From positions 1 to 62,534 of the IMG/VR virus record IMGVR_UViG_3300042987_002787: a DNA stretch of 62,534 bases. One strand, 5' to 3'. Position numbers and translations under genes: made by a program. Below the pieces are notes generated by a model. It worked only from the letters and a program-made list of their open reading frames with translations. It did no database searches and was not told the origin of the DNA. The first letter of the stretch is position 1. Each line of letters opens with the position of its first letter. Shown piece after piece: positions 1-62,534 of this stretch. This DNA is from a virus (Duplodnaviria; Caudoviricetes).

Positions 1-91
1 GCTGCTTTGATTGCCGCCACTGCGCTTGCCTGTGTAGAGGCTTTGTCTCCAATTATTTTTTTGGTCATTGATTTCTCTCTTGGTTGTTTAA

Positions 92-262
92 TTAGGCTTT
101 GTTTACTTCGACAACAACACCACTGCCTAGTAGTTCTTCTGCTACAGATCCCAGTGCCGCGATAATTTCTGTGTTGGCAAGATCGGGTGTGTCTGCTGCA
201 TCGCTGTCTTTAACTAACTTACTGATTGTGATTACAATTACTTCTTCATGTACTTTTGCCAT
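92..262 (-). CDS. small hypothetical protein (MAKVHEEVIVITISKLVKD..., 56 aa)
   Basis: Manually translated ORF below the track cut-off, with AAGGA SD; co-directional with neighbours. Confidence 0.6.
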   Translation of the reverse strand: MAKVHEEVIVITISKLVKDSDAADTPDLANTEIIAALGSVAEELLGSGVVVEVNKA

Positions 263-286
263 ACGAGCAATCCTTGAATAATAACA

Positions 287-1009
287 TTATTTATTATCCA
301 GGCAAACCAGCTCAGAAACTTCTCTAATTAGATCTGGATGAATTAAAGTTAAAAATGTTGCTACGTGTTTATCGTTGGTAAAAAAGTTAGCTCCCCAAAT
401 CCAATTGTGTGGTTTCTCGAGATTGTCTCTCGAGTGATCGCTTATTCTTACTAGATCACCAAGACTGTCTAAGTAAGCCAAAACTTGGTGTCTAATTTCA
501 GTATCAAATTGCTTTTCTCTCAACCAAACACGATATCGATATTTTGGCGGTTTCTTTACCAAAACTATATGTTTGTCTAATAGTGCCTTTATTTCTTCGT
601 TAGCAGGACCTGTGATAGATGTTAAGTTATTTCTATAATCTTGATCCATAGATTTAGCCACCGACTGTAAAACTAACTCATCTGTGGCGTATACTGATAC
701 TTTTGGTTCTTCTGTACGAATTTTAACATCAGGGTATTCGTAGTACAAATCTTTAAGGCTATGTAAAAAGCCAATGTCTGCATGTTGCAAATATTCAGCT
801 AGTTGTTTGTTCCACCATGAACCTTGGCGTCTGTAATTTCTTACCCAATTTCTACGCCGTTCTATGTCATCGGAAACATTGTCGCAACGAATACTTTTAC
901 AACCTGGAGCATATACGTCCAATCTGAAATAGTATTCGTTGTAAAACTGCTTGGTTGATGAAAGTACTTCGATGCTAGGAGAGAGACTCTTCCAAAACAA
1001 TGTATCCAT
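287..1009 (-). CDS. hypothetical protein
   Basis: Long ORF; start moved to MDTLF to reduce overlap with clpA. Confidence 0.65.
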   Translation of the reverse strand: MDTLFWKSLSPSIEVLSSTKQFYNEYYFRLDVYAPGCKSIRCDNVSDDIERRRNWVRNYRRQGSWWNKQLAEYLQHADIGFLHSLKDLYYEYPDVKIRTEEPKVSVYATDELVLQSVAKSMDQDYRNNLTSITGPANEEIKALLDKHIVLVKKPPKYRYRVWLREKQFDTEIRHQVLAYLDSLGDLVRISDHSRDNLEKPHNWIWGANFFTNDKHVATFLTLIHPDLIREVSELVCLDNK

Positions 1010-3263
1010 TAGTGTCAATTCTGTATGTGGAATCGGTTGACGAAATAGGCAAGAAAGAAAATTCTTTATTATAATCAACTACTATTATACAGCCTGCGCT
1101 AATGTTGTCAAACAAAATAAGTTTACTCAAAGGAACTTTTATTAATTCATTTATTTTTCGTTGTAAAGGTCTGGCACCTAGTTTTTTGTCGAATCCTTGA
1201 GCAATAAGCTCATCTACCGCTGCTTCAGTTAAACGTATTCTTAGCTGTTTATCAATCAACAGATCATTTATATCAGTAATAAATTTACCTACAATTTTAC
1301 GCATGCTCAATTCATTTAGTTTGTTAAATTTAATTACACCATCTAATCTATTTCTAAATTCTGGAGCAAAATAATTTTTTATTGCCTTGTCATCTTCATC
1401 TGTTTTTTCAAAATTTTGAGTGAAGCCTATTGTATTTTTTTCATTGTCAGCAGCACCTAAATTTGAGGTTAGGATAATTATCGCATTTCTACAACTGGCT
1501 TTTTTACCATTACTGCTGCTTACAATGCCTTCATCCATCATACTTAACAATATATTGCTAACATCAGAATGTGCTTTTTCGATTTCGTCCATTAAAATAA
1601 TACAATTAGGGTTTTTTTCAATGTCGCTAATCAAAAGTCCACCGCCTAAATTACCGTCATCATATCCTACATAACCAGGCGGAGCGCCAATCAGTTTAGC
1701 AATTGCATGTTTCTCCTGATATTCGCTCATGTCATATCTCAACAGTTTCATTCCTAGAGATTCTGACAGTAATTTTGCCAATTCGGTTTTACCTGTTCCA
1801 GTGGGTCCTGAAAACAAAAAACTGCCAATTGGTTTGTTTATTGACTTAAGACCTGCACGACTTACATAAATTTTTTCCAAAACACTGTCCACTGCTCGAT
1901 CCTGACCAAACAGTTTATCTTTAATTTGCTCATCCAAATTGGTTAGAACCTGTGTTTGGGTTACATTGCCAATTTGGTCTTCTGGGATCTTGGTCATGTT
2001 GCTGACAGCAGAAATTACGTCTGCTTTAGTAACTTGCCAGTTCTCTAAATTGTTATACTTGATTTTTAGTTTTGCGCAGCAAGCATCGATTAAATCAATT
2101 GCTTTGTCAGGTAGTTTTTTATCAGTTTGGAAACGCACACTTAAATCTACAGCTGATTCAATTGCTTCATCTGTAACTACACCATCATGAAACTTTTCAA
2201 AATGCCCACGTAAACCAAATAAAATTTCCTTAGCAACTTTTACAGAGGGTTCATCAATAGTCACACGTTGAAAACGTCGCATCAAGGCTCGATCTTTCTC
2301 GAAGCTTTGAGTGTATTCTTCCCATGTGGTTGATGCAATCACTTTAATTTTACCTTTACTCAAAGCCGGTTTGATCATGTTTGAAAAATCTACACTGCTT
2401 TGACTTCCTGCTCCTGCACCACGCATTTGATGTGCTTCGTCAATGAACAAAATTGTTTTGTCCTTGGAGTTTAGTGCGTTAATGATTTCATGAATTTTTT
2501 CTTCAAAGTCTCCACGATATTTTGAGCCAGCTAACAAGCTGCCAATATCTAAATTGTAAACTGTATAGTTTTTCAAATAATCTGGGACATATTCATTTAC
2601 TATAGACAGAGCTAGTCCTTCGGCAATAGCAGTTTTACCAACACCAGGATCGCCAATCATTAACACGTTACATTTGTTTCTTCTTGCCAAGATTTCAATT
2701 ATTTCGCCAGTTTCTATTTCTCTACCGATTACAGGATCAATTTTATTGTTAATGGCTAGTTTGTTAAGATTAGTACAGTAGTGCTCAAGAATTTTATCAG
2801 CCTGAGCTGAATTTACAATGGATTTGTTTGATTCTGTTTTGTACAGTTTATTATATTGTTCAATGAGTTTACCACGTTCAAGTTGATATTTTACAATAAA
2901 ATAATGTGCATAACTGTTTGTTTCGGAATTTATGCTAAGAAACAAATCCATGATTTGAACATGAGTTCGTCCGCTAAACAACACTTGTGTAAACGCTCTG
3001 TTAAATGTGCGTTCGAGTGCATGCGTCTTTTTTGGCTCAATGTTTTCTGCTACTAGATAGGTTTGATTTTCTATGTAGGCGGCAAGATCTGCATCTAGAC
3101 CTTCTATATCAACACCAAAGTTAGTTAAAAACTCTCTAAATGGATTAAATCTAATCATCGAGAGAAAAACATGCTCTAATGTAACATACTCGTGACTATA
3201 ACTTTTTGCAATGTCTATAGCTTCTGAAACAATTAAATCAATTTCTGGATTAGTTTGTAACAT
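975..3263 (-). CDS. clpA: ATP-dependent Clp protease ATP-binding subunit (ClpA-like)
   Basis: Clp-N domain, two Walker A motifs (GDPGVGKT, GPTGTGKT), LFIDEAH, DMSEYQEKH, GAPPGYVG. Confidence 0.93.
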   Translation of the reverse strand: MLQTNPEIDLIVSEAIDIAKSYSHEYVTLEHVFLSMIRFNPFREFLTNFGVDIEGLDADLAAYIENQTYLVAENIEPKKTHALERTFNRAFTQVLFSGRTHVQIMDLFLSINSETNSYAHYFIVKYQLERGKLIEQYNKLYKTESNKSIVNSAQADKILEHYCTNLNKLAINNKIDPVIGREIETGEIIEILARRNKCNVLMIGDPGVGKTAIAEGLALSIVNEYVPDYLKNYTVYNLDIGSLLAGSKYRGDFEEKIHEIINALNSKDKTILFIDEAHQMRGAGAGSQSSVDFSNMIKPALSKGKIKVIASTTWEEYTQSFEKDRALMRRFQRVTIDEPSVKVAKEILFGLRGHFEKFHDGVVTDEAIESAVDLSVRFQTDKKLPDKAIDLIDACCAKLKIKYNNLENWQVTKADVISAVSNMTKIPEDQIGNVTQTQVLTNLDEQIKDKLFGQDRAVDSVLEKIYVSRAGLKSINKPIGSFLFSGPTGTGKTELAKLLSESLGMKLLRYDMSEYQEKHAIAKLIGAPPGYVGYDDGNLGGGLLISDIEKNPNCIILMDEIEKAHSDVSNILLSMMDEGIVSSSNGKKASCRNAIIILTSNLGAADNEKNTIGFTQNFEKTDEDDKAIKNYFAPEFRNRLDGVIKFNKLNELSMRKIVGKFITDINDLLIDKQLRIRLTEAAVDELIAQGFDKKLGARPLQRKINELIKVPLSKLILFDNISAGCIIVVDYNKEFSFLPISSTDSTYRIDTNGYIVLEESLS

Positions 3264-3271
3264 AAAAATAT

Positions 3272-4138
3272 TTATTGAATGTTGAAAATACTTTTGAGAC
3301 TATTGATTTGGTCTATATTCAAATTGGTAGGCACATACACTCCAAGTTGAACGATTAAATTACCTCTGTTACTTTGATTCATTACATACAAACCTTGACT
3401 AGGTATCCTTAACTTACTGTCGGGCTGTGTACCTGGCGGTATTTGCAAGTCAAATTTCTTACCATCAAGTCCCTCTACTACTAATGTTGTTCCTACAATT
3501 GCACTTATACAATCAATTTCATGAATTTTAATTAAATCAACATTATCAACTAAAAATCTTGGATCACCTTCGACTTGTATTCTTACATACAAATCTCCCC
3601 TAGGTAAACTTCCAAAAAAGTTATCACCTAAGTTAGGAAACTTTATTACACTATTTGGTCTAACTCCTCGGGGTATTTGCACATTTACTGAATAACGTTC
3701 TCCATTTGTACTCTGTACGCTTATTGTTTTTTCTTGTACATCTAAGGTGCTTGCCAATGACACTGTAATTCCAACTTGAATGTCTTTATTTCTTCGTTGT
3801 TGTCTAAAAACAGAAAAAGGGTCGCCGTGACTAGCAAATCCTGGGCCAAAACTAAAACCAAAGTTCCTTAACATCTCTTCCATTTCATGAGGCATGCCAC
3901 TACCCATGTCATGCCCGTTAACAGTAAATCGGAACCCACCAACTCCTCGGCGTTCTGCATCGTATTGCGCCCGTCGAGAATCGTCGCTGAGTGTTTCGTA
4001 CGCAGATTGGATTTGTTGAAACTTTGTTGTATCTCCGCCTTTGTCAGGATGATGTTGATTGGCTAGTTTACGATAAGCCTTTTTAATTTCATCCGGACCG
4101 GCAGATTCTGAAATGCCTAAGGTGTCGTAGTAAGTCAT
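3272..4138 (-). CDS. dnaJ: DnaJ/CbpA-type co-chaperone (J domain plus C-terminal domain, no Zn finger)
   Basis: YYDTLG...KKAYRKLA..HHPDK; GDLYV; start set at the ATG 6 nt after the TATAAT box. Confidence 0.88.
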   Translation of the reverse strand: MTYYDTLGISESAGPDEIKKAYRKLANQHHPDKGGDTTKFQQIQSAYETLSDDSRRAQYDAERRGVGGFRFTVNGHDMGSGMPHEMEEMLRNFGFSFGPGFASHGDPFSVFRQQRRNKDIQVGITVSLASTLDVQEKTISVQSTNGERYSVNVQIPRGVRPNSVIKFPNLGDNFFGSLPRGDLYVRIQVEGDPRFLVDNVDLIKIHEIDCISAIVGTTLVVEGLDGKKFDLQIPPGTQPDSKLRIPSQGLYVMNQSNRGNLIVQLGVYVPTNLNIDQINSLKSIFNIQ

Positions 4139-4144
4139 AGTATA

Positions 4145-4173
4145 ATTATATACCTTATAGAAAAGTTTGTCAA
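4145..4173 (-). promoter_or_regulatory. sigma70-type promoter of dnaJ (leaderless)
   Basis: TTGACA-N17-TATAAT-N6-ATG. Confidence 0.8.
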
Positions 4174-4175
4174 AC

Positions 4176-4201
4176 AAAAAGAGCCCACGAATGGGCTCTT
4201 T
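4176..4201. terminator. intrinsic terminator ending the lysis operon
   Basis: AAAAAGAGCCCA-CGAA-TGGGCTCTTT hairpin with T tract. Confidence 0.8.
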
Positions 4202-4218
4202 GTTAAACTAGAATAAGA

Positions 4219-4410
4219 TTACTTTTTAGAATCTTTTTTTGCATCTTCAATTTTGGTGCCTTCTAACTTCTTATGTACCTTAATTGTTTTGCAAACTTCT
4301 TTTTCTTTATTTGTTTTGTTGTCAAATTCTTTAACACAAACCTTCTTCTCTTCTGCCGCAAATGCTACAGACACTAGAGACATTAATACAATTGCTAATA
4401 GTTTTTTCAT
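4219..4410 (-). CDS. small secreted protein
   Basis: Signal peptide MKKLLAIVL..AFA; two Cys. Confidence 0.6.
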   Translation of the reverse strand: MKKLLAIVLMSLVSVAFAAEEKKVCVKEFDNKTNKEKEVCKTIKVHKKLEGTKIEDAKKDSKK

Positions 4411-4634
4411 TTTAATGTTCCTTTTTTAGTAAATTTTTCTGATGCTGTAAAACCTAAACCGCCTAAAACTATGTACATCATTGCGTCAAATGTTTGCGGG
4501 CTTACTTTTTTTTCAAAGAATAATTCTGCTATGAAACCAATCGCAACTAGTATAAAGGCCAAAAAAGTAATTACCCTTTTACTGCTAGGATTGGTTTCAC
4601 TTTCGCCCGAAAGCATTTTGACTAAAAACAACAT
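4407..4634 (-). CDS. holin-like two-TM membrane protein
   Basis: SSKR motif, two hydrophobic helices, basic C-terminus, lysis context. Confidence 0.55.
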   Translation of the reverse strand: MLFLVKMLSGESETNPSSKRVITFLAFILVAIGFIAELFFEKKVSPQTFDAMMYIVLGGLGFTASEKFTKKGTLK

Positions 4635-5140
4635 TATCGTTCCGGATGATCAGGCTGTACAGGTGCTTCTTTTCCTCCAAATCCCGCACTCACTGAAGGA
4701 GTAAAACTACTTAGTGCAGCATCAGCTAAAGATGCCAATGGAGTAGGATCAATTGACGCTCCAAATGCTGCTGGTGCTACGCCGCCGAAGCCACCCAATG
4801 ATGGTTCAATTCTTGTTGATGCAGGTGGTGGAGCACTTGGCGGAGGTGGCTTGTTGGCCGCTTCTAATGCCTTTGCTCTCAATTCTTTGTCATCACCAGC
4901 TAACATAATACCCGACAGTGTGCCAGTTAAGAAAGTAGCAATAGGAATAATCAGTTCAAAAAACTTATTATCCACTGGACTCATTCCATTCATTGGCTGT
5001 GTTACAAAAATAAGACTGTATAATACCACAAACACAATACCAAACAAGGTTAAACCAAGAACAACACCAATAAAGAATTTAAGTCTTACATTGAGTTCTT
5101 CAGTTGTATATCTTGGACCTTCCCAAATATCTTTAATCAT
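4634..5140 (-). CDS. two-TM membrane protein with Pro/Ala-rich tail (holin/antiholin candidate)
   Basis: Two TM segments; lysis cassette context. Confidence 0.55.
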   Translation of the reverse strand: MIKDIWEGPRYTTEELNVRLKFFIGVVLGLTLFGIVFVVLYSLIFVTQPMNGMSPVDNKFFELIIPIATFLTGTLSGIMLAGDDKELRAKALEAANKPPPPSAPPPASTRIEPSLGGFGGVAPAAFGASIDPTPLASLADAALSSFTPSVSAGFGGKEAPVQPDHPER

Positions 5141-5376
5141 TTACATTCTCCTTTTTTTGGTGCAGGTGCAGCTGGTGCAAAACTATTACCCATCTGTCCG
5201 CCTGCCTTGTCTTTTTCATATGGTGTTAAATCTTCCGGGCAAGTGCCATTTGCACTGCAAAAGGGTTTTTTACATTCTTTACTGTCCCAGTTATCAGGAT
5301 CTTGACATGGATATCTATATCTTTCCTCGCAAGCTACTAATAGTGGAAGTGCTAGTAGTAGGAAAAAATATTTCAT
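5137..5376 (-). CDS. small Cys-rich lipoprotein
   Basis: Lipobox LLVAC; YPCQDP..W...C. Confidence 0.65.
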   Translation of the reverse strand: MKYFFLLLALPLLVACEERYRYPCQDPDNWDSKECKKPFCSANGTCPEDLTPYEKDKAGGQMGNSFAPAAPAPKKGECK

Positions 5377-5994
5377 TTAATGAACTCCTAATACATGTAG
5401 TGCATGGTTGTAATGTTTAATACGGTCATCCAATCCAATAAAGCCGCCGTTGATTTTACGAGTCATTGTTTTAATATCGCCCTTGTCGGCTTCATTGTTC
5501 AGTTTATTAGTTTCCCAAAACCAGCATGCACTTTGCGCAGCACCTTCAAAGGTTTGTGTGTATTCAGCTGCTTCTTCTGCTGAAATTTCTAACGATGCTG
5601 CAAACCAAGTGTAATTAGTTTTACCAGTCAATTGAATTAGGCCACGACCACGATAACGATATCCATCTCCGCTTGCCTCATCGCCATTGCCCATTCTATT
5701 TGCATAGATTCTGTTAGCAATCTTTTCTGGCTTCTTTTCATATGCTTTGGCAGTGGCCATGTCTTTAAAATATTTGCCAAAAATTTTCATTAAGCTTTCT
5801 GCTTTGTAGTTTAAATTTTCTGTAAGAAAAACAAAATTACCCGACTCATGAGCGCATTGTGCCATGAAGGCAGCAATTCGTTGAGGAGTGTTAATTTCAT
5901 AATCTGGTAGTAGTTGACTCAAGGCGAGATGCCAATGGTCAATGTAGGGATTTTTTGGTAATAATTCTCTTAACTGCTCTTTTGTAAGTTCCAT
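5377..5994 (-). CDS. glycoside hydrolase family 19 endolysin
   Basis: AAFMAQCAHES, ENLNY, YRGRGLIQLTG, INGG motifs. Confidence 0.9.
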   Translation of the reverse strand: MELTKEQLRELLPKNPYIDHWHLALSQLLPDYEINTPQRIAAFMAQCAHESGNFVFLTENLNYKAESLMKIFGKYFKDMATAKAYEKKPEKIANRIYANRMGNGDEASGDGYRYRGRGLIQLTGKTNYTWFAASLEISAEEAAEYTQTFEGAAQSACWFWETNKLNNEADKGDIKTMTRKINGGFIGLDDRIKHYNHALHVLGVH

Positions 5995-6055
5995 TTAGGG
6001 CTCCTTTATCGATTGTGTTTGCCGCCACATTTTGGGCAAGCTTCTTGCTCTTGCA

Positions 6056-6322
6056 TTATTTTATTTCCTCAAATATTTTTTTCTGTTTTGCGTGCCAAGA
6101 GTTCCATTCTTCTACCTTGATTGCGCACTCATGATAAAGTGTGTAGTTCTCGACCACCTTGGTATGTAGATCTACAATTGAAACTTGTTCACCTTCTATC
6201 TTTTGTAGCGGTGGACAAGGTTCTGTCAGTGACTTTGGGGCAGCTGGAAATTTAGCAACTACCGGAACAGTGGTTGAACAACCGACTAGTAACAAAGATA
6301 TTAATAGTGCTGTAGTTTTCAT
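6056..6322 (-). CDS. o-spanin (Rz1-like lipoprotein)
   Basis: Lipobox LLVGC, Pro-rich segment, NY..YHEC; overlaps upstream i-spanin. Confidence 0.7.
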   Translation of the reverse strand: MKTTALLISLLLVGCSTTVPVVAKFPAAPKSLTEPCPPLQKIEGEQVSIVDLHTKVVENYTLYHECAIKVEEWNSWHAKQKKIFEEIK

Positions 6323-6810
6323 TTTGGATCAGCTGCCTTGTTATGTTCTTCTACAATAATTCTAGGAACAGGACAGTTCTTAAGTGCATCTTGTAATTCT
6401 TTTTGCTTTGCTAAGAACACTTGTTTTTCCTCTTCGCTCATATCTTTAACTATTTCAACAGTTTTGCCTTCAACTAATCTATGGATATACTCTATTTGCT
6501 TACGGCCTTTTTCACGTACAACTTTGGTTTTTTCAACTACTCGCTGTTCTATTTCTTCGTTGGCCTGTTGTGATTTGGCCTCAGCTAATTTGACTTTAGC
6601 TTCCATTTCTTCAACTCTGGCACGCCAATCCTGCTCTACGCTATAACCTCCGTACCAATAAACGCCGCAGCAAAAAATTATTAACGAAACAATTTTGACT
6701 GGGAATTTATCTAATAAAAAACCCACTATTAAACCTGCTAATCCAAAGAAAAGCATGGCATAAGTTATAAAAAGAATTAAAGAGTCTGGTAGTAAATGTA
6801 AAAGCCACAT
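6319..6810 (-). CDS. i-spanin (Rz-like)
   Basis: N-terminal TM helices plus coiled coil ending C-x-V-P; adjacent to o-spanin and endolysin. Confidence 0.65.
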   Translation of the reverse strand: MWLLHLLPDSLILFITYAMLFFGLAGLIVGFLLDKFPVKIVSLIIFCCGVYWYGGYSVEQDWRARVEEMEAKVKLAEAKSQQANEEIEQRVVEKTKVVREKGRKQIEYIHRLVEGKTVEIVKDMSEEEKQVFLAKQKELQDALKNCPVPRIIVEEHNKAADPK

Positions 6811-6852
6811 AATATACTGTTAGTTGAACTAACAGTATTTATGCTATTTTGG

Positions 6853-7425
6853 TTAAAGAATGCCAGCTAGGCTTCTTATATTTTGGGTATGATCATTAAT
6901 GGGAGCTTTAGTCTTAACTTGCACTCCTGCTGCTGTGCGCATTTCGTCTAGTGTTTTATTGCCGTGTCTAGCAATATAATCTTGCGGAGTCAGAGCCACA
7001 TTGTTTTGAATATTTTCGGCTGTTGCGTCTAATAGACTAGGATTTGATCTAAACTGTAATTTCCAATCTTCTAGATTTTGATCAGTAAGTTTAGTAATAT
7101 CACCTAGCATTTTAATTATTTCATCGGCAACTTCAGGTTTGCGATCGCATTCAACAAACACTAGAAAATCGCCGTCGTCCATTTCGCCTGCACTAATATC
7201 TGCGTCCACGACCCAGTCATAACCTTTTTCTATAAAGTTAACTAAATCATTGGCTGGAGCTCTTCCAATCAATTTAAAACTTAGGACAATAATATCTTCA
7301 TCTTTGCCCATTTTACTTTTAAATTCATCAATGTGCAGCTCAGGTTTTACCAATCTTTTTAAATCGTTTTTTTCTAGACCCTCACTTAGCATATTACACT
7401 CCTGCCTGTACTTGTGTGGCTGCAT
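6853..7425 (-). CDS. hypothetical phage protein
   Basis: Long ORF, no recognised motif. Confidence 0.65.
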   Translation of the reverse strand: MQPHKYRQECNMLSEGLEKNDLKRLVKPELHIDEFKSKMGKDEDIIVLSFKLIGRAPANDLVNFIEKGYDWVVDADISAGEMDDGDFLVFVECDRKPEVADEIIKMLGDITKLTDQNLEDWKLQFRSNPSLLDATAENIQNNVALTPQDYIARHGNKTLDEMRTAAGVQVKTKAPINDHTQNIRSLAGIL

Positions 7426-7930
7426 TTGTATCAGTTTTATAGATATTATCGTCTAATCCTTCTTCATAGCTTTGCTCAATATCCTCGGCATCAACTGAAT
7501 CTTTTTCCAATTCTACACTACCTTGGTTTATTTCTTGCATCAGCTGTTTTGGCATAACAATTTCTACTAACCAGACTGGAGTACGATTCATTTTGGGAAC
7601 TTTGGTTCCCGGTTGAAAATCGTTGGGATCTTCGACTTTCATTGGGTAAACCAAGTGATCCTTTTTGTACTTTATTTCGCATCCGTAATCAAGCAAACGT
7701 TCGCCACCTCGAGGATCGGGCATTAATTTGTAGGGCCACATAAAAGTACACGTGACAAAATATTTTTCATATTTTGGTCCAGCTACTAGTTCGCCCTTTT
7801 TCCAATTATCAAATGTATATACGTCAAGTTCATCAATTACACGTTCAAAATCCAATAGTGTGTTGATCGAACTACCTGTCATTGTGATAGTTTTGAGGTT
7901 TTCTAAAATGTCTGAAATATCTTGTGCCAT
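7394..7930 (-). CDS. hypothetical phage protein
   Basis: ORF; start set at the ATG 5 nt after TAAATA. Confidence 0.65.
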   Translation of the reverse strand: MAQDISDILENLKTITMTGSSINTLLDFERVIDELDVYTFDNWKKGELVAGPKYEKYFVTCTFMWPYKLMPDPRGGERLLDYGCEIKYKKDHLVYPMKVEDPNDFQPGTKVPKMNRTPVWLVEIVMPKQLMQEINQGSVELEKDSVDAEDIEQSYEEGLDDNIYKTDTNAATQVQAGV

Positions 7931-8059
7931 ACAGTTATTTATTATCAAATAATGTAATTGTTTTTTTGATCGAATTAGCACTACAGTCTTTTACTTAGCA
8001 TGCTTCTACAGCTCATAAAACACAGTTAATCCAAAAAAGTTAGTCATTTAAATAATCAT

Positions 8060-8860
8060 GTGGACTTGATAAAAAAAGATGCCAAGCCACTTCAAGGAGC
8101 TCGGGCTATGGCAGATCCACCAATTATAAAGGAGGCACTCTTGAGCAAACGTCGCAGAAGCGAAGCAGCACAGTTGTCAGTTGTAAGCAACATAGAATCA
8201 TATCAGAAACAACGTCGCCAAATCAATTTAATTCCTAAAAGTCTCAACCAAGAAACGTACATAGATCTACTACAAAATCCACAACGCTTAATAGTTTTTG
8301 CTGCGGGTCCGGCAGGTACAGGCAAAACTATGCTAGCTGTACTGGCTGCATTACAAGCATTTAGAGCAGGTGAGTGCTCTAAGATTGTAATTACAAGACC
8401 AGCAGTAGGCGTTGATGATGAGCAACACGGATTTTTGCCGGGCACACTTAATCAAAAGATGGAACCATGGACTAGACCTATCTTTGATATCATAGAAGAA
8501 TACTATAGACCACAGGAGGTATCACGTCTGCTAGAAGAAAAATATATCGAGATTGCTCCACTAGCATACATGCGAGGACGGACATTTAAAAACTCGTGGA
8601 TTATTGCAGATGAAATGCAAAACGCGACACCAAGTCAGATGAAGATGCTGTTAACTCGTTTAGGTGAAAACTCCAAGATGGTTGTTACAGGTGATACGCA
8701 GCAGGCCGACCGTAGGGCCAAGGACAACGGATTATTGGACTTTCAACGTCTTTATAAAGATTTTGATAGCCAATACATTGCTGGCGTAGAATTTGCAGTC
8801 AAGGATGTTCGTAGACATCCTGCTGTAGCTGAAGTTCTTAAACTTTACGGGGAGGATTAA
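8060..8860 (+). CDS. phoH: PhoH-family ATPase
   Basis: GPAGTGKT, GFLPG, YMRGRTF, DEMQN, GDTQQAD; the true start may be the TTG after AAGGAGG near 8141. Confidence 0.93.
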   Translation: MDLIKKDAKPLQGARAMADPPIIKEALLSKRRRSEAAQLSVVSNIESYQKQRRQINLIPKSLNQETYIDLLQNPQRLIVFAAGPAGTGKTMLAVLAALQAFRAGECSKIVITRPAVGVDDEQHGFLPGTLNQKMEPWTRPIFDIIEEYYRPQEVSRLLEEKYIEIAPLAYMRGRTFKNSWIIADEMQNATPSQMKMLLTRLGENSKMVVTGDTQQADRRAKDNGLLDFQRLYKDFDSQYIAGVEFAVKDVRRHPAVAEVLKLYGED

Positions 8861-9339
8861 TACAGTCGAAACAGCTCATACAGTGTAGTATCAAACCCAA
8901 TATGATGGATGGCGATGCCACCTGCTGCTCGCCATTCATCAATATTGCTAGATCTATCATCAATGAGAATATCTCCGGGTTGGCAGTGTTGCCATTTATC
9001 TTTGCTATAAGGACCAAACATAACTGGTATACCGGGAAAATTAGTTTGTGCCCACATAACTTTGTCATAAAAAGCCCAGTTAATATCGTTCGCTTTAGGA
9101 ACCGCGGTCAAAAAACATAAATCAAATTCTTTTGTCAAAACAAAATCTTTACATTCTTCAACCAATCGATCTGCATAGGGTGTTTTGATTAAATCTCTGT
9201 AAATTCTTTTATTTTCAGCTAAAATTTGCCATTTGTCGTCAGAGTAAATTCCGCCACTGGGTGGCAATCCTAAAGTTCGATAGGCATACTCGTCGAAGTC
9301 AACTACGACCCCGTCCATATCCAAGTATAAAGTTGTCAT
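8857..9339 (-). CDS. HAD-family 5'(3')-deoxyribonucleotidase
   Basis: LDMDGV and LIDDR motifs. Confidence 0.85.
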   Translation of the reverse strand: MTTLYLDMDGVVVDFDEYAYRTLGLPPSGGIYSDDKWQILAENKRIYRDLIKTPYADRLVEECKDFVLTKEFDLCFLTAVPKANDINWAFYDKVMWAQTNFPGIPVMFGPYSKDKWQHCQPGDILIDDRSSNIDEWRAAGGIAIHHIGFDTTLYELFRLY

Positions 9340-9575
9340 TGTTTTCTTAGTTTGTTATGTAGTGCGTCAAGATAATTAGTTTGATTAAACAGTTTGTTTT
9401 CTAATCTTCGCACAGTGTCTTTGAGATTATGTACTTCTCGGTTCATTGAGTTGATAATGTCGTCCTGTTGTCGTAGTTTGACATCATGACGCATCAAGTT
9501 AGGCCGCGGAGGAGCATCAGGATCTATTTTCCTTTTGGTCTTCTGACGCATGGCTTTTAGCATCTTTGGATTCAT
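9336..9575 (-). CDS. hypothetical coiled-coil protein
   Basis: ORF coupled by ATGA overlaps. Confidence 0.55.
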   Translation of the reverse strand: MNPKMLKAMRQKTKRKIDPDAPPRPNLMRHDVKLRQQDDIINSMNREVHNLKDTVRRLENKLFNQTNYLDALHNKLRKQ

Positions 9576-9907
9576 ACGTAGTATTTATCGCCGGGAATAC
9601 TAGGAAATTTGACTGCAACTGTATCTGTATCCTCTGAATAATACCCTCCAACTATATCACCGGGCTCCACAATTACAATATCTCCGGCACGATATTCAAC
9701 GTCGTTAAGAATCATACAACCTCTAGTGATCAATTGAATTTCGGTTATTATCTTATGATAATGCTGGACATAAACTGTCCCGGCTGTGTTAGTTTGATAA
9801 CAAGTTTCAAAGTCGCTAGTACGATGCACAGCTTCAGGAAAGTCGCCGATGAACCAGCCTCTAGCACCGCTGTCACTGAGCTTGAATTTCTTCATTCTTT
9901 TCAGCAT
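9572..9907 (-). CDS. cupin-domain protein
   Basis: GWFIGDF, HYHK...E, GDIVIVEPG. Confidence 0.7.
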   Translation of the reverse strand: MLKRMKKFKLSDSGARGWFIGDFPEAVHRTSDFETCYQTNTAGTVYVQHYHKIITEIQLITRGCMILNDVEYRAGDIVIVEPGDIVGGYYSEDTDTVAVKFPSIPGDKYYV

Positions 9908-10250
9908 CTACTTCTGCTTGTAGTTCGTCTAACATTGAACTGAAATATTCTGCATCAAGTTGGACCATGATGTCTGTGATGTATTTGTGATAACCCTTGA
10001 AAAAATACTTGAACAATTCGTTGAAGTTTTTGTTGTGACTGAAATTGTTGACTTGAACAGTCTTGTTACTCAAGTTCATAATTATTTTAGCACTAGCAAT
10101 ATCTTTTGGTCTCAGTTTTGTACTAATGTGTACCTGTTCATCATAACGCACATTTGCAGGATCCTTCATATATCCTTTGATATGTGTTTTTGCAGGATTT
10201 TTTGGTTTAACAGTATAATTTGCTACTAGATAAATTGATTGTCTTTTCAT
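9873..10250 (-). CDS. hypothetical protein
   Basis: ORF coupled to clamp loader. Confidence 0.6.
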   Translation of the reverse strand: MKRQSIYLVANYTVKPKNPAKTHIKGYMKDPANVRYDEQVHISTKLRPKDIASAKIIMNLSNKTVQVNNFSHNKNFNELFKYFFKGYHKYITDIMVQLDAEYFSSMLDELQAEVDAEKNEEIQAQ

Positions 10251-11167
10251 AATTGACTTAATTCAACAAATGTGGCAGATAGATTAATTTCATGATCTGC
10301 CACTAACGAATGAGTTGCTGCACCTTTACGTATAATCTTAATTGCTTCGTCTTGACCTTCGGGTGTGGATGCCCAGAGATCTAGATTTTGATACATCCAA
10401 GTGAATACACTTTCACATTCGTCGGCAGATGTATTTGAACAAAATAATGTCCTAGCTTCTCGAATTTTTCCTTGTTTGAATAAATTAACTACATCAAGTT
10501 TATAATCAGTACTGCCGGAACTGCTTGAACTTCGTGATATTGAGAGTGTGCCTGATACACTATTTGTTTGTAGTAATTTCAAACAACTGCGTAAGTCTGG
10601 ATATGTTGCTTTAACATAGCTGTCAAGAGTATCCAAGTCAAATTCAATACCTTCAGTAATTAATACTGTTGCTGCTCTACTAGTAAACTCGGTTTGATCT
10701 GTTTTGTCAATGATAATTTGTTGACAACGGCTTTTTAAAGGACCGATGATTTTGTGAGCAAGATTGGCAGTCAGTATAAATCTTGCCTGACTTTGGTACG
10801 TCTCCATTAGTCCACGTAGAATAGCCTGTGCATTATGCGACAGATAATCTGCTTCATCTAGTAGCACAATTTTTAAATCACCAAATGGCAACGTACTAAC
10901 AAAGCCTTCAATTTTGCTTTTTAAAAAGTCAACACCATTGTCTCGACTAGCGTTCACTTGTAAAAAGTCATAAGGATCAATGTTTAAACTATTGACTAAA
11001 ATTTTAGCCAATGTGGTTTTTCCTGTACCAGCTGGTCCAGTAAACAACAAATGGGGAACACTTTTTTCCTGAACAAAATGTTCTATTTGTTCACGTTGTA
11101 CAGGATCAGTGAACACGTATCCATCTAGTGTTTGTGGGCGATACTTTTCAGTCCAAAGTTCTTTCAT
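10247..11167 (-). CDS. clamp loader subunit (RFC small / T4 gp44-like AAA+)
   Basis: WTEKYRP, GPAGTGKTT, NASR, LDEAD, SRC motifs. Confidence 0.92.
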   Translation of the reverse strand: MKELWTEKYRPQTLDGYVFTDPVQREQIEHFVQEKSVPHLLFTGPAGTGKTTLAKILVNSLNIDPYDFLQVNASRDNGVDFLKSKIEGFVSTLPFGDLKIVLLDEADYLSHNAQAILRGLMETYQSQARFILTANLAHKIIGPLKSRCQQIIIDKTDQTEFTSRAATVLITEGIEFDLDTLDSYVKATYPDLRSCLKLLQTNSVSGTLSISRSSSSSGSTDYKLDVVNLFKQGKIREARTLFCSNTSADECESVFTWMYQNLDLWASTPEGQDEAIKIIRKGAATHSLVADHEINLSATFVELSQL

Positions 11168-11964
11168 AGATTATCTTTGTGTATACATAATAAATCTTCA
11201 CTGCGAATTTCTACATCTGCTTCTTCCATTGTATAAGGATTCAGTGCAACATAGCCTGCATCATTGATTACTCGGAATAGTTCTTGAGAATCTGCTTGAC
11301 TATACTGAGCGAACCATTCTGTAAACACCACAGGTTTATATTGTACAAGAATATCACGTATATTGCGAATAATTTCTATGTCATGTCCTTCGGTGTCTGT
11401 CTTAATAAAACCTATATTAGCTATTTCGTCTTTGGTTAGGTATTTTTGTAGCATGGATTCTAAAGTCATGCCCGAAACAGTAATACTATCGCCACTCATT
11501 CCGGCCATCTTGGCCTGTGTTTCGGCGTCCCAATTTTCACCAACTAAGCCTCCGTTGCACATGCCGTTATGATGATCCTTGAAAGTTAAATTGTCTGAAT
11601 TCTTGTCAGTTACAGCTTCTGAGGCGATAACAAAAGTCCCACCCAAGTGCCTGTTAATATGACAGTTAAGTTCTAAGTATGGGCGTATGGTTGGATTGGG
11701 TTCAACTGTTAACACTGTACCACGACTATATACCATCATGGGAATAGCTGTGTCTCCAGAATGTCCACCTATGTCTAGACAAGTCATGCCCGGAGTAATC
11801 CATTTGCTCCAGTAATTTTTTACGGCATAGTAATCAAAAATTTCCTTAAAACTAGGAACACGTTCAAATTGATGATCCATTTCTAACCAAAAACAATGGT
11901 CGTTGTGGCCGTATTCAGTCAGCTCAAGTCTATGAGCTCTGCGTAATGGTAATGTTGAAATCAT
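11164..11964 (-). CDS. FkbM-family SAM methyltransferase
   Basis: LDIGGHSG, VEPNP, FIKTDTEGHD. Confidence 0.82.
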   Translation of the reverse strand: MISTLPLRRAHRLELTEYGHNDHCFWLEMDHQFERVPSFKEIFDYYAVKNYWSKWITPGMTCLDIGGHSGDTAIPMMVYSRGTVLTVEPNPTIRPYLELNCHINRHLGGTFVIASEAVTDKNSDNLTFKDHHNGMCNGGLVGENWDAETQAKMAGMSGDSITVSGMTLESMLQKYLTKDEIANIGFIKTDTEGHDIEIIRNIRDILVQYKPVVFTEWFAQYSQADSQELFRVINDAGYVALNPYTMEEADVEIRSEDLLCIHKDNL

Positions 11965-12383
11965 TCGTAAGTTTCTCTTGTTTTACGTTCTGCATGTACT
12001 GCTGTTGAAATAGTATCTACGTTTTCTGGTTGATTGTCAGATACAAAAATAATTGCTTCTGGATCAGCTCTGCGGATGATGATTTCTTCGCCGTCTTTAA
12101 TAATTTTTACGCCGCGGCTCCATCTTCCATGTTCAACAAGCACCCATTGATCTACATGCACGTCTTGTTGTTCAGGACCAACTGCGTATACTTTAGCCCA
12201 CCGTGGACGAATACCATCTGTTTTGCCATCATCACCTAATAATACTATACCACTACTTAATTGTCTAGCTTCAAAACTCATTTCTGTTACAATAATACTG
12301 TTGTGTAAAGGCTTTATTTCGCCATCTATTTCTACACCAAATTGATATCCTCGTTTTTGATCAAACGGATTTTCGACTGCCAT
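11961..12383 (-). CDS. groES: GroES-like co-chaperonin
   Basis: IKPLHN.IIV, SGIVL, V.AVGP. Confidence 0.78.
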   Translation of the reverse strand: MAVENPFDQKRGYQFGVEIDGEIKPLHNSIIVTEMSFEARQLSSGIVLLGDDGKTDGIRPRWAKVYAVGPEQQDVHVDQWVLVEHGRWSRGVKIIKDGEEIIIRRADPEAIIFVSDNQPENVDTISTAVHAERKTRETYE

Positions 12384-12394
12384 AGTTGCCTTTC

Positions 12395-12796
12395 TTAAAT
12401 TCTTGAGGGACCAGTTTTTTTCACTTCTACTTTTTCCACAATCTTTGACTGCGAAACTGAATCTGCCAGTTTTCCACGTAAACCCGGTTTTGACTCGCTA
12501 ACTGCTTCCTGTTCAGTTACTGACGTTTCGCTAGGTTCTACCCATTCGTCAACCAAATCTTTAGTCTTACGTGATTGATGCGGTTGCGGAGGTGTGTCAA
12601 CTGCAACTGGAGTGTTTAGTTTATAATATTCTTTCATTACTTGTTCTTTAGTTTGTTCTACTTTGCCGCCTGGGCCTAGTCTATCTCCTCGAGCATTGAC
12701 CTTCATGTTTCCTACTGCAATAGTATGCTCATTATCGGCAATTAATGCGTCGAGGTTTACTTGTTTACCATTGGCTGTAGTGTATACTTTTTTCAT
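12395..12796 (-). CDS. hypothetical protein
   Basis: ORF with AAGGAG SD and upstream TAAATA. Confidence 0.65.
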   Translation of the reverse strand: MKKVYTTANGKQVNLDALIADNEHTIAVGNMKVNARGDRLGPGGKVEQTKEQVMKEYYKLNTPVAVDTPPQPHQSRKTKDLVDEWVEPSETSVTEQEAVSESKPGLRGKLADSVSQSKIVEKVEVKKTGPSRI

Positions 12797-12816
12797 ATAT
12801 TTCTCCTTGTACCTAT

Positions 12817-13335
12817 TTATCGTAAAAATTCTTCGATATCTAAATCATAATATAAGCTGTTTATTTTATGAACCCCAATCAAGAATAGCACGTAGCTTGC
12901 AACACTTGATCCTCTACCTACTCCCCAAACGATGTTGTGGTTTCTCCATGTATCAACTACGTACTTCAATTGTTTAAGCAGCGGGAATAAATTTCTTTCT
13001 TGATATAAAAGTAACTCTTGGCCTACACGCTGTAGTTCCTCTTGAGTTTTACATTGATCTAGTAACCATTTTGCAATATCTATTTTACAGTAATCGTCGG
13101 GCATGTTCCATGTTGCTTGATTTGTTTCGTGAAATTTATCTACTGAATAGTTGCTTGGCAATGGATGATATTCTTTCACCAACGGAAGATCGGAAAAGTT
13201 ACATTTTACTGCACTATTATATTGATCCCAATCTTCTACAAAAAAATTACCAATATTAATGTCTGGATTTTGATAAAGCAAATCACAGAGTTCATTGCTT
13301 GATACATATACCTGACCAAAACTATCGTACTTCAT
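12817..13335 (-). CDS. DNA polymerase III alpha-like fragment (N-terminal palm segment)
   Basis: GVGRGSSVASYVLFLIGVHKIN; ends before the PDID catalytic motif. Confidence 0.8.
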   Translation of the reverse strand: MKYDSFGQVYVSSNELCDLLYQNPDINIGNFFVEDWDQYNSAVKCNFSDLPLVKEYHPLPSNYSVDKFHETNQATWNMPDDYCKIDIAKWLLDQCKTQEELQRVGQELLLYQERNLFPLLKQLKYVVDTWRNHNIVWGVGRGSSVASYVLFLIGVHKINSLYYDLDIEEFLR

Positions 13336-13568
13336 TGTATATCTACTATACCTTTAAATTTGTTATTTTTTGATTCAATTTCCTCTAACGTTTTACGATT
13401 ACGCTTGTCCATTTCAAACTTATAGTTTTCTAAAATCATTTGCATTTGCGGAATAACGCTGACAGGGCCAAATCTATGTGCTTGATTAAACTTGGTCATT
13501 AGTTCATTGTATTTTTTATGTAATTCTTCGTTTGAAAGTTCTTCTAAATTTCCTACTAATGGGTGCAT
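13332..13568 (-). CDS. hypothetical protein
   Basis: Coupled ORF. Confidence 0.6.
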   Translation of the reverse strand: MHPLVGNLEELSNEELHKKYNELMTKFNQAHRFGPVSVIPQMQMILENYKFEMDKRNRKTLEEIESKNNKFKGIVDIQ

Positions 13569-14002
13569 TACAAGTCTCCTTCTCTCCTGTTCTCGGAATA
13601 ATGTACGTCAAATTCGCCGCCCGGATACCTTGCTTTTAATTTATTTACATTTTCTGTAATTACATCGTTGGGATTCAAATTTAAGGCGCGACAGGCATTG
13701 ATCCAATACCATATAATGTCACCTAGTTCACGTTTCATGTGAAATAGATTTTCTTCATTTAATGGTTTACCCTGGAAAAATATTTTTTTTGGAATTTCAC
13801 AAAACTCACCGGTTTCAGATGCTAGGCCCAATGCTGCTGTAAGTAACAACGGAACATTTACGTCCGGTCCATGTCCCTGTGCTTCAAAATCCCAATTACC
13901 ATCTACTTCGTCTAAACGATTCATAAATGTAGTTAGATCATTAGAAGGTTTACTGGTTACTGCTTCAACAAACTCTTGATATCGTTGCAAATCTACAGTC
14001 AT
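13568..14002 (-). CDS. mazG: MazG-like NTP pyrophosphohydrolase
   Basis: GLASETGEFCE...KK, ELGDIIWY, N..KL..RYP. Confidence 0.88.
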   Translation of the reverse strand: MTVDLQRYQEFVEAVTSKPSNDLTTFMNRLDEVDGNWDFEAQGHGPDVNVPLLLTAALGLASETGEFCEIPKKIFFQGKPLNEENLFHMKRELGDIIWYWINACRALNLNPNDVITENVNKLKARYPGGEFDVHYSENRREGDL

Positions 14003-14066
14003 AAAAAACTCCTAGTTTGCATAATTTTACATTATACAACACTAGGAGTCAATGAAGATTTTAAAA

Positions 14067-15092
14067 TTAACCTACCTTAAACCATCTACCAACTGATGAA
14101 TTATAAAGTAATTTTATTGAAACCGAATTAGTAAAGCTTGCTGATGCTGCCCAGGTGTTAGCCAATCCGTACACTGATGTAACATCAGGAGTCATATTTG
14201 AAACAAAACAACTTGTGATTGCTGTCATCGAAGTTATATCAAGTATTCTACCATCTTCCACTGAGTTAGGTAAGGTAATAAACAAATTAGCCACTGTTCC
14301 AGTTGGTGAACAGTTGGCGATAAATCTATTATAGTTTACGTTAGCGAAAAGATTTTGACCCGTTACAACATTGGCTAATAGGTAATCGGTATTGATAATA
14401 CCACCGTTTATTATGGTATTTCCGCCAATTGTTACATTACCAGTAACTGGCAAATCACCAGTAACAGTTGATCCAGTAAGATTGACATCCCTGTTTCTAA
14501 TTAGATCCTTGATACCAATTGTAGTACCGCCATCAACAGTAAAAAATTCAAAAAGATAATTAGTATTATTTGCTATTTCAGCTGAATTAAAGTTAATAAT
14601 AGGTGGAGAAGTGCCTGTCAAACCAGCAATAGTGTCTGGATCGCCGAGTGTCACTGCACTTGGCAAAGTTAGTGTATAACCAGCATTTGGATTTACAATC
14701 CATAATTTAATTGAAGCTAACTGATTATTAGTGTTTGACGGAAAACTAAAAGATAGCGTGGTTGATCCTGCCATGGTAATTTTTTGATAATTTCCATTGG
14801 CAAAGTTCACTGTTACTGCGCCACTTGCGCTACCGATGTTATTGTAGGTTTCTCTCCAAGCTGTTAGGGATGGATTTGAAATAATATTACCTGCAAAATC
14901 GTTATCTAAGGTAGTGTTTGACAAAGCTGTTTTAAGCACAGCTTTGTTCTGAATATCTTCAATTTCAGCTTTAACAAAGGTGAAATTATTTCTGATGTTA
15001 GTAAAATTGTCACGGAAACCTTGACTATCGTTGTCTTGCCCTGCTACAGGGTAGGCACCGTCAATATTATTTGGATTAACTTGGCTTGTCAT
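14067..15092 (-). CDS. virion structural protein (baseplate/tail associated)
   Basis: YPVAGQDNDSQGFRDNF N-terminus; Asn/Thr-rich beta composition; follows baseplate gene. Confidence 0.65.
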   Translation of the reverse strand: MTSQVNPNNIDGAYPVAGQDNDSQGFRDNFTNIRNNFTFVKAEIEDIQNKAVLKTALSNTTLDNDFAGNIISNPSLTAWRETYNNIGSASGAVTVNFANGNYQKITMAGSTTLSFSFPSNTNNQLASIKLWIVNPNAGYTLTLPSAVTLGDPDTIAGLTGTSPPIINFNSAEIANNTNYLFEFFTVDGGTTIGIKDLIRNRDVNLTGSTVTGDLPVTGNVTIGGNTIINGGIINTDYLLANVVTGQNLFANVNYNRFIANCSPTGTVANLFITLPNSVEDGRILDITSMTAITSCFVSNMTPDVTSVYGLANTWAASASFTNSVSIKLLYNSSVGRWFKVG

Positions 15093-18000
15093 TTATACAA
15101 ATACTCCATTTTGTGGGAACTTGATATATTTATCCTTAGTTTCGGGTTTGACATATTTGTCTCTGTTTGTGCTGAAATTTGTTCCGCCCCTTACACCTTT
15201 CGCTCCCCTTTGGATATCGCGTTCTCTTACACAGCAAGTTCCGCCGTCAAAAGTAGTTTCTGCCGTTCTAAATGTAGTGTTTACAGGCACATAATAAGGA
15301 ATTGCACTACCACCCGATGTGGTGTAAGTCAAAACACTGGTTGGATAACCTCTACCCGATCTTATGTATACCTGTTGATTAAATATAACTTCGTTCTGGA
15401 ACAACAATTTGACCTCACTGTCACCACCTTGATCAAAATAGCCATTGATCAAATCTCCATACGGGCTGTCAAATCCCACATCGTCCCCATCAAATCCAAT
15501 TTCAACTAAATCTTCCCAAACTATTTTCCAGGAGCCAGCACGTTTATTAACAACCTGAGAATTGGTAACTTTATCTAAATAACCCGGTATAATATTATTA
15601 TTTTCATCTACCCATCCATCATTGGGTTCATTAACAAACCCTTCCTGAATTCTAAACACTATGGTTTCTCCTTTTAGGAAATTTACTACGCCATCAATGT
15701 AGAAACTTGCCCGCAATCGGCTGAGTAGAGTGTTGTTAATATTGTTAAATGGCACGCTAACAGCATAGTCAACTTTAGTTTCGCCATCAATTTTAATAAC
15801 AGATCCGGCTGTGGCTGTAATGTTTGATGACAAAGTAAGAGTGGTTGATATGGCACTTGACTGCACAGAAATTAACTGTGTGTTAGCCGATATTTCCGAA
15901 TTAATATCCAACGGAGATACTATCCACCCGTATGCAACCGAAACACTACTTGGAATTGTTATAATTGCTGAATTATTTACTGTGTTAGTGATTGTGGTTC
16001 TTACTATATCTCCTGCAGTTGACTGATTCACATATTTGTCAAAGGTAGTCTGTACACTAGGTTCAAACGTGGCAGTTATAGGATTGTAGAATTCTGACAG
16101 ATAATTATCCCATTGATATCTATCAGCAACAAAACTAAAATTGATATCATTGTCGGATAAATTTTGTTTGACTCTATAGGCTACCAATTTGCTTGCACCA
16201 GGCTTGAGATAGGCCAAAACTATCGCTCTAGTTAAACCTGGAATTCTACCATTTTCTTGAACGGTTAGCATCCAATTGGGTAATGCACCTCTATTAGAGT
16301 AGCCTAATACTCTTTCTACTCTCGATTGCATATTGTTAAAACTGTTAGGATAGATAGTTTTGAATTCGCTGTCGTCCCACACGAATCCGTTGGCAATGTC
16401 TAAATCTATGCTTAGTGCTGGTCCTAATGTGTCATAGGCCTGGCTGTCTTGTGCGTCAACATATACAACTTCATAAACAATTTCACCATCTTCATTTTTT
16501 GCTACAGCAGTTTTGACCTCACCAAAGTTGATAACTTTGTTATAATGATTGTATCTTATTGCTTCTACAAATGCTGATGCAGTGCTTGGCAACAATCCTG
16601 CTAGAAATAAAAATTTAAAAGATTTTGCTATTCCAAAATTTGGATCATCTGGTCGGTATATCAGTGAGCTAGGAAATATATCTACATTTGTTGTTAGCGA
16701 ACGTAAAAGATTACGATCTGACTCTGAGGGCAACGATCGCAAATAAATGTTTTCATATGGCGACAAGTTCCTTGGCCTTACCATGACAGTGAATTCTTTT
16801 TTAGCCGAGGAAGTTCCATCTACTGTAGTGGCTTGAACAGTAAATCTTGCCAACTGATCAAAAGTTGTGCTTCCATTGTCGATTGATGTCGAAATTGAAT
16901 TTGTGGTAGTAGACTTGATTGTGGTTGAATCTAAATTAAAAAATGTAAGCAAGGTACCTTGTTCAACGTATATTGCTGGTCGTACCTCTACTTGAGTTGT
17001 GTTAAAAATTTCAGTTACTCTGCAACCCGAAGACACACCTGGCCCTGCGATTTGCATACCTACCACTAAATTATTTGTATTAGTTAAATTTAAAGTAGCA
17101 CTTGCACCATCTAAACTAAAATATCTAAAAGTAGTGCGTCCTATTAATCTGCCAGATGATAAAAATTTAGTGCCTTGCGGCAATTTTTTGTAAGGCTCGT
17201 CATACGAAAATGCATATGAAAGCTCTTTGCCCAGTGTGTTATATGCTTCAACTGCCAACTCACTTACTGCACCGTTATCGATGAACCCTAAGAAACTTGG
17301 CGAAGTCCATACTATTTCTTCGTTTAAGGTTCGCTGGACAGTTAAACTAAATGAAGCGGTATCACTTCTTTCACTCGGAGTGGCAGTTCTGAACGCCGTT
17401 ATTCTAAAAGTGTAAGTAACAAATTCATCCACTTGATCAGGTAAAGTACCAAATATCCACCCTGTTAGTTCATTAATGGATAACCCGGATGGCAATCCAG
17501 AGGCACCTTGATCAAAAAGTAAAGTATCAAATCCTGAATTAACTTCAATAAACAGTATTTGAATTACATCAGTGATCAATGGAGTAATACTAGTAAAAGT
17601 CAATTGATCGCCTGCTGTGGTATAGTCAGTATAAGCTGTAAGTAATATATCGTTGACTCGAACCGTAATACGAGCAGCATTTATCGGGGTATTGACTAAT
17701 GTGTACGGGCCAGTGGTTCCGTCACCAAACATAACTTGTTCTATAGGATAATCTAAATCATCCATTCCACTGAAATCAAGTTCATCAATTTGCCACGACA
17801 CTTGCTCGTCATCAGGGTCATACGCTAAAAATCTATAGGCAAAAACACTTCCTGACACCAATATAGGTAAGCTATCTGGTGTGTTTAATATAATTGGCCG
17901 ATATTTGTTGTCTGCATCAATGTTTATAAATGTGTTATTAATTAAAGTTATACTATTGTCAGCTGTAAAGTCACCTTTGCTGACAATCATTAATGCAACA

Positions 18001-18623
18001 TTTTTAGTTTCGAATTTCAACCCGTCTGTTATTTGTACCTTGAAATTGTAGAATCTATCAGTACTGTTAACTCTAGGATCATAAATTTTACTGTCATTGT
18101 CTACCCCATCATATCCAGTTTCGGCGATGTTTTCGCCTATTATTTCTAAGTATCCACTTAGGAATCCCGAGCTCGATAAAGACACTCCTGGTGGCAATGA
18201 TCCATTTACTATCGAAAAAGTTGGTATTGAATTTGAGTTGTCAACAGTGTATTCAAATTGATAACTTAAATATGTTCCATCGAACCAAGCGCCTATAATA
18301 TCTGCAGGTAGTACTATAGAAGGTCCAGAATTATTTGTAACAGTCAAGTAGAAAGACCTGTCATTTACTTTTCCCTGGGGGTTAGTTGCTCTAACTGTAA
18401 ACGAAAAAATTTGTGTTGAATCGTAATTGCTTTGTAGCACCGGGATTCCACGTAACTCACCTAGTCGGGTAATATACATACCAGGCGGAGCAGCACCGCT
18501 TATGAGACTGTAAAATAAAGGTTGTTCGTCACTATCAACCGCCTCCAAGTTTAACGAAAAAAAATCAGACTCGGCTATAGTGCCTAAATTACCGCGCGGT
18601 GTGGACCATGCAATTGTACTCAT
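15093..18623 (-). CDS. large baseplate wedge-like structural protein with Ig/cadherin-like repeats
   Basis: 1176 aa with repeated G.LPPG..L...G.L.G motifs; structural operon. Confidence 0.65.
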   Translation of the reverse strand: MSTIAWSTPRGNLGTIAESDFFSLNLEAVDSDEQPLFYSLISGAAPPGMYITRLGELRGIPVLQSNYDSTQIFSFTVRATNPQGKVNDRSFYLTVTNNSGPSIVLPADIIGAWFDGTYLSYQFEYTVDNSNSIPTFSIVNGSLPPGVSLSSSGFLSGYLEIIGENIAETGYDGVDNDSKIYDPRVNSTDRFYNFKVQITDGLKFETKNVALMIVSKGDFTADNSITLINNTFINIDADNKYRPIILNTPDSLPILVSGSVFAYRFLAYDPDDEQVSWQIDELDFSGMDDLDYPIEQVMFGDGTTGPYTLVNTPINAARITVRVNDILLTAYTDYTTAGDQLTFTSITPLITDVIQILFIEVNSGFDTLLFDQGASGLPSGLSINELTGWIFGTLPDQVDEFVTYTFRITAFRTATPSERSDTASFSLTVQRTLNEEIVWTSPSFLGFIDNGAVSELAVEAYNTLGKELSYAFSYDEPYKKLPQGTKFLSSGRLIGRTTFRYFSLDGASATLNLTNTNNLVVGMQIAGPGVSSGCRVTEIFNTTQVEVRPAIYVEQGTLLTFFNLDSTTIKSTTTNSISTSIDNGSTTFDQLARFTVQATTVDGTSSAKKEFTVMVRPRNLSPYENIYLRSLPSESDRNLLRSLTTNVDIFPSSLIYRPDDPNFGIAKSFKFLFLAGLLPSTASAFVEAIRYNHYNKVINFGEVKTAVAKNEDGEIVYEVVYVDAQDSQAYDTLGPALSIDLDIANGFVWDDSEFKTIYPNSFNNMQSRVERVLGYSNRGALPNWMLTVQENGRIPGLTRAIVLAYLKPGASKLVAYRVKQNLSDNDINFSFVADRYQWDNYLSEFYNPITATFEPSVQTTFDKYVNQSTAGDIVRTTITNTVNNSAIITIPSSVSVAYGWIVSPLDINSEISANTQLISVQSSAISTTLTLSSNITATAGSVIKIDGETKVDYAVSVPFNNINNTLLSRLRASFYIDGVVNFLKGETIVFRIQEGFVNEPNDGWVDENNNIIPGYLDKVTNSQVVNKRAGSWKIVWEDLVEIGFDGDDVGFDSPYGDLINGYFDQGGDSEVKLLFQNEVIFNQQVYIRSGRGYPTSVLTYTTSGGSAIPYYVPVNTTFRTAETTFDGGTCCVRERDIQRGAKGVRGGTNFSTNRDKYVKPETKDKYIKFPQNGVFV

Positions 18624-20407
18624 TACAGAATAACTGCCTCGATTATTTTGGTTTTGTTGTTTGGGTTGGATTCTAATGCCTTGGCAAATATTCTTAAACC
18701 AAATCCAGTATCAGACCCTACACTTCTTGCATACCCTGGAGTCGTTGAAGTTACCAGTAAATCCCCTTTGGCAACTGGTCCAGTAACTCGAACCGGCACT
18801 CTGCCTCTTAGAGCCACTGGCAAGCCTTGAACGCCGTCATTCATGAGATAGGCAGGGTTCTGACTTATTACTCCTGCCACTCTGTGATCTGCAAATTCGT
18901 TAGTGACAGTTATTTCTCGTTCGCCACCAAATATTACTACAGTGCCATATTCATAATTGGCGTCTGCGACATAGTTTTCTGCTAAGTCAGCATACCTGGC
19001 CGATGTAGCAACTGCATGTACTGTGTTAAACGCAAAGCCCGGGCTGCCTATATTGGCCACCCCGTCGCTGTTGGTTACAATGTTACCGCTTAATATAGCA
19101 ATATTACCAGTAGCAGTAATACTTCTGCCTGCTGACCCACCTACAAAAATGTTTCCTGTTTCAACCGATAAGCCGCCTTTGACTCTGATATCTCCAGTTG
19201 TGGTAGAAGTTGCCTGGTTGTTTCCACTTGTATTCAAATACCCAGACAAAGTCAGCGCACCGGTAGCATCTAAATCATAGGCCCAAATTTTTAACCAACG
19301 ATCTGTTCCAGAGGTGCCTAAGCTGTATGTTTGATTGGCATTGGGACTAATATCATTTACATTTAGTTGCCCATTTATATCTAAACCTGTTAGTGTTCCG
19401 AGGCTGGTTATAAAAGGTTGAGCTGCTGTAAATATATTACCTTGAATGTTTGCTCGTACGTTGCCACCTATGTTGGCATGTATGTTACCTACCCATAAAT
19501 TGCCTGCTACACCAAGACCACCTCTTATCTGTACTGCACCTGTTGTCGCAGAAGTTGACTGTGTGGCGTCCAAAAAAGTAGTACTAAGACCAACACTACC
19601 ACCATTAAATGCATTAGCAGCAGTTTGTACTGGACTTCCATTAATGTAAACTGTGTCGCCGCCGGCAAAGTTAAGACTTCCTACATGATACCCAGTAACT
19701 GCTAAATTACCAATATTTGAGGAACTTGAATTTAATTGTCCATTTACAAATAAATTACCACCTATACCAGCTCCACCTGTAACTTGTAAAGCCCCAGTAG
19801 TATAATTAGTAGCAGCAGTGCTATTAGCAACTAATAATGATCCAATTTGAACATTACCTGGTGTGCCTGCGGTTATTATGTTACCAACGCTTTCTGTAAT
19901 GTTGTCCCAGTAAATTAAACTTCCTGTTGAATTTTGCCATCCTAAAAAAGCTTTTTTTTCTGGTCCGGTACCGTAATATTGCCAAACCAAACCAATATCT
20001 CTATTGTCGTTGACTACAAACGGAGTCGCTGAATAATGTAAATTCAACAATGAAGCAGTCGAAGATTGAGCCTGAGCTGCTGCCTGTGTACCTGAAACAT
20101 TCAAATTACCAATAATGTTAACATTACCGATAATATAAGCACCGTTGCTCTGAACAAATAGATTTCCACCTAGCGCACCAGTTACTACAACGTTATTTGA
20201 TGTTGTTAAATTTGCTGTGACAGAAGTATTGGAGACAATTACTCCGCCTGTAACACTAACAGCACTAATGGTGCTCGCCTCCGATCCTGCAAATAAACCT
20301 CCGTTTATGTAATCAAAGTTGCTGTTTACAATTTGAAAGGCTGATCGTATTGGATCGCCAGATCCATCATTGGCTGTTGCACCTACATCAATTAAATCTA
20401 TAGACAT
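18623..20407 (-). CDS. tail fibre/spike with C-terminal autoproteolytic chaperone-like domain
   Basis: N-terminal ANDGSGDPIRSAF (T4 gp9/gp10-like); GALQV.GG.GI.G repeats; ARYADLAE...ALRGRVPV C-terminus. Confidence 0.75.
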   Translation of the reverse strand: MSIDLIDVGATANDGSGDPIRSAFQIVNSNFDYINGGLFAGSEASTISAVSVTGGVIVSNTSVTANLTTSNNVVVTGALGGNLFVQSNGAYIIGNVNIIGNLNVSGTQAAAQAQSSTASLLNLHYSATPFVVNDNRDIGLVWQYYGTGPEKKAFLGWQNSTGSLIYWDNITESVGNIITAGTPGNVQIGSLLVANSTAATNYTTGALQVTGGAGIGGNLFVNGQLNSSSSNIGNLAVTGYHVGSLNFAGGDTVYINGSPVQTAANAFNGGSVGLSTTFLDATQSTSATTGAVQIRGGLGVAGNLWVGNIHANIGGNVRANIQGNIFTAAQPFITSLGTLTGLDINGQLNVNDISPNANQTYSLGTSGTDRWLKIWAYDLDATGALTLSGYLNTSGNNQATSTTTGDIRVKGGLSVETGNIFVGGSAGRSITATGNIAILSGNIVTNSDGVANIGSPGFAFNTVHAVATSARYADLAENYVADANYEYGTVVIFGGEREITVTNEFADHRVAGVISQNPAYLMNDGVQGLPVALRGRVPVRVTGPVAKGDLLVTSTTPGYARSVGSDTGFGLRIFAKALESNPNNKTKIIEAVIL

Positions 20408-20428
20408 TTTTTATTCCATTTTTTATAT

Positions 20429-21361
20429 TTAACCACCAAGATTCTTAATTCTTTCTGCAAGTTGATCCAAGGCTGATGAAATAGTTGAGACATTACTGGT
20501 CCAATTTTGGTAGTTACCCATAGTGTATAGTTCCGCTCCAACATTTGCATCCAGCGTAGCTAGGTTTGATACAATCACTCCAAGATTAGCATCAATGTTT
20601 ATAATTGATGTGGCCTGGGTGGCTGCATTGGTATTAGCAAAAATCTGATATGCACCTACATTGGCATTAATTGAATCAATTGATGTGGCCTGGGTGGCTG
20701 CATTGGTATTAGCAAAAATCTGATATGCACCTACATTGGCATTAATTGAATCAATTGATGTGGCCTGGGTGGCTGCATTACTATTCAATGCTGCTAAGTT
20801 AGAAATATGACTAGATGCCAAGGAATTTAGTATTACTAGCGAATCGGCCTGTGCGGCTGCATTTGAATACAAAGTAGTTAAATCATTGGCTTGCGAAGCT
20901 GCATTTGCAGTTAGAGTTGATAACGTTGTTGCCTGCACGGCTGCATTGGCTGTCAATGAAACTAACTCAACACTCTGAGTAGCAGCATTCGCTGTCAAAG
21001 TATTTAAAGTTGTTGCTTGGGTGGCTGCGTTTGCTGTCAGTGAATCTAAGTTTGTTGCCTGTGTTGCAGCATTAGCAAATAAGGTGACTATATCGCCACT
21101 AGTGGCAGTAAGGTTAGCAAGAATTCCAACTAATGCAGATGTCAAAACGTTACCACCCAGACTAATAGTGCCAGGAGAACTAACTGTAATATTTCCTAAT
21201 GTTAGATTGCCACTCGCCGATAAAGCCACTGGATTTCCACCAGCAGTAGCGCCATCACCAACAAAAATCTGATTGGTATCTGTAATAAAAATAATTTCGC
21301 CGGCTGCAGGAGTAATTGAAGTTCTATTTGCTGCTAGCCCGCGTCGTATTTGTAAAGCCAT
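20429..21361 (-). CDS. coiled-coil fibre protein with Mtd-like N-terminus
   Basis: MALQIRRG...GE....DT....VGDG; NAATQA 14-residue repeats. Confidence 0.7.
   Translation of the reverse strand: MALQIRRGLAANRTSITPAAGEIIFITDTNQIFVGDGATAGGNPVALSASGNLTLGNITVSSPGTISLGGNVLTSALVGILANLTATSGDIVTLFANAATQATNLDSLTANAATQATTLNTLTANAATQSVELVSLTANAAVQATTLSTLTANAASQANDLTTLYSNAAAQADSLVILNSLASSHISNLAALNSNAATQATSIDSINANVGAYQIFANTNAATQATSIDSINANVGAYQIFANTNAATQATSIINIDANLGVIVSNLATLDANVGAELYTMGNYQNWTSNVSTISSALDQLAERIKNLGG
20603..20779. repeat. perfect 75-bp tandem repeat (about 2.3 copies) in fibre gene
   Basis: Identical units start at 20603, 20678 and 20753; encode NAATQATSIDSINANVGAYQIFANT. Confidence 0.9.
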
Positions 21362-21370
21362 TGTGTTCTC

Positions 21371-23065
21371 CTAAAACGTTCCTAAGTCAAGTGTGTAATT
21401 GATTGGTGCAGCAAATGTACCAAAGTCAAATGCTGGTGTTGAGTAATTAATTTGATTGCCATTTACTAACAAATTACCACTTTGTATTGTTAACGCAGCA
21501 CCCCCAATATAAATTGTATTACTGCTTACCCATAAATCTTTCCATTGTTTTGATTGACTACCAAGGCTATATGTGACATTAGCACTAGGTAATACATTGC
21601 TAGAAACTGCTTGTAAATTTGGTCCAGATGCTATAGCCAAATTCATTGCAATAATGTTTGCATTTATGGTGTTTATCGCTATTGCTTGGACAGTGGCATT
21701 GGCATTAGCATATAATTGGTACGAACCTAAATTAGCCTGTGTGGCAGCATTTATTGCATTAGCATATAATTGATATGCACCAAGATTAGCCGAAAACATT
21801 GGCAGATTAGGTATTTGTATATTAGCCCAAGTCTGGTACGCTCCAATATTCGCACTTAATGTGTTTAACGAAGCACCTTGTGTAGCTGCATTTGAAATTA
21901 AATTGTCAATAGCTTGAGCTTGTACAACTGCATTGGCTGTCAAGGACACCAGACTTGCTGCCTGTGACACAGTATTGGCATTTGCATAGATCTGATAAGC
22001 ACCAACATTGGCATTTAAAGAATCAATTGACACAGTTTGTGTGGCTGCGTTTGATTGTAAATTTGTAATATTGGTTGTAGCCGTTCCTAGGTTGGCATTT
22101 AGTGCGAAAAGAGTTGATCCTTGAGCTGCTGCGTTTGAAATTAGGTTATCTAATGATTGTGCTTGACCTACTGCATTTGCTAACAAACTTGATAAACTGC
22201 CGGCTTGACTGGCTGCGTTAGCATTTGCAAAAGTTTGATAAGCACCAATATTGGCGCTAATATTATCAAGAGATTGATGTTGTGAAACTGCGTTTGATAT
22301 TAATGTGGCTAAACTTGTAGCTTGTGTGACTGCATTTGCTGCTAAATCGGCCAAAGAGGTAGCCTGTGTAGCAGCATTGCTAATTAAACTGGTTAGTTCC
22401 GATGATTGTGCAGCAGCATTACTTACAAGCCCATTTATTGTGTTTTGTTGACTAGCGGCATTGCTCTGCAAACTAGTAATTGCTGCATTGGCAGCAATAA
22501 TATTGGCATTTATTAAAGCTATCTGAGTGGTTTTTGTGCCTACATTGGCTTCTAAGTTTTGTATTCTTGTGTTAGCAGCGGCCAAATTGGCATTGATTGA
22601 ATTGACATTTGCTAATACAGCATTACTACTAAGTGCGTTTGATATTGATGTATCAACATATGTAACAGTTGCTTTAGTTGCTGTAAGTGTGGTTATAGAT
22701 GTAGCTTGGGAAGCAGCATTTGCTTCCAGTGTTGTTATTCTTGCGTCATGACCGCTTATTACAGAATTGGCGGCAGTAATATTTGCCCGTAGCGAAGCGA
22801 TGTTGCTGTTAACTTGGGTTATATTCGAGGCTATTGCAGTATTTACGTAGGATTTGGCTGCGGCCTGAGTGACATCATTGACTGTCAAAGTCACATTACC
22901 AGTTCGACCTGCCACTGAGTAAACTTGTATATTTGCAGCCGTTATCTGTACATTACCACTATACAGTTCGGTGAAATTTTCGTTTATCTTTGTAAATGCG
23001 TCTCGTAACTGATCACCGGTACCATCACCGGCTACATTGCCTACCGTGACAAGTTGTTGTGCCAT
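21371..23065 (-). CDS. coiled-coil fibre protein (gp9/gp10-like N-terminus)
   Basis: GDGTGDQLRDAF.KINENFTELY; NAAxQ heptad repeats. Confidence 0.7.
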   Translation of the reverse strand: MAQQLVTVGNVAGDGTGDQLRDAFTKINENFTELYSGNVQITAANIQVYSVAGRTGNVTLTVNDVTQAAAKSYVNTAIASNITQVNSNIASLRANITAANSVISGHDARITTLEANAASQATSITTLTATKATVTYVDTSISNALSSNAVLANVNSINANLAAANTRIQNLEANVGTKTTQIALINANIIAANAAITSLQSNAASQQNTINGLVSNAAAQSSELTSLISNAATQATSLADLAANAVTQATSLATLISNAVSQHQSLDNISANIGAYQTFANANAASQAGSLSSLLANAVGQAQSLDNLISNAAAQGSTLFALNANLGTATTNITNLQSNAATQTVSIDSLNANVGAYQIYANANTVSQAASLVSLTANAVVQAQAIDNLISNAATQGASLNTLSANIGAYQTWANIQIPNLPMFSANLGAYQLYANAINAATQANLGSYQLYANANATVQAIAINTINANIIAMNLAIASGPNLQAVSSNVLPSANVTYSLGSQSKQWKDLWVSSNTIYIGGAALTIQSGNLLVNGNQINYSTPAFDFGTFAAPINYTLDLGTF

Positions 23066-23118
23066 AAATCATCCTATATACTAGGTATTTATGGCATTTG
23101 GGATTTATATAGTTTTGG

Positions 23119-23445
23119 TTAGTAAGGACTGAAACTGCTGCCGCAGCCACATGTGGTTTGTGCTTGTGGATTATCAATACTAAAGCTTGCGCCCATGGCA
23201 TCTTCTGTGTATTTTATTTTAGCTCCTTGTAGATACTGAGCACTCATTGAGTCAACTAGAAGTTTTACACCATCATATTCTAGATCAAAATCATCTTCAT
23301 TTTGCATTTCGTCAAACGTAAATCCATATTGAAATCCCGAACATCCTCCGCCTTGCACAAATACACGCAGTTTTAGATCTGGGTTTCCCTCTTCTGCTAT
23401 TAATTCTTTTAGTTTAACTACTGCTGATTCATTTAAATCAATCAT
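23119..23445 (-). CDS. erpA: iron-sulfur cluster insertion protein (A-type carrier)
   Basis: [15 protein letters not shown] and CGCGSSF. Confidence 0.92.
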
Positions 23446-23993
23446 GCTCGATCTCCTGCATAAATTCTCCTGTTAACATAATCCCAGTTAATAATACGCC
23501 AAATGTTTTTAAGATATCGTTTCTTATCTGCGCCATAGTCATTGACCCAGGCGTGTTCCCACCAGTCTACTAACAAAGCTATATCATTGCGCTTTGCGTG
23601 ATTTTTGATTGTTTTTATTTTACCCTGGCGACTCAAATAAATCCAATTTGAGCCTTGAAGTTTCATGGCTTCTTCTTCAAAGTCCTTTTTAAAATCTGTA
23701 AAAGTGCCAAAGTGTCGATTTATTAACGCTAGACTTGCACCAGTGGGACTGTTACCGTTTTTAGGTGCTCTCAATTGAGGAAAAAATATATTGTGCAAGT
23801 ATGCGCCAGCTTCATTGAATGCAGCATCGCCCTCGCCCTTGTTATACCTATCTACGTATCCACGAGCTAGTTTACCATAATGATTTTCGATAGTAGTTTT
23901 GCTCATTACTGGAGCCAGCCCACCTTCGCTGTAAGGCAATTTTTTTAATTCTAGTTTTTTATCTTCTTCTAGCAGGTCAATTATGTTACGCAT
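23442..23993 (-). CDS. Fe/Mn superoxide dismutase-like protein
   Basis: LPY...L.P, NHYGK, LHNIFF, DWWEHA; all four metal ligands present, but the usual HH after GK is LA. Confidence 0.82.
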
Positions 23994-23997
23994 GTAT

Positions 23998-24216
23998 CTA
24001 TTTAGTGCGATAAACTATGCGACCTCTATGTAGATCATATGGACTCATTTCTATTTCTACACTGTCGCCAGCTAATATGCGTATATTATTTTGACGTAGC
24101 TTACCAGCAATGGTAGCTATAATTTGATGATTGTTATCTAATGTAACACGAAACATTGCACTCGGTAGTAATTCATCTACTACGCCAGTCATTCTAATTA
24201 AATCTTCTTTGCCCAC
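23998..24216 (-). CDS. infA: translation initiation factor IF-1
   Basis: KED.I...G.V.ELLP..MFRV.L; IRILAGD.V..EMSPYDL.RGRI.YR. Confidence 0.95.
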
Positions 24217-24239
24217 ATATCCTCTTTTAAAGTACCTAT

Positions 24240-24617
24240 TTATCTACGCATTGAACTGATATCTTTGGCTTCTTGGTCCGTAAAGATAGGAACTGCATTG
24301 CTCTTGTGCATAGTGCCAATGCCTACAATGTTGTCGCCGGTATATTGCATTGGTTTACGAACAGTAACCGCACCTTGTACGCCTGTGTCTAAACTAGGAA
24401 TACGTGGCTTATCTGAATCACGACGCAAAGGTTTGGGTGCTACGAAACTTTTACGCTCAAATTTTATTTTAGACGACGGCGCATATTTGTCTTTAAGTTT
24501 TTGCCACTCTGACTCTAGCCACTCTGCTTGACGTTTTTGTTCAGCACTCGCAAATTTTTTCTTGCCCTTGCGTTTACCCGTTAGAGACAGCCAAGGACCT
24601 TCCATGTGCATACTCAT
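24240..24617 (-). CDS. hypothetical phage protein
   Basis: C-terminal [12 protein letters not shown]. Confidence 0.65.
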
Positions 24618-24656
24618 AGTGTCACCTATAATTTAGTACAGAGTTGTATTATAGCA

Positions 24657-25016
24657 CTAAACGGATTTAGCGTCAACTGGATCCAAAATCTTAGTAATTG
24701 TTGCTTTTTCGTTAACGATTAGTATTTGATGCCTTGGATAGTAAAGTTGGATATTTTTTGCTGCATCGTCTTCGTTTAAACCTTGGCCTAGGAACTTGTT
24801 GTTTTTGCCATAAGCAAGAACCACATTGTGACCATTTTCTTCAACGTGTTCGAATCGTAGTGCAAGTACCTGCTTCTCTGCTTCCTTTAGCAATTCTGCT
24901 TCTTCTACGGCGTCGTTTATTTTATGTTTGAGTTGTTGCACAAATACCCAAGAACTTAAAAGTTGCCACATTAAGTAAAAGAAAACGGCCCAACCTAAAA
25001 TATCAAGAAAGTTCAT
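24657..25016 (-). CDS. hypothetical membrane-anchored protein
   Basis: N-terminal TM. Confidence 0.55.
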   Translation of the reverse strand: MNFLDILGWAVFFYLMWQLLSSWVFVQQLKHKINDAVEEAELLKEAEKQVLALRFEHVEENGHNVVLAYGKNNKFLGQGLNEDDAAKNIQLYYPRHQILIVNEKATITKILDPVDAKSV

Positions 25017-25017
25017 G

Positions 25018-25845
25018 TTATGTCCAAAGTGCTTGCCGAATTTTGATAAGACGAATCATCATTTCTTCGTCCTCTTGATTATACTTATCTTCTATTGCTT
25101 GTGTAGTGTCTAAGGCACGTGAGCTTGCCTCTCTTTCTTCGTCAGTGCGATCCTCAAAGTCTAAGAAATCTCGACCCTCATTACGGAACTTTTCGCAATA
25201 GTCGGACCACCCACCAGCATCATGTGGATCAGGACGGTTAGGATATATTTCTGTCCACCACTGATATAGAGCTAATATTTCTTTTGCAGTTTCAGCTTGC
25301 GGGCTAGACTTGTGCCTGTCGGGATGATCATCTGCTAACCAATCATTAGTAAGGCCCATTTGCCAAGCTAGGTTGTCAAGTCCAGCCTGTGGACAACGCC
25401 ATGTGCGCCAACGGAACCAACCAGTAGCCCAAAAAGGAGGGTTGTATTTCGCTCGGACTTCTTTGCCTTCCCAGGCAATATGCCACCAGGCTAGCTCCAC
25501 TTCAACAAAATCTCTAAGTTCATTAAACAGACATGGAAGAAACCTGCTGCCAAGATCACGCCACTCGCCGCGAGGAATGTCGCTTGGGCTAGCAGTAAGA
25601 GCATGGGTGCCAGTGACCCAACGATTGTTGATATAATATTTGAGATCATACAGTTTGTTGGGAATGTAGCAAAAAAATCGTTGTAGGTAATCAAGGCCTT
25701 CTTCGGCTAGCCAGTAACGGACGGGGTGAGCTTTGGCAGCAGCTTCATGCCATTCTCGCCAACCGCGGCTGGTAAGGGCACCCGGGCTAGCAGTGCCTCT
25801 AAGCCAGTCAGCAAACGGTCCAATTGTCCAGTAATGGTTACGCAT
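25018..25845 (-). CDS. hypothetical Trp-rich phage protein
   Basis: 275-aa ORF. Confidence 0.7.
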   Translation of the reverse strand: MRNHYWTIGPFADWLRGTASPGALTSRGWREWHEAAAKAHPVRYWLAEEGLDYLQRFFCYIPNKLYDLKYYINNRWVTGTHALTASPSDIPRGEWRDLGSRFLPCLFNELRDFVEVELAWWHIAWEGKEVRAKYNPPFWATGWFRWRTWRCPQAGLDNLAWQMGLTNDWLADDHPDRHKSSPQAETAKEILALYQWWTEIYPNRPDPHDAGGWSDYCEKFRNEGRDFLDFEDRTDEEREASSRALDTTQAIEDKYNQEDEEMMIRLIKIRQALWT

Positions 25846-25846
25846 A

Positions 25847-26047
25847 TCAACTAAAATGTTTGTTCAGAACTTCCAATTTATCTTCGTATTCAGCAATGTG
25901 AGCAATTTCCGCCTCCATTGCACTCATCCAATCAGTATGATCATGAATTGCAATAGGATTGTTTAACATCACTTCCACATTCATACGATGCTTTTGTATA
26001 TGGCTTTCAAAGTGTGCTCTAGCTGCATCTAATAGTTTCTGTCTCAT
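25847..26047 (-). CDS. hypothetical protein
   Basis: ORF starting MRQKLL with AGGA SD. Confidence 0.55.
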   Translation of the reverse strand: MRQKLLDAARAHFESHIQKHRMNVEVMLNNPIAIHDHTDWMSAMEAEIAHIAEYEDKLEVLNKHFS

Positions 26048-26063
26048 ATTATATCCTAAAAAG

Positions 26064-28817
26064 TTATTTAATGTCAAAATGTTTTTTAATTAGTGAAACT
26101 TCGGCATCTGCAGTCATCCTTTGCATATACCCTGGCACAAGATTATGCTCATTTTCCTTGATCAATCTACAACATTCTTGCACTATCGACTCAGCAAATC
26201 TACGGCCAGTACCACGCCAGATATCTGAATGATACACATTGAAGTTGGCTTGAGCGGCCAATTGCTCAAACTGATCCTCCATGTCTTTTATCAAGACTGT
26301 CTGATATTGTGCATCAAATTCAGGAAATTCACTCATTCTGCAACTCCAAAATGTCGTTTTATAGCACTACTACACTCTCGAGCAAATCTGGCATCATGGG
26401 CATCCTCGTGTAGAAAATGCCCACCTTCTACAACACCAACGCACTCCTGAACAATCAACTCAGCCAACATTTCCATACGATTCTGACAGTCTTCGGTGAT
26501 GTGTTTGTGTAACCCGTGATTACGCATTAGTTCTGCAAGTCGTTCTTTCACGATTCAACTCCAAAATGTTCTGCTACACGACAGATCCTATCAACTACTT
26601 CGGTCATTCTACCATCGCCAGGTTCGGGCAGGTCTCTTCCAAACACATCCATGCATTCCAACACAATCAATCCGGCAAATCGTTCAATAAATTGTTCTTG
26701 CGTATCCCAATTATCTGGGTCAGAATCTTCTCTAGCAGCCTTGATCCAACATTCTCGAATTCTTTCGTTCATTCTTCAACCCCACAGATATTTTATCATT
26801 GATGCCATAGCCAGCAAATAGGTTAGACCTTTACCGATTGTAAATAGACCTACCCACCACAATTCCATTTCATGTTCACTCATTTTAAATTATCCCTTCT
26901 CAATACAAGTGGTCCGAAGAATATTACCAGGATGCGGCTTATTCAGCAGCACCCAATTCTGAGCATTTTCACACGCCGATTTGGTACCAAATTCTTGCAT
27001 TGTAAAACCAAAAGGATATGATCCTGCGGACTGGAATGCTATAATAAGAATCCATTTCATTCTGTTACTCCAAAATGGTCTAATACATCAAGTGCCGACT
27101 TTGGTCCAACTCGTTTATGAACAACATCAGCACATTCTCTCACAATCAACTCGGCAAACTTTTTACAAAAGTCAGCATCAATATGCTTGTCCCCTGGAAT
27201 AGTTCGTCCAGCCTCTAGCATTAGTTCTTGAATTCGTTCGTTCATTTTCTGTCCTTCCACATTTCAATCGCCTGCTTCAATTGATCCATTTGATCAAGTC
27301 GAATATCATCCATAATACCCATACCAATATACTCTGAATTCATATTGCGTTCAGTCATCTTCCAGAGTATATCATATTGCTTCTGAAGTGTATTAATCAC
27401 CACATCATAATCTTCTGTCATAGTTTGAATGCTTTCTGATATAGTTGCAACTCTTTACTCGGTACCCATTCTTCCATATCCGAATCAGCAGTAGAGGAAA
27501 GACGCAGAAACGAATAATCTGTAAAATCAAACTTACCATTGTTTCTTACTACACGAACAAAAATATCACACGGGTTACCATCCTCATCTGTGCGTGGTCC
27601 TCTGACCAAAACGAATTCTGTGTTAGGTGTCATTCTTCAACTCCGAAATGTAATATACCACCATCACCGTTATCAAAGTGATTTTCTATACGCTGGGCAT
27701 AATGGTCACCTTCTTTGGTACCATCCATTACAGCCTTAACACATTCAAACACAATCAACTCGGCGAACTTTTGTTCAAACATTTCATTATAATACTTTGT
27801 AGACCATTCAGTAGGGTCTTGACTGTTTTCTACTTCCCCGAAAGCATACTGTCTAGCCTCAACGGCAAGTTTTTCAATTCGTTCGTTCATCTGGATCTTT
27901 CTCATAACAAGTTAAACATACAGCATCCGATCGTGGTCCCATGGTAGGACTAATAGCACCTTGACAATATCTACAAAGTATAAATGCCTGTGTGACTATA
28001 CTGCCTTTTGGAGATTCATACAATGAGTAGAATCCTTCTTCACGCTCAGTATAGCCGATTAGTTCTTGTTCGTTCATAGTCCAAGTCTTCCTAATATATT
28101 GCCCAACCACATCATTCCAACTCCAAGCATAATGGTGCCAACGATTAGTATTTTGATTTCAGTTCTATTCATTCTTCAACTCCGAAATGTTCAGCAATAA
28201 ATTGTTTCACAGTAATTGCACCCGATGCCTCAACATCACACTCATGAGTCACAAAACTCATCTCCGTAACCTCGCACATACGCATACATTCCCGAACAAT
28301 CAACTCAGCGAATTTTACAGGATCCAATTCACCACAAACATAGTCTCCACCATCTTCGATGACAATAGCCTGGTCATACAGTTCAGCAATTCGTTCGTTC
28401 ACGATTCAACTCCATATTCTGTATAAAGTTTACCCAACTCTGCTCGTACTCGTTCAGCCATTGGTCTATACTTGGCGGGATGGATAGGATGATATACCCA
28501 CTCCATACCACCCCATATCTTACTACTGTCCAATAGCCTATCTAAATCTGCTAGTAGTTGGAATCTAGGATCTGCCCACATGGCTTCAACTTTTTCGTTC
28601 ACGATTCAACTCCGAAATGTTCGGCTACACGACAGATGCGGTCAATCACTTCAGTCATTCTACCATCACCTGGTTCAGGCAAGTCTCGTCCAAACACATC
28701 CATACACTCCAAGACTACCAGTCCTGCTAATTTATTAGCAAAGTCAGCATCAATGTGTTTGTTGCCTGGAATAGTTTTTCCAGCCTCTATCATTAGTTCG
28801 GTAATTCGTTCGTTCAT
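26064..28817 (-). repeat. tandem array of paralogous mini-genes (MNERI...AELIVxEC...HFGVE family) with unrelated inserts
   Basis: Members include 26064-26336, 26333-26551, 26548-26772, 27057-27245, 27630-27890, 28169-28402, 28399-28602, 28599-28817; shared junction DNA. Confidence 0.85.
26890..27060 (-). CDS. small two-Cys protein (MKWILIIAF..., 56 aa)
   Basis: Manually translated; member of dispersed family (see findings). Confidence 0.55.
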   Translation of the reverse strand: MKWILIIAFQSAGSYPFGFTMQEFGTKSACENAQNWVLLNKPHPGNILRTTCIEKG

Positions 28818-29654
28818 TTAAACCTCCACATATTTAAGTTGAAACTGTTCGGCACGAGCTTCGTACCCATCGTAACCACGCGGATTGCAAACAACACGAG
28901 TAGTGCCAATCATGTAGTCAAAATCCTCGTGTGTGTGTCCATGCGTCCACAATCTAATTTGTCTACGATCCAAAATAAAATCATCTAAATTGGAACTATA
29001 AGCACCATTCATGACAATCTCGTTTTTGTATCTAGGATGAGTACTGGCCTTGCTTGGAGCATGATGGCCAACTACTACAACAGGCAAATCAGGATGTTGT
29101 TCTAAAACTGCATCCAATCCACGCTTAAACTCATAATGATCCTCTACTGCATCTTCGGGCATGAGTACCTTCTTGCCTTCTTCGCTGGTATTTTTGATGC
29201 AATTAAAGTCATTCATCATCATACGAATACGATGCATTGTCATAGGATCTTCGCCGTTCATATTGGTCCACAATGTACCACCGTAGAACAATATACCATC
29301 AATGATTCGCCATTCTTTGTCCAAAAAATACACATTAGATAAAGGTTCAAATGCTTGGCGAATTGTTTTAGCACTAGTAGCAAAGTCACCATGATAGTGT
29401 TCATGATTGCCCATGATAAGAACTACATGCGGAAATCTTTCTGCGCAACGACTAACAAAATTGACATATCGTTCTGCACGGGCACGAGCAGTGGCAGTCA
29501 CGGCCACCACACCCGAATCATCATACATAAAGTCGCGCAACTCAGCTGCAATGAAAATATCGCCGCCCAGAACTAGAACATCAGCACCTTCGGTGTTCTC
29601 TAGTTCTAGGTCTCCAAACTCTAAGTGGAGGTCTGAGCAAACTGCGATTTTCAT
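28818..29654 (-). CDS. calcineurin-like metallophosphoesterase
   Basis: SDLH, GGDI, GNHE, HHAP, HGHTH. Confidence 0.88.
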   Translation of the reverse strand: MKIAVCSDLHLEFGDLELENTEGADVLVLGGDIFIAAELRDFMYDDSGVVAVTATARARAERYVNFVSRCAERFPHVVLIMGNHEHYHGDFATSAKTIRQAFEPLSNVYFLDKEWRIIDGILFYGGTLWTNMNGEDPMTMHRIRMMMNDFNCIKNTSEEGKKVLMPEDAVEDHYEFKRGLDAVLEQHPDLPVVVVGHHAPSKASTHPRYKNEIVMNGAYSSNLDDFILDRRQIRLWTHGHTHEDFDYMIGTTRVVCNPRGYDGYEARAEQFQLKYVEV

Positions 29655-29882
29655 ATTACGTCCATTTCAGTGCAAAAAGTGTTGCTTGATCCTTCCGTTC
29701 AAATGTAAATTCATACATATTGCCCGGAAAATTGTGCTGTATAATGTAACCACCTGTACCAAATTCTTGACTGGCCCAAACGATTGCATCATATGCTTTT
29801 GTGTTAGGAATAGTAATTTTATTCATACACGTAGTATAGCATAAAAATCATTAAGTGTCTATAAATATCCAAAAGGATCCGT

Positions 29883-30080
29883 ATGTGGTTATTATTAATT
29901 ATTGTACTTAGCTCAGAACCACCATATAACCATAGAGGTACAGTTCAAAACTTTTACATTTCCGAAAGTGAATGTAGAACCGAACTGTCCAAAGCAACCC
30001 AGGCATTATACTTAAAAGGTACACAAGTCACAGGTAGTTGTGAATTTAGAGAATATTTAACACCTAAGCGGACCTTTTAA
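29883..30080 (+). CDS. small two-Cys protein
   Basis: TAAATA and AAGGA upstream; MWLLLII N-terminus. Confidence 0.6.
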   Translation: MWLLLIIVLSSEPPYNHRGTVQNFYISESECRTELSKATQALYLKGTQVTGSCEFREYLTPKRTF

Positions 30081-30290
30081 ATGAAAACACATATTGCATC
30101 ATTACTAGAAAAATTTGCTTCTGTAACCAAATATCAACCAGCAGATAACGATAAACAGATACAAGCGATAGCATTACTGGTTGCACTTGATATTTTAAAA
30201 ACCATATTACATGATAAAAGCTTAGGTGCAGCCAGAATCGACTTAATCAAACGCATAGCAGCCACTTATGAAATAGAAATGCCACTTTAA
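30081..30290 (+). CDS. hypothetical protein
   Basis: Abuts previous gene. Confidence 0.5.
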   Translation: MKTHIASLLEKFASVTKYQPADNDKQIQAIALLVALDILKTILHDKSLGAARIDLIKRIAATYEIEMPL

Positions 30291-30652
30291 CTTTTTTTAA
30301 GAATATTAAATACCTTTTGTTTTTCCAGTAACTGGCGTTCTAGTTCAACATATCGTTGTCTAAGTTCGGCCAATTCTAACCATTCCTTTTCCAAATCTGG
30401 ATTTGGTTTCAATATACTCAATCTAGCTTCAATACTTTCGAACCATTCACGCATATCCCTGTCTTGCCAGGTAATATTACCTTCAAATACAGCATCTCCC
30501 TGCACATGGATTTTCGCTGCTTTTTGAGTCAAACTTGGTCCTGTCCAGGTATAATCTGCATTCGTGCCAAATACCGAATAGGTGCCACCCGAGCCACCAA
30601 TAATAGCATTACCGTATGTTGCTGGATTGAGTGGATCGTATTGACTGCTCAT
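30287..30652 (-). CDS. hypothetical protein
   Basis: ORF with C-terminal coiled coil. Confidence 0.6.
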   Translation of the reverse strand: MSSQYDPLNPATYGNAIIGGSGGTYSVFGTNADYTWTGPSLTQKAAKIHVQGDAVFEGNITWQDRDMREWFESIEARLSILKPNPDLEKEWLELAELRQRYVELERQLLEKQKVFNILKKS

Positions 30653-30858
30653 TTGATCTTGACCATGCTATTTTTTCTAATCCAGTTCACTCTACGATGC
30701 GGATCCGACTCACGCCACACGCCGATAAATGGTTCGCCGTCGATATCTTTTTCGTAGATGTTACTAGTGGTGAAAACTTCACCTGTTCGCAAATTTTTAA
30801 CTCGATAAATTTTTTCAGGTTTACGCATATAGACCTCACTTGTATATTTTAGCTTCAC
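30649..30858 (-). CDS. hypothetical protein
   Basis: Coupled ORF. Confidence 0.5.
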   Translation of the reverse strand: MKLKYTSEVYMRKPEKIYRVKNLRTGEVFTTSNIYEKDIDGEPFIGVWRESDPHRRVNWIRKNSMVKIK

Positions 30859-30876
30859 TTAACGACTATGTCAACA

Positions 30877-30898
30877 AAAAACGGGCCGAAGCCCGTTT
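30877..30898 (-). terminator. intrinsic terminator after the last tRNA
   Basis: AAACGGGC-TTCG-GCCCGTTTTTT on the minus strand. Confidence 0.8.
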
Positions 30899-30904
30899 CA
30901 AATT

Positions 30905-30981
30905 TGGTTGCGGAGAACAGGAATCGAACCTGATGTCTTTAGCTTATGAGACTAACGAGTAAACCGTTTCTCCCCTCCGCC
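30905..30981 (-). tRNA. tRNA-Met(CAT), 1:72 mismatch (initiator-like)
   Basis: Cloverleaf, CT-CAT-AA loop, TTCGA, CCA. Confidence 0.85.
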
Positions 30982-31064
30982 ATTATTTTATCTAAAACGT
31001 TTTAGCAACTGTTTAAAACGCCATTTAATGTAATATGGAATTTCACGCAATGGTATCGGAAACA

Positions 31065-31256
31065 TTATGCCGTATCCTTGTTTGTGTATTCTTTCATGTA
31101 GAAAAATACTTCATCTACTGCAATGGCTAACCATCCGCAAAAAGCGGTGATGTTAGCATGCACTGCCGGCATGTTGTCGGCACCGTATGCGACCACTGCA
31201 TTGAATGCTACTGCCAAAACTACAAAAATTGGAACGCCTACTCTAAGATATCTCAT
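31065..31256 (-). CDS. small membrane protein
   Basis: Two hydrophobic segments, AAGGA SD. Confidence 0.5.
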   Translation of the reverse strand: MRYLRVGVPIFVVLAVAFNAVVAYGADNMPAVHANITAFCGWLAIAVDEVFFYMKEYTNKDTA

Positions 31257-31278
31257 TTTTGAATTCCTTAAAAATTGT

Positions 31279-31352
31279 TGGCTCCGGTGGAGAGAATCGA
31301 ACTCCCACTAACGGTTTTGGAGACCGCCGCACTGCCATTATACTACACCGGA
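31279..31352 (-). tRNA. tRNA-Trp(CCA)
   Basis: Cloverleaf, CT-CCA-AA, CCA end. Confidence 0.92.
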
Positions 31353-31361
31353 ATCATTGCT

Positions 31362-31604
31362 TTAATATTTCTTCAATCGTTCCTCGATAGCATCCATGCT
31401 TTCTTTAATGCTTTCGTCCATCTTAAGTTTACTCAACATCAATTCATACATTGTATAAACCAAAAAAAGACCAATTAAACAACCAAAAATTAATGGAGCA
31501 TCGGCGCTAAAAAAGTGAGCAATTGCTACTATAGCAAATGCACCTGAAAAAATAGCTGCTAACACACCAATAGTATAAATTGCTGCTTTAAGTCGAATGT
31601 TCAT
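31362..31604 (-). CDS. two-TM membrane protein
   Basis: AGGAG SD; two TM helices. Confidence 0.6.
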   Translation of the reverse strand: MNIRLKAAIYTIGVLAAIFSGAFAIVAIAHFFSADAPLIFGCLIGLFLVYTMYELMLSKLKMDESIKESMDAIEERLKKY

Positions 31605-31661
31605 AAAAAAACTCCTAGTTAGTTAATGTACTTAACAGTTTACTTGAAGTTCTCTTTTGTG

Positions 31662-31988
31662 TCAATGGTAGTTGCCTTGAAAACAATGCCGAAGTTCATG
31701 ACCTAAATCGTGTATGGTGGCCTTGTTTCTGGTGATGATTGTACACTCGGTGCCTTCCTAGTTCCAAAAACTACAGGCCTCAATGCTGTAGCCGAAACCG
31801 TTATTGCCTCTAGCACGACTTTCTGCTTCGCAAGCCTTTTGCACATCGTTTACTGTGCGCCATGTTAGTTTAATAGTTTCCGACATTTTTTTTCTAGCAT
31901 CAAACTTGGCATCAGGATCCCGCCAATTTTCTGCCGCAACATTAGTTGCAAAAAAAGCAATTGTTAAAATAGCAATTGTTTTTTTCAT
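31662..31988 (-). pseudogene. secreted HExxH protein interrupted by in-frame TAG at 31758-31760
   Basis: Frame continues after TAG as EGTECTIITRNKATIHDLGHELRHCFQGNYH*. Confidence 0.6.
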
Positions 31989-32055
31989 AACATACTCCTA
32001 GTTGTTTACTATACAGCAATTATAGCAAAATCGAGATTTTTGGTCAATCTGGAAT

Positions 32056-33249
32056 TTATTTAATAGCAAGCCATTCTAACAATGAGTCGGCAAATATGTT
32101 TGCATTTAGGTCGCTACGCCTTGCTACAAACTCTACCAAGAAACTTCGCAAAGATTCTACTAATTTGGGATCTGGAATTGTTACGATTGATTGTAAAATT
32201 CTTTCACGGTCTACGTCTGTAATCCGACTAGTATTAACCTGTTCAAGCCTGTGTCTTATACAATCTTTGCTAGCAGGATCAAGCACATAAGGTGCCAAGA
32301 AGCCCGGGTGATACACAAATTGATATACGAAAGGAATATCATTAAAATAGTCAACAAAATCAAAAAATGACAACAAAGTCAAATTGGTCAAAGTGCAGTT
32401 GAATTTGAAGTTGATTTTACGCTGTTGCATGATTTTGACTTTGTTTGCAAAATCTTGCCACGCGGCACCATATCTATTAAATTCGTAATTTTCTTTTATT
32501 GATTCTGCACTAACAGTAAATGTTATGTTTGTGTGGTGCTGTATGCTGTCCAAAACCTTTAAAAATCTTGATTGTGATACTCCCAGTCCTGTAAATATTT
32601 CTATGGTTTTGACATGACTGAAAAGATCAATGTTTTTTTCTAGGTTGGTATCTAATAACGGTTCGCCACCAGTGATAATCAAGTGTGTGTCGCTGTTGGT
32701 TATCTTAACTGTTTCATCAACCAATAATTGATATCGTTTACTTTTTTTTAGAACAGGTTGACTTATTTTTGTTAATAAAACATCCCTAGGGGATAATTGG
32801 TATCTGCTGTTTGTAAAATGCGGAATCTGATACTGTCCATTTTTTAAAATGTCGCGACGCCATGAACTACTATATTCTTTTGTGCAATAAGAACAGGTCA
32901 AATTACAATCGCTTGTGGATGTAAATTCAATCATGGTGGGCAGAGTGTAAACATCAAAGTGTGTTTTTTCTATACCGTTTTGATACATTCTTGGACTTAT
33001 TGCATTGTTGTCTTCTGCTGTCCAACAATTTTGTTCGCAACTGGCATTTCTCTCATTGCGTAACATCATGTTTCGTTCACGTACATTGATTTCAGTGTTA
33101 AACAGTTGTCCGGTGTTAGTACTAACCCATTCAAAGTCGATAGGATTAGGAGCCGCGGCATGACAATTGTATGTTGTATTTGATTCGGCATCAATTTTGA
33201 GATACCGAAACTTCATTGAGCAGTAATAACTTCTATCGCTCACTGTCAT
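32056..33249 (-). CDS. radical SAM protein
   Basis: CNLTCSYC, TGGEP, N-terminal Cys cluster. Confidence 0.85.
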   Translation of the reverse strand: MTVSDRSYYCSMKFRYLKIDAESNTTYNCHAAAPNPIDFEWVSTNTGQLFNTEINVRERNMMLRNERNASCEQNCWTAEDNNAISPRMYQNGIEKTHFDVYTLPTMIEFTSTSDCNLTCSYCTKEYSSSWRRDILKNGQYQIPHFTNSRYQLSPRDVLLTKISQPVLKKSKRYQLLVDETVKITNSDTHLIITGGEPLLDTNLEKNIDLFSHVKTIEIFTGLGVSQSRFLKVLDSIQHHTNITFTVSAESIKENYEFNRYGAAWQDFANKVKIMQQRKINFKFNCTLTNLTLLSFFDFVDYFNDIPFVYQFVYHPGFLAPYVLDPASKDCIRHRLEQVNTSRITDVDRERILQSIVTIPDPKLVESLRSFLVEFVARRSDLNANIFADSLLEWLAIK

Positions 33250-33526
33250 CTTGGTGTAATCGATTTTGAAAAAATTTCTTCTCCTGTACCGTAGGTTCCT
33301 TGAACCATTTCCTTGGATTACCGCACATGTAACATCTAGGATCCCCGCAGTTGAAGATGTGTTTTTTATGATTTCTATGAGGCTGTGTTAAATATCGCCA
33401 CTTGTTCATTCCGCTGCTAAGTTTATGATATCCATAATTTTTAGCTAGTTGCACCTGCTTTTCGATTGCTACTTCATCTGCATATCTGCGACCGCTGTTT
33501 TTAATTTTATCGTTTTCATTTGACAT
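33233..33526 (-). CDS. hypothetical protein with Cys cluster
   Basis: CGDPRCYMCGNPRK; AGGAG SD. Confidence 0.65.
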   Translation of the reverse strand: MSNENDKIKNSGRRYADEVAIEKQVQLAKNYGYHKLSSGMNKWRYLTQPHRNHKKHIFNCGDPRCYMCGNPRKWFKEPTVQEKKFFQNRLHQDDSER

Positions 33527-33545
33527 ACAATCTCCTACTACTAAT

Positions 33546-33636
33546 TGGCGGAAGCGGACGGAGTCGAACCCTCAAGGCGCTATTAACGCTCAACTGTTTT
33601 CAAGACAGGTACCATCGCCAATTGGTTTGCGCTTCC
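33546..33636 (-). tRNA. tRNA-Ser(TGA)
   Basis: Class II cloverleaf, G73, CCA. Confidence 0.92.
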
Positions 33637-33649
33637 TATAAATAAAACT

Positions 33650-33910
33650 ATGTTAACTGCTATTGTACTTAGCCTTGCCCTCACCGTAGAAGAACTGCCC
33701 TTATCTACATTAGAAAAATATTATTGGGATTGCGATACCTTGTTCATGAAGGGCGAAATGGGCGGCCAAGATGTTCTTAGTTGTCTAGCAATTACTGATC
33801 AATTTATACTAAAAAAATTTAAAAATAATAAGAAAAAATTTCGAGAATATTGGAACAAAAACAAATATCAAGAATGGGAAACTCGTGGTTTTATCCCCGA
33901 ACAAGTTTAG
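33650..33910 (+). CDS. hypothetical secreted protein
   Basis: TAAATA-N5-ATG; hydrophobic N-terminus. Confidence 0.55.
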   Translation: MLTAIVLSLALTVEELPLSTLEKYYWDCDTLFMKGEMGGQDVLSCLAITDQFILKKFKNNKKKFREYWNKNKYQEWETRGFIPEQV

Positions 33911-34143
33911 TCTGTCCAGGTTAGTACAAATAATGTTCTATCTTGATCCCATTTAAATGCTACACCTATGTTATATAATGCTCTGCAGTCATCATAAGCC
34001 CAACGGGCATATCTTGGACCTATGCATTGTCGTAACCAATCTTCAATAGACAGTAATCCTTCAACCCAATCCAGTTGTGCTGAATTAGATAAGGGCCACG
34101 GTATCTGGGCATGATATTGGAAAGCGTGACTGTCCACTAACAT
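33907..34143 (-). CDS. hypothetical phage protein
   Basis: TAAATA-N5-ATG; C-terminal F...F.L.W pattern shared with 41937-42200. Confidence 0.6.
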   Translation of the reverse strand: MLVDSHAFQYHAQIPWPLSNSAQLDWVEGLLSIEDWLRQCIGPRYARWAYDDCRALYNIGVAFKWDQDRTLFVLTWTD

Positions 34144-34154
34144 GCAAATATTTA

Positions 34155-34175
34155 TGGAGCAACGGGCTGGATTTG
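34155..34175 (-). pseudogene. tRNA 3'-end remnant (U73-CCA)
   Basis: CAAATCCAGC-CCGTTGC-TCCA directly after the HNH stop codon. Confidence 0.6.
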
Positions 34176-34176
34176 C

Positions 34177-34800
34177 CTACCAGTTCTTGATTCTATCCAT
34201 TAACTCTTGAATTGAAATCGAACTTTTTTCTCTCTTTTTTTGATTTTGTTTATGTAACACTAATTCGCAGTTTGCCGGATGTTTTATAATTTCAGGATCT
34301 ATTCCAAGATTAAATCCTTCCTTAACACTTAGCAAATGATCTTTAGATACTCCATTTAAATTATTTCCTTTATTTGATGGACTATACCAGCCATGCTGTT
34401 CAACCAATATCAAATTGAATTTATTTGGGTATTCTTTAATATCAAAATCAAAATTTGCTCTTTGTCTATATAACAGATAAGGCTCTTTATTTTTTTCGGT
34501 GTAAGATATCCAACAACTTAACTTACAAAATTTGCGATTATCGCTCGGACGACATTTCATTACAACTCCACAACCAAGACAATTTTTTATAATTTTGTTT
34601 TTACGATTAAAGTTATTAGACTCTTCAATTTTTTTCTTATGTTCTTCGGTTAATTTTCTACCTGCTAATTTAGCAGAAACTTTTTTGTTAATGTTTTCTC
34701 GTTTGTGCTTAGTAGAAAATCCTCTTGCACATTTTGTGCTACAAAATCTTCCAGATCCATAAGTTCCATTATGGTCATTATTACAATTTTCACATTTCAT
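34177..34800 (-). CDS. HNH homing endonuclease-like protein
   Basis: CxxC and FCSxxC Zn motifs, NUMOD-like LTEEHKKKI, DH...HPANC...HKQN. Confidence 0.78.
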   Translation of the reverse strand: MKCENCNNDHNGTYGSGRFCSTKCARGFSTKHKRENINKKVSAKLAGRKLTEEHKKKIEESNNFNRKNKIIKNCLGCGVVMKCRPSDNRKFCKLSCWISYTEKNKEPYLLYRQRANFDFDIKEYPNKFNLILVEQHGWYSPSNKGNNLNGVSKDHLLSVKEGFNLGIDPEIIKHPANCELVLHKQNQKKREKSSISIQELMDRIKNW

Positions 34801-34845
34801 TTTGAACCTTCGCTTTATATATATTTAGCGTTAGTTCAAATTTTT

Positions 34846-34921
34846 TGGAGCTCGGGGTGAGAGTTGAACTCACATTGACGCAGATTTGCAGTCTGCCGCG
34901 TAGCCTTTCCGCCACCCGAGC
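34846..34921 (-). tRNA. tRNA-Cys(GCA)
   Basis: Cloverleaf, U73-CCA. Confidence 0.92.
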
Positions 34922-34926
34922 ATTAC

Positions 34927-35003
34927 TGGTACCACCGGCGAGATTCAAACTCACATCGTACGCTTTAGAAGAGCGTTGCCTTATTCAATTAGACCACGGT
35001 GGT
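34927..35003 (-). tRNA. tRNA-Arg(TCT)
   Basis: Cloverleaf, CT-TCT-AA. Confidence 0.9.
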
Positions 35004-35009
35004 AAAACT

Positions 35010-35095
35010 TGGTGGGCCGGGTCGGACTCGAACCGACATGGCCTTTCGGACTGAATTATGAGTTCAGGGCATCCCTCCAATAGTGCTTCCGGCCC
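35010..35095 (-). tRNA. tRNA with CAT anticodon and long variable arm (Met/Ile2, identity uncertain)
   Basis: CT-CAT-AA; 13-nt variable region containing CC-GAAA-GG. Confidence 0.85.
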
Positions 35096-35102
35096 ACGAA
35101 AC

Positions 35103-35187
35103 TGGTGCGGGTGGCCGGACTCGAACCGGCATGACTTTCGTCGATGGATTTTAAATCCATTGCATATACCTATTTCGCCACACCCGC
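35103..35187 (-). tRNA. tRNA-Leu(TAA)
   Basis: Class II cloverleaf. Confidence 0.92.
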
Positions 35188-35196
35188 AATTTAATT

Positions 35197-35272
35197 TGGT
35201 CTCCCTAGAAAGATTTGAACTTCCACCGCCTGCTCCCAAAGCAGGTACGCTGCCAGATTACGCCATAGAGAG
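35197..35272 (-). tRNA. tRNA-Pro(TGG)
   Basis: C1-G72, TT-TGG-GA. Confidence 0.9.
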
Positions 35273-35277
35273 TATTA

Positions 35278-35511
35278 CTAATCATCATCTTCATCTTCAC
35301 TGCTATTAAAATATGCAACTATTTTACTACGGGCTTCGGCTTCTGTCAAGGCCGGGATGGTCACTGTGGCAAAACCATTTTTTATTTTGATATCAAATGG
35401 CACAACTCCACGTGGCAACCACCCATCTTCAACAGGCACAGTGACAGTGAACTCTTGCAAGTTCATTAATCTGTTTATCACTTGTTGTGTTACATCTGCT
35501 GGATGTGGCAT
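35278..35511 (-). CDS. hypothetical protein
   Basis: AAGGA SD; fits between tRNAs. Confidence 0.6.
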   Translation of the reverse strand: MPHPADVTQQVINRLMNLQEFTVTVPVEDGWLPRGVVPFDIKIKNGFATVTIPALTEAEARSKIVAYFNSSEDEDDD

Positions 35512-35523
35512 AATAAAATCCTT

Positions 35524-35606
35524 TGGTGCTGGAGGTGAGACTCGAACTCACGGAGGTTTCCCGCTGCATTACAAGTGCAGTGCAATTGCCGCTATGCGAC
35601 TCCAGC
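35524..35606 (-). tRNA. tRNA-Thr(TGT) with long variable arm
   Basis: CT-TGT-AA; G1-C72/C2-G71; 12-nt variable region containing GG-GAAA-CC. Confidence 0.88.
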
Positions 35607-35617
35607 GTTTTAAAACT

Positions 35618-35712
35618 TGGCGGAGAGTGAGGGATTCGAACCCTCGATACAGGTTTTAGCCCGTATGTCTTCTTAGCAGGAAGGTGGTTTCAGCCAGCTC
35701 ACCCAACTCTCC
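35618..35712 (-). tRNA. tRNA-Ser(GCT)
   Basis: Class II cloverleaf, G73. Confidence 0.92.
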
Positions 35713-35753
35713 AACATCAATAATATACAGTAAAGTAATGGTCCTGTCAACAA

Positions 35754-36356
35754 CTACATCACAGGACCATTACCGTTCCGAAAGCCTATTGTACCGCCTT
35801 CTGCTTCAATACGCTTGATCACATCTTCAAACAGTATTGGAGCAAAGTCGGTTTGTTCTACGCACACGCAATGGTAACGTGCATCAATTCGTTCCCGAAC
35901 ACCCCAATCCATGAACTCGGCAGTACTACTGGCACGTTTCATGACTCTGTTAGCATGTAAGTGTCCGTGTATGTTAGTACCAAAGCGTCCTAGGCTTTCC
36001 TCATGTACCGGTATATGACTCAGTATCATACCATTCATGACATGATAGCCACGTATATCTCTAAAGTAAGGTGTGTAATCCTCTAGCTTAAAGATGTCGT
36101 GATTACCACGAATAAGCACCTTGTCACCGTTAAGACGACCGAGTGTGGTCAAATGCTTGCGATTGATTACAACATCGCCAAGGTGATACACTTTGTCCTT
36201 GGGTCTAACACGCTCGTTCCAGGCCTTGACCATGTACTCGTCCATTTCCTCAGGATCGTCCCAAGGACGCAGTTTGGTCACACCGTCATTGCGTAGAAAT
36301 TTGCAGACGCCGGCGTGACCAAAATGCGTGTCACTTATCAAAAAAGTTGCCGGCAT
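35754..36356 (-). CDS. calcineurin-like phosphoesterase
   Basis: SDTHFGH, LGD, GNHD, SHIP, HGHLH. Confidence 0.88.
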   Translation of the reverse strand: MPATFLISDTHFGHAGVCKFLRNDGVTKLRPWDDPEEMDEYMVKAWNERVRPKDKVYHLGDVVINRKHLTTLGRLNGDKVLIRGNHDIFKLEDYTPYFRDIRGYHVMNGMILSHIPVHEESLGRFGTNIHGHLHANRVMKRASSTAEFMDWGVRERIDARYHCVCVEQTDFAPILFEDVIKRIEAEGGTIGFRNGNGPVM

Positions 36357-36549
36357 CTTGTTCTCCTTAACTATATTTTACAGGCGTTAGTCTATCAGCA
36401 TGAACCCAAGTATACCAGCCAAGACCCAACACACCAACCTTGACATATTTTAGTCTTTTACGGAGCACTTCGCCAATTAAAAATCCGTGAGCACGGTGCT
36501 CAAAAGTTACATGTTCGCCTTTGTTATAGATTCTCATAAAATTTTCTTT

Positions 36550-36855
36550 CTATGCTACAAGCCATTTAGTGTTGGCTTTTAATTCAATTGATTCCGCACC
36601 ATCAAATTCGTCAATTCTAAATTCGGTGCCTTGATCTATCCATTCGACAGTTAAATCATCTAATCCACCAAAATATTCGTTGGGATATTTTAATGCGAGA
36701 TAGTGTTCTATCTTGTCCGGTTCTTTTGCCTCAAGCCATAATACAATGCTAGGGTCATAGAGCAGTTCCTCTATCCTGTGCCACGAATACCAACCAGCAC
36801 CATAGTCAGGTGATACAAGAACTGCGACCTTACCATCACGAATAAGTTTATTCAT
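36550..36855 (-). CDS. hypothetical phage protein
   Basis: VAVLVSPDYGAGW...F.I.EFDG.E. Confidence 0.65.
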   Translation of the reverse strand: MNKLIRDGKVAVLVSPDYGAGWYSWHRIEELLYDPSIVLWLEAKEPDKIEHYLALKYPNEYFGGLDDLTVEWIDQGTEFRIDEFDGAESIELKANTKWLVA

Positions 36856-36881
36856 TTTATTTCAACAATAATAACTAACAA

Positions 36882-37047
36882 GGACCGTCGTCAGTCAAGT
36901 TTAAGGTCCGCCGTCCCCATCCTGCGATTTTCTTGCCGGGATGCCACGGTCACGCTACGGCTCATTCACGCCGGTGGCTTGCCTTCTGCCACCACTCACT
37001 TTCGCTAGTGTCACAGGGCACTATAGAGTCAGCCTGTGCTCTGACTT
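36882..37047 (-). ncRNA. candidate structured ncRNA
   Basis: GC-rich intergenic segment with several hairpins and a possible pseudoknot. Confidence 0.4.
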
Positions 37048-37213
37048 ACAACAGAACATTACATGCTTCGTAAAACCGGGTAATGTTGAATCTAGAATTA
37101 ATTTTCATGCATGCAGCGGCTACTGCCGTCGCTGCTTCTACTCTAGTGTTACGGTCAGCGATTTCACTGATATGCTTTGCAATAATCTCAAAGTCTTTTC
37201 TAGACATCGTCAT
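37046..37213 (-). CDS. hypothetical protein (MTMSRKDF...)
   Basis: AAGGAG SD before the ATG at 37213. Confidence 0.55.
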   Translation of the reverse strand: MTMSRKDFEIIAKHISEIADRNTRVEAATAVAAACMKINSRFNITRFYEACNVLL

Positions 37214-37217
37214 CTCC

Positions 37218-37529
37218 TTAGGCCCAAACAAGTTCTCGTGCAGGAAATTCAATCTGGCCATCAAACTCCAATTGGTCACGCTCGAACTGGGTTAGATAAT
37301 CGTCGGCCACAATATTGAAATCAACGATGTGCTCGCGGAAGTATGGGCTGTCTTCTTCAATCTGACCACGCAAAGCCATAACAGCTAGGGTCACATCTTT
37401 ACCCCGGAAATTCCGGACCACATAGTCGTTGCCGCCCTTGGCCTTCCAATACTCAGGGCACTCACCCCGACCGTCCCAATCATGGGCGCCGTAGTTTTCA
37501 TAAACTTGGGTAGTAATTACTAGTTTCAT
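37218..37529 (-). CDS. hypothetical phage protein
   Basis: ENYGAHDWDG.GECP.YWK.KGG; AAGGAG SD and TAGACC-N17-TATACT promoter. Confidence 0.7.
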   Translation of the reverse strand: MKLVITTQVYENYGAHDWDGRGECPEYWKAKGGNDYVVRNFRGKDVTLAVMALRGQIEEDSPYFREHIVDFNIVADDYLTQFERDQLEFDGQIEFPARELVWA

Positions 37530-37652
37530 AACAGCTCCTTTGCTTTACAATACCCATAGTATAGCAAAATGAGCCATTATGGTCTACTAAAATAAAAGTT
37601 GCTGATTTTGTAACACAAGTTAACAACCTATTAACTGTTGCTATAGTAACAA

Positions 37653-39053
37653 CTAAAACCATCCATATTGTGCAAGATCATATTGTCCTATTAGGCTAAC
37701 AGTTGCATCATTGAATTTGACATATTCTACGTTATACATGTCATAAATGCCGTCAATGCCATTGATTCCGTTGTAAACATCAAATCCACCATTTGTGTTG
37801 TCTTTGACTATTTTACAATTGTCAATATAGTTATGAATTGTTAGTGTATCTATACCCCCTCGACCATCTATCAATTTGTTGCCGGCGAAGGTTTCAAGTT
37901 GATTACTAAAAAAGTTTCCCACAATAGGTTTAGTTGAGTAATTGAACCAATTGGTAAAAATGTCAGATGCGGTTTCATTGTTATAAAATTCACTATGCAT
38001 CTTGCTGAAAAGATTCCACTGTTTGCCCACTGTGTCTTGTGGATTTTGTATCCATGATGCCTGTTTCCATGGGGCATATTCATAGAAAGCTATACCCGAC
38101 AATCCATCATTACCATCATAAATTGATGCCTTGATTATATCCCTAAGTGTGTTTGCTTGTAAATCTTTCCTTATGGTTATTTTATTTAAATCTTGATTAT
38201 TACCAAGCATACTCCATGGATCAACACCGTTTTCAGTTGCAGTGACAGCAATAGGGCTCCAAATTACATCTTTGTTATATTTGGTTTCTAAACGCTGTGC
38301 ATGCTGTAAAACCAATGCTTTGTCGGGATTTTGCGCACCTTGTCCAATACTAATAACATCAACCAAATTGAATATTGGGGTATCGCTTTCGGCATTTGTA
38401 GAGTAAGTTAATTTTCCTTTAAATTTACTTTTGATACTATCAACCAACAGTTTCCAATTGTCCTTGTATGAGTCGGTGTCAAAACCGTGTTGATAATTAC
38501 CAATGCCAATCATGTCAACTTTATACCGATTAGCGATACTGGCTATGTTGGATTGATAATTGGTTACTGAATCAAAAAACTTTTGTGTGTCAAAATTTGG
38601 TCCTACGTTTTCGATCATGAGCAGATTATCATTTTTATAATCTACAATATTAAAATTTAATGTGACGTCAAGTTTAAGTTTTTTAGCATATTGAACAACT
38701 GCCCAAGTATCTCGCGGAATATTTTTATCCGGGTTAAATGCACCGGGTCTATCATCAAACAATTTGACTTGACCAGTAATTGGATCTATCGGTACATTCA
38801 TATTTAAAACTATACCATTAAATCCGTCTTTTCTGATTTTGTCAACAACAGATTTGGTATGAGCAAATGAAGCAACCTTTAAACCTGATGCTGTATAATC
38901 ATTGTCCTGATCAAATCGCCAATCAAGATAGGCATATTTTTCAAACTTGTCAACGGCATCCACTGTGTTTTCAAACACGAGATTGGATTTAACACGCTGA
39001 TTAGAACTCAGTGCAGCAAATTTTCTTGACAAGAATTCAAACATATTAAACAT
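37653..39053 (-). CDS. putative glycoside-hydrolase-like TIM-barrel protein with RTX-like C-terminus
   Basis: F.GKLTYS pattern; IDGRGGIDT...VE...F.D C-terminus. Confidence 0.5.
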   Translation of the reverse strand: MFNMFEFLSRKFAALSSNQRVKSNLVFENTVDAVDKFEKYAYLDWRFDQDNDYTASGLKVASFAHTKSVVDKIRKDGFNGIVLNMNVPIDPITGQVKLFDDRPGAFNPDKNIPRDTWAVVQYAKKLKLDVTLNFNIVDYKNDNLLMIENVGPNFDTQKFFDSVTNYQSNIASIANRYKVDMIGIGNYQHGFDTDSYKDNWKLLVDSIKSKFKGKLTYSTNAESDTPIFNLVDVISIGQGAQNPDKALVLQHAQRLETKYNKDVIWSPIAVTATENGVDPWSMLGNNQDLNKITIRKDLQANTLRDIIKASIYDGNDGLSGIAFYEYAPWKQASWIQNPQDTVGKQWNLFSKMHSEFYNNETASDIFTNWFNYSTKPIVGNFFSNQLETFAGNKLIDGRGGIDTLTIHNYIDNCKIVKDNTNGGFDVYNGINGIDGIYDMYNVEYVKFNDATVSLIGQYDLAQYGWF

Positions 39054-39065
39054 AATTGATAGAAA

Positions 39066-39139
39066 TGGAGCGGGATATCGGAATCGAACCGATGACTAGA
39101 GCTTGGAAGGCTTTCGTTTTACCATTAAACTAATCCCGC
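39066..39139 (-). tRNA. tRNA-Gly(TCC)
   Basis: GCGGG start, U73. Confidence 0.92.
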
Positions 39140-39153
39140 TAGGGTTGAAAAAC

Positions 39154-39228
39154 TGGCGGTCGGTACGGGAATCGAACCCGTGACTACGGCGTGACAGGCC
39201 ATTATTATTACCGTTTAACTAACCGACC
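39154..39228 (-). tRNA. tRNA-Asp(GTC)
   Basis: CT-GTC-AC, G73. Confidence 0.9.
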
Positions 39229-39766
39229 TTTTTAAAATTAAATCTCTTCGTTTATAAATTGCTGCATTTGAGATTTTTAACATCTCTTCTAGTTCGCCAA
39301 TTGAATATTTTTTCATTAAATCTATAAGGTCAATGTTATCCCAATCAACCTTTCTTCTATTTGTTTGAGCACACTTAGCACTACAAAATCTAGACTTAAC
39401 GGATTTTTGATTTTGGCAGACTGGACATTCATTATATTCTAATACCATTTTAACATCTAAATATGTTTCGTCAAATTTTTCAAATATTTCGGGTAATTCT
39501 CTAATACCAGCATGTATTTCACTATGGCAGTTATGACAAACCAATATACACTTTTTTAATTCGTTTGTAATCTTAGCCCAAGTCTTGGGATTAGCTCTAG
39601 TGTCAGCAAAAGCTATATCTTTTTTAGTTGGATCTAAATGATGAAAAGCAAGTGCTTTATCGCATTTGTTATAACCACAGCACTGACATTTACCACCCAT
39701 GGCCGTTACCATTTTATTTTTTGTATTATTTCTCCACCTTTTAACTGCTTCGCTTGATTTTGACAT
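39215..39766 (-). CDS. HNH endonuclease
   Basis: GGKCQCCGY...LAFHH.DP..K...KCILVCHNCHSEIH. Confidence 0.88.
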   Translation of the reverse strand: MSKSSEAVKRWRNNTKNKMVTAMGGKCQCCGYNKCDKALAFHHLDPTKKDIAFADTRANPKTWAKITNELKKCILVCHNCHSEIHAGIRELPEIFEKFDETYLDVKMVLEYNECPVCQNQKSVKSRFCSAKCAQTNRRKVDWDNIDLIDLMKKYSIGELEEMLKISNAAIYKRRDLILKRSVS

Positions 39767-39821
39767 ATAACCTCTAACCTTAAAATTACTTATACTTTAT
39801 TTATGGTTAGAGGTTAGAAAA

Positions 39822-39900
39822 TGGCTCCGCATCTGAGAATCGAACTCAGCTAACCATTGCTTAACAGGCAAGCCCATGCACCATGCTCGGGTTCTGCGGA
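39822..39900 (-). tRNA. tRNA-Asn(GTT)
   Basis: CT-GTT-AA, G73. Confidence 0.9.
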
Positions 39901-39907
39901 ATAAAAT

Positions 39908-39982
39908 TGGTGGACGGTGAGAGATTCGAACTCCCGACCCGTTCCTTGTAAGGGAACTCTTCTACCGCTGAAATAACCGTCC
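39908..39982 (-). tRNA. tRNA-Val(TAC)
   Basis: CT-TAC-AA. Confidence 0.92.
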
Positions 39983-40267
39983 TATATATATCTATCAATG
40001 TTTAGTCCTACTGCACTGGCACGTTGAACTAATCTTTGTTCTTTAATACTTTCGCCAAAGGCATATAGTCTTAAGAATTCTGTTTGTTTATCATAATCAT
40101 AATTTCGCTGTAACCTTGTGGCTTCTTGTATGGCCATCAAATGGGCAAGTTCTCTCATTTCCTGCTGGTCAATGTCCTTACGTTTCATGTCCATAAGAAC
40201 CTGCACTCGCTGACCAATCATTTGATAATCATTTAGATATGCATGAGGTACACGATATATAACCATA
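39982..40267 (-). CDS. hypothetical protein (MVIYRVP...)
   Basis: Start moved outside tRNA-Tyr; AGGA SD. Confidence 0.55.
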
Positions 40268-40279
40268 ATATTCCTGAAC

Positions 40280-40364
40280 TGGTGGGGATGGAAGGATTCG
40301 CACCTACTCACCCAAAGGAACGGATTTACAGTCCGCCGCCACTCTCTAACTTAGCCGCATCCCC
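40280..40364 (-). tRNA. tRNA-Tyr(GTA)
   Basis: Class II, CT-GTA-AA. Confidence 0.9.
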
Positions 40365-40799
40365 TTAAAAAATTCTTGCTGTTACGCTCCATCTGTATCT
40401 ATCAGCTTCGATACCTTCAACCGAATGATATGTATCTGCTTTTAAAATATGCCAGCGAAATGGTTCAATTTGATATTGATCTAGCAAATTAAAGTCGTCG
40501 TCCCAAAATCTAGTTACAACATTAGAACCACCTGTATCAATAATATACACAAATTTTGTTTTTGTGTCTATGTCTTTATGACGAGGTATGTCACCGGTCA
40601 TCATTTGAAATGCATAATATATATCTTTACAAATATTTTCCTGTGCCCAAGCATTTAGCTTTTCATTAAACGAGTCAGTCCAATGGTAATTTTCAATAGT
40701 TTCTTTTTTATAAACATCAAGTTTATTCGGAAGATTCTGTATTATCTCCTCCGGAATAGATGGCAAGTTTACGTATTGAATATATCTTGATTTATACAT
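40365..40799 (-). CDS. putative 2OG-Fe(II) oxygenase-fold protein
   Basis: HKD...YHSV...R pattern. Confidence 0.55.
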   Translation of the reverse strand: MYKSRYIQYVNLPSIPEEIIQNLPNKLDVYKKETIENYHWTDSFNEKLNAWAQENICKDIYYAFQMMTGDIPRHKDIDTKTKFVYIIDTGGSNVVTRFWDDDFNLLDQYQIEPFRWHILKADTYHSVEGIEADRYRWSVTARIF

Positions 40800-40805
40800 A
40801 AGTTT

Positions 40806-40879
40806 TGGTGGAGGATAACAGAATCGAACTGTTACGAAGGCCTTGCAAAGGCCCCAGGCTCCCTTTACATCAATCCCCC
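40806..40879 (-). tRNA. tRNA-Ala(TGC)
   Basis: G3:U70, TT-TGC-AA. Confidence 0.92.
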
Positions 40880-40881
40880 AA

Positions 40882-41130
40882 TTATTCTCTTACTTGTTTT
40901 GCATCAACGCACGTTTCGCCTTTGAATACATACACATCAGAGTCTACACGTAGTTGTTCAAATACTTGATTGTTTACACAAATATATGGATCTTTGTGAT
41001 TTTCCATATAAAAGAAAATGCCATAGCCAATACCAGCTAACACCATTAATATTGGTATATATTTTAGATACTTAACAATTTCAGGCATGGCACCTAAAAT
41101 TTGTGGTAAGTTTTTAAGCAATTCTTTCAT
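40882..41130 (-). CDS. single-TM membrane protein
   Basis: TAAATA-N5-ATG; TM helix. Confidence 0.6.
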   Translation of the reverse strand: MKELLKNLPQILGAMPEIVKYLKYIPILMVLAGIGYGIFFYMENHKDPYICVNNQVFEQLRVDSDVYVFKGETCVDAKQVRE

Positions 41131-41144
41131 GCTCGTATTTATAA

Positions 41145-41220
41145 TGGCACACCCAACCGGATTCGAACCGGTGTAACCACCGTGAAAGGGTGGTGTCCTA
41201 GGCCACTAGACGATGGGTGC
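41145..41220 (-). tRNA. tRNA-Glu(TTC)
   Basis: CT-TTC-AC, G73. Confidence 0.92.
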
Positions 41221-41222
41221 TT

Positions 41223-41384
41223 TTATTTTGCTTCTCTACATTCTACTACCAGTTTACTTTTGACAATTCTTAATCTTTGATCCCACACTCGGGCAGATTC
41301 TACACACTTTTGTTCTGTAGCAAATTTATCATAAACTGTGAAATTTTCAGGAAATTGTAACCAAAAAACTAGTATCCAAGTCAT
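41223..41384 (-). CDS. small two-Cys protein (MTWILVFW...)
   Basis: GGAG SD; start moved outside tRNA-Arg. Confidence 0.6.
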   Translation of the reverse strand: MTWILVFWLQFPENFTVYDKFATEQKCVESARVWDQRLRIVKSKLVVECREAK

Positions 41385-41400
41385 TCCAATCTCCCGGTCA

Positions 41401-41475
41401 TGGCACCTCTGGATGGAATCGAACCACCATCGCAAGTTTCGTAGACTCGCATCCTATCCGTTGAACGACAGAGGC
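41401..41475 (-). tRNA. tRNA-Arg(ACG)
   Basis: CT-ACG-AA. Confidence 0.92.
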
Positions 41476-41477
41476 AA

Positions 41478-41636
41478 TATATTAGTAAGTGCTATAGGAC
41501 CAATTTAGGCGTCCACTGCTAAGTGTGCCAAAGCCGCTGTCGGTTATGTTAGGACCCATCCCCGGCCGGGAGTGCCCGCATAGTGAGCACGTCTGCTTAC
41601 GATACCCGTTTTTCATCTATAACACTTACTGATATA
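41478..41636 (-). ncRNA. candidate ncRNA closed by a ~20-bp terminal stem
   Basis: ATATCAGTAAGTGTTATAG...CTATAGCACTTACTAATAT; GC-rich interior. Confidence 0.55.
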
Positions 41637-41646
41637 CTGCAAAATC

Positions 41647-41743
41647 ATATTGAAACACACTAGGGGATTCGAACCGCCTCACTGTCGGCATCGGACAGCA
41701 TTACCACCCGTCGTGCGCCCTTCGGCTTAGTGTGCTTCAATAT
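41647..41743 (-). ncRNA. tRNA-like ncRNA with extended closing stem, no CCA
   Basis: ATATTGAAGCACACTA...TAGTGTGTTTCAATAT; T-arm GG-TTCGAAT-CC; 5-bp stem with 7-nt loop. Confidence 0.6.
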
Positions 41744-41746
41744 AAT

Positions 41747-41933
41747 TGCTCGGGCCACGCTTTTCCACGGTCGCCCCCAAGCTGGAGTTGTTGCCCTGTC
41801 CGAACACTGTTTGGCATATGGCCGACGAAGTGTCCACGCTGCTAGGTTGTCTGCATCTAGTTGCGCTGTCGGTGCCCTAGCCACCGGGATCATATCGTGT
41901 CCCCACGCTACTTTCAGGAAAGTAGTAACCGGA
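41747..41933 (-). ncRNA. candidate structured ncRNA
   Basis: GC-rich, no credible ORF; CTACTTT-CCTG-AAAGTAG hairpin at the 5' end. Confidence 0.45.
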
Positions 41934-41936
41934 ATC

Positions 41937-42200
41937 TTAACTCGCCCAGACTAGTGCAAATGCAACTGCTAGGCCGTTGTTTGCGAATCTATAAGTATCG
42001 CCTGAATCAAAGTAATCATTACCGCAGCGATATCCGTGATCTGTAAACCATTTTACGATTGCACGATCTCTTTCTATCATTTTGTTGCGAACTTTTAATC
42101 TTGCAGCACCAAATTCTGCCGCTTCTGCTTCTTCGACTAGATCGGCAAAAAATGGTTCGCGATCTAACAAAACATTTAAATGCGGATATACTTGTTTCAT
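41937..42200 (-). CDS. hypothetical phage protein
   Basis: AAGGAG SD before MKQVY. Confidence 0.6.
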   Translation of the reverse strand: MKQVYPHLNVLLDREPFFADLVEEAEAAEFGAARLKVRNKMIERDRAIVKWFTDHGYRCGNDYFDSGDTYRFANNGLAVAFALVWAS

Positions 42201-42252
42201 CTGCACTCCTTGATCTAATTTCAAGAGTATAGCACAATACATCTTTTTGGTA

Positions 42253-42391
42253 CACCATATTGAAACACACTCCCAAGGGGCTGTCATTAACCCACTTGTA
42301 ACTTTGTACAACCTGTCGGGTAGCTAGTTCCGACTCTTGTACTCACCGTGAAGTTGGCACGGCAATGACAGAAATGTGCTTCAATATGGTG
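42253..42391 (-). ncRNA. candidate multibranch ncRNA sharing its closing stem with 41647-41743
   Basis: CACCATATTGAAGCACA...TGTGTTTCAATATGGTG; inner CTGTCATT/AATGACAG stem and hairpins. Confidence 0.6.
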
Positions 42392-42468
42392 CCCTGGGAG
42401 GGACTCGAACCCCCACGCTCTCGCACTTGCTCCTAAGGCAAGCGTGTCTACCATTTCACCACCGGGGC
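42387..42468 (-). tRNA. tRNA-Leu(TAG)
   Basis: Class II, CT-TAG-GA. Confidence 0.92.
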
Positions 42469-42566
42469 AATATGCTTATTGTTAATGAACGTGTACTGCA
42501 CTATTTCATTATAATAGCAAAATACATATTTTAGGTCTACCTTTATTTTGTTGCTATTTTGTTAAC

Positions 42567-42642
42567 TGGTAGTAGAGGTCAGACTCGAACTGACGATACA
42601 CACCGTATGAAGGTGCTGCATTGGCCACTATGCTACTCTACC
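42567..42642 (-). tRNA. tRNA-Met/Ile2(CAT)
   Basis: TT-CAT-AC loop, CCA. Confidence 0.85.
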
Positions 42643-42643
42643 A

Positions 42644-42720
42644 TGGTACCCTGTCTTGGATTTGAACCAAGGACTCCCACCTTATCAAGATGGTACTCTT
42701 ACCAACTGAGTTAACAGGGC
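42644..42720 (-). tRNA. tRNA-Ile(GAT)
   Basis: TT-GAT-AA. Confidence 0.92.
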
Positions 42721-42728
42721 ATGCTAAT

Positions 42729-42803
42729 TGGCCGGTCCTGAGAGATTCGAACTCCCGACAGCTGGTTTCGAAGACCAGAACTCTTCCGCTGAGCTAAGGA
42801 CCG
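42729..42803 (-). tRNA. tRNA-Arg(TCG)
   Basis: CT-TCG-AA. Confidence 0.9.
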
Positions 42804-42816
42804 TTAAATATAAAAT

Positions 42817-43950
42817 ATGGCAAATACAAGTAATTACTGTGCTTTACCTTTTAGAGGTATGCAAATATGGACCGACGGATCTTTAAAACCTTGTTGTATG
42901 TACAATCAAGATTTGCATGTTGGTAAAATTTACAATATAAACGAATACAATGAATGGTGGTCTAACGGACTCACAACATTACGAAATAATTTTATAGAAC
43001 AAAAACCTCCGGCAAGTTGTTCGCTTTGTTTTAACAAAACTTTTCAAAATTCAGGAGTGCGTGTAAATGTTAATAACTGGATGGTTAATAATCAAGTTGA
43101 TTTTACTATAAGTGAAACTCCTGAACATATTGATATAACATTCGGAAATGTCTGCAACTTAAAATGTATAATGTGTAGTTCTTTTTCTAGTAGTAAAATT
43201 GAAGCCGAGTATCAACAACACAAGCAAAAATACAACTCAATAGGCATTATTCATCCTGCCATGCCTAAATTAAACAAATGGTGGGAAGATTCAAAAATTT
43301 TAGAGCAAGTATTGCACATAATTTCTAAAGCCAAATACATAAACTTTTCGGGCGGAGAACCGTTATTGACCCCACAAATAGTTGATATGTTGAAAGTAAC
43401 TCCTAAAAATTGTCAAGTTGAAATAAACACCAATTTAACAAAACTTACCGACGAACATATTGATTGTTTAAGGAAATTTGATCTAGCTAGAATAAGTATT
43501 AGCTTAGATGGAGTAGGTCCTCATCATGAATATGTTCGTTATGATTCCAATTGGAGCGAAATAGAAAATAATATTAATAAACTATTTGGCGCCAATATAA
43601 AAAATTTAGAAATCGCTTTTAGTTACATTTTACAACATACATCAATTTATACCTTTCCGAGTTTTTGGAATTATATGAAAGATTTTACTAATAGAATTAG
43701 AATATCCGAAGTTGTTCCTAACACTCACAAAGATAATCTAATGACCATTAACTCTGCTCATCCAACAGATGTATCAAAATTTCAACAGTGGCTTATTCAT
43801 AATCCTAACAAATATTCCAACATTCTAGAAACTTGGATAGACAACTATAAATTTGACCTACAATCTCACAATGAATTTAAACAATATATGTCAACTATCG
43901 ATCAAATTCGTGGATGTGATTTTGTTAAAACTTTCAATCCAAGTTGGTAA
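42817..43950 (+). CDS. radical SAM protein with N-terminal SPASM/twitch-like Cys cluster
   Basis: CALPF...G...PCC...CSLC; CNLKCIMC; SGGEP. Confidence 0.88.
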   Translation: MANTSNYCALPFRGMQIWTDGSLKPCCMYNQDLHVGKIYNINEYNEWWSNGLTTLRNNFIEQKPPASCSLCFNKTFQNSGVRVNVNNWMVNNQVDFTISETPEHIDITFGNVCNLKCIMCSSFSSSKIEAEYQQHKQKYNSIGIIHPAMPKLNKWWEDSKILEQVLHIISKAKYINFSGGEPLLTPQIVDMLKVTPKNCQVEINTNLTKLTDEHIDCLRKFDLARISISLDGVGPHHEYVRYDSNWSEIENNINKLFGANIKNLEIAFSYILQHTSIYTFPSFWNYMKDFTNRIRISEVVPNTHKDNLMTINSAHPTDVSKFQQWLIHNPNKYSNILETWIDNYKFDLQSHNEFKQYMSTIDQIRGCDFVKTFNPSW

Positions 43951-44026
43951 TGGTGCCGACTCCTGGTTACGCTCCAGGCCATTCTGCTCTTCAGGCAGAC
44001 GCTTCCACTAGGTTAGCTTAGACGGC
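43951..44026 (-). tRNA. tRNA-Phe(GAA), atypical T-loop
   Basis: CT-GAA-GA; T-loop AGCGTAA; CCA. Confidence 0.82.
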
Positions 44027-44027
44027 A

Positions 44028-44103
44028 TGGGGTGTCTGACCGGTATCGATCCGGTACTATCGCTTTCACAGAGCAATGTGCAGGCCACTACACCACAGAC
44101 ACC
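44028..44103 (-). tRNA. tRNA-His(GTG)
   Basis: G-1:C73, CT-GTG-AA. Confidence 0.9.
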
Positions 44104-44109
44104 ACTGAA

Positions 44110-44184
44110 TGGTAGGGGATGAGGGATTCGAACCCCCGCATGGCGGAATCAAAATCCGCTGTCTTACCGCTTGACGAATCCCCG
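44110..44184 (-). tRNA. tRNA-Gln(TTG)
   Basis: TT-TTG-AT, unpaired 1:72. Confidence 0.9.
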
Positions 44185-44185
44185 A

Positions 44186-44335
44186 CTAACTTGGTATTAC
44201 TTTTGGAATATATGGAACATTCCTAGGCCCGTGACGCTGTTCAAATAACATACGTGCCTCTTGAAGATCCTTTGCATACACTCGATCTTTAGTATCACCT
44301 TGCGGCGTTCTTACTGTAGTTTCATACATTGGCAT
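44186..44335 (-). CDS. small hypothetical protein (MPMYETTVRTPQG..., 49 aa)
   Basis: AAGGAG SD; manually translated. Confidence 0.6.
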   Translation of the reverse strand: MPMYETTVRTPQGDTKDRVYAKDLQEARMLFEQRHGPRNVPYIPKVIPS

Positions 44336-44386
44336 TACCGTCTCCTTGTACCATATAGAAATACACTCAATAAATGCACTTGTGTA

Positions 44387-44463
44387 TGGTGGGTGCGGTG
44401 AGACTCGAACTCACGACTCTCTGATTAAAAGTCAGATACTCTAACCAACTGAGTTACGCACCC
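44387..44463 (-). tRNA. tRNA-Lys(TTT)
   Basis: CT-TTT-AA. Confidence 0.93.
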
Positions 44464-44616
44464 AGGCGTTTGGGACCGCCGTCCGTCTTATCACTATCCA
44501 TATGTCTCCTTAAAAATATATTTTACATCTATTTTACATTACGGTCAACCATTATTAAAACTGCTATTGTAAAAATTAATACTGTCAAAGCCCCATGGTG
44601 ATCACCCTTTCTTAAA

Positions 44617-45165
44617 TTAATTTAACAAATGTGTTGGTTCCGGTTTAAATCTAAAACTTACCATACGTCTGATATTTGGACCATTTTCTACTGAATGATA
44701 CTCTCTCACATTTACTAGTGTAGGCGAAACAATTTCGTGTTCATCCAACTTGGTTGCATATTTTTCTGAGTAAAAATGTAGGGCGTTATTCTTTTGAAAA
44801 CCTCCGTCCACGGTCACTACATCAATTGGAGCATTTTCTTCTAATTTCCACCAGATCATCTTTGTGCCTTGACAATTGCAAATTGGCCAATTTAGTGCTA
44901 AAAATTTAGGAAACTCTGGTGTACCATCATGATGTATTCGTATACCAGCAAATGGTTGAGAAACATATTCCCTAAAAATTTCTGGATATAAGTCAAGCTC
45001 AACAAATTGACTGTATAACTTAGGAACACGAGTTTTTATTAATTCACAATCAAATACTTTTGTAACTTTTAAATTTGGATTAAACTCTTGAGCAATGTGT
45101 AACAATTGTTGAGTTATTTCCGGCACATAATCAAACTTTAAGTTTTTGTATAAAAACATGTTCAT
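44617..45165 (-). CDS. putative 2OG-Fe(II) oxygenase-fold protein
   Basis: IHHDG...ALNWPI...YHSV.N...R...S.RF. Confidence 0.6.
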   Translation of the reverse strand: MNMFLYKNLKFDYVPEITQQLLHIAQEFNPNLKVTKVFDCELIKTRVPKLYSQFVELDLYPEIFREYVSQPFAGIRIHHDGTPEFPKFLALNWPICNCQGTKMIWWKLEENAPIDVVTVDGGFQKNNALHFYSEKYATKLDEHEIVSPTLVNVREYHSVENGPNIRRMVSFRFKPEPTHLLN

Positions 45166-45171
45166 CCTCGA

Positions 45172-45348
45172 TTATTTTAAAAAAACGCAACCTGCATTGA
45201 CCCGGTAATTGTCAACTTGAACTGTTTTCAATACTTGTTCTTTGGCTACCATGCATTCTTCACGACTGTTAAATTTTGCCTGTATGCTACCGCTACTGGT
45301 CAGAGAGCCAGGCGATACACTAAACAGACTGATTACTAGAACCCACAT
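45172..45348 (-). CDS. small two-Cys protein (MWVLVISLF..., 58 aa)
   Basis: AAGGAGG SD; manually translated. Confidence 0.65.
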   Translation of the reverse strand: MWVLVISLFSVSPGSLTSSGSIQAKFNSREECMVAKEQVLKTVQVDNYRVNAGCVFLK

Positions 45349-45367
45349 ACAGCCTCCTTGTTATATT

Positions 45368-45462
45368 TGGTAGTAGGCCAGGGATTCGAACCCTGTCGTT
45401 CCAGCCCGTCCGGCCAGTCTCCACGGCTTATAAAACCGCGCCGCATACCAATGCTGCCTACC
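45368..45462 (-). tRNA. non-canonical tRNA with TAT anticodon (Ile-like), minimal D-arm, 27-nt variable arm
   Basis: GGTAGGC/GCCTACT-A-CCA acceptor; GCAT-TGGT-ATGC D-arm; TT-TAT-AA; CAGGG-TTCGAAT-CCCTG. Confidence 0.8.
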
Positions 45463-45492
45463 ATTCGCTAACACACTCTGATTTCAAAGTGT

Positions 45493-45591
45493 ATGATTGA
45501 ACAGACTAGTTGCTACGGTGATAGCATGCCTACGGTCGAAGCGGCTGGGATTACAAGGCCCCAATACTTTCTTCTAATCTGCTCAATCATT
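45493..45591 (-). ncRNA. candidate ncRNA closed by a 17-bp imperfect stem
   Basis: ATGATTGAGCAGATTAG...CTAGTCTGTTCAATCAT; both deviations are G:U pairs on the minus strand. Confidence 0.55.
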
Positions 45592-45684
45592 CCTATTTTT
45601 CACACCACACAAGGTGATCCATCCAGGGCTCCGCCCGTTTGGCAATTTATAGTGCTGCCGCGGCCTCGTTCCGCATCACACTGG

Positions 45685-45849
45685 TTAGCGTCGTTTAATT
45701 AGACGGCGCATTCGTTCTGCATCTTCATTTTGCTGACGCAGTCTTTCCATTTTACCTTTAACTAATTGCTCAAGTAACCTATCGTTAAAAACAAAATTGC
45801 GCTCTTCTAATTTTTTTTGAAACGACACGATATCTTGTTCACTTGTCAT
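45685..45849 (-). CDS. small helical protein, first gene after the attenuator (MTSEQDIVSF..., 54 aa)
   Basis: AAGGA SD; manually translated. Confidence 0.6.
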   Translation of the reverse strand: MTSEQDIVSFQKKLEERNFVFNDRLLEQLVKGKMERLRQQNEDAERMRRLIKRR

Positions 45850-45861
45850 CGCTTCCTTTAT

Positions 45862-45898
45862 AAAAACAAAAACCCCAGGGTTTTGAGTCCTGGGGTTT
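45862..45898 (-). terminator. attenuator terminator hairpin
   Basis: AAACCCCAGG-ACTCAAAAC-CCTGGGGTTT-TTGTTTTT. Confidence 0.85.
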
Positions 45899-45920
45899 AA
45901 TAGAATTTAGTATACTACAC

Positions 45921-46040
45921 TTAGGTTCTATAATCCCCCAGAATACGATTACTATCACGTGTAATCATACCCCAATAGGCTGTTAGCCCCGATTCGGGTT
46001 GTGATATAAACGATTTATGTAACTGTACTGTATTCATCAT
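45921..46040 (-). CDS. putative attenuator leader peptide (39 aa)
   Basis: MMNTVQLHKSFISQPESGLTAYWGMITRDSNRILGDYRT*; lies between promoter and terminator; last codons form the antiterminator 5' arm. Confidence 0.7.
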   Translation of the reverse strand: MMNTVQLHKSFISQPESGLTAYWGMITRDSNRILGDYRT

Positions 46041-46047
46041 AGTCTCT

Positions 46048-46076
46048 ATTGTATATTTATTTATCTTTTTTGTCAA
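46048..46076 (-). promoter_or_regulatory. sigma70-type promoter at the head of the tRNA array
   Basis: TTGACA-N17-TACAAT-N7-ATG; the spacer also contains TAAATA twice. Confidence 0.8.
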
Positions 46077-46248
46077 GCGTTCCCCAATTTATTTTCAGCC
46101 ATATTCTTTCATGAACATAATGTAAAACTGTTAAAACAATATTAGCCATAATTGCCCCACTCCATCCGGCCCATATAGCTGTTACCACGGTTGCTATTAC
46201 TCTCCAACAAACTGCTCTTGCCACAGTTCTTTTGTGTGATTCTGTCAA
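46057..46248 (-). CDS. DUF2061-like small membrane protein
   Basis: ESHKRT.A.A..WR..AT...Y.HER.W..I.WG. Confidence 0.72.
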   Translation of the reverse strand: MTESHKRTVARAVCWRVIATVVTAIWAGWSGAIMANIVLTVLHYVHERIWLKINWGTLDKKDK

Positions 46249-46286
46249 TGCGTTCTCCTAAAAAAAAACCCCTTTCGGGGCAAATA

Positions 46287-46682
46287 TTATTTTGTAAGCT
46301 TACCTAACATTCGATATCCTTTTGCTGTTGGATGCACACCATCAGGTGATAGTTCAGGTATATTTATAAAAGTATCGCCATAACTTCTAGCAATCTTTTG
46401 TACTATTTCTTGTTTCTGTGGTTGATTAGCAGGTACGATCCAAAACACTCGATCGGACTTGACACTATGCCTTAGTGCCACTAGCTCTATTTGTGTGTTA
46501 AGTAGTCTATAGTCATTACTGCCCAAACTGATAATTGTAGTCTGGGCAGGTTTAACCTTTCTTATATAGATGTTGTTCCAGTCATGACTGTTAATACCAC
46601 TTTGTGCATAGGTTACACATTCGGTTCTAACTTGGCCTATACCTTTGGCGATACTGTCACCTACTATTAAACACTCTAACAC
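46287..46682 (-). CDS. SGNH/GDSL hydrolase
   Basis: GDSI, LGSND, DGVHP. Confidence 0.85.
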   Translation of the reverse strand: MLECLIVGDSIAKGIGQVRTECVTYAQSGINSHDWNNIYIRKVKPAQTTIISLGSNDYRLLNTQIELVALRHSVKSDRVFWIVPANQPQKQEIVQKIARSYGDTFINIPELSPDGVHPTAKGYRMLGKLTK

Positions 46683-46693
46683 ACTGCCTCCTG

Positions 46694-47302
46694 TTAAGAT
46701 AAAATAAGATTAGGTTGCCCGAAAAAGTCTGCGGTTAAAGTTCTTACTGTACCAACGGGCACTCTTGTGCTATGCGTATAATGAGTATGATCCACACCCA
46801 CAGTCAATTCAGAGGCATTATGCAATGAGTCGATCATGTCTGCAGTTAATTCAAAACGCAGAAAATGTACCGCTGCTGTTTTTAGATCTGTGCTGCGATC
46901 AAGATCTTCATCTGCAATGGCATATACAGGTTGATGTCCTTCGACTTTGATATACACACGGTCTTCAATTCCTTGTAATAGAGACAACTGCTGCGCTCTC
47001 ACCGCAGGATCGCTGTATTCTAGTGTAAGGGTAGCTTTTAGGTTGTTTCCTGAAGGAATAAGCGGATTGTAAGCATCAAGTTCATCTTGAATTCCTTGCT
47101 GACTAAATGTGCGCTCGATTAACAGCATCTCTTGAATTTGATACTGGACTGTAACACGATCTTCAAAATGTAAGGTCATGTTCATACCCAACTTAATCTG
47201 TCTGCGCTTGCGGTGTTCCACAGCCCGGCGTTTAAAATCCGGGCGGTGGGCACTATATTGTTCCAGCGAATATAGGTCTTGTGCAGTCAGCATATTAGGC
47301 AT
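46694..47302 (-). CDS. DUF3501-family protein
   Basis: FE...TV.YQIQEM...E; EL.AYNPLIP; AVHFLRF; adjacent to rubrerythrin. Confidence 0.85.
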   Translation of the reverse strand: MPNMLTAQDLYSLEQYSAHRPDFKRRAVEHRKRRQIKLGMNMTLHFEDRVTVQYQIQEMLLIERTFSQQGIQDELDAYNPLIPSGNNLKATLTLEYSDPAVRAQQLSLLQGIEDRVYIKVEGHQPVYAIADEDLDRSTDLKTAAVHFLRFELTADMIDSLHNASELTVGVDHTHYTHSTRVPVGTVRTLTADFFGQPNLILS

Positions 47303-47729
47303 TCTCTGCGCGATAAGCGTCTAAGGTTTTCTTGAACTTGCCGGCATGGCTGCGTTCTGCTTTAGCCAGTGTATCAAACCAGTCAGCAATTTCGTCGAAG
47401 CCTTCATCTCTAGCATCACGAGCCATACCTGGATACATATCAGTATATTCGTGTGTTTCACCATGGATAGCACTTTCTAGAGCCTGTACGATATCACCAG
47501 CTGGCAAACCAGTTTCTGGATCGCCCGAACCACCGGCAATTAGATATTCCATGTGACCATGTGCATGACCTGTTTCACCTTCTGCGGTATGACGGAAGAT
47601 GTTGGCTACGTCAGTTGCACCAGCAATATCGGCCATGTTTGCGAAATACAAATAACGACGATTGGCTTTTGATTCACCTGCAAAAGCATCTTTCAAATGC
47701 TGTTCTGTTTTAGTTCCTGTAATTTTCAT
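47295..47729 (-). CDS. rubrerythrin (ferritin-like, no rubredoxin domain)
   Basis: [15 protein letters not shown]; E..HA.GH; ET.EY..MYP; AE..HA. Confidence 0.92.
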
Positions 47730-47910
47730 TTTTATCTCCTTATTGAAAAAGTGTTGCATTGCACTATATTATATATGACTAGTAGGCCTATTGTCAACTC
47801 GTTTTTAATAGATTTTTCATGAATATTTTTTTATTGTTCCAATAGAAAAAATCTAAGTCCGTGTTGTCCAATAAATATTTGTGCTTAAGGCTTTCAATTA
47901 TGGATGAACA

Positions 47911-49584
47911 ATGAATCGATATGATGAACTTGAAATATTAATTAAAAAATTTACACGAGCGATACCAGATACCGAAGAATACAATAGCAGATTACAAGAA
48001 GAACTAGAAATTATCGCAAAGCTGGGTTTTGCCAAACATTTTCTTCGTGTTAGAGAAATACTAGATCTTACAAAAGACATTCCACATATTACTAGAGGAT
48101 CAGCAGGTTCAAGCCTGATATGCTACCTTATGGGCATCAGTGATGTAGATCCCATACAGGAACGCATACCATTATCACGGTTTATGAATCCAAAGCGTGA
48201 CGACCTACCAGATATTGATCTAGACTTTCCGCACTGGCAGCAGGAAACAGTGATGAATAGAATATTCAAAAGATGGCCAGGACAGAGTGCTCGTGTATCA
48301 AACTATGTAATGTATAAAGAAAAGTCAGCGGTACGCGAAGCAGCCAAACGCTATGGTGCCAAGGGCAGATTAAAACGCAATTTTAAATTGGCAGATGTGG
48401 TACCTGCTGAATATGTTGGTGAAGCAGAACGACTAGCAGACAAACTGTTAGGAAAGAAACGCTGTATAAGCAAACACTGTGGCGGCATACTGATCTTTGA
48501 TCGTGCGGTACCTAAGAGTTTAATTAACGGCGAGAATCAAATCTTGTTAGACAAATACGAGATAGAAGATCTAGAACATTTCAAGATTGATATCCTGGCT
48601 AATCGAGGATTAAGTCAGCTATGGGAGATTGATCAAAGAGATCTATTAGACTATCCTGAAACTGATGAGGCGACTGCTGCACTACTGAGCAGAGGTGATG
48701 TACTAGGTGTTACACAGGCAGAATCGCCTGCCATGAAACGACTATTTAGAGCTATACGCCCCCAAAGTCGCGCAGACTGTGTGTTAGGTACAGCACTTAT
48801 TCGACCTGTGGCCACACAAGGTCGTCGTAGAGCAAGTGCATTCCAAGATTGGACCAAAGACAATCTGAGCGAAACAATTGTATTTGAGGACGATGCTATT
48901 GAATTGATCGGAGAAATATTAGGCTGTGACCAATACGAAGCAGACATGTGGCGTAGGGCATTTGCTAAGAAGAACGAAGAGAAGATGTTCGAGTTCATGC
49001 AAAAGGTCGGGGATCATCCTCGTAGAGATGATGTGTTGTTGGCCTTACGTGAATTGAGTCACTTTGGCCTGTGTCGTGCCCATGCTATCAACTTAGGTAG
49101 ATTGATTTGGGCACTGGCTTACCAAAAAGCACACAATCCAGAACGGTTCTGGCGTGCAGCACTTAAACATTGCCAAGGTTCGTATGCTAGATGGGTGTAT
49201 TGGCAAGAAGCCAAATTGGCAGGAGCTGTTCCCGCTGTAGGTGAAGGCGGTGAAGTAGCAGACTTGTTACAGGAAGGTCGCTGGCGTAGTGGTAGATTTA
49301 TCCCGGTATGTCAAGAAATTCGTAAACCAGGCCAAGTGGAGTTTTGCGGATTAGTGGCTAACTATCGTGTGTTTAAATCGGGACCAAAAGAATATATTAC
49401 CTTTGCTACACTAGGCACAGGCAATGGCCGGTACCTTGATGTTGTTCTTCCGCATGCCACAAGTTTTCAGGAACAGCCTATCTTGTGGGGAACGGGCAAG
49501 TTGGGGTATAAAAATAATTCAGAATATGTTACAGTATATCGTAGTAAGAAGATGAAACTCTCTGATATTGCACACATAACATGA
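47911..49584 (+). CDS. compact family C DNA polymerase (DnaE-like, no PHP domain)
   Basis: TRGSAGSS, RFMNP.R..LPDIDLDF, SKHCGG, KIDIL, FGLCRAHA. Confidence 0.85.
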   Translation: MNRYDELEILIKKFTRAIPDTEEYNSRLQEELEIIAKLGFAKHFLRVREILDLTKDIPHITRGSAGSSLICYLMGISDVDPIQERIPLSRFMNPKRDDLPDIDLDFPHWQQETVMNRIFKRWPGQSARVSNYVMYKEKSAVREAAKRYGAKGRLKRNFKLADVVPAEYVGEAERLADKLLGKKRCISKHCGGILIFDRAVPKSLINGENQILLDKYEIEDLEHFKIDILANRGLSQLWEIDQRDLLDYPETDEATAALLSRGDVLGVTQAESPAMKRLFRAIRPQSRADCVLGTALIRPVATQGRRRASAFQDWTKDNLSETIVFEDDAIELIGEILGCDQYEADMWRRAFAKKNEEKMFEFMQKVGDHPRRDDVLLALRELSHFGLCRAHAINLGRLIWALAYQKAHNPERFWRAALKHCQGSYARWVYWQEAKLAGAVPAVGEGGEVADLLQEGRWRSGRFIPVCQEIRKPGQVEFCGLVANYRVFKSGPKEYITFATLGTGNGRYLDVVLPHATSFQEQPILWGTGKLGYKNNSEYVTVYRSKKMKLSDIAHIT

Positions 49585-49877
49585 AATCAAGAATACACCT
49601 TTACCCACACACAGGACCAGGTAGTCGCGGATATATTGTAGCTGAACGATCTGCACTAAGATCACTTGCCAGACATCTTGAAGATGCTGCTCGCGGTCTA
49701 GCCGGACTTGAAACTGTTAAATGTTATAGCTCCGATGGTCACGAATACGAACTAGTTATAGCATGTGATGTCTCAGAAGAAGAGTGGCAAAACTTACCAG
49801 GACCCAATGAAAAAAGTTCAGATCCCGGCAAGTTAGCCGTTGTTCAAACCTGGGACGAGTTTAGAAAAACAGACTAG
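49581..49877 (+). CDS. hypothetical protein coupled to the DnaE-like gene
   Basis: ORF directly abutting the polymerase stop. Confidence 0.6.
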   Translation: MKSRIHLYPHTGPGSRGYIVAERSALRSLARHLEDAARGLAGLETVKCYSSDGHEYELVIACDVSEEEWQNLPGPNEKSSDPGKLAVVQTWDEFRKTD

Positions 49878-50066
49878 TTATTTTTTCTTAAAGGAACTAC
49901 ACATCATTTCAAATTCTGCCTGTTTGGAATTAACTTGTCCATAACTGGCGTTTGGATTGCGCTCTCTATATGCGGCTTTTTCTCTTTCAATGCAAGCATC
50001 ATATTCATTGGAACATCCTGCCAGGCTCATCAAAACCAACAACACAATAACAAAAACTTGCAACAT
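49878..50066 (-). CDS. small lipoprotein
   Basis: Lipobox LAGC. Confidence 0.6.
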   Translation of the reverse strand: MLQVFVIVLLVLMSLAGCSNEYDACIEREKAAYRERNPNASYGQVNSKQAEFEMMCSSFKKK

Positions 50067-50068
50067 TT

Positions 50069-50311
50069 TTAGCTCCTATATTCTCCAAAGTTCATTGGAA
50101 TAAATTCTGTACTGGGTTTAAATACTGGCTTGTTTACTTCGGGATCAAATTTAATATAGAATCCCGCCAGTTCCCCGTCTTTGATATTAACCTCTATATC
50201 GGTAACCTGTTTACCTGTTTCCTGCTCAACTGCGGCAATGATAATATTTTTTGCTACATCTGCGTCAATAGTGGCTGTCATAGATACATCAATCTTAAAG
50301 TTGTATGGCAT
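50069..50311 (-). CDS. hypothetical protein
   Basis: AAGGAG SD. Confidence 0.6.
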   Translation of the reverse strand: MPYNFKIDVSMTATIDADVAKNIIIAAVEQETGKQVTDIEVNIKDGELAGFYIKFDPEVNKPVFKPSTEFIPMNFGEYRS

Positions 50312-50334
50312 ACTTGCTCCTTGTTTATAATTTA

Positions 50335-50973
50335 CTATCTACGCATTAAATTGTCAACAAAATCTAACAAATAACTGTGCTTTGGTGCTTGCCATCTCTT
50401 ACGCATCCAGGTATAATCTTGATACCAATGTTGTTCTGCTTCGGGGTGACAACCAATTAGTCCTATTCTATCTTGCATAATAGCCATTGGAGCACCATTG
50501 GGATAAGTTGCTATGGTATCAAATCCTGTGCCATAATATGTGCAGCCGTCGTAAAAATACATACTGGTTTTTGTGCTTTGCCAGTCTACTGCCATTTCCT
50601 TAGCGTGTGGCCTGCGAGTGCAAGAATGAGGATGTCTTATATACTGTTGCACTCTAACCCCATTCATCAAACCAAAGTAGTCTGTATCTGCCCAATACGC
50701 ACCCATACAAATACCTAGATAACGACCACCGGCTGCAACATAATTTCTAATAGCTTGTTGATGAATACGCATTAGATAGTCGTAACTATCGGCTTCACCT
50801 ACTCCGCCTGGCACAGCAATCAAATCTACATCAGTAAAAAAATCCTGTTCTAGTTCGTGTCGTGTGAAGATTTTGAAGTTGTAATACTGCCCTAATGCTC
50901 TTATGATGCCGTTAGCGGACTGCACAGAGCATTTTGGTTGATGAATAAACAGAGCAATAGTGGCTCGGCGCAT
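50335..50973 (-). CDS. class I glutamine-amidotransferase-like (BPL_N-type) protein
   Basis: VPGG, GGRYLGICMGAY, GCHPE. Confidence 0.8.
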   Translation of the reverse strand: MRRATIALFIHQPKCSVQSANGIIRALGQYYNFKIFTRHELEQDFFTDVDLIAVPGGVGEADSYDYLMRIHQQAIRNYVAAGGRYLGICMGAYWADTDYFGLMNGVRVQQYIRHPHSCTRRPHAKEMAVDWQSTKTSMYFYDGCTYYGTGFDTIATYPNGAPMAIMQDRIGLIGCHPEAEQHWYQDYTWMRKRWQAPKHSYLLDFVDNLMRR

Positions 50974-51070
50974 GATTGATATAAGTTTCCTTTGTATTTA
51001 GCGATAAAAAAAAGCCCTTTCGGGCTATGCCGGTTACGAGTTCCGGCAGCACTCTATCGTTGTGCCCGAT

Positions 51071-51781
51071 TTAACTCCAATATTTGTTGTCTAATTTATT
51101 CCAATAACTAGGGTTATTACGATTGAGAAAATTTTGAATCAAAAACCATGCCATTCCAAAATAACCCATTTTTTTAAATCTACGACTGTCCTGACCAAAA
51201 TAATGCTCTATGATTTTAAATTTTTTAGGTGCGTACATGCGTGATAAAAAGAAATCTTCTGATGTTGAAAACCTTTCACTGAAACCACCATATTCTTCAA
51301 ATCGATCGCGTCTGGTCAGCATGAAAGCTCCTACCGCAAATGGAGCAAAATATTTCAGCATATGATTAACTTTGTTAAAAATCCAAAAACCAATTATGGC
51401 ACGAGAATCGCTGTCATAACATTTTATGTTCGCAGTTACTAAATCTAAATCGTTGTTTTCTAGTTCATCAACAGCATCACGAATAACATAAGGATCAAAA
51501 AATATCACATCAGCATCAATAAAAAGAATATACGGAGTTGTAGCCAGTTGTGCTCCTCTATTTCTAGCCACAGCCACTGGTCCGCCGTCGATGATTTCAA
51601 TGTTTAAAAAAGACTGGTTGTCTTTAATAATCTGTCTAGTATTGTCTGTAGAGCAGTCTGCTATTACGATTTTTGTGCCACTGAGTCGTTGTTTTCGTAA
51701 CGAATCCAGCAGATTTGTAATGTAATTTTCTTCATTACGCGACGGTACTACAATTGTAATTTTTTTGTCTAATGTATTCAT
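51071..51781 (-). CDS. family 2 glycosyltransferase
   Basis: IVVPSRNEE, ARNRGA, LFIDAD, GGF...ED. Confidence 0.88.
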   Translation of the reverse strand: MNTLDKKITIVVPSRNEENYITNLLDSLRKQRLSGTKIVIADCSTDNTRQIIKDNQSFLNIEIIDGGPVAVARNRGAQLATTPYILFIDADVIFFDPYVIRDAVDELENNDLDLVTANIKCYDSDSRAIIGFWIFNKVNHMLKYFAPFAVGAFMLTRRDRFEEYGGFSERFSTSEDFFLSRMYAPKKFKIIEHYFGQDSRRFKKMGYFGMAWFLIQNFLNRNNPSYWNKLDNKYWS

Positions 51782-51948
51782 TTTTTAACGCACCGTCCTT
51801 CTACTCGAAAATTATTAAATTTTAACCAATAATTCATACTTGATAAAGTTTGTTCGCAGGTTATTTGATCTACGAATTCTAGTGTAATTCTTCCTGGTAC
51901 GTCCCGAGGATCATTGATGTGTACCGCTATCAATATCATCAACCACAT
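51778..51948 (-). CDS. small two-Cys protein (MWLMILIAV..., 56 aa)
   Basis: Manually translated; ATGA-coupled to the GT2 gene. Confidence 0.55.
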   Translation of the reverse strand: MWLMILIAVHINDPRDVPGRITLEFVDQITCEQTLSSMNYWLKFNNFRVEGRCVKK

Positions 51949-52699
51949 TATCTGTTGTCCTAGTCCATGAAACTATTTCCCACTTACCGTCATGATGTTC
52001 AACTAAGGCACTAAGTGATTCTACCCAGTCACCATCATTCATATATGTAATACCATCAATAGTTTTGATTTCTGCATGATGTATGTGTCCACATATCACA
52101 CCATCATAGCCTTTCTTTTTACAATACTGAGCTAGAGTTCGTTCAAACTCAAAAATAAAATCAACTGCTCGCTTTACCTTGTGCTTAAGGAAACGGCTAA
52201 GACTAAAATAGCCAAAACCCATTCTATGGAGGATCCAATTAACTCTATTATTAACTGATAAGATGAACTCATATGCTTTGTCTCCTAAAAAGTTTAACCA
52301 TGGTGCCAGTCTAGTAATACCGTCGAACATGTCTCCGTGTACCACAATATATCTTCGTCCATCTACCCCCACATGTTCAACATGATTGTGTAACTCTATC
52401 ATTCCAAAATTTAAATTATATTGTAAATAAGGTCTCAAAAATTCATCATGATTGCCTAACACATATACCACTCGGGTTTTTCTTTTAGCATGTCCCATGA
52501 TTCTACGCACAACATTGGTGTGACTTTGTCGCCAACGCCATTTGTTTTGCTTGATTTTCCATGCATCAATTATGTCACCTACCAGATAAAGAGTTTCACA
52601 GGTGTTATGTTTCAAAAAATTATTGAGTGCTTCGGCTTTACAATCTTTAGTTCCCAGGTGAACATCACTGATAAAAATACTACGATAAGTTTTGTTCAT
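51911..52699 (-). CDS. LpxH2/PlcP-like metallophosphoesterase (putative phospholipase C)
   Basis: YRSIFISDVHLG..C.AE, LVGDIID.W, GNHD, HGD.FD, CGHIH, N.GDWVES. Confidence 0.8.
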   Translation of the reverse strand: MNKTYRSIFISDVHLGTKDCKAEALNNFLKHNTCETLYLVGDIIDAWKIKQNKWRWRQSHTNVVRRIMGHAKRKTRVVYVLGNHDEFLRPYLQYNLNFGMIELHNHVEHVGVDGRRYIVVHGDMFDGITRLAPWLNFLGDKAYEFILSVNNRVNWILHRMGFGYFSLSRFLKHKVKRAVDFIFEFERTLAQYCKKKGYDGVICGHIHHAEIKTIDGITYMNDGDWVESLSALVEHHDGKWEIVSWTRTTDNVVDDIDSGTHQ

Positions 52700-52704
52700 A
52701 CAAA

Positions 52705-52738
52705 TATTTAAGGTTTCTAAGATTACATTTTTGTTACA
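52705..52738 (-). promoter_or_regulatory. Pho-box-like promoter
   Basis: TGTAAC-N5-TGTAATCTTAG-N6-TAAATA, same as upstream of pstS. Confidence 0.65.
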
Positions 52739-52791
52739 TTGCGCAAAAAAAGGCACCAAAGTGCCTAAAAAACATTTGATTTTTTTTGTTG

Positions 52792-54201
52792 TTAGAAACT
52801 TAATTGACTTCTAAACAGAATAGCACGATCGCCGTTCACACGACTGCCTGAACTACCAACAGGCGCATCGAACTTGGTATCAACATAGTTTACCATAAAT
52901 CTTAGATTGTCAGTACAGAACCAAGTGATACCGTATGTCATAGCAGTAGCACGATTTGTTTTGCCAGCCGCTACTACAATAGGACCGGCGTCAAACTCAC
53001 TCATACGTACACCCACTTGCCATGCACCACGACCACCTTTGTCGATAGGATTGTTTGGCTTTATCCAACCAAACGCACCATCTTTGTATGCGTGACTTTC
53101 ACCTGTCAAATTATAAACCGCTTGTACATAATAACCTTTGATTTCTTGATCATTACCTGTGGCAGGATCATATTTAAATTCAAACTGCTCACCTTGTAGT
53201 TTTAAAGCATTGTAAGCAAATGCGGCTTCAAGTCCTTGGCGTGTGCGTGATGTAGTTCCGGTGAGTGCCGGACCCACAAACCAATTTGATTGTGAACGGG
53301 CTTCAGTGCGACCACTTGCGGGTGTAACACCGCCTTTGATATCACCCATACTATATGCTGCACCTAAGTGTGCCACATACGCTTTACTGCCAGTGACTTC
53401 GGCAATGTTTGTTGTTACACGACCAATGTAGTCAAAACTGTCATTGGCAGCATCTTTGTTTGCTTTACCACGACTGATAGCCAGCGCATATGTCAATCCT
53501 GGTTTTGGCACACCATGTAACATGAAACCAGTCTCTTTTGCCGGGATTAATTCAGAATCATTTTGACCAATAAGACTGCGTTCCATAAAGTCTAGATTAT
53601 TTGAACTAGTCAATTGTTCTAGGCTGAATGGCATCTTAAACAAACCCAACTGAAACTGCATTTCTGGATTAGCAGCATAATTAACCCACATTTCATCTGC
53701 TGTGGTTGATGTAGAACTGAAACCATCACCTGCACCAAAGTTTGCTAACAATTGATACTTAAAGTCTTTGGCAAATTGACCACGAACACCAAATCTTGCA
53801 CGACGAACCTCTGCTAAGTTTTGATACGAATCTGTGGTTTGGCCGACACTGTAATCCGGTGAGTAGTGTCTATAGTCCATGTGAATTCGACCCGTAAACT
53901 GGGCAGTATTGTTCCCGTCTCGAGATTTGAGACCGATTCCGGATTCTGTGACTGATCCGTCGTTGATTCTGGCTTGTCGGTATTTGTTTGATTCGCTAAC
54001 ATCTTTGTCGATTCTTTGTTCTGCGAATTTTTTGTTTTCCGCTTTTTCTTCGTGTTCTTGCACTTTAACATCATATTCCTTTTGTGTCAAGATACCTTTA
54101 TCGCGTAAGATATTTAGAGTATCAATGTATTCATCTGCATAAGCAGGTATACTAAATGCCAAGGAAACAGCCAGTGCAATTTTTGTAAATGTTTTCATCA
54201 T
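52792..54201 (-). CDS. phosphate-selective porin (OprO/OprP family)
   Basis: Signal peptide, RRARFG, FK.PFSLE.L.SS....F.ERS, C-terminal Phe; next to pstS. Confidence 0.85.
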   Translation of the reverse strand: MMKTFTKIALAVSLAFSIPAYADEYIDTLNILRDKGILTQKEYDVKVQEHEEKAENKKFAEQRIDKDVSESNKYRQARINDGSVTESGIGLKSRDGNNTAQFTGRIHMDYRHYSPDYSVGQTTDSYQNLAEVRRARFGVRGQFAKDFKYQLLANFGAGDGFSSTSTTADEMWVNYAANPEMQFQLGLFKMPFSLEQLTSSNNLDFMERSLIGQNDSELIPAKETGFMLHGVPKPGLTYALAISRGKANKDAANDSFDYIGRVTTNIAEVTGSKAYVAHLGAAYSMGDIKGGVTPASGRTEARSQSNWFVGPALTGTTSRTRQGLEAAFAYNALKLQGEQFEFKYDPATGNDQEIKGYYVQAVYNLTGESHAYKDGAFGWIKPNNPIDKGGRGAWQVGVRMSEFDAGPIVVAAGKTNRATAMTYGITWFCTDNLRFMVNYVDTKFDAPVGSSGSRVNGDRAILFRSQLSF

Positions 54202-54206
54202 AGTCC

Positions 54207-55232
54207 TTATTTCCAAATTGCGTTACCGTCTGGACCTTTGAAGTCCTTTTTCCAATTTTCCTGTACTAATTTGATTACATCAGCTGGCATGTGGACATAT
54301 TCTAGTTCTGTTGACATTTGACCACCATTTTTGTAGGCCCAATCAAAGAATTTTAGTACAGCACGACCTGTCAATGCATCAGCTTGTTGTTTGTGCATTA
54401 GAATGAAACTAGCACCCGTTGCTGGCCATGAATCTCGACCTGTTTGCCAAGTTAGTAACAAATACATACCTGGAGCATTTGCCCAATCAGCACCTGCTGC
54501 GGCTGCTTTAAATGTAGTGTCATCTGGTAGTACAAAATTACCATCGCGATTCTTTAACGCTGCATAAGGAATTTTGTTTTTCTTAGCATAGGCATATTCC
54601 ACATAGCCAAATGCACCCTTTAATCTTTGCACTTGTGCTGCTACACCTTCATTACCTTTGCCGCCTACGCCTACTGGCCACTTAACTGCTGTGCCCTCTC
54701 CTACAGTCTTTTGAAAGTCTGCGTTAGCTTTGCCTAAAAAGTTTGTCCATACAAAGGTTGTACCGGATCCATCTGCACGATGAACCACTGTGATATTCAT
54801 TGCAGGCAAGGTTACCCCTGGATTAAGTTCCGCGATAGCCTTGTCATTCCATTTAGTAATCTTACCTAGATGAATGTTGGCGATTACATCTGGAGTGAGT
54901 CTTAGTTTACCAGATTCAACACCATCAAGATTGAATACTGGTACTACACCACCAATAATTGCTGGGAACTGCACTAGACCTTCTTTGTCTAATTCTTCTT
55001 TCTTGAGTGGCATATCACTGGCACCAAAGTCAACCGTCTTTGCTTTAATTTGACGAATGCCGCCGCCTGAACCAATTGATTGATAATTTAGACCAATGCC
55101 AGTTTGTGCTTTGTAGGCCTCTGCCCACTTAGCGTAAATAGGAAATGGGAATGTTGCTCCTGCTCCTGTAAATTCTGCTGCTGTAGCAGACACCGCTAGT
55201 GTAGCAAATAGGATTGCTAAAAGTTTTTTCAT
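54207..55232 (-). CDS. pstS: phosphate ABC transporter substrate-binding protein
   Basis: GAGATFP.P.Y.KW, GSGGG, DFGASD, RADGSGTT. Confidence 0.95.
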   Translation of the reverse strand: MKKLLAILFATLAVSATAAEFTGAGATFPFPIYAKWAEAYKAQTGIGLNYQSIGSGGGIRQIKAKTVDFGASDMPLKKEELDKEGLVQFPAIIGGVVPVFNLDGVESGKLRLTPDVIANIHLGKITKWNDKAIAELNPGVTLPAMNITVVHRADGSGTTFVWTNFLGKANADFQKTVGEGTAVKWPVGVGGKGNEGVAAQVQRLKGAFGYVEYAYAKKNKIPYAALKNRDGNFVLPDDTTFKAAAAGADWANAPGMYLLLTWQTGRDSWPATGASFILMHKQQADALTGRAVLKFFDWAYKNGGQMSTELEYVHMPADVIKLVQENWKKDFKGPDGNAIWK

Positions 55233-55267
55233 ACTGTAATCTCCATTAAATGTGCATCGCACAATAA

Positions 55268-55301
55268 TATTTAAACACACTAAGATTACAATTCCGTTAC
55301 A
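55268..55301 (-). promoter_or_regulatory. Pho-box-like promoter of pstS
   Basis: TGTAAC-N5-TGTAATCTTAG-N6-TAAATA; 11-bp-periodic direct repeat. Confidence 0.65.
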
Positions 55302-55375
55302 AAACACTGTTTCTATTAAAATATTTTGCCATAAAAAAAGCCCGCCGAAGCGAGCTTTTAATGCTACTTTTGGAC

Positions 55376-55645
55376 TCAGTCAACTAAACCCATTGCAATG
55401 GCTTTGTAACCAGCTGCTACGATCTTGCGGCTTGCTTTGCCATGCTTGTACTCGGTTACACGAACGCCGTTTCCTGCCTTGCGAGTGTTAGCGTAGATTG
55501 GGAAACCTGCGTAACGAATTTCGCTAACGGTAGCACGCGGATTCTTGATTGAGAATCGCTTTTGAATTTGACTAGCAGTTAGAGACTCTCCTTCAAGGAC
55601 GAGAGCACGGAACAACTTACCTTGTTTTGTTTTTAGATCAAACAT
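55376..55645 (-). CDS. putative helix-turn-helix DNA-binding protein
   Basis: LTASQI..RF.I.NPRATVS.IR..G. Confidence 0.6.
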   Translation of the reverse strand: MFDLKTKQGKLFRALVLEGESLTASQIQKRFSIKNPRATVSEIRYAGFPIYANTRKAGNGVRVTEYKHGKASRKIVAAGYKAIAMGLVD

Positions 55646-55719
55646 TAATATCTCCTAATTAGATATGCTGTACGACAGCATCTAAGTATTATAAGCGAGT
55701 GTTTTAGAAAAAGCAACTA

Positions 55720-55902
55720 CTATTTGTCCGTTTTATCCTCTTGTTTAACCAAACTCCAAGATCCGTCTTTGTTGTCGATCCACTCTAGTACATCACCTTC
55801 TTGCCAGCCCACATCCGCTAACATTTCGTTGGTAAAAGGTAGAATTAAATCTCCAGTTTCAGGATCTTCTTCCAGTGTTACTACCCACCTTTTACTCGCC
55901 AT
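55720..55902 (-). CDS. AbrB/MazE-like small protein
   Basis: GDLILPF...L...GW.EGD.L.W. Confidence 0.6.
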   Translation of the reverse strand: MASKRWVVTLEEDPETGDLILPFTNEMLADVGWQEGDVLEWIDNKDGSWSLVKQEDKTDK

Positions 55903-56219
55903 CCTTGTCGCCTCGATTTTTGGCCGATCTTGCCTTGATGTTTTTTGCCAAACACTTAACAGTTTCCCTTATATAATGACGTTCTCGGTCTTTGTTGAAA
56001 CTGAGCGCAGCTATAACTTTATCGCCTTTTTTTACTCGAACTGCTTTGCTATCATATCCCATCACTTGTCCTCTTGTTTTAAATAATCGTACTTTACTAA
56101 AGTATGGAGACGATCTGCGCAGTCTCTAATATCATCACTGAGCAAACCTGAACCAATTTCTTTTTCTACAAATCTAGCTATCTCATGCAGGTTCATTACC
56201 GCTTGATTTAAGTTTTCTA

Positions 56220-56624
56220 TCATGATTTTACACTCTCAATATGCTTGCAGGTTCTACGAAATTGAAATCCTGGACATGTACAATTCCAAGAATTCTGATC
56301 TTTAATTACAATGTAATCGGATCCTTTGCTACCTTTTACTGTCCACTTTTGAGAATGATGTTTAACTGGCTGTGAACTGGCTTTGCGCCCATCTAAATAA
56401 TCTAAAACAATTACTTTGTTAATTGGTATTTCTCTAATTGATACCGGACTATCAAAGTCCGTTTTTAAACGTATATAATCAGTTGGAGTAAATTTTGTAG
56501 GTGATTCAACAGTACCATTTAATGTTGTATGGATAACTCCTTCATTTCCTAGCAAATAACTAGAAGACGAAAAAGTTATTTTAACTTGTGCACCAGTCAC
56601 CGGCATAGAAAATTGTGTATTCAT
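56220..56624 (-). CDS. SWIM zinc-finger protein
   Basis: V.GSKG..Y.V...W.CTCPGF.FR..CKHI. Confidence 0.8.
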   Translation of the reverse strand: MNTQFSMPVTGAQVKITFSSSSYLLGNEGVIHTTLNGTVESPTKFTPTDYIRLKTDFDSPVSIREIPINKVIVLDYLDGRKASSQPVKHHSQKWTVKGSKGSDYIVIKDQNSWNCTCPGFQFRRTCKHIESVKS

Positions 56625-56668
56625 ACTCTAAGTATAACACACAATGGAATAAAGGTCTAGCTTGCCTT

Positions 56669-57085
56669 TTAAATATCTAGTACACCGCTAATAAAGAACT
56701 CTTCAGGAATATCCGCTGCACTATTATAGGCTATGTCTTCAATTGATCCCGGAGTATCCCAACCTGGGTCGAGTAAAAAAGCGTCTACATAAGTTCTAAA
56801 TTCAGGATCGTAATTGTTAGGAGCGCCCGATACATTCCAAAATATGCAAGCACTATAGAAGTCACTATCGTTGTCTAAATATGCCCAAAGTGGTGGTGTA
56901 ATCATGTTAGCGATATCAAAATACTCATTTTGTCTCGCTCTTGCTAATTCAAATTGATTTTGATCAAAATTTGGATAGTTTTGAATTAGCCAATTTTTCA
57001 ACAAGTCATGATTATTATTAATGTCGCAATGCGGTACTATAGATCCATTGTGAACTGGGTGCGTAATTTTAATAAAATGGTGCAT
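56669..57085 (-). CDS. hypothetical protein
   Basis: AGGAG SD and upstream TAAATA. Confidence 0.6.
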   Translation of the reverse strand: MHHFIKITHPVHNGSIVPHCDINNNHDLLKNWLIQNYPNFDQNQFELARARQNEYFDIANMITPPLWAYLDNDSDFYSACIFWNVSGAPNNYDPEFRTYVDAFLLDPGWDTPGSIEDIAYNSAADIPEEFFISGVLDI

Positions 57086-57129
57086 TGAAAACTCCTAGTG
57101 TATTATTGATTATTTATCAACGCTTTGTA

Positions 57130-57436
57130 ATCAAAACCAGCCACTTCTGTTACCGAGCAGGCTGGGCCATCTCTGAGTCTAGGTTTAGCTTAAGCAGCTA
57201 AACGAACCTCAAACAGCTCATCATTGGCTGCATTTGTTGTTTTGCTTGATTTACAGTCATCGCCTACTGTGTTGTCCATATCCTTACTCATTGCCCTGTC
57301 GAAACCAAATTCAGGCCCATCAAAAGTATATTATGCCACGCTCTGAACCTGGACTCTTAGTAATATACTTTTGGTGGACCTGCCCGGGGTCGAACCGGGG
57401 TCCAGAACACCTTTCAATCAACTTCATACAACAATT
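57130..57436 (-). ncRNA. ssrA: tmRNA, circularly permuted (two-piece)
   Basis: Acceptor piece ends GGTTCGACCCCGGGCAGGTCCACCA (57372); coding piece starts GGGCCTGAATTTGGTTTCGAC (57318); G3:U70; tag AANDELFEVRLAA* at 57190-57231; outer ends approximate. Confidence 0.9.
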
Positions 57437-57839
57437 TAAATTACTTCTTTAAGAACCAAATCATGTCTAAGTATTTTTGAAGATGTTTTTCTTGAAATGA
57501 TTTAGCCCAACTTGGCTGCGGTAAATTCCAACCTACAAATGCACCTACTACGATCCAAAAAATTGTTTCTAACATTGTATGCTCCTTTGTTTGTTTACAT
57601 TAGAAAACCATACAAAGCACACCACAGTTCAAGAAGAACATAATATCCAGCATAGGCCAAAATACATGTCGCAATCAAATCAACCACTAACCAAATATCA
57701 TTTATTTTCATCGTCTTTGTTTTCTTTGATCCATTCGTAATAGATTAGGGCCAACGGTACGGATATACTACCAATGAGTAAAACTCCAAGCAAAAAGCCT
57801 ACAATAAAATACAAACGGTTTACTTCATCCACCTAATAT

Positions 57840-58400
57840 TTATATCGCTAAATGTTTAAAATAACTGTAATGTTGTTCAAGGGTCCAATTTTCAAGATTA
57901 ATTTCTGTGCCATCATATGTTATAAATTGGCTATCAAACACATTACTATATCTCTTAAACGGTAACCACATATCAGGAGTATGTGCAGCCCATCCTGCAT
58001 CCTTTAATAACTCATGCTTTGCCCTACTCAATCTTACGGTCGGTGCATTTAATCCTTGTTCAACTGTAAGTACATTTGCTAAAATCAAATCACGTATTCT
58101 AGCAGCTGGTATTAGGTGCTCAAAGTCACAATCCTCATCCGCACCCACTTCATGATAATGCGCTTTCATACCATCACGTTGCTTAATACAATACTCATGA
58201 TATCTACGTAGATAGTAATCAATATCGTTGCGTATTTCTCTTAGCAACTGTTGATCATTCTCTACCTGATGATATTCATCTACTAGCCTGGTAATGTGTT
58301 TACTACAGTGCCCTGCTACAGTTTGGTATGTAGCAGGGGACCGTAACGTTTTACCGTAGTTTGGTGCGGTAAAATTTTCTAACGATTCTTTTAACATCAT
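57840..58400 (-). CDS. hypothetical protein with EHLIP (His-Me-finger-like) motif
   Basis: DFEHLIP; coupled to upstream genes. Confidence 0.6.
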   Translation of the reverse strand: MMLKESLENFTAPNYGKTLRSPATYQTVAGHCSKHITRLVDEYHQVENDQQLLREIRNDIDYYLRRYHEYCIKQRDGMKAHYHEVGADEDCDFEHLIPAARIRDLILANVLTVEQGLNAPTVRLSRAKHELLKDAGWAAHTPDMWLPFKRYSNVFDSQFITYDGTEINLENWTLEQHYSYFKHLAI

Positions 58401-58798
58401 ATCTCAAACAATTCTGGATTTAAATAGGTAGTTACAGTATATCGGTTGAGATGATCGCCATTTTCTACAGTAACTCTACTGTGACAGTTACCGCATATAC
58501 GTTCCAAATTATCAGTCAACCCGTTGTATCTATTTCCATCTTTGTGATGAATATCAATTTGCGACGGACTGGTAATAGTAGATGTGCATTTGAACCCGTA
58601 CCTTGCATCTGAATTTTCACATCCCAACTCCATTTTCCATTTGTCAAATTCATGTTTCTTTTTCCCTCTATGTTCTTCGCAGGCGTTTTTCCATTTAAAA
58701 CCACGAGTGTTATCTTGTTTACGATAAACTTTGTGGTATCCAACAAGATTTGCACAAGTAGGGTATGCACATTTTGGGGCAAATAATTTGTATGTCAT
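58397..58798 (-). CDS. HNH endonuclease
   Basis: IDIHHKDGN..N....NL...CGNCH. Confidence 0.85.
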   Translation of the reverse strand: MTYKLFAPKCAYPTCANLVGYHKVYRKQDNTRGFKWKNACEEHRGKKKHEFDKWKMELGCENSDARYGFKCTSTITSPSQIDIHHKDGNRYNGLTDNLERICGNCHSRVTVENGDHLNRYTVTTYLNPELFEI

Positions 58799-59847
58799 AC
58801 ATCCTCCGGAAATAGACCTGGTGCAATGTTGTTTGATTCAATACCTATTTTACTGCCATCCCCGTGATAGGGCAACACAATTGTGCCACCGTTGCGAATA
58901 TACAACTCTCGCAAAAAGTTACTCATGGCCAACGGAGCGTTCCAGCCTGCGCCCGGATGACTATACTCCCATTGGGTCTTTGCTTTGCTATGGATCAAAT
59001 GCGAACTAATGAATGTTTGCTTGCACTTGGCAAGAACTTGTTTCATCCACCCCTTGGGTAGTTGGTCTCGAACATTAGTACTAGACAATCTATACAGTTC
59101 GTACAATCCAATATAAACACCTTGATCAATTTCTTCCTGCCTTTGAAAAGTTTCTTTTATTGCTGCGAGAATGTCATATAACACTTTGCCCTTTTCGTCT
59201 AGTTCAATGCCTTTTTGTGCGTACTTAAAATGACTAAAGAAATATTCGTTGTCACCACGTAATGCGGCACTTCGACGAGTGTTTTTATCTTCAAGATCAA
59301 TGCCTAGTGCATCAAATTGATCCTGCATGGTACGGGCACGAACATTTTTAATGTCGCTGCTTCCGTTTTTGTAACGCACAAGAGCGTTACGATGCAAGTC
59401 GCCGGGGCCTAGTCTACGCACGCCTGTGTCGTTGAGCATTTCAAAAGCCAACGACGGAAAGTTAGGATCGTCAGTTTCTACAATTGCACAAGGAATTTCT
59501 TTAAAGCCTAGTAAGGTTGCTGCAATTGTACGATGTTGTGCGTCATATAAAAAGATACGACCGTCACCGCCAATGATACGGCAAGCCGACCCCGGAGAAC
59601 AAATTCTCGGATCCCACTTTTTCATGATGTTCTTAATATGATCGTGTATTACGTCTCGTTGTACTTCGTAGTCAATATAAAGGTCGCTGATTGCAACCAT
59701 ACTACTTGTAGGAAACGTATAAGGATTGGCATGGGCGGCATTGCACCATGAATTCAGTTGCTCTTGTATTACATTGAAATGAGATTTGAGAGTCTGCTCT
59801 ACTTCAGCAGCTACATCGGTAAGCTTACGGACAAGGCGTTTGGCCAT
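58795..59847 (-). CDS. ParB/Srx-fold protein (DGQHR-like)
   Basis: L.ID..VQR...YDAQHR...F..LN. Confidence 0.65.
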   Translation of the reverse strand: MAKRLVRKLTDVAAEVEQTLKSHFNVIQEQLNSWCNAAHANPYTFPTSSMVAISDLYIDYEVQRDVIHDHIKNIMKKWDPRICSPGSACRIIGGDGRIFLYDAQHRTIAATLLGFKEIPCAIVETDDPNFPSLAFEMLNDTGVRRLGPGDLHRNALVRYKNGSSDIKNVRARTMQDQFDALGIDLEDKNTRRSAALRGDNEYFFSHFKYAQKGIELDEKGKVLYDILAAIKETFQRQEEIDQGVYIGLYELYRLSSTNVRDQLPKGWMKQVLAKCKQTFISSHLIHSKAKTQWEYSHPGAGWNAPLAMSNFLRELYIRNGGTIVLPYHGDGSKIGIESNNIAPGLFPEDV

Positions 59848-59965
59848 TTTATTCTCCTTGTTGAGATGTACAATACATCGATGAGTTTAACCGTTCTGTA
59901 TACGTTAGACAAAACTAGTTAAAAAAAGGCGGGACGAACCCGCCTTGTGCTACTATTTACAACGA

Positions 59966-60295
59966 TTAGGCTGATACAGCAGATTTGGCGCCGGCACGTG
60001 CCTTGATAGCATCCATGCTAGGCTTAGTACCTTTAACCTTAACGGTACCAGCAGCATTGTACTTGGCATCAGCTGCATCAATGGCAGCAGCAAACTCTGG
60101 ATTTTTGTATAGATCCGTAGTCTTAAGATGTGTTACAAGCTCACCTTTGGTCATTGCACGTGGCAACTCAACAAGATTGATATCAGTGTCAGTTTTAGCC
60201 AAGATCTTGACACGGGTCATGTCGCCAGCAAAACGAACCTTGTACTGGCCTTTAGTTTTAGAAACACCACCAACATTAAAAGTTTTGTCAGTCAT
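59966..60295 (-). CDS. hypothetical phage protein
   Basis: GGAG SD before MTDKTF; terminator at 59921-59946. Confidence 0.65.
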   Translation of the reverse strand: MTDKTFNVGGVSKTKGQYKVRFAGDMTRVKILAKTDTDINLVELPRAMTKGELVTHLKTTDLYKNPEFAAAIDAADAKYNAAGTVKVKGTKPSMDAIKARAGAKSAVSA

Positions 60296-60568
60296 TTGAT
60301 ACTCTCCACAAGTAAGTTGAAAATTTAGATTACTGTTTGTAACCATACCACTATTATATTGCCATTCGAATTACAGGTCAACCTGTTTATGGTCGGCAAT
60401 TTAACCAAAATCATTTGCTTACTTCTACTGCCTGTTGCTTTGTTACATCTACTGCTTTATCTAAAATACGGGCCACACCGGAGAAGCCAATGGTAGCCAC
60501 AATTACACCAAAAATGGTTCCGTAGATAAAATTACTCATTGTACACTCTCCGATCTAACAATCAAATA

Positions 60569-60793
60569 TCACTGCGACTTAATCTGACGTTTATTTTTTG
60601 CCTTGGGAAATTTTGAACACCACGTACATTTTGTTGAACTTGTACCATAAAAGTAAAGGCCCACATCAGCAAATCTACCACCGCAACCCTTACACTCATA
60701 TGTTAACATTTCTGGGCCATATGGGTCAACCGGTCCATTTAAGGCTTCAGTTTGTTTTGGTCCAAGATCAGCTGAGACCGGCTGCGGTTCCAT
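60569..60793 (-). CDS. small CxxC...CxxC protein
   Basis: CKGC, CTWC. Confidence 0.5.
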   Translation of the reverse strand: MEPQPVSADLGPKQTEALNGPVDPYGPEMLTYECKGCGGRFADVGLYFYGTSSTKCTWCSKFPKAKNKRQIKSQ

Positions 60794-60990
60794 TAGTTAT
60801 AACCGACTTCAAAATCCGGCTCAAGCATATCGGCTTCGAGAATCGCATCTTGATATGTAGTAGCATTTAACATAATAGTTTGTCCGTGTAAGAAACTGGC
60901 TACATATGCCCCAGATACTTCGTCACGTTCTACACTGATTAAAAAATTACTCACTGATTGCCTCCTGATCATTGTAAAAGAATGCTGCAC
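60793..60990 (-). CDS. hypothetical protein
   Basis: Coupled ORF; probable start after the AGGAGG SD. Confidence 0.5.
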   Translation of the reverse strand: MQHSFTMIRRQSVSNFLISVERDEVSGAYVASFLHGQTIMLNATTYQDAILEADMLEPDFEVGYN

Positions 60991-61283
60991 TGATTTGTGT
61001 TTCTAGCACATCTGCTCTAGTCGGATAATCCTTTACCAGGATCTGTGCCAGTTCCATCATGCTGGTATTACTCAGCAGAGCCAATTCGTTAGCAAGAATT
61101 TCTAGTCTGTTCATAGTTCATCCAAATTAATATCACTAAGTTCTTTTGGCTTACCTTGCGGGCGCCCCCATGCACTTTGTCCTACTTCCGGCGAGCTTTT
61201 GCCTAGCGGTATTTGCTGTATTTCTCCGCCATTGGCCAAAAACTCTTTGATTGCCTGTTCATAAAGTTCCTTGTCAATTTTCA

Positions 61284-61481
61284 TTAGATTTTCCCATAAA
61301 AGTCGGCATCAAGATCAGCCGCATGTTCGGCATACTCCATCGGGTCTTCATCAAAATCGCTTTCTAGAAGTTCAACGATTTGTTTTGCACTCAGCCCTAC
61401 AATGTCGGCAATTTTTTGCGGGCTGTAGCCAAGAAAATCCATTTCACGAATTTCAATTTCTAAATTTTTGAAATATCCCAT
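61284..61481 (-). CDS. small acidic protein
   Basis: GGAG SD before MGYFK. Confidence 0.5.
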   Translation of the reverse strand: MGYFKNLEIEIREMDFLGYSPQKIADIVGLSAKQIVELLESDFDEDPMEYAEHAADLDADFYGKI

Positions 61482-61483
61482 GA

Positions 61484-61735
61484 TTAACTCCAATCTTTCT
61501 TGTCACCAAACCGTTCGTTCCAATTGTAACCAGCCAAATATTCGTTCATGCTGGCTGTATCTGTCACGGTCACACGCGGACCGCTGTCACCACCTACGCC
61601 ACCATAGTGTGCCAATGGAGCACGATGATAATAACTATCCGCTTGTCCGCGATCATATAGACTGCCGTGATTTTCACGAACAAACTGCCATTGTTCTTTT
61701 AGGATATTAAACACTCTTTCTTTTTCTGCTTGCAT
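61484..61735 (-). CDS. hypothetical phage protein
   Basis: HGS.YDRG.ADSYY.R...GY.WN...GDKKDW; AAGGAG SD. Confidence 0.65.
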   Translation of the reverse strand: MQAEKERVFNILKEQWQFVRENHGSLYDRGQADSYYHRAPLAHYGGVGGDSGPRVTVTDTASMNEYLAGYNWNERFGDKKDWS

Positions 61736-61896
61736 CACACACTCCTTATTAGTTACTATACCAATATTATAACAAAATGGTGAATTATGGTCAACCCACA
61801 AGATTCTGGGCTAAAATGTTGCCCAAAAGCAACAAAAACACAGATGTTGCAAAGATAGCAATAAAGGATAGGGCAAGTTTTAATGTTTGCATTTTG

Positions 61897-62534
61897 TTAA
61901 CGGGATGATTCGAGAAATGTCATAACATAATTGTCGTAATACTTGTAGAAATATGTCAGTCCCAATTCCATTGGATCGTGTACAGGACCACTGTCTGTGG
62001 TACCTCTACGGTCTAGTTGTTGTCGACCACGATCCATACGTTCGGCGATCTCGTCATCTTCTTCACAAGTTTCCATATAAGCCTCTTGATGTGCAGCTAC
62101 AAAGTCTGTTTCAAAATGACAAATTTCTTCTGGATAATAAAATTCTACAATGTTTCTTGTACGCTGTGGTGACTCTGGCCATAGTGTGGAGATAACCAAA
62201 ACCTCCGGATACCACTCTACCATTACATTAGGATAGATAGTCAACCATATAGCACCAAACTCAGGAGGAGCACCACGTCTGTAATCTAACAATGCTTTGT
62301 GCCATGTTTTATAAACAGGTGTACCAGGAGTTTTTAGGTTATTGTTTACACCAACACTCTGTACCGAATACCAGTTGCCAAATTGCCAATCTAATTTGTT
62401 ACAATCAACAAAATTACCTAGTCCTGGATGAAATGGTACCACATGGTAATCGTCCATGTAAACTTCTATAAATGTTTTCCAGTTGTAATTGCAGACGTGT
62501 TCTCGTCTAGAATGAAACGCATAACCGTCAAAGT
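61897..62534 (-). CDS. Rieske ring-hydroxylating oxygenase alpha subunit, C-terminal catalytic domain (5' truncated by window)
   Basis: Frame open to the window edge: NYNWKTFIEVYMDDYHVVPFHPGL...YPN...ED..I.ER...G. Confidence 0.85.
   Translation of the reverse strand, partial: FDGYAFHSRREHVCNYNWKTFIEVYMDDYHVVPFHPGLGNFVDCNKLDWQFGNWYSVQSVGVNNNLKTPGTPVYKTWHKALLDYRRGAPPEFGAIWLTIYPNVMVEWYPEVLVISTLWPESPQRTRNIVEFYYPEEICHFETDFVAAHQEAYMETCEEDDEIAERMDRGRQQLDRRGTTDSGPVHDPMELGLTYFYKYYDNYVMTFLESSR

Follow-up and report, generated by a model that had tools for sequence, protein, structure and literature searches.

A module at 46076-45862 on the minus strand of a 62,534-nucleotide stretch of viral DNA (Caudoviricetes; IMG/VR record IMGVR_UViG_3300042987_002787, the whole of which is called the window here) comprises a promoter and a 39-codon ORF whose stop codon falls inside an antiterminator hairpin, with an intrinsic terminator overlapping this hairpin, and 27 tRNA genes lie downstream of the module on the same strand (Table 1). 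We propose, with a probability of roughly 0.7, that the module is a ribosome-mediated (leader-peptide) transcription attenuator that heads the phage tRNA array and senses shortage of any charged tRNA. As part of this same reading, the leader ORF would by design hold one or a few codons per amino acid, usually with both halves of the split codon boxes. Judging from the comparison of related sequences, such an all-amino-acid leader with its RNA switch occurs in many uncultured giant phages and probably turns on the phage tRNAs at any tRNA shortage. The first-pass annotation had interpreted the window in this way; the comparative predictions of that interpretation came out, but the leaderless start that it included is found in only about one-third of the family and the window's own leader, taken alone, is unremarkable (P of about 0.07).

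Table 1. Features in and around the module of the window.
Feature	Position	Strand	Basis
DUF2061-like upstream gene	46248-46057	-	Pfam 20.9 bits, under the 23.1 cutoff
Promoter, TTGACA + TACAAT	46048..46076	-	Consensus scan, 11/12 positions; conservation
Leader ORF, 39 codons + TAA (stop 45923-45921)	45921..46040	-	ORF list; conserved open frame
Antiterminator hairpin (predicted)	45890..45941	-	MFE fold, -18.5 kcal/mol (fold of 45941-45889); covariation
Intrinsic terminator (predicted)	45862..45895	-	Fold, -12.5 kcal/mol
ORF2, 54 aa, RBS AAGGAAG	45685..45849	-	ORF list; conserved position
Second structured RNA element (ends approximate)	45565..45682	-	86 distinct copies; helices with compensatory changes
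tRNA array, 27 tRNAs with 25 anticodon types for all 20 amino acids	30909..45462	-	Relaxed ARAGORN; Rfam

The promoter consists of TTGACA (46076-46071), a 17-nt spacer with GATAAATAAA, and TACAAT (46053-46048), and it overlaps the 3' end of the DUF2061-like gene. As a class, promoter-like matches show no excess (29 in 40000-50000, with 28.7 expected), and the promoter is credible because it is conserved, not because of the consensus scan. It is kept in relatives whose upstream genes differ and its spacer motif occurs only once in the 62.5-kb window. The first ATG (46040) lies 7 nt past the -10 hexamer, and the AGAGACT between them contains nothing that matches a Shine-Dalgarno sequence. The promoter and the ATG spacing thus stand as first annotated, but the leaderless layout that had been deduced from them is not general: the spacer motif with a -10-like hexamer 7-10 nt before the ATG is present in 30 of the 89 family members described below, and in the other members the 5' UTR is longer and has AAGGA-like motifs. 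The DUF2061-like gene, which has 31 relatives in viral contigs, was considered as a part of the module and rejected, because nucleotide similarity to the window ends at this gene in all 31 relatives and the sequence beyond it differs.

The leader ORF encodes MMNTVQLHKSFISQPESGLTAYWGMITRDSNRILGDYRT. Its second ATG, at 46037, corresponds to the start codon that is invariant in the family. On re-reading of the sequence, residues 2-12 are indeed 11 different amino acids, and 19 of the 20 (all but Cys) have appeared by codon 29. With independent draws from the proteome composition of the phage group, at least 19 amino acids are reached in 29 codons with P = 0.0042, but over all 39 codons with P = 0.073. 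Taken alone, the amino-acid diversity of the window leader is within chance and at most suggestive. Its codons reach 23 of the 25 downstream anticodon types by our reading with standard wobble, missing only Cys-GCA and Arg-TCG, the same two exceptions as had been noted before.

Near its end the ORF enters the antiterminator. The 5' arm of this predicted hairpin, CUGGGG (45941-45936) followed by AUAGAA (45931-45926), lies within codons 33-38 and pairs with the 3' arm UUCUAU (45905-45900) and CCCCAG (45895-45890), giving the helices CUGGGG/CCCCAG and AUAGAA/UUCUAU, topped by an apical stem AGUGU/AUACU that takes in the last base of the stop codon. The terminator is formed by CCCCAGG (45895-45889), a 9-nt loop, CCUGGGG (45879-45873) and the U-run UUUUUGUUUUU (45872-45862). 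It is absent from the consensus terminator scan because that scan allows loops of up to 8 nt. The CCCCAG segment is common to the antiterminator 3' arm and the terminator 5' arm, and the MFE folds (-18.5 against -12.5 kcal/mol) bear out that the two structures, as had been proposed, are alternatives. In the full-length fold of the window leader the terminator is present and the antiterminator 5' arm is paired with an upstream segment of the ORF instead; because this pairing can form, early stalls might not all yield read-through.

Downstream of the module, the RBS of ORF2 begins about 22 nt past the terminator stem, and ORF2 is thereby the first gene to require read-through. In 52 of 89 family loci this place is taken by an ORF of 49-65 aa; neither ORF2 nor the neighbouring small ORFs belong to a Pfam or PHROG family. 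Between ORF2 and the first tRNA sits a second structured RNA element with the pattern AGUG..GGAACGAGGCC..GCACUAUAAA..GGGCGG..GGAUG..AAAAA and no Rfam match. An HDV-like ribozyme was considered for this element and set aside, as the order of strands does not fit (a by-eye comparison with that topology). The array begins with an Ile-UAU-like tRNA (45462-45368), and small ORFs are interspersed among its tRNAs. Relaxed ARAGORN finds 26 of these and Rfam one more at 43954-44026, whose anticodon loop was read as Phe-GAA, which confirms the earlier count of 27 same-strand tRNAs with 25 anticodon types. The consensus scan gave no promoter-like site on the minus strand between 46048 and 44558. A promoter-like site at 44548 (10/12 match) may allow distal tRNAs to be transcribed without passing the attenuator. 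Six riverine metatranscriptome runs contain small shares of the stretch. Contigs of four of these six align only to the terminator, to 45568-45676 (one run) and to 45365-45465, and the terminator alignments span 33-44 nt (45853/45864-45896) with flanks that belong to relatives. Because they are assembled, these contigs reveal neither ends nor strands, and DNA may have contributed to them; all that follows is the presence of module relatives in RNA libraries. They are not counted as support, and no meaning attaches to the parts left uncovered.

Scanning viral contigs with the terminator sequence alone gave at least 119 stretches, with 100 distinct elements among the matches listed. A same-strand tRNA array follows 82 of these 100 listed elements, beginning 87-1655 nt downstream, with no tRNAs on the opposite strand. 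Of the remaining 18, six are terminator matches unrelated to the family, and 12 belong to the family but have no more than 839 nt of downstream sequence available. The arrays comprise about 20-40 tRNAs, up to 41. At 27 loci 20 or more tRNAs lie downstream, and several of these arrays have tRNAs for all 20 amino acids. From the same listed matches 89 family leaders of 30-51 codons were analysed, and the order of parts in the family is promoter, open frame, hairpin and terminator, small ORF, second structured RNA and same-strand tRNA array. Without exception, 25-34 nt separate the leader stop codon from the terminator that follows. An independent set was obtained from loci found through the downstream RNA element, which is unrelated to the terminator: of 56 new sites, 33 (GC 0.34-0.45) have a terminator and an ORF that stops 21-30 nt upstream of it. 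All family counts are to be read as counts of related sequences and not of independent events; identity clusters, column shuffles and a neighbour-conditioned test reduce this problem but do not remove it.

The RNA switch is predicted throughout the family. In the nascent-RNA MFE fold the terminator C-run pairs with an upstream G-run, forming the antiterminator, in 89/89 leaders and in 33/33 of the independent set, and the competing terminator uses the same C-run, so the folding of both conformers came out as the first-pass annotation had anticipated. The median antiterminator has 21 bp, a free energy of -25 kcal/mol (terminator -12.5) and a z-score of -4.4 against dinucleotide shuffles. As RNAalifold on the whole MAFFT alignment recovered the terminator only, the antiterminator was analysed per sequence and on a shorter alignment. 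When sequences were aligned without reference to structure, 79.4% of cells are paired, and sliding the partners lowers this to 53.5% or less. Covariation scores 0.174, compared with 0.120 after shuffling, and none of 500 shuffles exceeded the real value. Two basal antiterminator pairs show double changes from C-G to U-A. In the independent set, terminator stems vary with compensation and the antiterminator 5' arm changes jointly with both terminator arms, as in UAGGGUUCU with AGAACCCUGG and CCAGGG. The antiterminator 5' arm falls within the final 5-10 codons, 3-24 nt upstream of where the stop codon ends, and the stop codon itself is inside the hairpin. The end of the leader is therefore placed such that a terminating ribosome would cover this arm. 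Full-length folds are near isoenergetic (median difference 1.2 kcal/mol), with 61 of the 89 in the antiterminator, 27 in the terminator and one in another conformation.

The content of the leaders is the second line of evidence. All 20 amino acids occur in 71 of the 89 leaders and 19 in a further 12 (terminator-found set, among the matches listed), where independent draws would give all 20 in about 3% at 46 codons; in the independent set 23 of 33 leaders have all 20 and six have 19. Among 3219 six-frame small ORFs of 35-63 aa in the loci, 180 contain all 20 amino acids and every one of these is a family leader. Each amino acid is used about 1-5 times per leader with no codon runs, and Cys, His, Trp and Tyr mostly once. 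Trp keeps to one alignment column in 85/89 leaders. Cys, present exactly once in 75% of leaders and absent from 6%, is spread over 20 different columns, and His, present once in 80%, over 11. Clustering at 70% identity leaves a member with all 20 in 30 of 40 clusters, and shuffling within columns yields 10.8 +/- 2.9 complete leaders (maximum 21) against the 71 observed. In the neighbour test, residues shared with a neighbour were fixed and those that had diverged were redrawn at random from the composition of the family itself: 89 of 116 are complete at 30-60% identity, with 10.9 expected, and 65 of 75 at 60-80% identity, with 26.0 expected. Completeness is maintained while the peptide diverges. 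The conservation upstream of tRNA arrays that had been predicted, in leader length, in near-complete coverage and in hairpin covariation despite peptide divergence, is thus present.

Coverage extends to the codon level, as synonymous resampling showed. Both Leu boxes are used in 74/89 leaders (59.3 +/- 3.4 expected), both Arg boxes in 67/89 (44.4 +/- 3.9) and Ile ATA together with ATY in 75/89 (44.4 +/- 4.3), and all 24 decoding classes are present in 51/89, with 12.4 expected and a maximum of 23. At the median, no new amino acid is added after codon 36 of 46, and in 84% of leaders the last addition precedes the G-run at codon 39. If a strict ribosome footprint of 12 nt is assumed, all 20 amino acids lie upstream of the zone in which a stalled ribosome covers the 5' arm in only 17/89 leaders, 19 of them in 40/89 and 18 in 24/89, with Glu usually at the border. 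These observations bear on the strongest alternative, in which the module would be a general sensor of transcription-translation coupling that reads through upon any scarcity or slowing of ribosomes, for example during host shut-off or with translation inhibitors, and in which completeness would be functionally minor. The geometry of antiterminator and terminator would answer any ribosome lag, and the nascent RNA favours the antiterminator without a ribosome in all 89 leaders. Still, such a sensor leaves unexplained why completeness is kept during divergence and why leaders use both halves of the Leu, Arg and Ile boxes more often than synonymous choice alone would give, and we consider it unlikely.

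Two further alternatives deny the leader a role as an attenuator. The ATG is invariant in 90/90 aligned sequences and the leader frame is open in 89/89, whereas frames +1 and +2 have stops in 177 of 178 cases. One of the two is a functional micropeptide, with the hairpin and U-run as its plain terminator and with downstream genes expressed through leaky termination or from other promoters. The main family indeed has a common peptide motif (..AKQAGFMPTYWS..NDRTPE..), and the fixed Trp column would also fit. However, this motif coincides with predicted RNA hairpins, the rare residues shift between columns, and the leader is unlike an ordinary protein in that substitutions are even over codon positions 1, 2 and 3 (220, 200 and 245), with no excess at the third. 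Pairwise gap lengths within the ORF are multiples of three in 2589 cases and not in 5678, counts that carry no information because the alignment splits gaps. The stop codon moreover keeps its place within the hairpin against which the terminator competes, ORF2 follows this terminator closely with no promoter-like site of its own, and the leader has no Pfam or PHROG match, so that a micropeptide seems quite improbable. Least probable of all is a structured non-coding RNA (an sRNA or a ligand-sensing riboswitch) that ends at its own terminator and in which the open frame is incidental: the conserved, covarying helices and the several hairpins within the ORF would suit it, but not the invariant ATG, a frame open in every leader when only one of 178 other frames is, the composition and codon-box signals that exist at the coding level only, or the lack of an Rfam family (the best match, His_leader, scores 19.8 bits against a threshold of 49).

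In the attenuator that we favour, RNA polymerase and the first ribosome would traverse the leader together. A ribosome that keeps pace would reach the end of the ORF and occupy the antiterminator 5' arm, leaving the C-run to pair with the terminator 3' arm, and transcription would stop. If the ribosome lags at a codon upstream of the 5' arm, where charged tRNA is scarce, the antiterminator would form first and the polymerase would continue through ORF2 and the second RNA element to the tRNA genes. Such a circuit would be self-limiting, since the phage array encodes tRNAs for all 20 amino acids: with the missing tRNA back in supply, the leader would again be translated quickly and attenuation would resume. 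Possible triggers are a codon-usage mismatch, loss of host tRNAs in infection and cleavage by host anticodon nucleases, and we infer that tRNA shortage or anticodon nucleases would induce it. With slightly better than even odds, the leader could serve as a gauge of tRNA supply at the level of translation: nearly all decoding classes would be represented by one codon each in this test ORF, and the speed at which it is translated would set the share of the phage tRNA set that is transcribed, providing homeostatic feedback as well as a counter to tRNA loss or cleavage.

If true, the attenuator would represent a new sensing logic, in which one cis element responds to whichever member of the whole tRNA pool is most limiting. 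The expression of large phage tRNA arrays would thereby receive its first regulatory explanation, and these arrays would be linked to tRNA-targeting host defences. At about 200 nt, the module would be a compact part for sensing translation capacity. It predicts that omission of any one amino acid raises read-through and that deletion of the leader codon for this amino acid abolishes only that response.

Database searches placed the module outside known families. Public phage records gave no match to the window region, in near and distant modes, or to the main-family leader, and for the largest window protein they yielded only a partial match at 26.5% identity, in one Sinorhizobium jumbo phage; these records offer no relative in culture. 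The main-family pattern had 0 matches in prokaryote genomes, and for the leader no Rfam family was found. The parts of the literature returned by full-text searches described no all-amino-acid leader or attenuator ahead of phage tRNA arrays.

The closest known systems are leader-peptide attenuators such as trpL, hisL, leuL, pheL, thrL and ilvL, which precede enterobacterial amino-acid biosynthesis operons. Their leaders contain codon runs for one amino acid (two or three for thr and ilv) and control its synthesis; to our knowledge, no leader-peptide attenuator has been described that senses more than three amino acids or that controls anything other than the synthesis of those it senses. Like the trpL and hisL types, the module has start signals with a short leader ORF, an intrinsic terminator and an antiterminator that excludes it, and a ribosome at the leader end would mask the 5' arm. 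Unlike them, it has no run of regulatory codons for one amino acid: about 1-3 codons of all 20 amino acids are present, and the genes that would be regulated are phage tRNAs. The Histidine operon leader model (RF00514) stays below its gathering threshold in 45500-46300 (19.8 bits against 49, E = 1.1).

Leader ORFs of resistance genes are a second group. In the ermC, vmlR and mexXY leaders, drug-bound ribosomes at particular peptide contexts trigger the switch. They resemble the proposed attenuator in that a ribosome held on a short leader ORF alters the downstream RNA structure and turns genes on; none of them is known to contain every amino acid or to control tRNA genes. In mycobacteria, leaderless polycysteine short ORFs are described as Cys-responsive attenuators (bioRxiv 10.1101/834739). 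These share a leaderless short first cistron with about one-third of the family, theirs being an amino-acid-responsive attenuator, but they are bacterial, respond to a single amino acid through consecutive Cys codons and do not stand at tRNA genes. Lastly, T-box elements bind one specific uncharged tRNA directly and need no translation. In the window the T-box model (RF00230) has no match that reaches the gathering threshold, and within 45500-46300 it has none even at E <= 10. The module and the T-box both couple tRNA charging, in our case putatively, to terminator read-through ahead of translation-related genes; in contrast to the T-box, the module has a conserved ORF and would sense through the ribosome, all tRNAs at once.

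Every sequence element that the first-pass annotation had assigned to a proposed attenuator at the head of the tRNA array (promoter, short ORF, two hairpins and same-strand tRNAs) is present in the window. The terminator and the 3′ arm of the antiterminator have CCCCAG in common, and the last base of the leader stop codon falls within the antiterminator apical stem. In our own reading of codons and tRNA calls, the leader touches 23 of the 25 anticodon types with ordinary wobble, as had been stated. Its diversity was weighed against chance. Under a null drawn from the amino-acid composition of the phage group's large ORFs, at least 19 types by codon 29 is improbable (P = 0.004), whereas at least 19 types in 39 codons is less so (P = 0.073), and promoter-like matches around the module were no denser than chance in a scan of the region. 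The window leader alone is therefore not very remarkable, and the case rests on comparison. CheckV puts the completeness of the 62,534-base window at 16%, which makes it a piece of a very large phage genome.

Features of the attenuator module and other features of the window
Feature	Position	Strand	Details
Promoter TTGACA-N17-TACAAT	46076-46048	-	11/12 positions match
Spacer motif GAYTAAATAAA	46054-46070	-	conserved in family promoters
Leader ORF, 39 codons	TAA 45923-45921	-	ATG 7 nt past promoter; no Shine-Dalgarno match
Antiterminator hairpin	45941-45890	-	-18.5 kcal/mol; 5′ arm = codons 33-38
Terminator CCCCAGG-N9-CCUGGGG-UUUUUGUUUUU	45895-45862	-	-12.5 kcal/mol
ORF2, 54 aa	45849-45685	-	strong ribosome-binding site
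Second structured RNA	45565-45682	-	about 115 nt
tRNA array	45462-30909	-	27 tRNAs, 25 anticodon types, all 20 amino acids
First tRNA of array	45368-45462	-	95 nt, long variable arm, anticodon UAU (Ile) by ARAGORN
Promoter-like site	44548		
Permuted (two-piece type) tmRNA gene	57128-57478	-	105 bits, betaproteobacterial tmRNA model; 126 bits, permuted tmRNA model
ClpB/ClpA-like double AAA+ protein	975-3263	-	Pfam
DnaE-type DNA polymerase III alpha subunit, piece	47911-49584	+	Pfam

Searches with the small ORF and the 54-aa ORF yielded seven distinct loci, all with the same promoter, ORF, hairpins, terminator and ORF2 and with differing upstream genes. A scan of viral contigs for the terminator sequence, blind to the ORF, returned at least 119 stretches and at least 100 distinct elements. 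Removal of six unrelated matches, four elements cut by locus ends and one mis-cut element from the 100 listed left 89 leaders, which were started at the ATG invariant in their alignment. Same-strand tRNAs follow 82 of the 100 listed elements, the first at 87–1655 nt and up to 41 within the available DNA; opposite-strand tRNAs were found downstream of none of the 100, and upstream tRNAs in few. The other 18 comprise the six unrelated matches, with no tRNA in 2.9–11.9 kb downstream, and 12 family members for which no more than 839 nt of downstream sequence was available. In 27 loci at least 20 tRNAs lie downstream, and several of these span all 20 amino acids (e.g. 41 tRNAs with 30 anticodons). 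A second, independent ascertainment used a 16-nt motif of the downstream RNA element; of the 79 distinct sites that had sufficient upstream DNA, 23 had the old terminator and 56 were new. Thirty-three new sites (GC 0.34–0.45) carry the module, with an ORF stop 21–30 nt 5′ of a terminator; 23 of these 33 leaders contain all 20 amino acids and six contain 19. The remaining 23 sites were scored as lacking the module: 22, of GC 0.46–0.69, look like chance matches, and at one viral locus (L211, GC 0.42) the terminator is present though missed by the search criteria. Anatomy, conservation and the link to tRNA arrays are shown for the family, and the predicted persistence of leader, diversity and hairpin pairing at the array heads of related phages despite peptide divergence was borne out. 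This DNA is present in freshwater and aquatic metagenomes; the element pattern was absent from 185,579 prokaryote species genomes in a pattern search, and the element was not found among deposited phage genomes. The terminator hairpin (CCCCAGGAYU..CCCUGGGG and a U run) also follows unrelated genes in loci L052, L122, L139 and L120, which have neither leader ORF nor downstream tRNAs; the first three contigs carry GCGATCGC motifs.

The leader frame is open in all 89 listed members, while the alternative two frames are stop-interrupted in 177 of 178 cases, and the stop codon always lies 25–34 nt 5′ of the terminator. In close, gap-free pairs, substitutions are spread evenly over codon positions 1/2/3 (220/200/245), so the peptide sequence as such does not evolve under ordinary purifying selection. 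The ORF is kept, though not as an ordinary protein. The listed leaders have 30–51 codons (median 46), and 71 contain all 20 amino acids (19 in 12, 18 in two, 17 in three and 13 in one), a state expected for about 3% of 46-codon ORFs under independent draws. Among 3219 small ORFs (35–63 aa, six-frame) in the loci then in hand, 180 contained all 20, and all 180 were these leaders. Cys occurs exactly once in 75% of leaders (absent in 6%) and is spread over 20 alignment columns; 80% of leaders have a single His, over 11 columns. Shuffling residues within columns left 10.8 ± 2.9 complete leaders (maximum 21 in 2000 shuffles) against 71 observed. At 70% identity, 30 of 40 clusters had a complete member. 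When residues shared with a neighbour were fixed and diverged ones redrawn from the family composition, 10.9 of 116 complete leaders were predicted and 89 observed for neighbours at 30–60% identity, and 26.0 of 75 against 65 at 60–80%. Completeness is thus regained while the peptides diverge.

Resampling synonymous codons of the 89 listed leaders at genome usage gave a further comparison. Both Leu boxes are covered in 74 leaders (resampled 59.3 ± 3.4), both Arg boxes in 67 (44.4 ± 3.9), ATA and ATY (Ile) in 75 (44.4 ± 4.3) and all 24 decoding classes in 51 (12.4, maximum 23). Coverage of both Ser boxes (85; 80.4 ± 2.5) was not distinctive. The excess in the other classes points to tRNA species, and not amino acids only, as the sampled units.

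The two hairpins had been described as mutually exclusive, and folds of both conformers fit this. In nascent RNA from the ATG to just 5′ of the terminator 3′ arm, the C-run pairs with the upstream G-run in 89/89 listed leaders, and the terminator 5′ arm is paired upstream in 33/33 modules of the second set. Median values for the antiterminator in the first set are 21 bp and -25 kcal/mol, compared with -12.5 kcal/mol for the terminator, and the hairpin region beats all 40 dinucleotide shuffles in stability in 83 of the 89 listed (median z -4.4). At two pairs of the basal helix GGGGUCC/GGACCCC, C-G has been replaced by U-A through double changes, in 7 and 16 sequences. A three-helix model applied to a plain MAFFT alignment had 79.4% of cells paired compared with at most 53.5% with slid partners, and its covariation score (0.174) was exceeded by none of 500 shuffles. 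Terminator stems of the second set vary (CCCUGG/CCAGGG, CCCUGAGA/UCUCAGGG, CCCCGG/CCGGGG, CCCUAAG/CUUAGGG, among others), and the 5′ arm of the antiterminator covaries with them (UAGGGUUCU with AGAACCCUGG, UGGGGUGU with ACACCCC, GGGGUCUG with CAGACCCC). Among the full-length minimum free energy structures of the listed leaders, 61 show the antiterminator, 27 the terminator and one another fold; the two states are nearly isoenergetic.

A probable leaderless start had also been proposed. About a third of the leaders (30/89) appear leaderless-like, since the promoter lies 7–10 nt before the ATG and there is no Shine-Dalgarno match; the rest have longer 5′ UTRs. The same number of listed members carry GAYTAAATAAA beside a -10-like hexamer, 7–10 nt 5′ of the ATG. 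This motif occurs once in the 62.5-kb window and could be an operator or supply multi-frame stop codons ahead of the leader.

ORF2 begins about 22 nt past the terminator. Counterparts of 49–65 aa with the motif ..HTLTxEQxxKLIxDKxERA.. stand in the same place in 52 of the 89 listed loci, and no Pfam or PHROG family matched. The stretch between ORF2 and the tRNA array is non-coding and conserved, and the second structured RNA follows the attenuator (or ORF2) and precedes the first tRNA. The 86 distinct copies include those in loci L056, L085, L093 and L157; the RNA was found within 1200 nt 3′ of the terminator in 65 of the 89 listed loci and has no Rfam match. An outer stem AGUG/CACU surrounds GGG-AACGNGR-CCC, single strands CACUAUAAAC, GGGCGG, GGAUG and AAAA are conserved, and the distal stem has CG/GC/AU/UA exchanges. 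The first tRNA, class-II-shaped with a UAU anticodon, is unusual; an RNA-library contig spans it. The tmRNA gene lies upstream of the leader and is therefore outside its control; its model match is a hint that the host may be a betaproteobacterium. A DUF2061-like upstream gene was rejected as part of the module, as its 31 relatives precede other things; in three loci (L016 3267–3662, L018 1345–1740, L029 3769–4242) what comes after such a gene is a permuted tmRNA gene in place of the leader module.

We propose, with a probability of roughly 70%, that the leader is a pan-tRNA-sensing attenuator. A ribosome abreast of RNA polymerase would reach the last codons and cover the 5′ arm, the C-run would then pair with the terminator 3′ arm, and transcription would end. 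If the ribosome were late at any earlier codon, the antiterminator, as the stronger hairpin, would form before the terminator, and transcription would run on through ORF2, the second RNA element and the tRNAs; read-through would yield the ORF2 protein first. Since tRNAs for all 20 amino acids are encoded in the array, the circuit would be a closed loop, in which shortage would cause read-through, more tRNA and fast leader translation, and hence attenuation. The promoter-like site at 44548 may feed distal tRNAs without the attenuator. Most of the remaining probability goes to a less specific coupling sensor. The full amino-acid set is normally reached by codon 36 of 46, and in 84% of leaders this is ahead of the G-run, which begins the 5′ arm near codon 39; under a strict 12-nt footprint all 20 types lie safely 5′ of the 5′ arm in 17 of the 89 listed leaders, and 19 types in 40. 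In the window the antiterminator 5′ arm has an alternative partner in an upstream ORF segment, and position-dependent sensing and a classical 1:2-type protector are both possible.

The phage element is no T-box and matches no Rfam family. It would work like the enterobacterial leader-peptide attenuators and has their short leader ORF, terminator, mutually exclusive antiterminator and stop-codon placement, but lacks their defining codon run for one amino acid and, unlike them, would regulate tRNAs. Full-text literature searches returned no similar element, and we regard the pan-tRNA-sensing candidate as a variant of the leader-peptide attenuators.
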